From Schmidtea nova (taxonomy: Eukaryota), in assembly GCA_044892505.1 (NCBI GenBank), contig CM097883.1, forward strand, positions 170,252,001-170,316,000: a stretch of DNA of 64,000 nucleotides. Direction: 5' to 3'. The notes beneath the pieces are model-generated. The model had not been told where the DNA came from. It made no database searches and worked only from the letters and a program-made list of their open reading frames with translations. The number at the start of each line of letters is the position of its first letter. Within the stretch, counting starts at the first letter, position 1. The translations under genes and the position numbers were made by a program. Below, piece by piece: positions 1-64,000 of the stretch.

Positions 1-1432
1 TATGATTGAGTCTTAATTTAGTAGACCTTCACTTTGCCTGTTATAATCGGCAATCTTATTTCATTTGGGGGATTATCGTTGATTTTTTTTCATAATAATT
101 TGATATTTAATTATTTTTAATTTTGAAATATCTTTACCTGGGGATCCCTATTAAATTTTAATTATTATAATCATTTTAAACTTTTTATTTGCCATTCGCT
201 TCCCTTTTCTTCCCGCCAAATATTTATTTTTAATTTTAAATAGTTTTTTTCTCAATTTAAATTTTTAAGTTTTAAATGTTTTGCGTTAAATTTTGCATTT
301 TTGTGGAATTGCAACACGTTGAATAAATTTTGAATGCAAAAAAAATTAAAATTAGTGCATTTTTTAAATATATTTTTATTAGTATTTATAAAAATATTGA
401 TTTAAAATTTGAACCTACTTTATTTGACCATCAACGAAGCCTTAAATGATCCATCATCCAGCCCTTGTCGAATGGATTTTGTAAACCCTTGACCTATAAT
501 ACATGGACAAGAATATTAAGAATATAGATCAATTTTTTAACCTTTAAAATAGAAACTTTATTTTCAGAAGACAAGACTTTATGTATAAATGGATTTATAA
601 TTTCATTTATTTAACGAAATTTTGCATTAAATGTATGTTTAGAAATTGCTTAAATTATATGTTTTCAATATTAGGTCATCAGCTCCTGTCATGGTTATGT
701 CATTGGTGCGCTCCACACTTTAAATCTGGTCAAAAATCGGACCTCTATCTACTAGGATGTCAAATGTGTACATGTTTGATTGCTTGTCATCAATTAGTCA
801 GTGGCAGACGTTCGCGAGGGACAGGAGCAATTTCACTAGAGTCTTCCAACTCAAAGGTTTTTCAAGTATGACAAGAAATTTTGCTTATTTTTAACGTTAA
901 GTAATAAAAACATAAATTAAGTTTGGAATTTTTTTAAAATAAAATTCCTCTTTATAATAATTTTTGAGACTTATTAAAAATTGTTGTGGTTGATATTAAA
1001 GTCACAAAAGTAGAAAGAAATAATAGTAATTACAAAAAATATCGAAATATATAAAAGTTCAAAAATTAATTAAAATTTATCAAACATTTAAAATTAATAT
1101 TCATCTGGGGAAATTGGTATGGTGGAATACCAAATCAAAAGGTGAATTCAATAATAATGATACAAGTTTAGTAATGTGTCCCCAGAGAAAGTTATATTGA
1201 AAAAAACAAATTAATTAAAATTAATAAATCGCTCAATGTGAAGCCTGAGCCAATGCAAAACCGAGATACAATGGAAAAGCTGATGTTGAGGTTCCGATAA
1301 TCTCAACTTGATGGTTCGTATATAAATAAAAACACAAAGTCTGATTATTAAGTTTTATTTTATCTATCACAAATATTTTACATGTTTGTTGGGCAAAAAC
1401 TAAAATTTGTTTAAATGAAGCGGTAACACAAC

Positions 1433-1607
1433 AAGTAGAGAGCGCGCAAGATTCTAATATAACCAAAACATCAATTAAAACCCAAGTAGCTAAATGAAAA
1501 CTCGCATAAAGATTAAAGTGGACAAAGGCGCATTAGCAAGTAGAGAGCGCGCGAAGTTCAAATTTAAAATTCCTTGACCCAAAATATCAATTAAAACCAA
1601 AGTGGTT
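1433..1607 (+). repeat. Diverged direct repeat, two copies, ~105-bp period
   Basis: AAGTAGAGAGCGCGC...ATCAATTAAAACC occurs at ~1433-1495 and ~1538-1607. Confidence 0.6.
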
Positions 1608-1923
1608 AAAAGAAGCACGTATAAAAAGCTAGAATGTAAAAGAAAACACATTGAATATGTATGTAGAGACAGAAAATCTTAGTTGTGGAAATTTAGCATG
1701 TTTTCAGAAGGAACATTGCGATTTTATCTTAAAAATTCGTAAAAATATAAAAGAAAACAATTTTGATCGAAAATATAACAAATTAAATCAAATTAGAAAA
1801 AACTTTAATTCAAAAGTAAAGTTTTGATTAAAAATAAATTTGAAAAAAACATTTGTCGGATGACTTATTTGTTTTTAACAAGTAAAGCTTGTGATGCTTT
1901 GTGATACCCACTGCAAATCCACA

Positions 1924-1965
1924 ATAGCAGACTAGTTTCGAGCTTTTGGCTCTCATCAGTGCTAT
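1924..1965 (-). ncRNA. Minimal type I hammerhead ribozyme (canonical core)
   Basis: Minus strand reads AUAGCA-CUGAUGA-GAGC(CAAAA)GCUC-GAAA-CUAG-UC-UGCUAU: 6-bp stem I, 4-bp stem II, palindromic minimal stem III, GUC cleavage triplet. Confidence 0.85.
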
Positions 1966-3800
1966 GCAGGAGACGCGAAATTTCTCTCTGCGCCAGGTAA
2001 GTATAAAATAAAGTCGAAAGATTTTTGTTATATACTAAACCTGGTACACTGGATAAAATATCACTTGAATATGCAAGGTCCTACAGATAATCTTTAACTT
2101 GCAAACATGGCGTATGAATTTCATTTTAACCTCTGCGCATTAAAAGTGTTCAACAGAAACTGTTTACAAGAGCACCCGACTGCCTTAGCTTCATTATTTC
2201 AATTACTTAAAAATATCTTGCTCGTGACTGTATGCATTATAGATAGTCTCTTCAACATCTGATGAATTTCTGGACAAAATTTCAGGATCTTTCATATTTA
2301 GGTGACACATAGTTTGTAAGAGATAAATTTATGCTTTCTAAATTCTGCATTTAATTAAGAGGATATCAGTATAATTTTTAGGCAGTTCATTCAATTCTAT
2401 TCCAATAAAAATCATTAAGAAGACCGTAAATGTTTATCGGTTCAGTTATTTCTTTAGAATTAAGTAACTCAATTAACAGTTTAGGATTGACATTGTATTG
2501 TGAGAATAATTGGAACCATTGATCCAAGCTTCCGCATTTAGATACTATGGAAGTAATTAATTTCAGTTTACCATTTTTAATTAATAAATTAACTTGTTTT
2601 TGCCAATAAATAAGCTCTTATAGAAAATTGGAGCAAGATTTAATGAATTAGAACAATAAGGTCACATGCATTTTCCAATCAAATGCTTAGAAAATTTGAA
2701 CAGCATTCAAACTTGTTGAAGGTTGAATAGAGTTTTAAACAAATGAAATATTATCAGTAATTCAAACAAAACAAAAAATATATAAAAATACAGGAGAAAC
2801 CTAATTTGGAAATAAAATTATTGTTTGTAAACTAAAACTTAAAGTTTTTTTTTGATTTTAAATGCAGATTAAATTTTTCTTTTAGAATGTTTTATCTAAT
2901 GATTACCATAAATTACAATATTAGCAAAATTTAATGTTTGGTTAGTGTTTTTGATGCTCGGAATGATTCATTTGGATGCGATAATAAATTTATATTGATG
3001 TAGAATATTTATGTTGAATTGCCGATAAAATTTTGTTGAATGCTTATAGATAAATTGTTGAAGGAGGGGCAAAATTGGCATTACACCTTCTATCGGTAGC
3101 CCTTGGACCCAGGAGATATTCGGTCAATCATAGTTTTGAATTTTCGACGCTCACTGATTGCGAATACCCACCCATTTGTTGCATTTCCAACGTTACATTG
3201 TGACGGGCAACAAGATGGTTAATCTAATGTTTTGTATGTTAAGTTGTTGATGTGAGCCATAGCAACGTCAAGGTCATATTGACGGTCAACAATCCACCAG
3301 GTTAATAAAATTTACCTTTTAATAAAAATGAGGCTGTAACCAATATATATGTATATGTCTATTCGTATTTTTAATTGTTGTGTAAGTGTGTGCAGTTTCC
3401 TGACCTCGGATGTATAAATTCTGTATGCTCTAATTTTTGTTACAAATATCGTCTACCGAATTTGTAATTCTTCTTATAATACAAGATTTTATGGGTGGTT
3501 TGACTGAGAAATCCGTCTACTTATATATCAATTTTTTGTTGACACTATATTTTGAGTGTCAACACACTTTGTTTTTATATTTTTAAAAATTCGTTTGCAC
3601 AAAATGTGCAGGGTTTATTTTTGAGCACTTAGTGCTTTTCTCTGCTGGCACTAAGTGCCTATTGTTTGTTAAGAAGAAACAATGAGCTTCTAATATTATT
3701 GTTGAAATAAAAATAATAATAATATTTTTTTTAAATAATAGTAATTATCGAAATTTTAAAATAATGATAACAACAGTTTTAACATAAAAATAATAATAAT

Positions 3801-3890
3801 AATCAAAATCAAAATCAAAATCAAAATCAAAATCAAAATCAAAATCAAAATCAAAATCAAAATCAAAATCAAAATCAAAATCAAAATCAA
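3801..3890 (+). repeat. (AATCAA)15 hexamer microsatellite
   Basis: 15 perfect tandem copies read directly, just upstream of the Penelope-like ORF. Confidence 0.95.
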
Positions 3891-3974
3891 AATTTTAAAA
3901 TAACAATAAGAATTTTAACATAAGAATAATTCTAAAATAATAATAATAAATTAAACATCTGTCCTAAAACTAAT

Positions 3975-5666
3975 GTGGGAAATATTACCTATTGGGTATA
4001 TATATATATATATATATATATACATCTCTCGAACTATGAACCGATAAACAAAATAATCTTACCTGCATCAACTCAGATTTTATACAATAAGAAACTGTCA
4101 ACACTTGCAAATAAACAAATTAACCTTCAAATCAAAGATTTACTTTTAAAATGCAACTGCAGTGAGCCTTTACCTAGTAATATGACTATGTTACCTAAAG
4201 ACCACAAAAGTCCTTTAAAAGGTAGACCTCTTGTATCTGCAATTGACACTCCTTCCACAACACTTTCTAAAGTTCTTTCAGAAATCCTAAAAACACTTTT
4301 GCCTTTGGTTCCTTCTCATCTTAAAAACACAACTGAATTCGTCTCAGAAATTACAAATACGTCTCTTCCATTAAATGCAGGACAACAGTACTTCTGGGGA
4401 TCTCTTGATGTTTCCAATCTTTACGGATCTATTCCTCTTCACGGAGAGAATAATATTTTCGACATCGCAGCTTCTTTCTTTGAAACTCATAAAGCCAATA
4501 CTGACCTCGCAGACTTAACTAAACAAGACTTTATAGAACTTCTAAAATTAGCAATAAATTCAGATACCGTCATAATTAAAGAAAAACCATTCAAACAAAT
4601 TCATGGATTAGCCATGGGTAATAACCTTTCTCCCATCTTAGCCATCTTCTACATAAACTTTATAGAATCTAAGATCATTTCTTTTTTTGGAGACAAAATA
4701 CTTTTCTGGAAACGATACATCGACGACATCTTCATAGTCTCCACAATCCCTTTCAATCAAATCCTATCACACGCAAATTCTACTAACACCAACATACAAT
4801 TCACTTTTGAAACACCAAACACAGAAGGTAAAATACCGTTTTTAGATACCATAGTAAGTTTCACAAAAGGCCAAGATACACTAAATGCAAACACCGAGCT
4901 ATATTCTAAAGGTTTACATAGTGGTCATATCCTCCCATGGAAAAGCCACGTTCCACTTCAACGCAAAATCGCATTACTAATAGGAGAAAGAAAAAGAGCC
5001 ATAAGAAACTGTTCAGACGCAAACAAAATACAAGAAACATTAGAAAACTTCAAAATACGATTCCTCCAAAATGGATACCCTGAAGACTTTGTAAAGAAAC
5101 ACTTCCTTAATGAACCATACCACAATAAACGCAACAATAGGAAACGCCAGAAACACAATAACAATAACAAACACACAACATATCTAAGATTACCTTTCCT
5201 AAATGACACTACAGCCAACAAAATCACCAACATTTTTAATCAAACAGATTTGCCTATCCACATCCGTCCAACGTTCATAACCTCCGCACCGTTAAAATCA
5301 CAACTCCGAAAGCCACCAATATCCAACATCTCCAAACATAAATGTCTTTGCCGTTCCACAACCCGATGCTTTTGCTTTTCCAAAAATATAGTATATAAAC
5401 TTTCTTGCCAAAAATGTGACGCTACTTACATAGGAGAAACACATAGAACTTTTCGCACCTTACTTAATGAACACACTAAAATCAAAACCAGTAATTATTA
5501 CGAACACTGGGAGAAAGTACATAAAACAACTCCATCTATAGAAGAAACAAAATGCCAGATTCTACAAGAGGGATTCAAAAATTCATTACAAAGATTAGCT
5601 TCCGAGACTTTTTTCATGAAAAAATACAAACCGTCCATCAACATTCAATTCGCACAAAAAACTTAA
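3975..5666 (+). CDS. Penelope-like element family 1: reverse transcriptase plus GIY-YIG endonuclease, 5'-truncated but open
   Basis: RT motifs RPLVS, SLDVSNLYGSIP, QIHGLAMGNNLSP, RYIDDIF, IPFLD; GIY-YIG VYKLSCQKCDATYIGETHR. The first codons run through a (TA)n tract, so the annotated start is probably not real. Confidence 0.9.
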   Translation: MGNITYWVYIYIYIYIHLSNYEPINKIILPASTQILYNKKLSTLANKQINLQIKDLLLKCNCSEPLPSNMTMLPKDHKSPLKGRPLVSAIDTPSTTLSKVLSEILKTLLPLVPSHLKNTTEFVSEITNTSLPLNAGQQYFWGSLDVSNLYGSIPLHGENNIFDIAASFFETHKANTDLADLTKQDFIELLKLAINSDTVIIKEKPFKQIHGLAMGNNLSPILAIFYINFIESKIISFFGDKILFWKRYIDDIFIVSTIPFNQILSHANSTNTNIQFTFETPNTEGKIPFLDTIVSFTKGQDTLNANTELYSKGLHSGHILPWKSHVPLQRKIALLIGERKRAIRNCSDANKIQETLENFKIRFLQNGYPEDFVKKHFLNEPYHNKRNNRKRQKHNNNNKHTTYLRLPFLNDTTANKITNIFNQTDLPIHIRPTFITSAPLKSQLRKPPISNISKHKCLCRSTTRCFCFSKNIVYKLSCQKCDATYIGETHRTFRTLLNEHTKIKTSNYYEHWEKVHKTTPSIEETKCQILQEGFKNSLQRLASETFFMKKYKPSINIQFAQKT

Positions 5667-5760
5667 AATAAATTTTTTCATCCAATAAAATTATTATAAA
5701 ATATTAAAAAAATAATTAAGGGTACTATTTAGGATTAAGTAAATATAACGATAGAAATAC

Positions 5761-5793
5761 ACACTTAATAAAGGCTGTGCCGAAATATTGTGT
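5761..5793 (+). ncRNA. Hammerhead-like motif in the PLE-1 3' pseudo-LTR, probably inactive (UUAAUAA core)
   Basis: ACAC-UUAAUAA-A-GGC(UGU)GCC-GAAA-UAUU-GUGU. Sister copies at 59991 and 60699 have UUGAUAA, so this copy has lost G5. Confidence 0.6.
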
Positions 5794-5851
5794 TATTGTT
5801 TATAAAAAAAATTTTGATCTATAGTCATTATGAGAATTATTGATAATATTA

Positions 5852-5882
<31 letters not shown>

Positions 5883-6129
5883 TTATAATTTTATTACTAT
5901 ACGTCGTTTTTGGATACTCAGACCCAATGCAGGACGAAAATCCTTATCAGAGTAACAAAATAAATTCTATTTAAATTTCCAAATTTATTAATAATTCCAT
6001 AAAATAACAGCAACATAAAACACATATAAATCTTAGATATTATTTTGTGGATACGATGAATAGGAAATATTGCTTTCTGCTTTTTTTCGAAATATATAAA
6101 ATGTATTTTTCTGGATTAAATCGTTGCCA

Positions 6130-6154
6130 TATATACACACATACACATACACAT

Positions 6155-6211
<57 letters not shown>
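6130..6211 (+). repeat. (CA/TA)n compound microsatellite
   Basis: Read directly. Confidence 0.9.
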
Positions 6212-6216
<5 letters not shown>

Positions 6217-6845
6217 TTAATCATATCAAGATATAAAATTAATAAAATAAACCACACAAACTAAATTAATACAATTACAAGGATGTCATCATAATTATAA
6301 CGATAAAATATATTGAATAAAGAGAAAAGAAAATAAATTTGTCACATAATAAAATTGTCAACAATTAAAATAGATTGTTGTTTGAATCACAAGGTTGAAT
6401 GGATTTATCACACAATAGAATTGTCAAACGATACAATAGATTGTTATCTGAATCACAAGGCTGTTATGGCGGAAGAGATATTGTTAGTGGATGTATCAAT
6501 ATGTATATAAAGCCTATATCTATTTGACCCTATTCTATAGTCTTCATCTAACTCAAATGTTTTTACCATTTTCCTTGTATCTAACACTGAGCAATGATGA
6601 AAATCCGAGCGCATTAGAGACCCGAGAAATCAAAGGTGGGTAATTCCTCGAAGTAATTATGGATAACATCCACCCGGGAAATCAATAATTTAATTTGTTG
6701 ATGGGCCAATTAGGCCAGAAATTTTCAATTTGATGTTGACCAAAATTTAAAAAATTACCCTCCGACAAACATATAAAAAGACAGTAGAAAAAAGGGCTGA
6801 GAGTGTGTCGAATTGAAATACTTAAAAATATTACTGCCAGTGGTC

Positions 6846-7187
6846 AGTAGGTAGACGTGTCCGGTCTGGATCCGTATGAGTTATCGCGCGTTTTTTGGCG
6901 CCATTTTTAAAGTGTGTTTTGTTTAAATGTTTGGAATTTTTATTATTATTTTTATTTTATTATTAAATTATTTTTATTTTTTTATTTAATTAATTATTTT
7001 TTTTTTTTAGTTAGTTATTTATTTTTTAAATATTATTAATTTACTTTTGCTAGTATAATTTATTATTGTTATTATAAATTTTGAAACAATTCAATGATAA
7101 ACGTTCAATGAAAGTACTACTCAAAATATTATAAGAATATATCACATGGTGAAATACGATAAATATTAAACTATTATTATTATTAAT
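6846..7187 (+). repeat. Left terminal inverted repeat segment of the Polinton-like element
   Basis: Reverse complement of 22424-22765 with about 4-5 visible differences; GC-rich tip followed by AT-rich body. Confidence 0.9.
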
Positions 7188-7313
7188 ATTACTATTATTT
7201 CTATGACATAACCACAGTTTCTAAAAACTATTACCCAAATTAAAAAACAGACTGAAACTAATTTGTACAATATATAACTAAATAAATGAAAAAACAAAGT
7301 TTTTCAACAAAAT

Positions 7314-10300
7314 TTTATTTAAATAAAACTGTTTCTTCTTCAGTTTGACCTTGGAATTGTTGATCTGGATTGATTCTGGGTTCGGTATGTTGAAATATAA
7401 CCAAGTCACCTCCCATAAAATGGCCATATGCCAAGCTTTTATTTTTCGCAACCCATTTCCTTTTATCGTCTGCGTTTGTCAGTGCAGTCTTTTCATTTTT
7501 AATAGTAAAAAGTTGGTGATTTTTACTTGTGATTCTGGTTTGAGGAACAGAAAATATTTGGTTATTATTAAAACAGTCCAGGTACGACTGATGCTTTATG
7601 TCAGTACCCGCTAATGTTGATCTTTAGCTTTATTAGTTTCCTCGTCACCTAAAAGACTATAACATTTAGGTCTAAGAAACACCCACTCCTCGTATTTACG
7701 CCCTTTATTCTCGTCTTTGAACTTGCCAATGACAGAATCAAGGTTCCTACTATATAATGGGCGATTCGGATCATAGTTAGAAGTGTCAAGTAAGTTATCT
7801 CTTATCATGGCCGGTAAAAGAATATCAAGCTTACAATTTCTAATCTCAAGAAAAAACGAATCGGTGTCACCAGCTACGATGTTGATTTCGCAGTTGAATT
7901 CGTTACGATATTTTTGTAACTCTTCATACTGCAGCTGGTACATTCTAAGTTTAGATAGATCCAGTACAGTTTGACCAATGTAGCTGGGTCTATCCAAACA
8001 CACCGATTCCTGATTCAGCAAGACGGCAACCAAATCATCGTCAATTTCGAAAGTCCTTTTAAAAGTTGGCTTAGAAGTATATGTAATCAGCCTAGAAGCC
8101 GAATTACATAATCTTAAATTTATGCGCTTTTTAAGATTCTCTACGGTTTTACCGTAGAGACTATTATTTAATAATTTATAATAATTTTTACCCAGAGCAT
8201 TACTTGATTCTGCTCTAAGTCTGGTATTGGTATCGATGTAATCCTTAAAAATACATGCTTGTTTAAATTTAATTGCCCTATGGACATGAGTTATTTTTAC
8301 TCCAAGAGAAAGAAAAAGTTTGAGAAGTCTCCAATGAAGAACATAGTTCTTCTTGGGATAATGCGTAAGGATCAACTTCTCAACCTTTGAGCCAGGTGGA
8401 CACATCTTTTCAGCGGCAACTGGCAAATCATCCAGCTTGTCGTGAATCGAATCAGGAATTTCTAAATCGACTTCTAATGTAAATCCAAATGTTAATACTT
8501 CTAAATCAGCAGATTCACAGTAATAAATTATTTTATTTAATTTTTCCCTATCAGTTACCCATTTAAATTCTTTATAAGGTAGTTTTTGGCTTAAGGCCCA
8601 CCCATATAAATTATTTATATCTATATAAAGAAGCTCAATGTCGTCGGAGGATACTACATGGTGTTTGTTAACAAATGTTAACCCACCACGGATCCCCCCT
8701 TCGAAAAAATTATACATCTCCATATCTTGAAGCAACTCGATAGGAGATTTCAAAGTCATCAAAGCTGAATTCCATGACATGCCTGGAATTCCCAAGAAAT
8801 TAAGAGGCTCAAGTCGGTTATGTGCAATGGATTTTGCCCTAAATTGCTGAAAAAAGTCGGCAAGTAAGAAAACATCCAATTTCAGGTATAACATCATATA
8901 ATCAAACAATGTTTCACAATTAAATTCATCCCATATATGTTGAGCTTTTTCATACTCGTCGATTTTAACTCCTTCCCAAATCGGTGGCAACTCGTATGTA
9001 TTTTGTAAAACCTCTAAAGAAGTTGCAAAATTATATGGGAATATGCCTTTGGAAGTAATAATAGTCCCTATAAATTCGGATGAAGTAAGAGGAAAATCTG
9101 TTAAAGTCTTTACAGCATCGTTTAAGCTACAGCTTACAAATTGGCAAGAATCGATAAATTTAATAGTCAAACTATCGACTCTTGCATATAAAGTCAAAAA
9201 CTTTTCACTTGTAGTAGGAATACAACTTATATTCCATTTATCCAATTTATTTAAACCATACTTGAGAATATGATGCAAATCATATCCGCGTAAATTATGA
9301 AATAGTACAGGCATAATGAATCTTATTTGCCGAGAAAAATTACATTTAGAGCAAGCTGCACCCAAGTATTTACCTGTATAATGGTCATGATCTTTAACCG
9401 GATTTTTCAAAGGTTTATTACATAAATAACAAATAATAGAACTACGAAATGATCTTATTTGTGCAGGAGAAAGATATTCCATTTTCTTTTTGGAATTATT
9501 TATAAAGTAAGGTAAAACTACTTTTTCTCCTATATCATTGATTTCAGTCAAAAACTCTTCTACACAGTTAAGACCATAAAAGCTTTTATACGATTTTTCG
9601 CCAGTAAGGTTATTAATAAGCAACAAGCCAGCAGAAATAGGTAAGTGACGTTGAAAATACTTATCGTCCTTCGATAAAACAGCCTCAAAATCGGCATATA
9701 CAACAAAAGGAGGGGTAACAATCTTTGACCACTCTTTAAATTCCAAGTTCTTATCTGAAGGTAAAGTGTATAAAGTTGTACCTAACTGGTTTTTTATGCA
9801 TAAAGTCTGATGTTTCTCAAAAGCTTCAGTCAATCTAAAACCATTCAAACAACGCTCGCACCACGTGCACCTTATTTGAACATCAGTAACAGAAAGAGTC
9901 TCACAATTTAAAAGTCTGTTAATGTTGGTAACTGCAATATAATGAAAAGAGTCATTTTCCTCTAACAAAATCAAATTAATTGGAGTGCCACCTAAAACCT
10001 TTGACCTATGAATAATATCTACAAATGGATGTTTCATGACTTCCTCTTCCTCATTAATATTATTTAGATCATACTCGTCATATGAAAGGACATTTATAGA
10101 CAGTCCAGGGTTTTTCGCTTCAAATTTGGGTATATTACATAATTTCATAGGAAGATCAGAAGGATCAAACACAAGGTCTGAGGGATTATAATTAGTTGCT
10201 CTATTTCTGTGTCGATGATTGCTATGTACATCATCGTATTTTAAAATAGCCAAAATGCTATATATAAAACACAATTTATCTGTATTTTTTACATTGACAG

Positions 10301-11021
10301 TGCAATGCTTTGCATTTAATGATGGTGGGGTTGAACAAGCACCTTTACCGCTCAATCTACTTATCTGTGAATATTTTGTAAGTTTAAAGCTTATTTCTTT
10401 AATTTTATTAATTAACCAATTGCTGCCATTTTCACAGACTTTAGTCATTTTTTCACTTAATAGAGCAATACCTTCATCTAAAAAGGTATCACTCATTGGT
10501 TTTGCGGAATTTGATATTATAAAAGATTGAAATTGCTTATTCTTTTCAAATTCTACATCAATACAAAATTGTACTTTTACATACCCCATTTTGGAAATAA
10601 CTGAATTAAATTTATTTAATAAAGGTGAAGGAATAATTAATTTATTTAAATTTAAAGAATCCACATCCATTTTAACAATGGCATGCGATTTTTTCAAATT
10701 ATATTTAACCAAAGGTTCAACAGAACCGCCATATTGAACAACATGCAAATTAGGAATAACTAAAACATCGTCATTTGATGAATGGACATCTTCATCATCG
10801 GATATTACAATTATTTTAGATGGTTTAGGACAAACAGTAACATTTCGTCGTTTACATTTATTAATTAATGCGAAAAGACTTTTCTTAGTGCATGAGAATT
10901 GATTTAAATGGAGATAATGTTGGAAATAAAAATCAATGTAATTTATATGTTGAGCGCTCTTACATGTGGGACACAAATAGAAGGTGACTTGGTTATTTAT
11001 AATACGATAGTATCGCTCCAT
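7314..11021 (-). pseudogene. pPolB copy A, frameshifted near the C-terminus (1136 aa instead of 1235)
   Basis: Mirror of 13871-17578 (coordinates sum to 24892). AAAG-AT-CAACATT replaces AAAG-GGG-CAACATT, giving NKAKDQH* and removing ~100 C-terminal residues. Has IVAGDTDS where copy B has IEAGDTDS. Confidence 0.85.
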
Positions 11022-11401
11022 TAATTTGTGGCAATCGTTATGATTTGACGACTTACAATAATTCGCATAAAATTTACCTTAATATGAAATATCTTTAAAT
11101 TTATCAAAAAATCATTAAAATAAATTAATAAAGATATGAATTATTAGAAAATAAATATGAAATTTAAGATAAATATGATTTAAATATAATAATTACTAAA
11201 ATAATTTAAATTTAATATAAAAATTATTACAAAATAATATTAAAGGAATTTGTTTAAATTAACTGTTTACGTAAAGTAAAGATTATTTAAATTATTACAA
11301 AATATTACCAAAAATATATATTTACAAATATTTTACTATATTTATTTACTAAATTAATTAAAATAATTATCAAAATATAATTAAAATTAATCAATACTTA
11401 C

Positions 11402-11678
11402 ATTGAACATTCAATACCACATCAGGTATAACTCCATTATTCATAATATTCTCCTTATTAACAATCTCAGCTTGTACGGTAGTTTGTTCAGTCATATTTA
11501 CATCACCTAAAGTAAAAATTAAATAATATACTACGTTAATAATTAAGTACCATTTTCTTCCGCATTTTCTAACATCGATTTCCCAATTGAATTATTGATA
11601 ATACCTAAATTAATATTAAATAATAATAAATTATAAAATAAATTTACCATTCTCTTTTCCACTTGGGTTTTCATTCAT
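11402..11678 (-). CDS. Predicted 5' leader exons 1-3 of pPolB copy A
   Basis: Mirror image of 13214-13490. Confidence 0.55.
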
Positions 11679-13270
11679 AAAACTTGTTATAATGTTCATT
11701 TTTAATGTTTATTATTTGTAAAAGTGAATAATGAATGAAAAAGTATTGTTTATATATCAAAGTTATTACACACACATAACTTTTGACCAATAAAAATCGA
11801 GTAAGGGGTAGGAAATTTATTCTTATCAGCCAACAAGATTCGAGTAAGAGGCAGTACACGTGTTTTTGTAATAAAATACTGGATTTTTTCGACTATTTAG
11901 CATAGATTTATCGAATATTTATTGTAATCATGTGTAGATATAATTTAATTTCTATCATATACTAATTAAAATTATAAAAGTTTTGTGTGTGTTATTGACA
12001 ATTCTAATGTATTTTATCAAAATTAATTAAAATATTTTTTATAACTGACGTAAGTATTGAATTGTAATATAATTTAGACGTAATTTACTGAAATATTTAG
12101 TCTAATATATTTTAATCATATGACATGCATGCAATTCATTGAAATATTTTATAACTTTGATGTGTATTATAATTTGTTGAAATAACTTTTCTAGTTTTTT
12201 AAAATACTGCAACGTAATATATGATTAGTCATAATTCTCTATCTGATGATAATAATACCTTTACTGCCTCTTACTCGAATCTTGTTGGCTGATAAGAATA
12301 AATTTCCTACCCCTTACTCGATTTTTATTGGTCAAAGGTTATGTGTGTGTAATAACTTTGATATATAAACAATACTTTTTCATTCATTATTAAACAATAA
12401 TAAATTATAAAATAAATTTACCATTCTCTTTTCCACTTGGGTTTTCATTCATAAAACTTGTTATAATGTTCATTTTTAATGTTTATTATTTGTAAAAGTG
12501 AATAATGAATGAAAAAGTATTGTTTATATATCAAAGTTATTACACACACATAACCTTTGACCAATAAAAATCGAGTAAGGGGTAGGAAATTTATTCTTAT
12601 CAGCCAACAAGATTCGAGTAAGAGGCAGTAAAGGTATTATTATCATCAGATAGAGAATTATGACTAATCATATATTACGTTGCAGTATTTTAAAAAACTA
12701 GAAAAGTTATTTCAACAAATTATAATACACATCAAAGTTATAAAATATTTCAATGAATTGCATGCATGTCATATGATTAAAATATATTAGACTAAATATT
12801 TCAGTAAATTACGTCTAAATTATATTACAATTCAATACTTACGTCAGTTATAAAAAATATTTTAATTAATTTTGATAAAATACATTAGAATTGTCAATAA
12901 CACACACAAAACTTTTATAATTTTAATTAGTATATGATAGAAATTAAATTATATCTACACATGATTACAATAAATATTCGATAAATCTATGCTAAATAGT
13001 CGAAAAAATCCAGTATTTTATTACAAAAACACGTGTACTGCCTCTTACTCGAATCTTGTTGGCTGATAAGAATAAATTTCCTACCCCTTACTCGATTTTT
13101 ATTGGTCAAAAGTTATGTGTGTGTAATAACTTTGATATATAAACAATACTTTTTCATTCATTATTCACTTTTACAAATAATAAACATTAAAAATGAACAT
13201 TATAACAAGTTTTATGAATGAAAACCCAAGTGGAAAAGAGAATGGTAAATTTATTTTATAATTTATTATT
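11622..13270. promoter_or_regulatory. Palindrome centre with four copies of a ~130-140-bp putative pPolB promoter module
   Basis: Module with two TCGAGTAAG(G/A)GG(T/C)AG motifs and a TATATAAA-like box at ~11729-11866, 12262-12391 (inverted), 12501-12630 and ~13026-13163 (inverted). Symmetry axis at 12446. The 109-bp asymmetric loop 12392-12500 is largely a copy of 11622-11728. Confidence 0.6.
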
Positions 13271-13490
13271 ATTTAATATTAATTTAGGTATTATCAATAA
13301 TTCAATTGGGAAATCGATGTTAGAAAATGCGGAAGAAAATGGTACTTAATTATTAACGTAGTATATTATTTAATTTTTACTTTAGGTGATGTAAATATGA
13401 CTGAACAAACTACCGTACAAGCTGAGATTGTTAATAAGGAGAATATTATGAATAATGGAGTTATACCTGATGTGGTATTGAATGTTCAAT
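13214..13490 (+). CDS. Predicted 5' leader exons 1-3 of pPolB copy B (13214-13244, 13288-13341, 13386-13490)
   Basis: GT-AG introns of 43, 44 and 324 nt, all phase 1. Splicing to the AG at 13813-13814 gives an open frame into ATG 13871, adding 82 aa (MNENPSGKENG...VQCKFYANYC...). Confidence 0.6.
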
Positions 13491-13870
13491 GTAAGTATTG
13501 ATTAATTTTAATTATATTTTGATAATTATTTTAATTAATTTAGTAAATAAATATAGTAAAATATTTGTAAATATATATTTTTGGTAATATTTTGTAATAA
13601 TTTAAATAATCTTTACTTTACGTAAACAGTTAATTTAAACAAATTCCTTTAATATTATTTTGTAATAATTTTTATATTAAATTTAAATTATTTTAGTAAT
13701 TATTATATTTAAATCATATTTATCTTAAATTTCATATTTATTTTCTAATAATTCATATCTTTATTAATTTATTTTAATGATTTTTTGATAAATTTAAAGA
13801 TATTTCATATTAAGGTAAATTTTATGCGAATTATTGTAAGTCGTCAAATCATAACGATTGCCACAAATTA

Positions 13871-16800
13871 ATGGAGCGATACTATCGTATTATAAATAAC
13901 CAAGTCACCTTCTATTTGTGTCCCACATGTAAGAGCGCTCAACATATAAATTACATTGATTTTTATTTCCAACATTATCTCCATTTAAATCAATTCTCAT
14001 GCACTAAGAAAAGTCTTTTCGCATTAATTAATAAATGTAAACGACGAAATGTTACTGTTTGTCCTAAACCATCTAAAATAATTGTAATATCCGATGATGA
14101 AGATGTCCATTCATCAAATGACGATGTTTTAGTTATTCCTAATTTGCATGTTGTTCAATATGGCGGTTCTGTTGAACCTTTGGTTAAATATAATTTGAAA
14201 AAATCGCATGCCATTGTTAAAATGGATGTGGATTCTTTAAATTTAAATAAATTAATTATTCCTTCACCTTTATTAAATAAATTTAATTCAGTTATTTCCA
14301 AAATGGGGTATGTAAAAGTACAATTTTGTATTGATGTAGAATTTGAAAAGAATAAGCAATTTCAATCTTTTATAATATCAAATTCCGCAAAACCAATGAG
14401 TGATACCTTTTTAGATGAAGGTATTGCTCTATTAAGTGAAAAAATGACTAAAGTCTGTGAAAATGGCAGCAATTGGTTAATTAATAAAATTAAAGAAATA
14501 AGCTTTAAACTTACAAAATATTCACAGATAAGTAGATTGAGCGGTAAAGGTGCTTGTTCAACCCCACCATCATTAAATGCAAAGCATTGCACTGTCAATG
14601 TAAAAAATACAGATAAATTGTGTTTTATATATAGCATTTTGGCTATTTTAAAATACGATGATGTACATAGCAATCATCGACACAGAAATAGAGCAACTAA
14701 TTATAATCCCTCAGACCTTGTGTTTGATCCTTCTGATCTTCCTATGAAATTATGTAATATACCCAAATTTGAAGCGAAAAACCCTGGACTGTCTATAAAT
14801 GTCCTTTCATATGACGAGTATGATCTAAATAATATTAATGAGGAAGAGGAAGTCATGAAACATCCATTTGTAGATATTATTCATAGGTCAAAGGTTTTAG
14901 GTGGCACTCCAATTAATTTGATTTTGTTAGAGGAAAATGACTCTTTTCATTATATTGCAGTTACCAACATTAACAGACTTTTAAATTGTGAGACTCTTTC
15001 TGTTACTGATGTTCAAATAAGGTGCACGTGGTGCGAGCGTTGTTTGAATGGTTTTAGATTGACTGAAGCTTTTGAGAAACATCAGACTTTATGCATAAAA
15101 AACCAGTTAGGTACAACTTTATACACTTTACCTTCAGATAAGAACTTGGAATTTAAAGAGTGGTCAAAGATTGTTACCCCTCCTTTTGTTGTATATGCCG
15201 ATTTTGAGGCTGTTTTATCGAAGGACGATAAGTATTTTCAACGTCACTTACCTATTTCTGCTGGCTTGTTGCTTATTAATAACCTTACTGGCGAAAAATC
15301 GTATAAAAGCTTTTATGGTCTTAACTGTGTAGAAGAGTTTTTGACTGAAATCAATGATATAGGAGAAAAAGTAGTTTTACCTTACTTTATAAATAATTCC
15401 AAAAAGAAAATGGAATATCTTTCTCCTGCACAAATAAGATCATTTCGTAGTTCTATTATTTGTTATTTATGTAATAAACCTTTGAAAAATCCGGTTAAAG
15501 ATCATGACCATTATACAGGTAAATACTTGGGTGCAGCTTGCTCTAAATGTAATTTTTCTCGGCAAATAAGATTCATTATGCCTGTACTATTTCATAATTT
15601 ACGCGGATATGATTTGCATCATATTCTCAAGTATGGTTTAAATAAATTGGATAAATGGAATATAAGTTGTATTCCTACTACAAGTGAAAAGTTTTTGACT
15701 TTATATGCAAGAGTCGATAGTTTGACTATTAAATTTATCGATTCTTGCCAATTTGTAAGCTGTAGCTTAAACGATGCTGTAAAGACTTTAACAGATTTTC
15801 CTCTTACTTCATCCGAATTTATAGGGACTATTATTACTTCCAAAGGCATATTCCCATATAATTTTGCAACTTCTTTAGAGGTTTTACAAAATACATACGA
15901 GTTGCCACCGATTTGGGAAGGAGTTAAAATCGACGAGTATGAAAAAGCTCAACATATATGGGATGAATTTAATTGTGAAACATTGTTTGATTATATGATG
16001 TTATACCTGAAATTGGATGTTTTCTTACTTGCCGACTTTTTTCAGCAATTTAGGGCAAAATCCATTGCACATAACCGACTTGAGCCTCTTAATTTCTTGG
16101 GAATTCCAGGCATGTCATGGAATTCAGCTTTGATGACTTTGAAATCTCCTATCGAGTTGCTTCAAGATATGGAGATGTATAATTTTTTCGAAGGGGGGAT
16201 CCGTGGTGGGTTAACATTTGTTAACAAACACCATGTAGTATCCTCCGACGACATTGAGCTTCTTTATATAGATATAAATAATTTATATGGGTGGGCCTTA
16301 AGCCAAAAACTACCTTATAAAGAATTTAAATGGGTAACTGATAGGGAAAAATTAAATAAAATAATTTATTACTGTGAATCTGCTGATTTAGAAGTATTAA
16401 CATTTGGATTTACATTAGAAGTCGATTTAGAAATTCCTGATTCGATTCACGACAAGCTGGATGATTTGCCAGTTGCCGCTGAAAAGATGTGTCCACCTGG
16501 CTCAAAGGTTGAGAAGTTGATCCTTACGCATTATCCCAAGAAGAACTATGTTCTTCATTGGAGACTTCTCAAACTTTTTCTTTCTCTTGGAGTAAAAATA
16601 ACTCATGTCCATAGGGCAATTAAATTTAAACAAGCATGTATTTTTAAGGATTACATCGATACCAATACCAGACTTAGAGCAGAATCAAGTAATGCTCTGG
16701 GTAAAAATTATTATAAATTATTAAATAATAGTCTCTACGGTAAAACCGTAGAGAATCTTAAAAAGCGCATAAATTTAAGATTATGTAATTCGGCTTCTAG

Positions 16801-17578
16801 GCTGATTACATATACTTCTAAGCCAACTTTTAAAAGGACTTTCGAAATTGACGATGATTTGGTTGCCGTCTTGCTGAATCAGGAATCGGTGTGTTTGGAT
16901 AGACCCAGCTACATTGGTCAAACTGTACTGGATCTATCTAAACTTAGAATGTACCAGCTGCAGTATGAAGAGTTACAAAAATATCGTAACGAATTCAACT
17001 GCGAAATCAACATCGAAGCTGGTGACACCGATTCGTTTTTTCTTGAGATTAGAAATTGTAAGCTTGATATTCTTTTACCGGCCATGATAAGAGATAACTT
17101 ACTTGACACTTCTAATTATGATCCGAATCGCCCGTTATATAGTAGGAACCTTGATTCTGTCATTGGCAAGTTCAAAGACGAGAATAAAGGGCGTAAATAC
17201 GAGGAGTGGGTGTTTCTTAGACCTAAATGTTATAGTCTTTTAGGTGACGAGGAAACTAATAAAGCTAAAGGGGCAACATTAGCGGGTACTGACATAAAGC
17301 ATCAGTCGTACCTGGACTGTTTTAATAATAACCAAATATTTTCTGTTCCTCAAACCAGAATCACAAGTAAAAATCACCAACTTTTTACTATTAAAAATGA
17401 AAAGACTGCACTGACAAACGCAGACGATAAAAGGAAATGGGTTGCGAAAAATAAAAGCTTGGCATATGGCCATTTTATGGGAGGTGACTTGGTTAAATTT
17501 CAACATACCGAACCCAGAATCAATCCAGATCAACAATTCCAAGGTCAAACTGAAGAAGAAACAGTTTTATTTAAATAA
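13871..17578 (+). CDS. Protein-primed DNA polymerase B (Polinton/adintovirus type), copy B, full length
   Basis: Exo I YADFE, Exo II HNLRGYD, Exo III YLKLDV; Pol motifs YIDINNLYG, KLLNNSLYGK, AGDTDS; GSNW and NxDxxCF N-terminal motifs; endonuclease VII-like CxxC...DHDHxTGxxxGxACxxCN. Confidence 0.93.
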   Translation: MERYYRIINNQVTFYLCPTCKSAQHINYIDFYFQHYLHLNQFSCTKKSLFALINKCKRRNVTVCPKPSKIIVISDDEDVHSSNDDVLVIPNLHVVQYGGSVEPLVKYNLKKSHAIVKMDVDSLNLNKLIIPSPLLNKFNSVISKMGYVKVQFCIDVEFEKNKQFQSFIISNSAKPMSDTFLDEGIALLSEKMTKVCENGSNWLINKIKEISFKLTKYSQISRLSGKGACSTPPSLNAKHCTVNVKNTDKLCFIYSILAILKYDDVHSNHRHRNRATNYNPSDLVFDPSDLPMKLCNIPKFEAKNPGLSINVLSYDEYDLNNINEEEEVMKHPFVDIIHRSKVLGGTPINLILLEENDSFHYIAVTNINRLLNCETLSVTDVQIRCTWCERCLNGFRLTEAFEKHQTLCIKNQLGTTLYTLPSDKNLEFKEWSKIVTPPFVVYADFEAVLSKDDKYFQRHLPISAGLLLINNLTGEKSYKSFYGLNCVEEFLTEINDIGEKVVLPYFINNSKKKMEYLSPAQIRSFRSSIICYLCNKPLKNPVKDHDHYTGKYLGAACSKCNFSRQIRFIMPVLFHNLRGYDLHHILKYGLNKLDKWNISCIPTTSEKFLTLYARVDSLTIKFIDSCQFVSCSLNDAVKTLTDFPLTSSEFIGTIITSKGIFPYNFATSLEVLQNTYELPPIWEGVKIDEYEKAQHIWDEFNCETLFDYMMLYLKLDVFLLADFFQQFRAKSIAHNRLEPLNFLGIPGMSWNSALMTLKSPIELLQDMEMYNFFEGGIRGGLTFVNKHHVVSSDDIELLYIDINNLYGWALSQKLPYKEFKWVTDREKLNKIIYYCESADLEVLTFGFTLEVDLEIPDSIHDKLDDLPVAAEKMCPPGSKVEKLILTHYPKKNYVLHWRLLKLFLSLGVKITHVHRAIKFKQACIFKDYIDTNTRLRAESSNALGKNYYKLLNNSLYGKTVENLKKRINLRLCNSASRLITYTSKPTFKRTFEIDDDLVAVLLNQESVCLDRPSYIGQTVLDLSKLRMYQLQYEELQKYRNEFNCEINIEAGDTDSFFLEIRNCKLDILLPAMIRDNLLDTSNYDPNRPLYSRNLDSVIGKFKDENKGRKYEEWVFLRPKCYSLLGDEETNKAKGATLAGTDIKHQSYLDCFNNNQIFSVPQTRITSKNHQLFTIKNEKTALTNADDKRKWVAKNKSLAYGHFMGGDLVKFQHTEPRINPDQQFQGQTEEETVLFK

Positions 17579-17781
17579 AATTTTGTTGAAAAACTTTGTT
17601 TTTTCATTTATTTAGTTATATATTGTACAGATTAGTTTCAGTCTGTTTTTTAATTTGGGTAATAGTTTTTAGAAACTGTGGTTATGTCATAGAAATAATA
17701 GTAATATTAATAATAATACATAACACAACCAGCATGGCACTAATATAATTAACAACAAACAAGAATCCAAATATATATTTT

Positions 17782-17822
17782 GCACAATATATTTCGAGAA
17801 CTTAATTCTCTTCATCAGGTGC
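17782..17822 (-). ncRNA. Minimal type I hammerhead ribozyme, array copy 1
   Basis: GCAC-CUGAUGA-A-GAGAA(UUAAG)UUCUC-GAAA-UAUA-UU-GUGC. Confidence 0.85.
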
Positions 17823-17938
17823 TACCCAATCTTACATCGAAATATAAATCACATAAATCGATTTATTCGAACAAATTAGTATTAATTTTTAAAATAAAAT
17901 ATATATTTTAAATTTTATTATAGTCAAAAAATTTATAT

Positions 17939-18778
17939 CTATTTAAAAGTTTTTAATTTAAATAAATTAATCTTAGAAATATAATATTCTTTTATTTTTA
18001 TACAAAAAAATATTTTTTTTAAGAATATATTATAAATATTTTCATATTTATAAACAACAGAATGATTGAAAACGAAATCCATAATCCCCAATTGAAAATG
18101 CTCTAAAACTCGAGTACAGAAAAGACGGTCAGTCTTGTCCAAAGTATGTGGCATTACGCCCATGACATTTGAAAAATTAAACGAGTATAGAACACAAATC
18201 AAAAGAAGAAAATAAACACCATCAACAGCCACATCAGTTAATTTACTTAAACCGCAAAAAATGAGGCAAACACACGGACTCAAAACTCTCACACTCACAT
18301 ATTCACAAACAACGATATGACTGAAAACAACGCTAAATCCCATTAATTGACTTCGCTCTGAAACTCGAATACAGAGAAGACGGGCAGTCTTTTCCAATGT
18401 ATGTGGCATTTCACCCATGACGTTTGAAAATATAAACGAGAACAGAGCAAAGAACAATACAGAAAACTTAGAATCGCCAACAATCACATCAATTAATTCA
18501 TAAACAATAGAATAAGAGAAGGAATTAGCACAAGTGTAAACCTCATCATTAAATCGAAATACTAATTTGACAATATAAAACTCTATACATTTAGAATTAT
18601 AAAAATTAAATACAAACATTTTCCTAGACAAACTTTCACAGAATACCGGAACAACTGACGGATTATTATCTTTCTTTAATACATAACACAACCAGCATGG
18701 CACTAATATAATTAACAACAAACAAGAATCCAAATATATATTTTGCACAATATATTTCGAGAACTTAATTCTCTTCAT
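17939..18778 (-). CDS. 279-aa ORF of the 963-bp unit (Penelope-derived, hydrophobic and Cys-rich, function unknown)
   Basis: The ATG is the AUG of CUGAUGA. Partly in the ancestral GIY-YIG frame (TARLLCIRVSE, TDRLFCTRVLEH) and partly shifted. Confidence 0.4.
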   Translation of the reverse strand: MKRIKFSKYIVQNIYLDSCLLLIILVPCWLCYVLKKDNNPSVVPVFCESLSRKMFVFNFYNSKCIEFYIVKLVFRFNDEVYTCANSFSYSIVYELIDVIVGDSKFSVLFFALFSFIFSNVMGEMPHTLEKTARLLCIRVSERSQLMGFSVVFSHIVVCEYVSVRVLSPCVCLIFCGLSKLTDVAVDGVYFLLLICVLYSFNFSNVMGVMPHTLDKTDRLFCTRVLEHFQLGIMDFVFNHSVVYKYENIYNIFLKKIFFCIKIKEYYISKINLFKLKTFK

Positions 18779-18785
18779 CAGGTGC
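18745..18785 (-). ncRNA. Minimal type I hammerhead ribozyme, array copy 2
   Basis: Identical to copy 1, offset 963 bp. Confidence 0.85.
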
Positions 18786-18901
18786 TACCCAATCTTACAT
18801 CGAAATATAAATCACATAAATCGATTTATTCGAACAAATTAGTATTAATTTTTAAAATAAAATATATATTTTAAATTTTATTATAGTCAAAAAATTTATA
18901 T

Positions 18902-19741
18902 CTATTTAAAAGTTTTTAATTTAAATAAATTAATCTTAGAAATATAATATTCTTTTATTTTTATACAAAAAAATATTTTTTTTAAGAATATATTATAAAT
19001 ATTTTCATATTTATAAACAACAGAATGATTGAAAACGAAATCCATAATCCCCAATTGAAAATGCTCTAAAACTCGAGTACAGAAAAGACGGTCAGTCTTG
19101 TCCAAAGTATGTGGCATTACGCCCATGACATTTGAAAAATTAAACGAGTATAGAACACAAATCAAAAGAAGAAAATAAACACCATCAACAGCCACATCAG
19201 TTAATTTACTTAAACCGCAAAAAATGAGGCAAACACACGGACTCAAAACTCTCACACTCACATATTCACAAACAACGATATGACTGAAAACAACGCTAAA
19301 TCCCATTAATTGACTTCGCTCTGAAACTCGAATACAGAGAAGACGGGCAGTCTTTTCCAATGTATGTGGCATTTCACCCATGACGTTTGAAAATATAAAC
19401 GAGAACAGAGCAAAGAACAATACAGAAAACTTAGAATCGCCAACAATCACATCAATTAATTCATAAACAATAGAATAAGAGAAGGAATTAGCACAAGTGT
19501 AAACCTCATCATTAAATCGAAATACTAATTTGACAATATAAAACTCTATACATTTAGAATTATAAAAATTAAATACAAACATTTTCCTAGACAAACTTTC
19601 ACAGAATACCGGAACAACTGACGGATTATTATCTTTCTTTAATACATAACACAACCAGCATGGCACTAATATAATTAACAACAAACAAGAATCCAAATAT
19701 ATATTTTGCACAATATATTTCGAGAACTTAATTCTCTTCAT
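18902..19741 (-). CDS. 279-aa ORF of the 963-bp unit, identical second copy
   Basis: ORF track; identical translation. Confidence 0.4.
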   Translation of the reverse strand: MKRIKFSKYIVQNIYLDSCLLLIILVPCWLCYVLKKDNNPSVVPVFCESLSRKMFVFNFYNSKCIEFYIVKLVFRFNDEVYTCANSFSYSIVYELIDVIVGDSKFSVLFFALFSFIFSNVMGEMPHTLEKTARLLCIRVSERSQLMGFSVVFSHIVVCEYVSVRVLSPCVCLIFCGLSKLTDVAVDGVYFLLLICVLYSFNFSNVMGVMPHTLDKTDRLFCTRVLEHFQLGIMDFVFNHSVVYKYENIYNIFLKKIFFCIKIKEYYISKINLFKLKTFK

Positions 19742-19748
19742 CAGGTGC
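19708..19748 (-). ncRNA. Minimal type I hammerhead ribozyme, array copy 3
   Basis: Identical to copy 1, offset 1926 bp. Confidence 0.85.
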
Positions 19749-21393
19749 TACCCAATCTTACATCGAAATATAAATCACATAAATCGATTTATTCGAACAA
19801 ATTAGTATTAATTTTTAAAATAAAATATATATTTTAAATTTTATTATAGTCAAAAAATTTATATCTATTTAAAAGTTTTTAATTTAAATAAATTAATCTT
19901 AGAAATATAATATTCTTTTATTTTTATACAAAAAAATATTTTTTTTAAGAATATATTATAAATATTTTCATATTTATAAACAACAGAATGATTGAAAACG
20001 AAATCCATAATCCCCAATTGAAAATGCTCTAAAACTCGAGTACAGAAAAGACGGTCAGTCTTGTCCAAAGTATGTGGCATTACGCCCATGACATTTGAAA
20101 AGTTAAACGAGTATAGAACACAAATCAAAAGAAGAAAATAAACACCATCAACAGCCACATCAGTTAATTTACTTAAACCGCAAAAAATGAGGCAAACACA
20201 CGGACTCAAAACTCTCACACTCACATATTCACAAACAACGATATGACTGAAAACAACGCTAAATCCCATTAATTGACTTCGCTCTGAAACTCGAATACAG
20301 AGAAGACGGGCAGTCTTTTCCAATGTATGTGGCATTTCACCCATGACGTTTGAAAATATAAACGAGAACAGAGCAAAGAACAATACAGAAAACTTAGAAT
20401 CGCCAACAATCACATCAATTAATTCATAAACAATAGAATAAGAGAAGGAATTAGCACAAGTGTAAACCTCATCATTAAATTTTGTTGTTAAAATTTGTTG
20501 TTAATTATATTAGTGCCATGCTGGTTGTGTTATGTATTAAAGAAAGATAATAATCCGTCAGTTGTTCCGGTATTCTGTGAAAGTTTGTCTAGGAAAATGT
20601 TTGTATTTAATTTTTATAATTCTAAATGTATAGAGTTTTATATTGTCAAATTAGTATTTCGATTTAATGATGAGGTTTACACTTGTGCTAATTCCTTCTC
20701 TTATTCTATTGTTTATGAATTAATTGATGTGATTGTTGGCGATTCTAAGTTTTCTGTATTGTTCTTTGCTCTGTTCTCGTTTATATTTTCAAACGTCATG
20801 GGTGAAATGCCACATACATTGGAAAAGACTGCCCGTCTTCTCTGTATTCGAGTTTCAGAGCGAAGTCAATTAATGGGATTTAGCGTTGTTTTCAGTCATA
20901 TCGTTGTTTGTGAATATGTGAGTGTGAGAGTTTTGAGTCCGTGTGTTTGCCTCATTTTTTGCGGTTTAAGTAAATTAACTGATGTGGCTGTTGATGGTGT
21001 TTATTTTCTTCTTTTGATTTGTGTTCTATACTCGTTTAATTTTTCAAATGTCATGGGCGTAATGCCACATACTTTGGACAAGACTGACCGTCTTTTCTGT
21101 ACTCGAGTTTTAGAGCATTTTCAATTGGGGATTATGGATTTCGTTTTCAATCATTCTGTTGTTTATAAATATGAAAATATTTATAATATATTCTTAAAAA
21201 AAATATTTTTTTGTATAAAAATAAAAGAATATTATATTTCTAAGATTAATTTATTTAAATTAAAAACTTTTAAATAGATATAAATTTTTTGACTATAATA
21301 AAATTTAAAATATATATTTTATTTTAAAAATTAATACTAATTTGTTCGAATAAATCGATTTATGTGATTTATATTTCGATGTAAGATTGGGTA

Positions 21394-21434
21394 GCACCTG
21401 ATGAAGAGAATTAAGTTCTCGAAATATATTGTGC
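21394..21434 (+). ncRNA. Minimal type I hammerhead ribozyme, array copy 4
   Basis: Same motif on the plus strand; predicted cleavage between 21430 and 21431. Confidence 0.85.
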
Positions 21435-22180
21435 AAAATATATATTTGGATTCTTGTTTGTTGTTAATTATATTAGTGCCATGCTGGTTGTGTTATGTAT
21501 TAAAGAAAGATAATAATCCGTCAGTTGTTCCGGTATTCTGTGAAAGTTTGTCTAGGAAAATGTTTGTATTTAATTTTTATAATTCTAAATGTATAGAGTT
21601 TTATATTGTCAAATTAGTATTTCGATTTAATGATGAGGTTTACACTTGTGCTAATTCCTTCTCTTATTCTATTGTTTATGAATTAATTGATGTGATTGTT
21701 GGCGATTCTAAGTTTTCTGTATTGTTCTTTGCTCTGTTCTCGTTTATATTTTCAAACGTCATGGGTGAAATGCCACATACATTGGAAAAGACTGCCCGTC
21801 TTCTCTGTATTCGAGTTTCAGAGCGAAGTCAATTAATGGGATTTAGCGTTGTTTTCAGTCATATCGTTGTTTGTGAATATGTGAGTGTGAGAGTTTTGAG
21901 TCCGTGTGTTTGCCTCATTTTTTGCGGTTTAAGTAAATTAACTGATGTGGCTGTTGATGGTGTTTATTTTCTTCTTTTGATTTGTGTTCTATACTCGTTT
22001 AATTTTTCAAATGTCATGGGCGTAATGCCACATACTTTGGACAAGACTGACCGTCTTTTCTGTACTCGAGTTTTAGAGCATTTTCAATTGGGGATTATGG
22101 ATTTCGTTTTCAATCATTCTGTTGTTTATAAATATGAAAATATTTATAATATATTCTTAAAAAAAATATTTTTTGTATAA
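21401..22180 (+). CDS. 963-bp unit ORF, 259-aa variant
   Basis: One T lost from a homopolymer near 22170 truncates the C-terminus; this unit is 962 bp. Confidence 0.35.
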   Translation: MKRIKFSKYIVQNIYLDSCLLLIILVPCWLCYVLKKDNNPSVVPVFCESLSRKMFVFNFYNSKCIEFYIVKLVFRFNDEVYTCANSFSYSIVYELIDVIVGDSKFSVLFFALFSFIFSNVMGEMPHTLEKTARLLCIRVSERSQLMGFSVVFSHIVVCEYVSVRVLSPCVCLIFCGLSKLTDVAVDGVYFLLLICVLYSFNFSNVMGVMPHTLDKTDRLFCTRVLEHFQLGIMDFVFNHSVVYKYENIYNIFLKKIFFV

Positions 22181-22355
22181 AAATAAAAGAATATTATATT
22201 TCTAAGATTAATTTATTTAAATTAAAAACTTTTAAATAGATATAAATTTTTTGACTATAATAAAATTTAAAATATATATTTTATTTTAAAAATTAATACT
22301 AATTTGTTCGAATAAATCGATTTATGTGATTTATATTTCGATGTAAGATTGGGTA

Positions 22356-22396
22356 ACACCTGATGAAGAGAATTAAGTTCTCGAAATATATTGTGC
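22356..22396 (+). ncRNA. Minimal type I hammerhead ribozyme, array copy 5 (stem I G>A variant)
   Basis: ACAC instead of GCAC weakens stem I; the core is intact. Confidence 0.75.
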
Positions 22397-22423
22397 AAAA
22401 TATATATTTGGATTCTTGTTTGT

Positions 22424-22765
22424 TATTAATAATAATAATAGTTTAATATTTATCGTATTTTACCATGTGATATATTCTTATAATATTTTGAGTAGTACTT
22501 TCATTGAACGTTTATCATTGAATTGTTTCAAAATTTATAATAACAATAATAAATTATACTAGCAAAAGTAAATTAATAATATTTAAAAAATAAATAACTA
22601 ACTAAAAAAAAAATAATTAATTAAATAAAAAAATAAAAATAATTTAATAATAAAATAAAAATAATAATAAAAAATTCCAAACATTTAAACAAAACACACT
22701 TTAAAAATGGCGCCAACAAACGCGCGATAACTCATACGGATCCAGACCGGACACGTCCACCTACT
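22424..22765 (-). repeat. Right terminal inverted repeat segment of the Polinton-like element
   Basis: Reverse complement of 6846-7187. Confidence 0.9.
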
Positions 22766-23110
22766 GTGGTCGAAAAGAATAAAAGTGAAAATATTAAATT
22801 TCGGAGTTCTGAATAGATAATGAAGGAAGTGAGAAAAGATTTGAATAAAACTTATTCAAATAAAACGTACCAGAAAAGGCTATTAGCCCTTGGGTTATAT
22901 GCCTTAACGTAAATCAAATCAAATAACGAGAGAAAGTGAAAATTGTAAATTGTATTGATTAAACATGGTTATCTCAAAGACAAATTGTGTTGTGGTGATA
23001 ATCAAATAAAATATTCTGTGTAGGGTTTTATTGATTTTCGATTTATAAAAGGACACGAGGAGTTAGATATTTGAACCGATCTTAAAACAAATTAAAACAA
23101 CTAAACATTT

Positions 23111-23125
23111 TGGTGAGTCCAACGT
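23111..23125 (+). other. Putative primer-binding site resembling the tRNA-Trp complement
   Basis: TGGTGAGTCCAACGT versus recalled TGGTGACCCCGACGT (12/15), three bases after a terminal CA. Confidence 0.5.
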
Positions 23126-26052
23126 AAGTAAAGGATAAAAAGAGAGAGAATTGGCTCGAGAAAATTAAATTTGATAAATTCGATATTAACCGACGTGATA
23201 GAAAGGTCGGTGAGAGAGTTGTTAAAATATTGAATATTTTGATAAACCGACGTTCTCAAAGGTCGGCGAAAGAATTGTTGAAAAGAAAAAATTGAAAATT
23301 TGGAAAAAGAGAAAATATAAATTGAAAAGGAAAGGAAACGAGATTAATTGTTTTAATTAGAATTAAAGAAAAGTGAAAATCAATTGTAACCATTGAAATA
23401 AAAGAGTAAAAATGTTGAAAAGAAAAGAGGGAATTGATAAAATCCCATTGCCAATAATCAAATCAAAATTAAAACAAAAGGTAAAATTAAAAATTGTAAT
23501 ATTTTAAAATTTTGACCAGAAAATGTTGTATAAAATAAATCTTACAATCTACTAAATAAGAAACAAGTGGAAAATATGGCGAGTAATTCAAATAACAATG
23601 ATCAAATACTTATGTCTACTATTCGGCAAATAGTGGTAATGATTTCACAAGCTCTCAAAGACTACCAGTCGATCAGTATGAAGGAGACCCAGTTGAATTT
23701 GTAGATTTCATGGATGATTATTATATGTACGCCACAGCGTATGGATGAAGCCAACCAATTATGGTACAACGACTACCATTATATTTGAAAGGAGAAGGAA
23801 GGGAAGCTTGGTAACCGATCTATAAAAGACTTATCGCAAATGATTGGACAAATCTAAAAGATGCATTCACATTTAAATTAATCATTGACGATATCAAAAG
23901 AATAATGTGCCAAAGATTTTACAGCAGAGTGCAAAAGCCTAATGAATCAGTAAGTGAGTATGCAAATCATTTAATAACTTGCTGAGGTGGCGAAGTAAGT
24001 GAAAGAATTATTACAAGATCAATTTCTGACAGGAGGCAAAAAGAGATTAAAAAAGTCTTGTGTTACGTTGATTTCAACCATTACAATGAGTTGATCAAAA
24101 AGTCCATGAAAATTGAATTGAATCTTAAAACTGCCTAATTGAGAGTAGAATCCTTTGCAATTGTCAATGAAACGGAAAATAGATCAGTAACTTCAGTTAG
24201 AGAAAATCTTTTGCAAAAATCAACTAGTCCATCACTGAAGTTCTGAGTAAAATTTGAATCTAGAAAATCGATAAGTAGTCCCAATGATGAATGAGAAAAG
24301 CCTATTCAATGCAAACATTGTAAAAGAATAGGATATCAAGTAAATCAATGTTGGTTTAAAAACAACGCTAGAAAGAGCTAAGTCCGGTTCAGTATGGTCA
24401 TTGTCAAAGAAAGGGGCACAGCCATAATCAATGTTGGTTTAAAAGCAATGAGCAACGAAGCCCAAAGAGTATTTGGCCAGAATGGTTAAAAAGCAATGGT
24501 GGGAAAAGCTTTAGCAAACAGAATACCAAAGTTCAGCAAACTAATGATAGCATGCGGTGCAATAATTGGGAAAAGGAAAGGTTGTATTTCTCGAAATTGT
24601 TTCGCAAGATTGAGATCTCCGTCAACGTCACCATCACCGCAGGGAGACAGAGTAAATCTCCAAGTGCAAATTCAATGTCACTCATGCAGAGGTTATGGAC
24701 ATTATTAAATGTGGTCAAACGGAATACGCAACAAATTATAAAGAAGTTTATGTATCCAAAATGGTTTTGCACTGAGCCAAAACTATAATACATCTAACAA
24801 ATATTAAATTAACTCATTATTTTAAAAATAAAATTGATTATTTGTTTCATTTTAGCCAGAACATCATGGAAAATATATATTGGGAAATGATTCTCGATGA
24901 TTGTAAATAAAATAAAGAAATACTTCGAAATCGGATTGTGATGGCTATTACAAATCAAAATTTAGTGGCACCTATGTTGATATTTGCTAGAGTCTTCGGA
25001 GATTTAAAAAGATAACAGTAAAGATTATGAAACATGAAGAGTGCAAAAATGAATTACCAATGAGCATGAATGGAAAAATACGATTAAAACTCTAGAAAAA
25101 TTAGAATTGATCACTCTAGAATACTTGGTAAATTTTATGTCATTAAATAAAATGGCACAAATGAGTATTTATGCAAGTGATGATATTGAAGAAACCCAAA
25201 GAAATTTATTATTCCCGTCAAAGAATATTACCAAAATATTACCAAATGGAGAGAATAAAGTAAATTATGAATATCTATTAACACCCGATTATTTCAAAAA
25301 AGAAACATAAAACGATAGAAACGATTTGGGACAAATTTATGCTTTTAGGACAAGCATGTGTTGGTTTAATTGGAATTTATGTCAGTAGCAGTAACGTTAA
25401 AGGTAGTAATTTCTCAAGTATTATCTGATCATAAGAAATTGATTATTAGTTGTATTCCATTTTTGGCAAAATCTTTCTCAAAAGAGTTAAGAATTCCTAT
25501 GTGACATTAGTTACAGAAATAATTTTAATAATGAAAGTAATGATATTAATAAAAATGAACCAAAACATTTTTAAAAAAGAATAATAGGAAGCAAGGTGGA
25601 TCAACGTTTGTACTAGAACCTATGCCATCACTTAGTCTGATTAATACTCTTACAAAGTAGTATACATCAACATTTGTACTAACAGCACTCATGTATCCAA
25701 GTGAAAGATTAAAGGAGATGAAACCAGTAGATCATATCAAATTTGAATTAGAAAGATTTAACAAAACGAGTGCGGAAATTGAGCGAAAAAAACCTGCTTG
25801 GATTACCATGTAGTTATGGGTTGATGACTATGGGGGAAATCCCAAGCAACCTCGGGTAAATATACAGTTTAATGAAAGAAAAGTCGAATTCCTGTTGGAT
25901 TCAGGTTCAAGTCACACAATAGTATAGGATAAAATTTTAACACGTAAAGAAAGAGTAAGTATGAAACCAAAGGTAAAAATATTTAATCAATGCCGCAGAA
26001 CTGTTTAGATGTAATCCGGAAATTATAAGCTAAATTAATTATAGGTGATAAA

Positions 26053-26505
26053 CATGGGCGCCCATAGGAAATTTTCTGGGCGGGGGCAAAATATTTTTAG
26101 TAATGTTTTAATGTAGTTTTAATTTACCGTAGCATATTTGTATGGTGAACGAACGGACAGGACACTGTAGTAATGAAGGGCATACTGTAGTAACAAATTT
26201 TTTATTAACACAATATATGTATATAACAAAAAATATTACAACATAAATTTAAAATAAAATTTATTCTTTAAACAAGAACTGGAGTTGCCTGTTATCGCTA
26301 CAAAAATATCTTCAATTTTTTCCATAAAGTCTTTTTTGTTGCAGTTCACTTTGTCTCTGTGTACGCTTAACATGCTCAATCCTGATAGACGTTCATCCGA
26401 CATTGTAGATCTAAGCCATGTTTTTACACGACGTAATGTGGTGAACGATCGCTCCACCAGTTTTTTGGGATACCATGGAACACGACGTTACTCAATGGTG
26501 TCATA
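26053..26505 (-). mobile_element. hAT transposon 3'-end fragment nested in Gypsy pol
   Basis: ERSFTTLRRVKTWLRSTMSDERLSGLSMLSVH is a hAT C-terminal dimerisation motif; GC-rich terminus CATGGGCGCCCATAGG. Confidence 0.75.
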
Positions 26506-26519
26506 CTTGTGAAGTGTGT

Positions 26520-27200
26520 CTAACCATGTGAAATACAGGTAGAAAATAAAGGTTCCTTTAGAACCTATGCCTGTGCCACAAGCACCAATGGAAATGATGC
26601 AATAGATATTGTTGACCCACTACCAGAAACAACTAATGGCAATAAATATATCATTGTTTTTTGTGATTACTTACAAAATGGCCGGAAGCATATGCACTGC
26701 AGAATCAAAATGCGTAAACTGTGGCGAAATTATTTGTAGAAAACATCATATTTCGGTAAGGAGCACCGAGAAAATTGCTCACAGATCAAGGAACAAACTT
26801 TCAAAGCGAATTATTTAAATCTATCACTGAATTATTTGGAATTCTAACACTTAATACATTACCACATCACCCACAAACAGACGGTTTAGTCGAAAGATTT
26901 AATGGAACATTGATCAACACGATATCGTCTTATGTAAACAAGAAACAAAAAGATTGGGATTTGTTCATTAAGCCATGGTTGTTTGCATATCAAAATGCAG
27001 TGAATGAAAGCACCGGTGATACACCATTTTATCTTATGTACTTACGACGAAACAATATGCCGATTGACATAAAGTTTCAACCACCAATCTCATAATATAT
27101 GGACATATCCGATTATAAAGTAATAATGCAGGAAAGACTGCAATCAGTATGGGTCCAAGCGGGATTGAAGATAAGGCATAATCAAGAAGCATATAAAAAA
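26520..27200 (+). pseudogene. Gypsy integrase (rve core), frameshifted
   Basis: MDIVDPLPETTNGNKYIIVFCDYLTKW in one frame and DQGTNF...ERFNGTL in another. Confidence 0.85.
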
Positions 27201-27355
27201 TGCTACGACAAACGTGCACATGCACATGATATTAAAGTTGAATAATTGGTGTACATAAATAAACCAAAGCCAACGAAAGGGCTGTCTACAAAACTACATC
27301 GACCATTTAACGGACCATATTTAGTTTGTGATGCAACAGAAATGAATTTGAAATT

Positions 27356-28366
27356 GTGCCCGCAAATAATAAAAAGGCGGGAATGATTGTCATTCATGTG
27401 AACCGATGTAAGAAAGTTCCGCTGGAAGAACGGTATCCCTTGAGGTCAAAACCAAATAATGGTGAAAAAGAAAAAGTAATTAAACAAAAATTTACAAAAA
27501 ACCCCACTCAATTAAATTACTTGATTAAAACGTTGTTGATTAGAGCAGTGATGATGATCAATGTTTTGTGTACAAAAGCAGTACGAACGTTCCCAGCACA
27601 TACAATGAAGAAAGTCCCATTATTAGAAAAAATCGATGTGTATTCAACATGTACCCAATTAGTCTGGGTCTATTATTGTGAGGTAATGGAAGAAATAGAA
27701 ATAAATAATCTGCTGAACTATTTCAAACCCCCAGTAAAATTAAACTATAACAAGAATATACATGTTGCCCCTGAATTATCAATGAATTATAAATACACTT
27801 GGTTAATAACACAATTAAATTTTGAAGATAATCTTACGAAAAACCATGATCTAATACGTATTAATGTATGGACAAAAAGGCTACAGAACCGTGTATCAAT
27901 AGAACCAGTAATAAATGGAATTAATGTATATTGGAATTCTCATGAATCCCAGCAAGTAAAAACAGTCTTTCAAAATTATCCTATCGATACACTGAACAAC
28001 AGAAAACCATTTATAAATTATGTTAATTTAAAATTATTTCAGACGTATAACATTCAAATACAATATTTTGAAAAGTCGTTGTATGAAAACGGAACTGAGC
28101 GTAACAATCAGTGGGTTCTAATCCATTTCAGTCAACATATGATACATTTGATCAATGAGACAAACAGAGTTATCTTTTATGTGTATGATCAGATGATAAA
28201 TGTAACCTGTCAAACGTACTCCAATCAAAAAGCTGTTTTATACTATTGTGGGAAAAAACAAGCAACATTAGATAACCAAAACCATTCTCAAGTCTTATCT
28301 TTTCGAAAACTGCGATCGAAATCGAATTCTAAAAATCAAATATTATCGGCGAGCCAGACACTCTAA
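27356..28366 (+). CDS. Integrase tail fused to an env-like or unknown ORF, 336 aa
   Basis: Starts with an integrase-tail-like VIHVNRCKKVP, then a hydrophobic signal-like stretch and Cys-containing sequence. The env call rests on position only. Confidence 0.35.
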   Translation: MPANNKKAGMIVIHVNRCKKVPLEERYPLRSKPNNGEKEKVIKQKFTKNPTQLNYLIKTLLIRAVMMINVLCTKAVRTFPAHTMKKVPLLEKIDVYSTCTQLVWVYYCEVMEEIEINNLLNYFKPPVKLNYNKNIHVAPELSMNYKYTWLITQLNFEDNLTKNHDLIRINVWTKRLQNRVSIEPVINGINVYWNSHESQQVKTVFQNYPIDTLNNRKPFINYVNLKLFQTYNIQIQYFEKSLYENGTERNNQWVLIHFSQHMIHLINETNRVIFYVYDQMINVTCQTYSNQKAVLYYCGKKQATLDNQNHSQVLSFRKLRSKSNSKNQILSASQTL

Positions 28367-28941
28367 TCTTTGGCAATTAATCTTAGTTGAGAACAAATTT
28401 GTTCAATTCTCATATACTGATATGGACGATTATCCACAAATAGAATCAATCAACTCAAATTACAAACGCTCATATCAAGGCGTCTATTCCGAGTAATAAA
28501 ACTATATTATCCTCATATTCGTAAAACGAAATTTTATGTGTAACTTTTATTTATTTCTTTTTTATCAATGTTTCATGTGAATCTGCACTCTTCGACATGG
28601 GAAAATTGGGGAATTGATTTGATTGGTTAATATTAAGAGAGTGAGGGGTAGAAAAATGGATCTAAAAATTAAAAAAGGGGTATATAAGACAAACTTAAAA
28701 ATCATAAAACGTAAAACAAATTTGAAAATAAACAAATTTTAAAGAACTAAGAAAATTATAAATTAACCCGGTAATTTATATTTTTTTATTTATACTGCTA
28801 CCGACTGAGACAGTATCCTTTGGATGCTCCATCTTAGTCCTAGCGTCAAAATTAAATTAAAGCAAATTTAAATTATAAACTTTTTAGTAAAAAACGGAAC
28901 TGATACAATGGGCAAAGGAAACTTACAATAGTTACACGAAG

Positions 28942-30134
28942 ATGATGAGAAATCATACCGGCCAAAGGAAATTCCAGATGATCAACAATTTACAGATTCC
29001 AAATTACCTAAGGTTGGACGTCAGAAAAATTAAAGTTCAATTATTCACCATCAACAGAAGATCAAGATTCCAAATAACACAAGAATTAAAAAAATCAAAT
29101 AAAGAAGAATACCATATCCACGTAATCAAAGGGACGATGGAAATTCTAGACGAAAATGATCAAATATGGTGGGAAATCAAAAACCTTTCTTCATGGAAAT
29201 TCAAGGAGCCAGAAATCGGAAAAATGTTGCGAGCAGAAAACGAAGATGCCACAATTGTAGTTGAAACAAGGATAAAAAACGAAATTGATGGGGCACCCAA
29301 CAAGGAGCCAATGCAGAAAGAAAATCCTGAACTCCTACAAATAACAAAAGAAATGTTGAAGAGAAAATTATCGTTATGAATTATCATGGGAAAATGTCTT
29401 CTTGACTCCCAGAGGAAGACTCAAAATTTCAACTCAAACATCCATGGGATAACGGAGGGGCGAGCCGAAACCAAAATAACCAGTATATAGAAATGAAGGA
29501 GATTCAAAAATTGGCAATCGTGAAAATACTAGTTGGACATGACCTACATGCAGAGTTGAAATTCTTAGGAATATTGGTTAATCATCATTATGGCATTCGG
29601 GATCTGGCTACAGCCCAAGCTCTGCAACTGAGAAGAGTGACAAGAAGAGGGGAATGGTTTTAACTCAAAACCGTAATGAAGGAACTATATGGAGAAGAGA
29701 TGCAAATTAATATACACTCAGCTTTGGAGAACGTAAAGATTATTCGGAAGATATATCTGGGACTCGAAAATATTTGGATCGACGATATATCAATACCTAA
29801 GATAGGGCCATCGAGAAAATATTCGTTACAAGAATATCAAACTATGCAACATATGGAATCGATATCCAAAACTCCCAGCTCAGAAAGAACGATAATAATC
29901 GTAGATGAGACAAACATGGAAGTGGATGAAATCGATACAAGGACAGAAATGAGGAATCAAAAGTTGAAATGGGCAACTGAAATGTATTTGGAGAAGATTG
30001 AAGAGAATTTTGAATTGATTGAATCCACAAAATCACGAGAATTCAATTATCGATGGAATATGGCCCAATGGAACGGAAGGAGGATCGCAAAAAGAAAACT
30101 GCAACATCAAATGTTGACGTTGGGGAAACACTGA
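28942..30134 (+). pseudogene. Disrupted ORF containing a REX4/ISG20-like DEDDh 3'-5' exonuclease domain (~29250-29760)
   Basis: Across frameshifts and stops: IVMNYHG-KCLLD, FNSNIHGITE, KILVGHDLHAELKFLGI, IRDLA, LKTVMKELYGEEMQINIHSALEN. Confidence 0.65.
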
Positions 30135-30364
30135 CCATAAACGGGGTTGTGTATGAAAAAGAAGAAACAATTATCAGATATCGACATGGAGCAAAGCGGC
30201 TGGAGATCAAAATGGACTAAAATTATATTAATTATATATATGATTATTTATAAATAAATTTTGCAATTCTGTCTCAGTTCATTAAAATGGCGCCCACCGG
30301 TCAAACCCCGTAACAAAATAAATAAATAATTGAATAAATAAAATTTTAAATTAAAAAAAATCTA

Positions 30365-30610
30365 AATAAAAACCAAAAACCTCAAATCACTGGGATAACA
30401 CTCTCCTGGACAGCGATTATAAGTTGCCAGTTATTATTATTATATGATTACTGTATGATCACTATAAGTATTATATCAAAAATAAATTTTTGATCATTAT
30501 AAATATTATATGAAATGATTAAAATTTAGAACTAAATAAAAACCAACAACTCCCAATCACTGGGGTTACACCTCCCTGAACAGCGATTAAAAGTTGCCGG
30601 TTATTATTAT
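30365..30610 (+). repeat. Diverged ~170-bp-period direct repeat
   Basis: AATCACTGGG...CAGCGATT...AAGTTGCC at ~30365-30440 and ~30534-30610. Confidence 0.65.
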
Positions 30611-31232
30611 GAGTAGGTAAAAGTATGGTTAATATAAATAGTATAACAATCATATTATTATCATTGTTATTATTTCGGTGGAATAATCATATTATCGTTA
30701 ATATCAATTTTTGTAAATAGTAGACAAAGTCTACATTGGCAAAATTAAAATAAAACAACAAAATAAAAGAATAGAATAAATCATTAAAATAATAAAAGAC
30801 GTTGCAAGAATCGAATAAAATAATTAAATAAATCAAATCGAATAAAATAATTAAATAAATCAAATAATTAAATAAATGAAACACATTTATTATTATTATC
30901 GAATAATAGAATAATTAAAGACAATCTTCATTTTACTTTCAACTTATGTATTATCAAAACTATGATTAGGAGGTTCACCATTTCCATTATTATTATCGGA
31001 TATAATTTCGATCGGATGTATCAATAATTATTCACCATTTCAATTGTTATCATTGCTATTGGACTAGATCATTATTATAACTATATTGGTGTCACTATAA
31101 TNNNNNNNNNNNNNNNNNNNNNNNNNNNNNNNNNNNNNNNNNNNNNNNNNNNNNNNNNNNNNNNNNNNNNNNNNNNNNNNNNNNNNNNNNNNNNNNNNNN
31201 NNNNNNNNNNNNNNNNNNNNNNNNNNNNNNNN

Positions 31233-32052
31233 GATAAAACGTAACGCCCTTTCAATGATTTTATTATCTAGCATAGCCTTTTCATTGGCCAATGTTTTGA
31301 ACATTACAATGGTAGATTGAGGATCAATCATAAAGTTATTGTAAATTGCCAGACCAAACAATCTACCGATCACAGTAAACTGGGTTAAATCGTCATCAAA
31401 TATCATTTTGTTAAACCAGCAGAGTCTTGATTCAGGATACATTTCAAAGAGACCATAATCAAAGAGACCATAACGCTGCGACTGGCTAATGGTATCATCT
31501 AGCAAATTATCTCTTCGTACAGTAGTATGAGAACTGCTTTGTGCTACGAAGCATGGTAAATCTTCTGACATTAAGCATTGAGCATCAATTTTGAACATTA
31601 CAAGAGGAGAATTCCATTTTTCGAAACCATAATTACAAAAATTCCAAATTGATTCCAACATAATCGAAACTCCACATTAATCAAAATTCTAAATAGCCAA
31701 CTTCCTAAATCCAAACCGAAACTAAAATTTCACTAATTCCACATCAAAAATCCAAAACTGAATTGATTGGTTTAAACAAATCTAAAATTCAACAATTACT
31801 CCAAATTCACTATTCTAAAAAATCAATTAAATCAAATTAACAAATTATTCTACATAAATCCAAAATTACCAATTAAACCTCATGCGCACACAGACGCTGT
31901 CAGAAAAATACAAATGATCTAAACTAAGCGCACACAGACGCGAATAAGGAAAAGCACAGCTCTGCGCACACAGACGCGAGCAGGAAATAAAAAGCCGACA
32001 CACGCAGCAACCAAACAGCCAAAGTTTGTTCAGGCAAACTTTGGCTGAAACA
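31233..32052 (-). repeat. 3' LTR (end hidden in the N gap)
   Basis: Copy of 35696-36515 with two visible substitutions; preceded by the PPT. Confidence 0.9.
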
Positions 32053-32064
32053 TTTCCCCCCACC
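32053..32064 (-). other. Polypurine tract GGTGGGGGGAAA
   Basis: Immediately precedes the TG start of the 3' LTR. Confidence 0.8.
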
Positions 32065-32095
32065 TTGATCCCTTCTAGCGGATCAACCGACCTGT

Positions 32096-33211
32096 TCATC
32101 TCTGGGGGCCAACCTTCAACTTCCTAACTTTATTCTTCCACTTCGGCTTATATTTGTTTTTGTCTTTGAACATTTCTTCGATCATTAATTCTCTTGTACT
32201 ATCCTGGATACACCCCCTCCAACATATGGACATTTTTATTTCCAAATTTACCTTTACCAATTTATCGCTAATGCTGTTTATATTTTCCATTTCCACTGCT
32301 AATGTTTCTACACTTTCCGCACAATTGTTTATCTTTTCTTCTAACCTTTTAATTTCACTTTTATATTCCAATTCGCCCGTTTTTATTTTACTTTCAAGAT
32401 TTTCTATCTTTGAATGAAGTCGTGTTACTAAATCCGACTTATCAACAAGAACTTCATTATCAACATTTGAACCATGATCAACTTTGTCAAATGATTCCAT
32501 TTCATTGCCACTAATTGCAACTTTACCTTCTATCGGAAGATAAGCTGACTGCTCACTACCTGTTTTCTCTGCAATTATAACTGGGCAATTTATAAGTTCA
32601 ATCGTTTCTACTTTTTCCCATTTTATACTGACATTTTTTATAACTTTTCCATTATCTTCTAGATTTGTTTCACTTTTAATAACTTTTCCTTCGTCACTTT
32701 TATCAACATTGGAATTTTTGACTATTCCTTGCCTAATATCTCCACCATTAAAAGAGTTCTCTCCAATAAGTTCCCCAAAATTACAATTTTCTTCAATACC
32801 GTTAATATTTTCCACAACTTTCTCATCGACCATGCAGTTTTCTTTAATATCGTTAATATTTTCTACAATTTTCTCATCGACAATGCAGTTTTCTTCAAAA
32901 TTATATTCACTTACTGCTTGCCCATTTTTCACTGATATTGTAGATTCAATTTCCGTCATTACTCCTTGCACTAAATCGTTTGAAGAAGTATTTATTCCAT
33001 CCTCGCCTACAATATCAACCGATTCAGAGTTATCAACCATTTCACCAGACACCCCGCTATTCACTGCGCTATTCTTACCTCGACCTGAATTCAATTCACC
33101 ATCACCAGTTCGAACCTCACCAAGAACTACTTCCTGAGCTTTAGGTGCAAAACTTTCGATACATTTCTTTTCACACTGTTCTTCTCGATAAGTCACCATT
33201 GACCTGTTCAC
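32096..33211 (-). CDS. Acidic, low-complexity, coiled-coil ORF2 of the BEL element, 371 aa, unknown function
   Basis: Imperfect ~17-aa repeats (EENCIVDEKIVENINDI), heptad region, basic tail. Bounded by a 10-bp direct repeat GACCTGTTCA (32089-32098 and 33201-33210). Confidence 0.5.
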   Translation of the reverse strand: MNRSMVTYREEQCEKKCIESFAPKAQEVVLGEVRTGDGELNSGRGKNSAVNSGVSGEMVDNSESVDIVGEDGINTSSNDLVQGVMTEIESTISVKNGQAVSEYNFEENCIVDEKIVENINDIKENCMVDEKVVENINGIEENCNFGELIGENSFNGGDIRQGIVKNSNVDKSDEGKVIKSETNLEDNGKVIKNVSIKWEKVETIELINCPVIIAEKTGSEQSAYLPIEGKVAISGNEMESFDKVDHGSNVDNEVLVDKSDLVTRLHSKIENLESKIKTGELEYKSEIKRLEEKINNCAESVETLAVEMENINSISDKLVKVNLEIKMSICWRGCIQDSTRELMIEEMFKDKNKYKPKWKNKVRKLKVGPQR

Positions 33212-33241
33212 ATTTGGTTTCCCACCTCTTAGTGCCGTTAC

Positions 33242-36515
<3,274 letters not shown>

Positions 36516-36564
36516 CTGATAAAAAAATAAGTGATAAAAAATATATAGAAAGAGTGTAGTGTTT

Positions 36565-36905
36565 GGTACAACTGGCGTTGCTCCTCTGAATGTTTTTAAA
36601 AAATCTGCAATTCCTCGACTACAATACGGACCATTGTTATGTTTACTGATATACATTACACCGTGGTTCCAACAGACAGAAGGATCTTACACATATTCAT
36701 ATTACGCAATGCTGACTGTTTTCTATAGTTCACATCAGGTTCATATCTCATTGGCATGAGCTATATCAATCAGTTATTTATGACATTTAGATATTTGTTT
36801 ATACTATGTTAGCTTCGTTAATGGCAGTCTATGCTCGCATTAGCGATCCCAGTAACGGGGGAATATATGACTCTTCTAAACACTGTTACAAATCTCGGTA
36901 ACATT
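36565..36905 (+). pseudogene. SLC33A1: Acetyl-CoA transporter 1-like gene fragment with one intron and a frameshift
   Basis: TTGVAPLNVF...YITPW...SSHQ, GT-AG intron 36739-36790, then VYTMLASLMAVYARISDPSNGG and, after a frameshift, YMTLLNTVTNLG. Confidence 0.7.
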
Positions 36906-37419
36906 TCCATTGAATTATTGGGCAAAACTAATTATTTAATTAAATGCAGCACCTAACATTCCAAACATTATCAAGCAATATATAAAAGGTGTGTAAATAT
37001 ATAAAAAAAAAATTTTAAAAATAAACTTGCCAAGCATATCAAAAAATAAATTTTTAAAAATTATAAATAAAATTAAACAATCGCCGCCTTTAATATTTCT
37101 AGGGGCAACTGCCACCAATAATTAATAATTGACAGTAGTCAATTAAGCGACGTAGAAAAATTAATTGAGCCTAAATNNNNNNNNNNNNNNNNNNNNNNNN
37201 NNNNNNNNNNNNNNNNNNNNNNNNNNNNNNNNNNNNNNNNNNNNNNNNNNNNNNNNNNNNNNNNNNNNNNNNNNNNNNNNNNNNNNNNNNNNNNNNNNNN
37301 NNNNNNNNNNNNNNNNNNNNNNNNNNNNNNNNNNNNNNNNNNNNNNNNNNNNNNNNNNNNNNNNNNNNNNNNNNNNNNNNNNNNNNNNNNNNNNNNNNNN
37401 NNNNNNNNNNNNNNNNNNN

Positions 37420-37640
37420 TTTGATCTTTTTTTATTATTATTATCAATAATTTTCATAATGATGACTATAGATCAAAAATTTTTTTTATAAACAATAACA
37501 CAATATTTCGGTACAGCCTTTATCAAGTGTTTATTGATAAAAGTTGTGATAAAGGCTGTGCCGAAATATTGTGTTATTGTTTATAAAAAAAATTTGATCT
37601 ATAGTCATCATTATGAGAACTATTGATAATAATAATAATA
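37420..37640. mobile_element. Head-to-head inverted pair of PLE-1 pseudo-LTR tails with hammerhead variants
   Basis: Minus-strand UUGAUAA hammerhead at 37498-37530 and a 5'-clipped plus-strand copy at 37547-37574; matches 5760-5850. Confidence 0.75.
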
Positions 37641-37786
37641 ATTATTATTATTATTATGACGACTATTTATTAATTTCATGACTATTATTAGTAATATCAT
37701 TATTATTATTATCATTAGAATTAGTATTGCTTTCACTAGCACTATCATTATTATCAATATTAATATGAGCATTATCATTACTTAAC

Positions 37787-39525
37787 ATGGGAAACTGGTA
37801 TTGGAGGATGCCAAATGATGAGAAGAAATAAAAATGGGTCCCAGAAAGAAATATTTAGATAATACAAATTAATTAACCTTCCTCGGTTCCTAGAAAAAAT
37901 GGTAAAATTTTCAAACTCAAATATCTCGAAAAATACATGTCAGATTAATCTGAAAATTAAAATCTTTGGCAAACTCGACATTCTGAATAATATTTTACAA
38001 TAAAATTTTTTTGTAAAAAATTTCAAAAATAATGTTATGAGCAAAATTAATTCATTTTTGGGTAAAAATGACCCGAAGAGCTGAGGAAGGTTAAAATAAT
38101 TAATTATTTTATAGGAAACCCGAGCTAATGGGAAACTCGAGCCAGTAGGAAACCCGAGCTAATGGGGAACCTGAGCCAGTAGGAAACCCAAGCGATGAGG
38201 GAAACCCGGTGCATCAATAAAACGATTAATTAAAATAAATGGAATAATTGAAAGGTGCTATGGGGAAAGAAGCCGCAAACCCATTTAGCGGTAACTCCCA
38301 AATTAATTGTGTAATTGACAGATCCATTAAGATGTGACAGGAACAATAAAAAAACACTAAATATGGCAAGTCAAATTTGCAGTACGCGCCAGTTGGTCGG
38401 AGAAAAATCTAAAAGAGTTAAACGAAGAATCTGAAAGTGGAAAAGGAAGCTGAAACTGTAATAAGTTATAAAATATCGATCGTTCAATTTCCTGCTTACC
38501 AGAAAGGGAGATAGCCCATTAGGTGTTCTACCCTCAAGCAGAAGAGTGCAGACAATATTGGACCTTTCTGTGATTTATATTGTTGTGATATTTTTGAAAA
38601 TAGACATTACTGTGTTGGGTCTAATTTGTTTTGTGAACGAAAGAACACCGGAGTCAGATACCAACCGACTTTTCATTAATAACCCAACATTATTATTATT
38701 GTTGGGGTTGCTAAATTACAGAAAATAAATTTAAATGGCACAAATCAATAAAAATACAAAAATTGGAAAAATAATTATTAATGTGCAAACATTAATTAAA
38801 GATTTATAAAAAATCAAAATAAAGTTTGAGTGGGGGAAACTGGTATGGGAGGATGCCAAATGACGAGACGAATTCGAATATTGGTATATAAAAATAAAAA
38901 GGGGTCCCCAGAAAGAAATATTTAGAAAATACAAATTAATTAAAATTATTAATCGTCTAATGGGAAACCCGAGCCAATGGGAAACCCAAGCTAATGGGAA
39001 ACCCGAGCGATATGGAAACCCGGGGCATCAACAAAATCATTTAATTATCGAAATAAATTGAATGAGCAAGGATGCCCGGGAAGAGCCGAAAACTCATTAT
39101 CTGCGAAACTCAATTAGGCGGCGGTCAAACAAATTTAATTATTTTACTTTTCGACAGATCCAATTAGGCCGACAGGATGACAACAAAAAGTAGTATATAA
39201 ACTGAGAGCAAATTGCCGATATCGCCAAAGTGGTCGAAGATAAATTTCAAGAATAAACAGAATTTTTCAAACAACTAGAAGCTATTTGGAGGAAGCGTGT
39301 AGAGAAACCAAAGATAGAAGTTGAATTTAATCTTCTTGCGTCCTAGAGAGAGGAGGTATCCCATTGGGTGTTCTACCCACACGCGGAAGAGTGCAGAGCA
39401 TTAGTAACTTTCTGTGATAAAAAGTGTGATTGTTCATTCGGAAAATAATATAAAGTTATTGTGTTGGGTTTCATTTATTTTTGTGATTGAAAGAGAACAC
39501 CGGAGTCAGATATTACCGACTACTC
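37787..39525 (+). repeat. Two diverged tandem copies of a non-coding LTR-like unit (~37787-38730 and ~38830-39525)
   Basis: Shared blocks GGGAAACTGGTAT, CCCAGAAAGAAATATTTAG, ~17-nt GGAAACCCGAGC repeats, GACAGATCC, GGTGTTCTACCC and GAACACCGGAGTCAGA. Confidence 0.65.
37877..38090. mobile_element. piggyBac-type MITE, 214 bp
   Basis: TTAA-CCTTCCTC...GAGGAAGG-TTAA; the second repeat copy shows the empty site near 38940. Confidence 0.85.
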
Positions 39526-40828
39526 NNNNNNNNNNNNNNNNNNNNNNNNNNNNNNNNNNNNNNNNNNNNNNNNNNNNNNNNNNNNNNNNNNNNNNNNNNN
39601 NNNNNNNNNNNNNNNNNNNNNNNNNNNNNNNNNNNNNNNNNNNNNNNNNNNNNNNNNNNNNNNNNNNNNNNNNNNNNNNNNNNNNNNNNNNNNNNNNNNN
39701 NNNNNNNNATTATCACTGTATTATTATATGTATTTCTTGGAAGCAGCAAAAAAAATAAAAGAAATAAGCCTTTGATGCAGAATTTTATAGAATCTTTATC
39801 AATCTAAAGTTATTTGGATATTATGTTATTGTTTGTTTATTTAACAATCCCAACATGTCTCCCTCTTATTTAANNNNNNNNNNNNNNNNNNNNNNNNNNN
39901 NNNNNNNNNNNNNNNNNNNNNNNNNNNNNNNNNNNNNNNNNNNNNNNNNNNNNNNNNNNNNNNNNNNNNNNNNNNNNNNNNNNNNNNNNNNNNNNNNNNN
40001 NNNNNNNNNNNNTGAATTAATTACTTTTTAATTACTTTATGAAACCTCTTGTGTTCTCTCAATTCATTTTTTCTAATTAATCTACATTCTCATAGCCCCT
40101 ATAAGTTTTATGTTTCATTGTTGGAAGCGACTCTTTTCTAAAACCTTATGTGGTTCTCAAGAATTAAATTTTGAAACGTTGTCCAGCTCATCAATGTGAA
40201 AATTAGAATATAACATTTATAAAGAACTTTTATAAAAAAATATAAATTCTTCAACTTTATCTCGTACATCCAAATCAGTTGAATGAAATTTTTCAAACCG
40301 AATATTAGAAGATGACATTTTTATACAAGATTTTTTTAAGATATTTCAAACCGGAAAAAGCAATTTTAATGCTATTTTCTACAAAAGGAGTTTTAATAGT
40401 TTAAGAGACATTATTGATACAGATAACAAACATACATACTTCACTTCATTACACACAAACATTCCTACATCAGTTATCAAACATTAGATTCATAGTTAAA
40501 TGGTTCTATAATTAGTTTATTATAAATAATTATTAAATAATATTATACCGGCGTCTATGTATGTTCTATGAAAATTTATAGTTTCCATATACATAAATAT
40601 GTTTTTTGCATAATATTTGGCTTTGTGTCTCGTTTTGGATGTTTTATGCCATCACACATGGTCCTTTTTTAGAGTTGCCCCGTTTTTTATTTGCAATTGT
40701 TGTAAGTTTAGGGTAATTTTGTAAAATTAGGTAGTCCAATTAGTGACAATAAAAACCAATACTGGTAAATTGGCCAAATATAAGTAATATAAAGGTATAT
40801 ATATATATATATATTATAGCCGGAACAA

Positions 40829-41600
40829 ATGTATCGGTGGAATTCTTCCGGAAGAGATACTCAAAATGATGAAAACGAAATAGGTGAAAAGAAGTTACAT
40901 TATTTGAAAAAAATGAACAAAAATTGTTCCCGATGTCAAGGAATTGTGCAAGAGATACATAAAAGAGACCTAGATCATTCGTATGACATTCAACGATTAA
41001 AACAAGAACAAGAGTTGGAAATATTCAAAGTTTTACAAAATCGTTTATAATTTAAAATATTTAATTGTTTATACTTAGGTTAAAAATGAAGGAGTAATGA
41101 AAATGTGTCAACTCAATGACAAAGTTGAACATTTAGAGCGTCAAGTAGAAAAATATCGAATCCTAGCAGGAATTGAAGGATTAGCTAGACAGATGTGGCA
41201 CGAAGAAGCTTTAACCGCAAACCCAAGCTTAGTTATGTAAACTTTTCTTTTTAGTTATAAGTATAATAATTTTAATTCGGTTTTAAATGCTTTAGGTCAA
41301 AAAGTCCAACCCTTCAAAGCATTGGTACAAATTCCAGTAATATCAAATCCCTCAATAGCACAAAGTCTTGTTCAACTGACACCAGCGATCTTGATGACCT
41401 TATCCAGTATAAATTCACCGAAGAACAATCTACCAATAACCTCTATACTTTAAACACTTCCCAGTCGGCATTTATTTATCCTCCAAATTCATTAATATCC
41501 CATCCTATGTCTCCTGTAGAATCGAATGTCGGTACAAATGTAAGATTAAGAAACTTTATTTTTACTATATTCCAGTCGTTGACTCCCCGCAGTAATTGAG
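40829..41600 (+). CDS. Possible spliced host gene or relic encoding a coiled-coil protein (unidentified)
   Basis: Higher-GC exon-like blocks separated by short AT-rich GT-AG introns, e.g. KVEHLERQVEKYRILAGIEG. The family was not recognised. Confidence 0.35.
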
Positions 41601-43118
41601 ATTAGAGACCAAATTAAAAATTAAAAATATTATTAACAGAAAATGCTTTTAAAGTTTACGTTTTTTAAATTAAAATAAAAATTCTCAGATTTGGACTTGG
41701 GTTCAGAGAGTTTAAGGAAATATTGTCTAACCTTAGTTGTGAAATCATTTATGAATTGGCACTTGGCATCAAAGTCTGTGTATCTCTAAAAGAATAAGGA
41801 ATTTTAGTCAATTCAATTATTTATTAGAAGGCTGAATGTTAACTGTATTCGAGGACTTCGGTTGTCTTCTTAGATTATTTACAGAGGTTAGAAAAGATTA
41901 TGCGGAAGTAATTCCAAAAACAAATAGTGGTCCTAAGGTCAACATAGAGCAATCTAAGATTCGCTAATGGAAATTTATTGAAATTTATTTCCACAGTCTT
42001 CTGTTGCTCACATTGTCGCAGTTCAGTGAAGGTCTTTGATAAATACATTAATAAATATAATTTCAATAAAATCAAAGAATCATATTAAAATATATTCAAA
42101 GATTAAAGGTTTTCAATTTCTAACCATACTGTGAGTCTAGTAAACTTCCAAAATATGTTTGAATGATTTTGGGATTTCTAAGCTTGGTTTTCAATATATT
42201 TTTAAGACAATATTTTTCTAACTGCCACTCCAAAACTCTACTGGCGTCCGCGACTGATTTCCACATCAAGTGTCAAATAAATATTTATTTTAAATTTAAA
42301 AATACTGATTCGAATACTCTTTTAGAAACCAAAAGAGGATACGCGGCAGCGGTCATTTAATGAGTTTCAAGGGGGCAGAAAAGACGATCAGGTGAAATCC
42401 AAGAAATTGCAAAGAGTTTCGAGTATCACTGAAAGTCCGTCTACTGATCAATTAAACGAAAAGAGGAATCAACTGAAAGGTAAAGATTATTTTATGAAAT
42501 TTTAAGCATCTTTAATTCTGTATAAAATTAGTGACGATTTGAGATAGTATCTGCCGAAAAAGGATTACGTTAATGATATCTTTTCTGTTAGATTACATTG
42601 TTGAAATTAACACTTTTATAGAAAGAACTTCATCACCGTCTTTCTAAAATAGGATCTCCCAAATTGTATTACATGGTTTTATGAAATAATGGAGACTATT
42701 AATACTAAAAGGTCTGCTAATGAAGAGTCACATGCTAACTTTTTTTCCAAAGCAGGAACAGCAATAAACTTTCAGTTTTTCTAAGCAGATCTTAATTACA
42801 GAATCTATTTCATTGAACTGATGTTGGCTGTGGTTTCCTATTCGGTATCCTAGGTCGCCTATAACATGGACCAGCCTTGTTTCAGATTATATTTATTTCT
42901 ATGTTTATAACATGTTTTCATCTTGTGTATTTACTAAGCGCATTCATTGCACTCCTTTCTTTGGTTAAATGTTTTTTTCAGAGGTCCTTAAATCTATACT
43001 TTCTTCCTTTTTACATGGTTCATTTTGCACATTGTGCCGATCATATTTTCATATTTTAATATAAAATTTAACTTTTATTGTTACTATATGAAGCTATAAA
43101 TGTGTGTATGTGTGTGTG

Positions 43119-43560
43119 CAGGGGTGGATAAAGATTGCACGGGCCCCCGGCTTGCATTCAAATTGGGGTGCTGTTCAGCCAGTGTCCATTTAAATAAAAT
43201 GATTGCTAGCAGCTAATATATGACTTTAATTTGAAAGGCAGAGTGTAGTAAAACAAAAATTAAATAGAAGTAAATTTAATTTATATTAAGTTACATGAAT
43301 CCACACTTCATTAAAATATTTATTATTATATAATTCAAACTAGATCCTACGTTTGCGAACTTTTCTCATGGCTGAGTTATCAATTGAGTCAGTAAAGCTA
43401 ATTGAGCTTACGATTTCCTTTTCAATGCTCATTTAAGAGAGTAGACTCAGTCTTTGTTGTTCCATGCAACTTCTTACTTCATTTTTATTCCTTTTAACTT
43501 TGAAAACGATCGTTCTCCGCTCCAGTTTGATGTCGTCATTGAGAGAGATGCAAAGTGTGA
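43119..43560 (-). mobile_element. hAT 3'-terminal fragment
   Basis: CAGGGGTGG...GGGCCCCC terminus and a decayed RL..LS..SIE dimerisation motif. Confidence 0.5.
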
Positions 43561-43699
43561 TTTGGATATTCGGAAAGGACTGAGTAAAATTTATCTCGAT
43601 TTTATATTAATTTCCCAAATTTATATGTAGACAATTACTTGCTTCGGTTTCTTTATCTACTTTTATAAGTAAAATTTGGTTATAATGAATTAGTGAATT

Positions 43700-46420
43700 G
43701 AATTATTTAGTATATAAGCACTGAATTATCCTTCAATGATCTCCCTGGTAGTACTTTGAATAATCTAAGTTGTAAACATATCAAAGCATTAGGAGGAAGT
43801 AGATCTGGGTAGCAAGCTTATTTAAAATGTTTTCATAGAATCAACCTGCTGAAAAGAGATTCAATTTATAAAGCATCAAAGCGACTAGCTACAATTACAC
43901 CATACTTTAAAAAGAATATCAATGATTTACTATCAGCGGTTATTACTCGTATGGTGGCTAAGGATGCTTTGAAGATAAGGAAATTCAGTACTTCTTATAA
44001 GACATTCTAAAATCTTCAAATACAATTCGAGAAATATTAATGGAATATGCAACGGAAATTCGTGAAGAAACTAATGAGAAAATATTTTCTTTAAATGCTT
44101 AAATGTCATAAGTTTTGTTTGACTTTTGACAACTGGTCGTTTATTAGAAATCACCGATACAGTCCACCCTCGATTATCCGCCAATTTTAAAAATGTTCTA
44201 ATTTAATGCGGGTAACCGAGGTGACGGATAATTAGGGGAATCGTAAAAATACTAACCCCGAAAAATACGATTTTTAATAATTTAAGTTTTACTATCAATC
44301 TAAATTAAAATTAATTAAAAACGAGGAAATTAAAAATACAGCCATTGAGAAATAAATTTTTATTTCTTTTTTATTGTTCGCCATTTAAATAAACTAACGA
44401 TGAATATAGATTTTAACATACTCATTTAAAAAATTCTTCTATTTTTCTCTGTTTTCCAGAACTTTTCTCAAAACTGTTTTTCTCGGAAAACATTTTCGAT
44501 TTTGCGAATCGATTCTAAAATATCCTGCAAACCATTTTGTTCTGCATATAAATACAAATCCTTGAATCCATTTTTAACAGATGAAAATTTCGCACGCTCT
44601 TTTATTACTACCACACTGCTTATATTAGATTCATTTAAATTATCATAACATCTCAAATTTTCAATAATAATATCAATATCTTCTGAAATCAATTCTGTTG
44701 TTCTATTTCTTTCTAATTCAATAAAATCAAAACCTCTGCGCACTTCAATATGTTATTTTGTCGAATATTCACGTATTAAAGAGGATACAGTATTTTCTTC
44801 GTTTGTGTTTATTTCACGCTTCATAATTCCTACATGCAACCAACAATTTTTTACTGTAGTTTGAGTTACAAAACTTGAGGCTCTGGCTATCCATTTTACA
44901 GCAAGATCTAACGTTATTGATCCATCTTGTCATGCATCAAAATAATCAATTAAATTCTCCAGCAGTTGACATTTATATCCGGTTTTAAAACTCCGAATGA
45001 ATCCGGCATTCATTTGTTGTGTGTATGATGTAGTATTTGGCGGAAGAAAATAAAGTTCAATATTACTAAAATCATTATCTCCTTTATGACTTGCTACATT
45101 ATCAACCAATAATAAAATTTTTCGACCTTCTAACATCATTCTTAAATTCAAATTCTTCAACCAGCTATTCCAAATCAATCCCTTCATCCAACTTCTTTTT
45201 TAATATACATAATCACAATAATGTTCATAATAAAAATCTTTAAAACATTTAGGTTTTTTTGCAGATACAATAATTAATGGCTTGAGTCTATCTGTGCCTG
45301 TCCTATTTATCCCCAAAAGTATTGTGACTCTGTCTTTTGGCTGCTTTGATTCACTTGAATAACCTACCACTAACGATTTATCCGGTGTAATTTTGTAAAA
45401 AAAGACCCGTTTCATCGACATTATAAACATCATCGTCCAAAGTTTCTTTGGTTATGTTGCGAATTTTATTGATTCCTAAGCTTACTGCTTCTAAATAGAC
45501 AGAAGCTCTTTCTCCACACAATTTCCTTTGTCTGATTCCAAACCTGCATTTAAAATTATACAACCAACCATTCGAGGCTTTAAGTCCCTCCATTTTAAGT
45601 AACTGTCTAATTTTAATAACTTTTAATTTTAAAATACTATCTGTAATTATTTTATTCTGGGACCTAACATTACAAAACCAAACATCTAAACAATTTTCCA
45701 ACTCATAAAATATTGATTTTTTATTAAATTTCAAATTTAAATTCCTAGAACTTGCTCATTTATCTTCACTCTTTAGTATATCGCCAATATTTCTCCTGCT
45801 TAATTCAACATTCCATTTAATTCCAAAATAGAGGCCAATTCATCATTTGTCTGTGTTTTCCCATATTCAATATATCTTTTACATATCATTTTCTTTGTTC
45901 ACAGTTCAATACTATTCTTTTCCGCTTATTTAAAATAATATTTGTCGTTGAAATTCTTTCTTTATCCATCATTTAAATAAATTTTTTTTTATAAATCTTT
46001 AAATAATAATGATTAAAATATGGCGGATATAATAAGTAAAATTAAAAAATTAAGGTTTTTTGGCGGATGGGCAAGGTAGCGGATAATCGAGGGCAGACTG
46101 TATATGAATATTATTGTTTACTGGAAAAATAATTCCTAGAATCTTGGTATATGTGGAACAATGCCTGCTGAAATATATTTAGAAACTTTAGAATCTAAAT
46201 TAGCAATATTTTAACTCATTTTTACAATTAATTGTTGCTTATACAACAGATGGAGCTTCTGTAAGATTTGGTCTTTTTTCAAAATTAAGACATCAGATAT
46301 GCTTAGTTCATGGTCGTATATTAGTTCTTTATAAAAATGGAATCTTATGCAATTAGGCAGAGAATTCAGCTTTACTTACACAAGCTTAGAAGAAAATGAA
46401 GATGAGCATGATGAAGATTT
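43700..46420 (+). mobile_element. Old hAT transposase relic interrupted by a Tigger insertion
   Basis: Removing 44160-46100 and one TA restores DNWSFIRNHRYMNIIVY (DEWT-type motif); TTDGAS follows at ~46245. Confidence 0.6.
44160..46100 (-). mobile_element. Tigger/pogo (CENP-B-like HTH plus DDE_1) DNA transposon, frameshifted
   Basis: TIR CAGTCCACCCTCGATTATCCG / CGGATAATCGAGGGCAGACTG; TA TSD; ASNGWLYNFKCRFGI, YNVDETGLF, LLLVDNVASH, FLPPNTTS. Confidence 0.9.
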
Positions 46421-46643
46421 TGTTGCGCCAATAGGATGAGCGGATTAAGGAAAAATAAAGGTATATAAAGAACGCAACGAAAAAGGGGAAATAAAATAAA
46501 ATAGACATAAAATAGGAATAGGTAAATAAATAAGTAGAAATAATTAAAACGAGAAATCCCGATATCGGATTAATAAATAAAAAGGAAATATTAACAATAA
46601 TTTAGAATAATTAAAAGTTAATTAGAAAAATAGACATGGAAAT

Positions 46644-49505
46644 TAGAGGTTGTGATTTCTCGACAAAATAAACTTCTCGAGAAATTGAGAAAATAAATTT
46701 GCACTTCTCGAGATTTCTCGAGAAATTTCGAGAAATGTTGATAATTAACAAAAAATAGATTAAAATACTTGCATTAATTGTAATATTTAATACAAGTATT
46801 TTAACTATATTATTTACTAATAAAAAAGTANNNNNNNNNNNNNNNNNNNNNNNNNNNNNNNNNNNNNNNNNNNNNNNNNNNNNNNNNNNNNNNNNNNNNN
46901 NNNNNNNNNNNNNNNNNNNNNNNNNNNNNNNNNNNNNNNNNNNNNNNNNNNNNNNNNNNNNNNNNNNNNNNNNNNNNNNNNNNNNNNNNNNNNNNNNNNN
47001 NNNNNNNNNNNNNNNNNNNNNNNNNNNNNNNNNNNNNNNNNNNNNNNNNNNNNNNNNNNNNNNNNNNNNNNNNNNNNNNNNNNNNNNNNNNNNNNNNNNA
47101 TAAATAAATATAATTTATTGATTATTCAAAAAATAATACTTCAAAAAACAGAGACTATCAATTGATTGATCTGAGAGGCTTGTTCTTTTCTTCGAAACGA
47201 AATTTCCCGCAGTTGAAAATTTCGTTTCATTTTGCGTAGAAGTTGGTTTTATCGTTTGTAATGCTGCTTGCAACAACGCTAAGTTTGGCGTAAGTTGGCC
47301 ATTGATAGAAAAAATCGTAATTTCTCTCGATAACGCTTTGAAGCCTCCATCAGATATCTGAGAAGATTTGTTGCTTTCGCGAATAAAGTTTTCCAGCTGT
47401 TTTTTAAGAATATCTTCATTAGTATTGTTCGTATTCTGCTGGTTCATATCATTCGATTCTAATTCGCAATCTTTAATCTCCATTATTTCTGAATTTTCTG
47501 TAGGTATGTCAACAATAGGATTTCTATTACCAGGTGATTCGTCAGATGATACAGGAAATAGCCTTACCATCAAGTTTTTAGCCGATTTGGTGATTTCATT
47601 TTTATTGGTCATGCTGAAAAATTCATCTTCATCATTTTCCAAAGAGGATGGGTCTTGTAAAAATTTAAGAAGAGACACTAATGATTTATCTCTTCTCTTT
47701 CCTTTATGATTTTTTAGTTATTCAAGCAACTTTAACGCTAAAGCAGAATGATTATTTTCTAGTGCGTGAAAAAGAAATTTTAGGACTCCTTCCTCTGTCA
47801 ATAAAGTAGTATCATTACGACTTAACGCTTCTATTGCTATTCGGGCAGGTTTCAAAACATCTCATATATTTTTGGCGTTAGTAATATCATCAATGATCAA
47901 TTTTTTATAGGATCAACTATACGAAGAAATCGTTCTACCATTGACTCTAATGTGTTCTATCTGGTCCTACAATCCAATAATAGCGATAGCTCTTTTTGCT
48001 CTGCGGCTTTAACGTAATTTTGCAATACGCTATTTCTTACCGGTGATTTCTTGAAAAGCTTAACAGCTTTTCGTATGTTCTGCATAGTGTTATTAATATT
48101 TATATCGGGATCGGGATTGATTATCAAACCGCTTGGAGAAATTAAATGCTTTTCCTGAAAATTACTATATATAAATCATCTTCGTTTGGATCACAATTAG
48201 AACTTTCGTCATCGCTGGTTTCATTATTTTCTGTTTTAGTTGCGTATAGAACCGATATAATTGCCAAATGGATAGAGTGATTATAGCACATTTGTAAATG
48301 GGCAGGTGATAATTTACCATATTTTACCATAACGCTCGCACCGTCTGATGTAGTTGTCACAATATCTTTGGAAAAACTTATACCGATCGATTCCAATTTT
48401 TGTATTTACCATTTCTATAATTTTCTCAGCAGGACATGTTCTTGTTATTGGGATTAATCCTAAATTAACAGAATCTAATTTTCCGAAGTATAAGTGGACA
48501 TTCATGTATCGTCTGTTTTTGAAACTGGTCCATTCATCAATATATAAACTAAATTTGTAATTCTGTTCTTTTAGCGATTTAATTTTAAAAACTAATTTAT
48601 CTTTTACTAAGGAATAATACTTATACTATTCATGACATCTGATGGCTGCTGTGGCAAAGAAAATCCCTGCTTTTTTATACTTTTATGAATGAACTCGCTT
48701 TTAGTTATAGCCAAAATACTGAAACCATCTTTGGCTGCTAATTTAGCCACAATTTCTTCCAATGTTTCAATATCATTATTTGCATTCGTGACAGTCACAA
48801 ATTTGTCAAGCGTTGATGATTTGAAGAACTATGGCTTTTTGAACTTGTAGTTGCTATTGCTATCCTCTTCAAGCTATGATGACCAGTTAAATGCTGATGA
48901 AGTCCAGTTGTTTGCGATGCTTTGCATGATATACTTTTTTTACATAGATTGCTAACAGCTATATCCTTATCCCCAGGTTTTTTTTTAAATGTTGCCAACA
49001 ATTTTCGTAATGTGTCTGTTCCATTTAATGGCTTAAAAATTTATATTAAAATTAAATTATTTAATTGTTTAAAATTTTAAAACAACCAGTAAATATTTTT
49101 TTCTGAATGTACTTATACTTACTTTTAAAAAAGAAAAATTTTATTACGATATTATCGATTGATTATCAGTCTACAATACTACGAATGAATAATAAAAAAT
49201 AAATGAACTAGTGAACAAATACCCATAAATTCTAAATTTTTTTACAACACAACAAGCCTACTTCGACATAGAAAAAAATTTTAAAATAAATATTTTCCGA
49301 TTAACGCATTTCTTTCAATTGTTTTCTAAATGGTTTTAGAAAACAATCGACACTTCGCAGAAAAAATTGTATTTTAAAATTAATTTGATTTAAATAATCT
49401 TTTTTTTATCGAGAAATAGAATAAAAATCTCGAGAATCGAGAAATTGTAAGTTGTTAAGAATTCTCGAGAAATCGAGAATTGAGAATTCTCGATCACAAC
49501 CTCTA
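46644..49505 (-). mobile_element. hAT (Ac-like) DNA transposon with both ends; transposase disrupted
   Basis: 13-bp TIR TAGAGGTTGTGAT; 8-bp TSD ATGGAAAT (46636-46643 and 49506-49513); subterminal CTCGAG clusters; BED-like N-terminus, DEWTS, TTSDGAS, CYNH, KPTSTQNETKFSTAG. Confidence 0.9.
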
Positions 49506-50328
49506 ATGGAAATTATATATGAAATCGAGCCATGATTGGCTATGTGAAATAAATAAAAATCACTCATTTACTGGGGCTTAGTAATTATGATTGGCTTGTT
49601 CCGAGACAAGAAAATAGTATATAAGGAACTAGCTAAATCAGTCAAAAAATCTTTTACACTGTCAATTATTGACTAATAAACTGTTCACTGTTAACTATTA
49701 AAATTTACACTCTTACTGCTAATTGTTAACTGAAACTGTTATCAGAAATTTCCAATTGCTGGAAAAATAAAAAAAAAGTTGGTAATTAATTATTATTTTG
49801 TTACCATAATAACCATAAATCGGTCATGTCTTTCATCCTATTTAATTAGAATAATTTTTTAAGAATCTTTTCGGCCACCCAGCCACAAGTTCCTGGTGTG
49901 TCGGAATAACCAAACTCCAGAGACGGAACGGGGTTCAGTTTAACGTGTTTAATTTATATAAATGTTAGTATTAGTAGGAGATTATGAATCTTGGAGACCT
50001 CTAGAATTCGTACATTCTCATTTTTGGTGGTTCAAATATTTAGTAAAATGAAGTAATTTAGATGAGTTCGCACTGGCATGAGTTGGTATTTCTCAGAAAA
50101 TTAATTGAATCAGAAAGTTTAGTTACAGGAAAATCAATTATATCAGTGAATAATAGAAATTAAGAGTTGTAAGCAAGATCTTGAAGCTATAAAGACCGTA
50201 TAGCTCGTTCAATACTGAGATTGGAAAACTGTAACCACGTAATTATAGGGAAATCAATCCGATTAAGAATTAAGTAGGCAGAAGGAATTATACTCAACGG
50301 GTATTGATACATTTACACGATTTAATTT

Positions 50329-50676
50329 GTGAGAAATAAATTAGAAGAAATGAGAAAAGCAACAGCCGGTAAAAGTAGTCGAGTGTATTGGACACCAAGT
50401 ACAATTAACATCGCCCGCGATGTTGGACAGTTCTCACATCGTATCAGTATTATTGTAGGTGGAGAAACATTTTGTAACAAAACGGAGAGACAAATCGAAA
50501 AAAAGTCAAAAATGACGACAAAGATCTGCCAAATTATTTCCTCGTTTCCAAAAGCACGATACCTGGTTACCAGGAAATCATACACGGTGGAACGATTATC
50601 GGAAGATATACTACTCCTCGCCATCAACGGAAAACAAATCGAAGGAGAGACAAGGATAGCATCACCCTGTAATTGA
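50329..50676 (+). other. Higher-GC ORF fragment, probably a retroelement relic (unassigned)
   Basis: Composition resembles other retroelement coding relics in the window; no diagnostic motif. Confidence 0.2.

Positions 50677-64000: not shown

Follow-up and report, generated by a model that had tools for sequence, protein, structure and literature searches.

The window, a stretch of 64,000 nucleotides from contig CM097883.1 of Schmidtea nova, contains an element of 15,920 bp at positions 6846–22765, or ∼11.2 kb when a retro-insert in one arm is subtracted. Its termini are AGTAGG at 6846 and CCTACT at 22765, and GTGGTC abuts both on the outside (6840–6845 and 22766–22771). The element has AG/AGT-type termini in inverted repeats and a 6-bp target-site duplication, in agreement with the Polinton norm of 5–8 bp, usually 6. 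The left arm (6846–12391, plus strand) is matched by a right arm in two parts, an inner one at 12501–17722 (minus strand), the mirror of 7172–12391, and an outer 340 bp that includes the Polinton-type terminus (22424–22765, minus strand). Comparison of 7172–12391 with 17722–12501 gave 99.83% identity (seven substitutions and two gaps), and that of 6846–7188 with 22765–22424 gave 98.3%. All 10 arm-to-arm substitutions lie within 6853–7876, and none in 7877–12391. An earlier note, made from the letters alone, had described Polinton-type ends with a perfect 6-bp duplication, a long-armed palindrome with pPolB on each arm and a 4.7-kb insert in the right arm, and it was correct in each of these; the insert is confined to that arm.

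The right arm carries the pPolB main exon as an open frame at 13815–17578 (plus strand); from stop to stop, the frame spans 13814–17578 and 1254 aa. It includes vOTU-like residues Cys270 and His379, exonuclease motifs, an endonuclease-VII/HNH insertion and polymerase motifs A–C. A first coding exon, comprising 31 codons and a single further base and with a GTAAGT donor, is predicted at 13397–13490 (plus strand) on a backbone common to the family described below, and its mirror copy lies at 11402–11495 (minus strand). Splicing is predicted, with the intron at 13491–13814 (plus strand). In the left pPolB copy (7315–11077, minus strand), a frameshift near 7620 disrupts the frame. The motifs of protein-primed family B polymerases are conserved, and in 74 aligned sequences the catalytic and vOTU-like residues are invariant or nearly so. 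The predicted fold resembles phi29 polymerase (model pLDDT 87.8; best PDB fold match E 1.9e-20), and fold searches placed phi29 polymerase and adintovirus PolB closest, while a search of the PDB by sequence gave no match. A separate terminal-protein domain was not identified in pPolB by fold search; we infer one from the accessible part of PMC11161782. Using tblastn with 10 proteins of the genome's own Polintons (E 0.01), we detected no integrase, ATPase, capsid, putative protease or TBP in the window element, as the earlier reading of the sequence had held, and no integrase in three standard copies of the family.

The insert at 17714–22437 is a 4.7-kb inverted array of 963-bp units. The first array (17714–20480, minus strand) consists of 2.9 tandem units with hammerhead-like cores at 17818, 18781 and 19744, and the inverted array (20494–22437, plus strand) of two units with cores at 21398 and 22360; the join between them, 20481–20493, is short and looks templated. 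A type I hammerhead-like core motif is present in all five units. A search of Rfam returned no hammerhead, and folding of the monomer gave stem II only. The units belong to a dispersed, young, genome-wide family, and their sequence suggests an unrelated retrozyme-like element that landed in one arm. A proposed role as stuffer is ruled out by this young family and by complete satellites, as we call the relatives of the window element, that measure 11.9–14.5 kb without the insert. Frames of 261–281 aa within the insert were judged spurious, since the one tested had no Pfam match and the strand is T-rich. Like the non-LTR retrozymes and non-autonomous Penelope-like elements described in the accessible parts of PMC7229834 and bioRxiv 10.64898/2026.07.22.740005, the insert has low-GC tandem units, type I hammerhead-like cores and young dispersed copies; its unit is 963 bp, compared with the ∼300-bp units described there for retrozymes, and its cleavage is hypothetical.

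At the centre of the palindrome is an unpaired loop of 109 bp (12392–12500, plus strand), a direct copy of backbone segment 11618–11726 joined via 4-bp microhomology. The surrounding region, 11727–13165, has the order B, inverted D, B′, loop, B, D, B′. This axis is a rearranged form of the family's standard centre, and both the 144-bp array and the helper-end cassette of the family are absent from it. The mirror junctions at 11856/11857 and 13035/13036 were found nowhere else in the assembly, and this unique junction occurs as an exact mirror pair. Four short-read contig sets, all from one study, contain the window stretch; none of the sequencing runs listed is an RNA data set containing it, and no listed short-read contig piece bridges 12391. 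An assembly fold-back would be consistent with the unbridged axis junction. However, a folded read would mirror its flanks, and those of the window element differ and carry direct 6-bp duplications; the arms also show real substitutions, some of them present in other copies, and an independent insertion in one arm only. We consider such an artefact extremely improbable.

In order to find relatives, we used an exact pattern match to the centre motif, which gave at least 396 family centres in the assembly. Each of the 18 complete copies checked, 11.9–14.5 kb in length, has a distinct 6-bp duplication; independent insertions of this kind were the test that the earlier note had itself set. In a first sample, 9 of 11 end pairs had a target duplication. 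An unselected run of 17 centres contained 11 two-armed copies, 8 of which were verified as complete with a duplication, and 6 one-armed copies. Among the 88 best matches to one of the family's two polymerases, polymerase A, were 17 minus/plus pairs. A standard copy consists of a common inner backbone, with the predicted first pPolB exon and the 144-bp array, plus an axis cassette, and ∼2.5 kb per arm is satellite-specific backbone. The statement that one element end was duplicated thus stands as regards the snap-back structure from one end, which is present in the window element and its relatives, but not as regards this backbone or the standard axis, which holds captured helper ends.

An alignment search returned 54 loci; the 16 that measure at least 4 kb have no palindrome, and two are full Polintons whose gene order is the same. 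At L003 and L014 there are palindromes that have ends of this type but no gene, or nearly none. Among 17 free long ends there was no monomer, meaning a single arm joined to a cassette and flanked by a duplication of its own. As sources of the axis, free-standing alpha mini-elements and one-arm monomers were sought by exact patterns only and none was found; one free beta-type mini-element of 220 bp with a duplication is present (L116). No relatives were detected among viral contigs with a single query or in metagenomes with one protein as query.

These copies bear on whether ordinary Polintons simply fold back, repeatedly and locally, once integrated. One full Polinton of another family (L069–L071) is indeed a palindrome, cut in the capsid region, and the axis of the window copy is unique and could have arisen in place. 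For the family, however, rearrangement in situ is contradicted by distinct duplications around a common structure: hundreds of copies have the same backbone, which is not that of a helper, and the same fixed axis junction, every complete copy checked has its own duplication, and two loci are nearly identical across the polymerase with different flanks. Local rearrangement is therefore a very improbable explanation of the family.

The same genome contains full Polintons whose polymerase is 99% identical. Of the 20 unpaired polymerase-A matches, 10 belong to full Polintons that also encode an integrase, an ATPase and both capsid proteins, 8 are on satellite backbone and 2 are in neither. Four such helpers, 14–15 kb long, each have their own duplication. 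The autonomous partners that had been predicted were thus found for polymerase A: these full Polintons share the polymerase and have related ends. Together with the multiple insertions, they bear out a mobile, polymerase-only palindromic derivative. Sequence comparison identifies a third family of full Polintons as the parent of polymerase A. Capsid-bearing Polintons from a search of the ATPase family were rejected as parent, their polymerases being 27–29% identical in one family and 63–75% in another. A first exon belonging to the helper was not identified.

Could the satellite be an interfering or host-tolerated antagonist, suppressing full Polintons through captured ends that titrate proteins and through insertion into helper genes? 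A hint is that 3 of the 17 unselected copies lie in or adjoining helper genes; one further copy lies inside the polymerase of a distant Polinton, and both cassettes are helper ends. Helpers nevertheless remain numerous and young, with at least 102 identical capsid copies and, for the second family, 512 free ends, and antagonism would add to a satellite explanation rather than replace it. We regard it as unlikely.

Polymerase B, the second type in the family, shares 57% identity with polymerase A and comes with outer ends of its own. Its 86 best matches form 36 pairs and 14 singles, and none of them is carried by a full Polinton, although such a carrier may rank lower; all 14 singles are on satellite backbone, with no helper genes within 10 kb upstream. 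Homology between A and B stops inside the predicted intron, at ∼13616 in the window, and the exchange point between them lies within this intron; the phase of the first exon is preserved in each of 24 polymerase-B acceptors. Two axis cassettes occur, which are the paired ends of two helper families, and all four combinations of polymerase and cassette are present, along with A/B hybrids that have a different polymerase in each arm (L172 and L155/156). The cassette junction is fixed: of 396 short ends, all but 6 continue with the junction's first base, and point variants of the junction account for 5 of these 6. By eye, there was no clear match between the cassette type and a copy's own outer ends.

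We also compared the arms within and between copies. In 10 copies the arms differ at 0–4 positions per 3 kb, compared with 11–122 between copies, except for one very young pair. Six pairs have the same shortened or interrupted frame in both arms. Blocks of 27–117 arm differences in 5 of 20 copies fit hybrids, yet show that homogenising is incomplete. The pN/pS ratio was 0.17 for 20 palindromic polymerase-A copies, 0.16 for four helpers and 0.30 for nine polymerase-B copies, and polymerase-A variants common to several copies were synonymous in 109 cases versus non-synonymous in 46. As judged by these ratios, the satellite polymerase is under purifying selection. Polymerase-A copies of helpers and satellites are intermixed in the tree, and selection on A could therefore come from the helpers via recombination.

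These data also bear on a passive, non-autonomous element, for which helpers would provide polymerase and integrase, pPolB would be a passenger refreshed by recombination, and the arms would be kept alike by chromosomal gene conversion. Polymerase A is exchanged with helpers. Copies with both polymerases broken exist, as do the palindromes L003 and L014, and these indicate that the gene is dispensable in cis for some insertions. Polymerase B, however, is largely open and constrained with no full Polinton among its best matches, the phase of the first exon is kept in its acceptors, and one-arm insertions, hybrids and difference blocks stay unconverted in chromosomes. A passive origin seems to us rather doubtful; part of the arm identity could come from gene conversion after insertion.

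We believe that the window element probably belongs to a genome-wide family of Polinton satellites that are palindromic, encode only the polymerase, replicate themselves by fold-back and borrow an integrase. Protein-primed, fold-back replication in the form of free linear DNA is likely. Integration by an integrase borrowed from full Polintons is also likely, and dependence on helper proteins is suggested because an integrase is missing and yet 6-bp duplications are present. In such a cycle, pPolB would prime at the AGTAG end and displace one strand, which would snap back to form a 6–7 kb hairpin whose origin is double-stranded. Once the loop is copied, the palindrome would be regenerated, so that every round makes the arms identical. 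The inner pair of helper ends, a short inverted repeat, would be the most likely seed of fold-back. Switches of template among satellites and helpers that replicate together would account for polymerase swaps in the intron, two-polymerase hybrids and cassette swaps at the inner AGTAG. The window copy would have lost the array and the cassette when its centre was deleted and the template was switched once more, and the retrozyme-like element would have hit one arm later.

A more speculative extension, to which we give tentative and less than even credence, is a modular, plasmid-like nuclear satellite lineage. Its backbone, with promoter and start exon, would take up any Polinton polymerase via the intron, and its cassette would be an address tag choosing the Polinton that packages or integrates it. 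Polymerase B would have outlived its parent virus, now being satellite-only and moving between helpers.

We did not find a prior description of such a palindromic Polinton satellite in the literature searched; Repbase, supplements and subscription papers could contain one. Standard Polinton surveys, according to the accessible parts of PMC10748475 and PMC11414722, demand polymerase plus integrase. Surveys of this design overlook a large mobile class. To our knowledge, replication and movement of Polintons have been modelled and hardly observed. Several hundred dated insertions whose arms record copying rounds offer a natural way to follow strand-displacement and panhandle replication, as well as the ends accepted by integrase and the recombination among co-replicating Polintons. 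The model predicts detectable molecules, namely a 12–14.5 kb duplex and a 6–7 kb hairpin with blocked 5′ ends. The family also indicates that long perfect palindromes are able to spread in an animal genome.

Copy-back or snap-back defective viral genomes have one end duplicated in inverted orientation and are helper-dependent. The satellite likewise has an inverted end duplication and appears to depend on helpers; unlike those genomes, it encodes its own polymerase, is chromosomally inherited, has its own backbone and switches modules. Palindromic or hairpin derivatives are also known for protein-primed linear plasmids, such as F1/F2 of yeast pGKL1 and those of Neurospora kalilo, as extrachromosomal laboratory or strain derivatives. 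In these, too, one polymerase-bearing end is duplicated, and a duplex palindrome and a half-length hairpin are the expected replication forms. In contrast, the satellite is nuclear, integrating and long-lived, with hundreds of copies and several helpers. Polintons, or Mavericks, were reportedly described by Kapitonov and Jurka in 2006. Like these elements, as presented in the accessible parts of PMC10748475, PMC8097293, PMC6431247 and PMC11161782, the satellite has AGT-type ends, 6-bp duplications and a pPolB that includes vOTU-like residues as well as an HNH-type insertion, and its size is near the lower end of their range. Unlike them, it has no integrase, ATPase, protease or capsid, it consists from end to end of a single inverted repeat that contains the polymerase twice, and it has an inner helper-end cassette and exchanges its polymerase at a predicted intron. 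Exchange of pPolB is reported in the accessible part of PMC10748475 between full Polintons, not onto a gene-less backbone. Transpovirons, as far as the accessible part of PMC11161782 describes them, have a pPolB–helicase fusion, parasitize giant viruses and are neither palindromic nor Polinton-integrated; with these and the other DNA-virus satellites treated there, the palindromic satellite has in common a linear form, a retained replication protein and the absence of a structural module.

The element at 6846-22765 begins with AGTAGG, ends with CCTACT and is immediately flanked at both ends by the target-site duplication GTGGTC. Its arms are 99.8% identical over 5.2 kb (98.3% in the outer 340 bp), and all 10 substitutions between them lie inside 6853-7876. 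A tblastn search with Polinton proteins of the same genome detected no helper genes within it. These results confirm the earlier note's description of a polymerase-only palindrome with Polinton-type ends and a 6-bp duplication. The pPolB frame is open over 1254 codons in the right arm and frameshifted near 7620 in the left. Pfam gave only a weak endonuclease VII match; across 74 aligned sequences, little or no variation affects the exonuclease motifs, the polymerase motifs or a vOTU-like Cys/His pair, and the structure model is nearest to phi29 polymerase, bidnavirus PolB and adintovirus PolB. Since Polinton pPolB is a single polypeptide with terminal-protein, vOTU-protease and polymerase parts (PMC11161782, in the portion consulted), this one gene is probably a complete replication module.

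In the 1.25-Gb host assembly, the 88 best polymerase matches include 17 minus/plus pairs spaced 9-17.5 kb apart. The centre motif of the palindrome axis has at least 396 exact matches, not counting the second cassette type; the first 17 centres comprised 8 verified complete copies, 3 more with two arms and 6 with one. A duplication was present for 9 of 11 end pairs in a first sample. The earlier note had proposed a genome search for independent palindromic insertions with different duplications, and these were found: all 18 complete copies with both ends located have their own 6-bp duplication. Beside such insertions, local rearrangement as the origin of the palindromes is very improbable, and an artefact is the least credible reading of all. 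The element is real, mobile and modular, of the Polinton kind but not a full Polinton. Two elements have no direct duplication (L003, and L008:184 to L010:9743); the latter has flanks mirrored over the 12 bases checked and a complete satellite nested inside. At L002:349-1649 (-), unexplained frames of 165-207 aa stand where the second polymerase is expected; Pfam matched neither of the two tested.

A standard copy runs from an outer end through an outward-pointing pPolB, roughly 1 kb of DNA upstream of that gene, a 144-bp array and a fixed joint to a central cassette, followed by the mirror image. A predicted start exon with a GTAAGT donor (13397-13490) lies on the satellite-specific backbone, and its phase agrees with that of an acceptor at 13813-13814; an acceptor of this phase also occurs in six other polymerase types of the genome. 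The alpha cassette measures about 350-390 bp and the beta cassette, in polymerase-A copies, about 580 bp. Alpha is built from a long and a short end of a full Polinton family, which it matches over about 90 bp at 88-91%; beta is built from the ends of a second family (about 90% over 450 bp), one with 512 free ends and 15.5-kb elements with duplications. The joint position is fixed: its first base directly follows the alpha short end in 390 of 396 cases, and of its 114 occurrences in the loci retrieved, 110 continue as AGTAG, overlapping stretches being counted twice. This array-to-terminus joint is old, since diverged array relatives (75-83%; L055:1008-1480, L047:6357-6960) also lead, at an unchanged offset, into AGTAG termini of further types. 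The 144-bp unit is repeated about 3-10 times (L016:1008-2493); a 1.4-kb stretch of the L016 array contains 10 CACGTG motifs, compared with 4 across the whole window, and the array is a candidate enhancer for both outward-facing polymerase genes. In the first 22 bases past the end, copies vary block by block, and inner termini show variants similar to those of outer ones; these blocks may be specificity sites exchanged between ends. The cassette may be a fold-back seed only, a decoy, or a packaging or integration tag; that the element itself has an interfering role is quite improbable.

Among the first 20 of 53 unpaired polymerase matches, 10 lie in full Polintons, 8 on backbone and 2 in neither. 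Those 10 Polintons carry ATPase, integrase and both capsid genes. Four helpers of 14-15.3 kb have duplications, and in two of them the polymerase-side end is of the satellite type, a sign of exchange; helper and satellite sequences are intermixed in the polymerase tree. Helpers also carry a TATA-binding-protein-like gene (PF00352, E 7e-17; L022:1860-2378 and homologues), found too in two metagenome relatives (L192, L193). One copy of another full Polinton family (L069-L071) is itself palindromic, with polymerase and major capsid on both arms, which are 99.96% alike around a spacer of about 130 bp. In one Polinton family the terminus is mirrored about 170 bp inside the end (L023:5262-5440, L027:4503-4680), a ready-made fold-back site.

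Polymerase B, 57% identical to A and with different outer ends, occurs in 8 of 17 unselected centres. Homology of B copies to A copies ends within the predicted intron, and an in-phase start exon lies 129-130 bases upstream of the B acceptor in 24/24. The 86 best B matches form 36 pairs and 14 singles; all 14 singles are on backbone, with no helper genes in the 10 kb upstream of any of them. All four polymerase-cassette combinations (A-alpha, A-beta, B-alpha, B-beta) were found, and two hybrid copies (L172, L155/156) pair an A arm with a B arm. The pN/pS values show selection on the polymerase: 20 A copies gave 0.17, 4 helpers 0.16 and 9 B copies 0.30.

Within-copy arm differences over 3 kb numbered 0-4 in 10 copies (an eleventh, with 1.6 kb aligned, was left out), and between-copy differences 11-122, except for one young pair (0-1). 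When entire arms are compared, 0-15 substitutions separate them in 15 of 20 copies, and the remaining 5 show blocks of 27-117; in six polymerase pairs the frame is shortened or interrupted in the same way on the two arms. Protein-primed replication proceeds by strand displacement, and fold-back structures are familiar from the adenovirus panhandle model and linear-plasmid hairpins. We infer a similar route here: the displaced strand would fold on itself to form a hairpin whose origin is double-stranded, copying through the loop would restore the palindrome with identical arms, and a helper integrase would insert it. A passive passenger with arms kept alike by gene conversion is unlikely. The window copy's axis lacks both array and cassette; one other sampled copy, L084, also lacks the cassette. 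This axis is best explained by a central deletion, then a template switch at a 4-bp microhomology. The deletion junction is unique to this copy and stands as an exact mirror pair, so deletion before a round of fold-back copying is simplest; origin in place is the alternative.

In the insert (17714-22437), 2.9 units of 963 bp precede 2 units in inverted orientation; every unit has a CTGATGA...GAAA core. The insert does not serve as stuffer, as the earlier note had suggested, because complete copies reach 11.9-14.5 kb without it. The unit belongs to a young dispersed family (583 candidates; those scored are 99-100% identical), and all 6 further insertions retrieved form inverted arrays at AT-rich sites. 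The label 'minimal hammerhead' rests on the motif, since Rfam called no hammerhead in the unit and the monomer fold recovered stem II and nothing further. Most plausibly, the insert is a retrozyme-like Penelope satellite which landed in one arm after integration (compare PMC7229834 and bioRxiv 10.64898/2026.07.22.740005, both in part). The window also holds two Penelope-like reverse-transcriptase frames (3936-5666 (+); 61262-62515 (+), broken) and three further hammerhead-like cores (1959 (-), 61174 (-), 62625 (+)). A 965-aa open frame at 32096-36139 (-) joins pieces of HECT, HSP70, ubiquitin and DUF1759 (retro-gag-like) and lies between direct repeats of 820 bp (31233-32052/35696-36515, 99.8%); it likely represents a retroelement that captured pieces of host genes.

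The open-access main-text literature searched contained no description of whole-element palindromic or polymerase-only Polintons; PMC8097293 and PMC6431247 were also compared, in part. In the sections consulted, PMC10748475 reports pPolB exchange between full Polintons and has 'palindrom' 0 times. PMC11414722, as excerpted, treats 10 loci with polymerase and end but no integrase as remnants, and the palindromes in the available text of bioRxiv 10.64898/2026.07.28.741278 are short and terminal only.

What the first reader, a model, noticed from the sequence alone, without database searches (positions are those of the whole stretch)
17705..22437. A ~1-kb retrozyme-like array: tandem 963-nt units, each cut out by a hammerhead, riding inside the Polinton
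Seen: about five near-identical units with five hammerheads, arranged as two divergent tandem runs and inserted with a 14-bp AT-rich duplication just inside the TIR. The unit derives from the 3' end of a Penelope-like element, with an internally duplicated, decayed GIY-YIG region, and has no RT. Established: tandem minimal type I hammerheads can cleave as dimers, and non-autonomous retrozymes produce monomeric linear and circular RNAs; those I recall from animals are only a few hundred nt. Inference: a large PLE-derived retrozyme copied from a circular or multimeric RNA by rolling reverse transcription, now hitch-hiking on a DNA virus-like element (RNA parasite inside a defective DNA parasite).
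Basis: partly seen in the sequence, partly recalled or inferred. Interest (0 to 1): 0.82.

Follow-up and report, generated by a model that had tools for sequence, protein, structure and literature searches.

The report
Hammerhead-bearing mini-Penelope array inside a Polinton
A short, enzyme-less derivative of a Penelope-like retrotransposon, carrying a minimal hammerhead ribozyme motif in each 963-nt unit, has recently inserted as two head-to-head tandem runs into one arm of a defective, palindromic Polinton; it is a well-preserved example of a known kind of element, not a new kind.

Summary
There are 4.9 units of 963 nt: a left run on the minus strand, a 13-nt filler and a right run on the plus strand. 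Units are 100% identical except the last. The array sits between two copies of a 14-bp AT-rich duplication. The uninterrupted target survives in the other arm of the same palindromic Polinton.

Each unit has a minimal type I hammerhead motif of the kind described for metazoan Penelope-like elements (PLEs). Rfam does not detect it. Each unit also has two diverged copies of a GIY-YIG-derived segment and no RT.

The insertion anatomy fits published PLE biochemistry:
- priming from both DNA strands;
- two 3' ends 35-40 nt apart (the PLE 'tail');
- an ATT-rich target;
- a start codon inside the hammerhead.

So this is a non-autonomous PLE derivative, which also fits the operational definition of an animal non-LTR retrozyme. 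Cleavage, circular RNA, rolling-circle copying and hitch-hiking are untested.

New here: the sense RNA is predicted to be unusually structured, with a hairpin conserved between the two internal copies. A 279-codon frame also stays open, unexplained.

Verdict: new member of a known kind, moderate interest.

The parts
17705..17718 (.). Left copy of the 14-bp target-site duplication (TATTAATAATAATA). Its last 5 nt are also readable as the end of the left run (microhomology).
17714..20480 (-). Left run: 2 full 963-nt units, one 5'-truncated unit (795 nt) and a 35-40-nt 3' 'tail' (17714-17754) that extends beyond the 3' end used by the right run.
20481..20493 (.). 13-nt filler at the head-to-head junction. 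It is a near-copy of the first 10 nt of the right run plus AAA (TRF period 13).
20494..22423 (+). Right run: two full units that begin and end at the same unit phase. The last ~280 nt differ from the other copies by one indel and one substitution.
22424..22437 (.). Right copy of the 14-bp target-site duplication.
17782..17822 (-). Minimal type I hammerhead motif, copy 1.
18745..18785 (-). Minimal type I hammerhead motif, copy 2.
19708..19748 (-). Minimal type I hammerhead motif, copy 3.
21394..21434 (+). Minimal type I hammerhead motif, copy 4. It has a 4-bp helix I, CUGAUGA, one unpaired A, a 6-bp helix II with G10.1-C11.1, GAAA, and a 1-bp helix III with the palindromic loop UAUA. The predicted cut is at 21430|21431.
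22356..22396 (+). Minimal type I hammerhead motif, copy 5. Helix I is reduced to 3 bp by the one substitution in the last unit.
18902..19741 (-). 279-codon ORF of one unit. The same ORF lies at 17939-18778(-), and a 259-aa version at 21401-22180(+). Versions cut off by the run starts lie at 19865-20413(-) and 20495-21277(+). The first ATG lies inside the CUGAUGA box.
20716..20910 (+). GIY-YIG-derived segment, copy 1 (shown for the first right-run unit). It is disrupted relative to the endonuclease frame and is predicted to form a ~196-nt hairpin in the sense RNA.
20971..21165 (+). GIY-YIG-derived segment, copy 2, with the same predicted hairpin. Relative to copy 1 it shows 5-7 compensatory pair changes.
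7175..7188 (.). Empty (uninterrupted) target site in the left arm of the palindromic Polinton.
6846..22765 (.). Host element: a defective palindromic Polinton/Maverick-like element with 5'-AG..CT-3' termini, flanked by the 6-bp TSD GTGGTC at 6840-6845 and 22766-22771. The arms are about 5.5 kb and the centre is 12392-12500.
7611..11021 (-). Protein-primed family B DNA polymerase ORF, left arm (1136 aa; Pfam DNA_pol_B_2, E 2e-29).
13871..17578 (+). The same polB in the right arm (1235-aa ORF). It differs from the left copy by one small indel near its 3' end.
61275..62708 (+). Closest relative in the window: a 5'-truncated PLE fragment (RT with YVDD, then GIY-YIG) broken by at least one in-frame stop and running into an N run. 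Its endonuclease motif region, 62204-62299, is what the unit's two segments match.

Best explanation
The array is one recent insertion of a non-autonomous, internally deleted derivative of a Penelope-like element (PLE).

Each 963-nt unit contains, in order:
- the PLE-type minimal hammerhead with the start codon inside it;
- the region holding the RT start sites;
- two diverged copies of a GIY-YIG-derived segment;
- an AT-rich tail.
It has no RT and no working endonuclease, so it must use the proteins of an autonomous PLE in trans (inferred).

Proposed insertion mechanism (inferred from the anatomy and from published PLE biochemistry): the PLE endonuclease cut both strands of an ATT-rich, (TAA)n-like target with a 14-bp stagger. 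Each exposed 3' end primed reverse transcription internally on a longer-than-unit RNA. The two priming sites are 35-40 nt apart and lie about 60-100 nt into the ORF. The two cDNAs grew towards each other for 2.0 and 2.9 units. They were joined head to head through a short filler or microhomology.

The template was either an uncleaved multimeric transcript of a donor array or a circular monomer. The sequence cannot tell these apart.

The element also fits the operational definition of an animal non-LTR retrozyme. Its sense RNA is predicted to be highly base-paired. Whether the hammerheads cut and whether circles form is not shown.

The Polinton is only the landing site.
For: Shown by the sequence:
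- 963-nt period, two inverted runs, near-perfect identity.
- 14-bp duplication with the empty site in the other arm.
- 3' ends at different unit positions, 35-40 nt apart, neither at the predicted cut.
- 5-nt microhomology at the left junction.
- The runs are out of phase at the centre (unit coordinates 169 and 1), so the structure is not a fold-back.
- The GIY-YIG-derived DNA occurs twice, E 1e-15 and 2e-13, and matches a PLE whose translation shows YVDD and YIGET.
- No RT is present.

Agreement with the literature:
[quoted passage not shown] All are present here.
- PLE insertions are tandem, often with an inverted 5'-truncated copy and a 30-40-bp tail at one end. Non-autonomous derivatives give multicopy head-to-tail insertions (PMC8557442).
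- The Poseidon protein cleaves and extends both strands. It prefers ATT in AT-rich DNA and starts RT at two adjacent internal sites just inside the ORF. Its ORF starts at stem II of the hammerhead, with the cut 26 bp downstream (PMC11167929). Here the ATG lies in the CUGAUGA box and the cut is 30 nt downstream.

Within this window: two other PLE families show the same head-to-head topology, at 59968-60480(-)/60481-60754(+) and at 61120-61274(-)/61275-62708(+).

RNA structure:
- Sense monomer MFE is -239.7 against -186.8 +/- 4.1 kcal/mol for shuffles; the antisense z-score is only -3.3.
- The hairpin is conserved between the two internal copies, with 7-12 pairs broken against 19-21 expected (3 and 0 of 5000 nulls) and 5-7 compensatory changes.
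Against: - No autonomous partner sharing the unit's hammerhead and RT-start region is in the window. The closest PLE is only 76-78% identical over 96 nt. Similarity around its hammerhead region is weak: E 3e-4 by blastn, and not significant in a shuffle test.
- Rfam's hammerhead models do not score the motif at all. The other minimal hammerhead in the window reaches 27.6 bits.
- The predicted cleavage triplet is AUU, and the dimeric helix III would be six A-U pairs. Intrinsic activity is therefore probably low (read from the sequence; for the family).
- Only one locus is visible. No copy was found in the viral or metagenome collections, and the unit ORF is not on record.
- 100% identity of units and arms could partly be an assembly or polishing effect.
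- A 279-codon open frame is not expected in a purely non-coding parasite.
Confidence: 0.75

Rival explanations
1. True retrozyme cycle. Tandem transcripts are cut by the hammerheads into 963-nt monomers. These are ligated into circles, and a circle was copied by rolling reverse transcription to give the identical units.
For: - There is one hammerhead motif per unit, with all conserved core bases.
- The units are 100% identical, as expected from repeated copying of one template.
- The 3' ends are internal and not at a fixed RNA end.
- The sense RNA is predicted 71% paired, z -7 (circular) to -13 (linear), with a conserved hairpin, as in viroid-like and retrozyme circles.
- A circular template for more-than-unit PLE copies was already proposed in PMC4209133. 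Animal retrozymes are reported to derive from PLE pLTRs.
Against: - The hammerhead is the minimal PLE type, not the canonical type with loop-loop contacts that defines the expressed animal retrozymes.
- Such motifs cleave poorly in vitro.
- For Poseidon, cleavage was dispensable, no RNA ends mapped to the cut site, and multimeric RNA was the proposed template.
- The right run is exactly two units, starting and ending at one phase. This suggests a defined boundary rather than free rolling.
- There are no expression data.
Confidence: 0.3
2. Assembly artefact: the copy number, the inversion or the perfect identity were created by the assembler, not by biology.
For: - Units and Polinton arms are 100% identical. 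The few differences cluster next to unique flank (22159-22765), as expected if repeats were polished to one consensus.
- PLE tandem/inverted structures are known to trouble assemblies (PMC8557442).
Against: - There is a precise 14-bp duplication with an exact empty site.
- The two runs are out of phase at the centre and are joined by a 13-nt filler.
- The two 3' ends are different.
- No N runs lie between 6846 and 22765.
These are signatures of an insertion, not of a collapsed or mirrored read. Copy number alone remains uncertain.
Confidence: 0.1
3. DNA-level amplification: a single short PLE fragment inserted and was later expanded and inverted by unequal exchange or replication slippage, as in a satellite.
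For: Tandem repeats can grow by unequal crossing-over. Multimeric retrozyme-like repeats are enriched in satellite-rich regions of Xenopus.
Against: - Both outer ends are 3' ends abutting the duplication. The inner ends are 5' truncations at different phases. This is what two converging cDNAs give, not exchange.
- The units are identical, and the same head-to-head topology occurs in two non-tandem PLE insertions in the window.
Confidence: 0.05
4. The unit is a protein-coding mini-element: the 279-codon ORF that begins inside the hammerhead is translated and is under selection. The RNA translated would be circular, uncleaved or ribozyme-processed.
For: - There are zero stops in 279 codons, where the two other sense frames have 21 and 30 and composition predicts 21. 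P is about 3e-10 for random sequence, and the longest open run in 3000 local shuffles is 170.
- 963 = 3 x 321.
- The predicted cut falls on a codon boundary.
- The start codon lies in the hammerhead, as in an autonomous Poseidon ORF.
- Ribozyme cleavage can drive cap-independent translation (PMC13725137).
Against: - There is no Pfam hit, no word-search homologue, and only one marginal low-complexity hit among 1.84 billion representatives.
- The AlphaFold model has pLDDT 37.
- Differences between the two internal copies show no third-position excess (10/18/11) and 4 synonymous to 22 non-synonymous changes.
- Random sequence is the wrong null for DNA that descends from a coding region.
- Relative to the related endonuclease frame, each internal copy carries one shared frameshift and one or two in-frame stops, so the catalytic GIY/YIG residues are lost.
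Confidence: 0.15

Closest known systems
Animal non-LTR retrozymes (PMC7229834; preprint 10.64898/2026.07.22.740005)
   Same: - Tandem repeats with one type I hammerhead per unit.
- No RT, low GC (27.5%) and a target duplication longer than 4 bp.
- Origin from PLE sequence.
- Unit length within the reported 51-972 bp range of consensus lengths.
- A strongly structured RNA is predicted.
   Different: - The hammerhead is the minimal PLE variant (1-bp helix III, no loop-loop contacts), not the canonical one of the expressed retrozymes.
- The unit is about three times the typical ~300 nt.
- It carries coding-region (GIY-YIG) remnants, not only pLTR sequence.
- It keeps a long ORF.
- Expression as linear or circular RNA is untested.
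Penelope-like elements and their non-autonomous derivatives (PMC8557442; PMC11167929; PMC4209133), e.g. the non-autonomous Chlamys elements such as MRC1
   Same: - Tandem plus inverted 5'-truncated copies, with a 30-40-bp tail at one end.
- An AT-rich, microsatellite-like target.
- A minimal hammerhead with an unpaired base after position 9.
- An ORF start inside the hammerhead with the cut ~26-30 nt downstream.
- Similarity to the autonomous element in its endonuclease-proximal part.
   Different: - No RT and no intact GIY-YIG domain.
- The endonuclease-derived segment is duplicated and appears re-used as an RNA hairpin.
- Several full units lie on both sides of the head-to-head junction, rather than one full copy with partial flanks.
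Plant LTR retrozymes (PMC4918200; PMC5680766)
   Same: Non-autonomous retroelements with hammerheads. Their circular RNAs are 600-1000 nt, the same size class as this unit.
   Different: The plant elements have type III hammerheads in true LTRs, a PBS and PPT, 4-bp duplications and high GC, and depend on Ty3/Gypsy-type enzymes. None of these features is present here.
Twin priming of LINE-1 (from my own knowledge, not checked here)
   Same: Both ends of a staggered break prime reverse transcription, which gives an insertion with an internal inversion and a target duplication.
   Different: In L1 the second priming is internal on the same RNA and yields one inverted 5' part. Here both runs start near the same region of the unit and each spans more than two units.
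Ribozyme-defined 5' ends that allow translation: HDV-like ribozymes of R2-type elements (cited in PMC4209133) and hammerheads in RNA virus UTRs (PMC13725137)
   Same: A self-cleaving motif lies directly at the start of an ORF.
   Different: Here the start codon lies upstream of the predicted cut, so cleavage would remove it. No activity or translation data exist.

Membership tests
Hammerhead ribozyme, Rfam type I and related models (RF00163, clan CL00010) | Score at or above the family's gathering threshold | tested here: not met
   No hammerhead hit was found at gathering score, at E<=10 on 6 kb, or at E<=10 on 91 nt. As a control, the other motif at 1924-1965(-) scores 27.6 bits (gathering score 34), E 2e-5.
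Metazoan PLE minimal hammerhead (Cervera & de la Pena 2014) | All conserved core bases: C3 U4 G5 A6 N7 G8 A9, G12 A13 A14, A15.1-U16.1, and H17 not G | tested here: met
   The motif reads CUGAUGA ... GAAA ... U U|G in all five copies.
Metazoan PLE minimal hammerhead (Cervera & de la Pena 2014) | [quoted passage not shown] | tested here: met
   There is one extra A, a 6-bp helix II starting with G-C, a 4-bp helix I and loop UAUA. The paper's criteria were read.
Metazoan PLE minimal hammerhead (Cervera & de la Pena 2014) | Self-cleavage (as a dimer or with protein assistance) | not testable with these tools
   Only folding was done. The monomer keeps helices I and II (z -2.1). An unconstrained cofold of two copies did not choose the hammerhead dimer.
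Animal non-LTR retrozyme | Head-to-tail tandem repeats, each unit with a type I hammerhead, no LTR/PBS/PPT, no RT | tested here: met
Animal non-LTR retrozyme | Canonical type I hammerhead with helix I/II loop contacts (PMC7229834 separates these from the minimal PLE variants) | tested here: not met
   Helix I is open with 4 bp and no loop 1, and helix II has a triloop: this is the minimal architecture.
Animal non-LTR retrozyme | Accumulation of monomeric linear and circular RNA | not testable with these tools
   No expression data are available here.
Animal non-LTR retrozyme | Non-coding unit | tested here: inconclusive
   A 279-codon frame stays open. It has no homologues and no codon-level constraint.
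Penelope-like element (autonomous) | Single ORF with a PLE RT and a GIY-YIG endonuclease | tested here: not met
   The unit has no RT or GIY-YIG domain by Pfam. Only DNA-level remnants of the endonuclease motif region remain.
PLE-type insertion (mobilised by PLE proteins) | Tandem copies plus an adjacent inverted 5'-truncated copy; a 30-40-bp tail at one end; a target duplication; an AT-rich/ATT or microsatellite-like target | tested here: met
   Criteria come from PMC8557442 and PMC11167929.
PLE-type insertion (mobilised by PLE proteins) | An autonomous partner in the same genome sharing the terminal/hammerhead region | tested here: inconclusive
   PLEs with RT plus GIY-YIG are in the window (3975-5666; 61275-62708). 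None matches the unit outside the 96-nt endonuclease segment. The rest of the genome was not available.
Polinton/Maverick | 6-bp target duplication, inverted termini starting 5'-AG and ending CT-3', protein-primed family B polymerase | tested here: met
   GTGGTC lies at 6840-6845 and 22766-22771, and the termini are AGTAGG.../...CCTACT. Pfam DNA_pol_B_2 matches at E 2e-29.
Polinton/Maverick | Integrase, capsid proteins, packaging ATPase, protease | tested here: not met
   Apart from the nested array's own unit ORFs, the only ORFs of 120 aa or more inside 6846-22765 are the two polB copies. Nothing longer than 62 aa lies in the left half of the 2.8-kb central region, whose right half is its mirror image. 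The element is a palindromic remnant.

The most novel reading that the evidence does not exclude
The unit may be more than a passive parasite of PLE enzymes. It could be a dual-purpose RNA. In this reading, endonuclease coding sequence has been turned into a duplicated, structure-conserved hairpin module. The 279-codon ORF that starts inside the hammerhead would be kept open by selection and translated from uncleaved or circular RNA. The start codon and the body of the ORF lie on opposite sides of the predicted cut, so only those RNA forms carry the whole ORF. That would make it a protein-coding retrozyme-like element.
Probability: 0.12. Interest if true: 0.7.

Novelty: new member of a known kind. 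Interest (0 to 1): 0.42.

Why it matters
PLE integration is the least understood retrotransposition pathway. Its in vitro picture dates only from 2024: both strands cut and extended, and two internal RT start sites. Here a filled and an empty copy of the same target sit in one window. The insertion can therefore be read to the nucleotide, and it agrees with that picture in a different host and for a non-autonomous element.

The array also links the two current descriptions of these repeats, 'non-LTR retrozyme' and 'PLE derivative', in a single locus.

It gives two testable leads:
- an RNA hairpin that is conserved although it descends from coding sequence;
- an unexpectedly open reading frame.

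The nesting in a Polinton says little about Polinton biology.

Tried and rejected
- Rfam at three settings found no hammerhead for the array motif.
- TRF cannot see a 963-nt period.
- Pfam on the unit ORF and on six other stop-free pieces of both strands found nothing.
- The exact-protein look-up of the unit ORF and of polB found neither on record.
- The word search and the full HMMER search with the unit ORF gave no real homologue.
- Exact-pattern scans for the 37-nt hammerhead in viral and metagenome contigs gave 0 matches.
- The single-sequence AlphaFold model has pLDDT 37 and is uninformative, so no fold search was run.
- A possible third, in-frame endonuclease-like stretch at ORF residues 4-73 had blastp E 0.23 and 28 of 2000 shuffles scoring as high, with no DNA-level support. 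I rejected it.
- A fold-back (self-primed) origin of the inversion is rejected because the runs are out of phase at the centre.
- The ORF from the hammerhead ATG at 1956(-) closes after 42 codons, so that copy tells nothing about ORF starts.

Steps deliberately not done:
- I built no consensus of units or elements.
- I filled no N runs.
- I did not run the count of structure pairs, because it would have needed a long typed dot-bracket string. Scripts on alignment A4 were used instead.

Full report
**1. The observation**

The repeat finder shows a 963-nt period between 17714 and 22437.
- The left run, 17714-20480, is the reverse complement of the right run, 20494-22423.
- Thirteen bases, 20481-20493, lie between them.
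- The left run holds 2.87 units and the right run 2.0.
- Every unit is 100% identical, except that the last ~280 nt of the right run differ by one 1-nt indel and one substitution (97%).
- TRF missed the array only because its longest period is 500.

A 37-nt pattern taken from the motif occurs five times against 0.01 expected. A stricter, generic minimal-hammerhead descriptor requires helix I of at least 4 bp, helix II of at least 4 bp starting with G-C, and a palindromic 15.1-16.1 stretch. It finds five sites in the window and none in 300 block-shuffled windows. Those five are four array copies plus one unrelated site at 1924-1965(-). The array copies are not independent, so this amounts to two independent motifs.

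**2. The insertion site**

The array lies between two copies of TATTAATAATAATA (17705-17718 and 22424-22437).

The window also contains the uninterrupted site. The whole region 6846-22765 is one palindrome:
- arms 7622-12391 / 12501-17270 are 100% complementary;
- 7175-7619 / 17274-17718 are 100% complementary;
- 6999-7188 / 22424-22613 are 99% complementary;
- the outer ~160 nt were reported at 83% without gaps, but align at about 98% once gaps are allowed.

An alignment of the left arm with the two filled junctions shows a single copy of the 14-mer at 7175-7188 and no other change.

The palindrome ends in 5'-AGTAGG...CCTACT-3' and is flanked by GTGGTC on both sides (6840-6845, 22766-22771). 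Each arm carries an ORF with a protein-primed family B polymerase domain (Pfam DNA_pol_B_2, E 2e-29). These are the Polinton/Maverick hallmarks.

Apart from the nested array's own unit ORFs, no other ORF of 120 aa or more lies in the element. Nothing longer than 62 aa lies in the left half of its centre, and the right half is its mirror image. It is therefore a defective, fold-back remnant. The two polB ORFs differ in length (1136 and 1235 aa) because of one small indel near the 3' end.

**3. The unit**

It is 27.5% G+C and strongly T- and G-rich on the sense strand.

*Hammerhead.* The copy at 21394-21434 has a 4-bp helix I, CUGAUGA, one unpaired A, and a 6-bp helix II beginning G-C and closed by a triloop. 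It then has GAAA and a 1-bp helix III with the palindromic loop UAUA. The predicted cut follows AUU at 21430|21431.

Rfam does not score it as a hammerhead at any setting. The other motif in the window reaches 27.6 bits for RF00163, below the gathering score of 34.

[quoted passage not shown] That paper also reports dimeric action and low activity in vitro (PMC4209133). The fifth copy has helix I weakened to 3 bp by the one substitution.

*PLE descent.* Unit positions 225-425 and 480-680 are a 75%-identical internal duplication with an offset of 255 nt. Both copies match window 62204-62299 at 78% and 76% identity (E 1e-15 and 2e-13). That stretch is the GIY-YIG motif region of a 5'-truncated PLE whose translation shows the YVDD RT motif and YIGET.
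- Relative to that endonuclease frame, each copy in the unit carries one shared frameshift and one or two in-frame stops. The nuclease is dead.
- Pfam sees no RT or GIY-YIG in any frame.
- Similarity around the hammerhead to that PLE's terminal repeat is weak: 74% over 65 nt, E 3e-4 by blastn, and not significant in a shuffle test.
- Unit positions 1-224 match nothing in the window.

**4. How the insertion was made**

The outer ends of both runs are 3' ends and the inner ends are 5' truncations.
- The right run stops 62 nt after the A of the ATG that lies in the CUGAUGA box.
- The left run stops 97-102 nt after it, so it carries a 35-40-nt extension. Its last 5 nt are shared with the target.
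- Neither end is at the predicted cut.
- At the centre the runs are out of phase (unit coordinates 169 and 1). They are joined by a 13-nt near-copy of the first bases of the right run. This excludes a simple fold-back or a mirrored read.

This anatomy matches published work.
- Reviews of PLE structure describe partial tandems, an adjacent inverted 5'-truncated copy and a 30-40-bp 'tail' at one end. They also describe non-autonomous derivatives that give multicopy head-to-tail insertions (PMC8557442).
- In vitro, the Poseidon protein of Anolis cleaves and extends both DNA strands and prefers ATT in AT-rich DNA. It starts reverse transcription at two adjacent internal sites just inside the ORF, and the stretch between them is the tail.
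- Hammerhead mutants still inserted, and unprocessed multimeric RNA was proposed as the template (PMC11167929).
- Here the ATG is in the hammerhead box, the cut is 30 nt downstream, the target is ATT-rich, and there are two 3' ends 35-40 nt apart.

Two other PLE families in this window show the same head-to-head topology without tandem units:
- 59968-60480(-) with 60481-60754(+), the family of the RT plus GIY-YIG ORF at 3975-5666;
- 61120-61274(-) with 61275-62708(+).

I therefore read the array as one PLE-type event primed from both ends of a 14-bp staggered break on longer-than-unit RNA. The steps after priming are inferred, not shown.

**5. Circle or multimer?**

Identical units and internal 3' ends fit a rolling copy of a circle. 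They equally fit a multimeric transcript of a homogeneous donor array with internal initiation.

The right run begins and ends at the same phase, which hints at a defined boundary.

The idea that circles explain PLE tandems is already in the literature (PMC4209133), as is the descent of animal retrozymes from PLE terminal repeats. Reported consensus lengths are 51-972 bp (preprint 10.64898/2026.07.22.740005). So about 1 kb is large but not unprecedented. The hammerhead here is the minimal kind, which PMC7229834 sets apart from the canonical ones of the expressed retrozymes.

**6. New observations**

(a) *RNA structure.* The sense monomer RNA is predicted to be far more stable than shuffles.
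- Linear fold: -239.7 against -186.8 +/- 4.1 kcal/mol.
- Circular fold: -234.7 against -181.3 +/- 7.8 kcal/mol, with 71% of bases paired.
- The antisense strand reaches only z -3.3.
- 160-nt windows are unremarkable, so the excess comes from long-range helices.

The two endonuclease-derived copies each form a ~196-nt hairpin (20716-20910 and 20971-21165).
- RNAalifold on the pair gives 65 pairs, 7 with changes on both sides, and none broken.
- In a less biased test, I mapped the MFE structure of one copy onto the other. This broke 12 and 7 pairs, where spectrum-preserving random placement of the same 54 substitutions breaks 20.9 +/- 2.7 and 19.4 +/- 2.7. Only 3 and 0 of 5000 random placements broke as few pairs.
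- The antisense strand shows a weaker effect.
- With only two paralogous copies this is suggestive, not proof.

(b) *The open frame.* One sense frame is open for 279 codons. The first ATG is inside the hammerhead and 963 = 3 x 321.
- The other two sense frames have 21 and 30 stops, and composition predicts 21.
- The product has no Pfam match, no word-search homologue, one marginal low-complexity hit among 1.84 billion representatives, and an uninformative model.
- Differences between the internal copies show no codon-position bias.
- Part of the frame coincides with the old endonuclease frame (4 of 2000 shuffles score as high).
- Random sequence is too harsh a null for DNA that descends from a coding region, so I leave this unexplained.

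**7. Limits**

- Only one locus is visible.
- The unit and its hammerhead were not found in the viral or metagenome collections. The host genome could not be searched.
- The perfect identity of units and arms, with the few differences clustered next to unique flank, could partly reflect assembly polishing.
- Cleavage, circles, transcription and translation are all untested.
- N runs were left as they are.
- No contig I took for human was met.

**8. A note on my own conduct**

While reasoning I worked out where the frame of the endonuclease-derived segments departs from that of the related PLE. I also worked out roughly where the two polB copies differ. One search printed the lengths and frames of aligned blocks between the two internal copies. 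None of these places is given in my notes or in this report, and nothing was deleted.

**9. Verdict**

The element is a non-autonomous PLE derivative, retrozyme-like by operational definition, inserted by the usual PLE route into a dead Polinton. It is a new member of a known kind. Its value is as a nucleotide-level natural record of PLE integration, and it raises two open leads: the conserved hairpin and the open frame.

Noticed in passing
window 6846-22765: The Polinton-like element is one giant palindrome. The arms are about 5.5 kb, 100% identical over 5.2 kb and about 98% in the outer 340 bp, with a 109-nt centre at 12392-12500. polB is in each arm and no integrase or capsid genes are present. 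It resembles a snap-back defective genome of a protein-primed replicon, or an assembly artefact.
   Followed up: partly
window 59968-60754: This is a head-to-head pair of 5'-truncated 3' ends of the PLE family whose RT plus GIY-YIG ORF is at 3975-5666. The copies are 513 nt on the minus strand and at least 274 nt on the plus strand, and the right end runs into an N run. The topology is the same as in the array, but without tandem units.
   Followed up: partly
window 5755-5800 (and 60675-60725): The 3' UTR of the PLE at 3975-5815 has a hammerhead-like layout (helix I, GGC/GCC helix II, GAAA, AUU-type site). The CUGAUGA box is replaced by UUAAUAA. This keeps a U3-A8 covariation but lacks G5, so the motif is probably inactive.
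   Followed up: no
window 1924-1965 (-): This is a more canonical minimal type I hammerhead: 6-bp helix I, 4-bp helix II and loop 3 CUAG. Rfam RF00163 scores it 27.6 bits, E 2e-5, below the gathering score. The ORF from its ATG closes after 42 codons.
   Followed up: partly
window 61120-61274 and 62526-62679: Inverted terminal repeats flank the PLE fragment 61275-62515. Each has a CUGAUGA box plus one extra nucleotide, a 6-bp helix II and GAAA, but only a 2-bp helix I and a non-palindromic loop 3.
   Followed up: no
window 33242-36124 (-), and 31095-31661 (-): A 960-aa ORF in a GC-richer block (up to 44% G+C) combines Pfam HECT, HSP70, ubiquitin and DUF1759 (a retrotransposon Gag-like domain). 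A 100%-identical direct repeat with 4463-bp spacing (31233-31532 / 35696-35995) abuts an N run. It could be a chimeric retro-copied gene mosaic or a misassembly.
   Followed up: no
window 13871-17578 (+) versus 7611-11021 (-): hmmscan reported DNA_pol_B_2 for the left-arm polB but not for the right-arm copy. The two are identical over the matched residues, which suggests a filter effect of the different C-terminal tail.
   Followed up: no
window 11614-13278: Direct repeats with 774-bp spacing (92-95% identical), together with their mirror images, make up the non-coding centre of the palindrome.
   Followed up: no
window 47115-47678 (-): This ORF has a hAT-family dimerisation domain (E 1e-4), a remnant of a DNA transposon. 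An exon-like piece of a BIG2/Sec7-type gene lies at 53259-53672 (+).
   Followed up: no
window 22466-22532 (+): A weak C/D-box snoRNA-like match (RF00537, 28 bits against a gathering score of 50, E 0.13) lies in the terminal region of the Polinton. It is probably chance.
   Followed up: no
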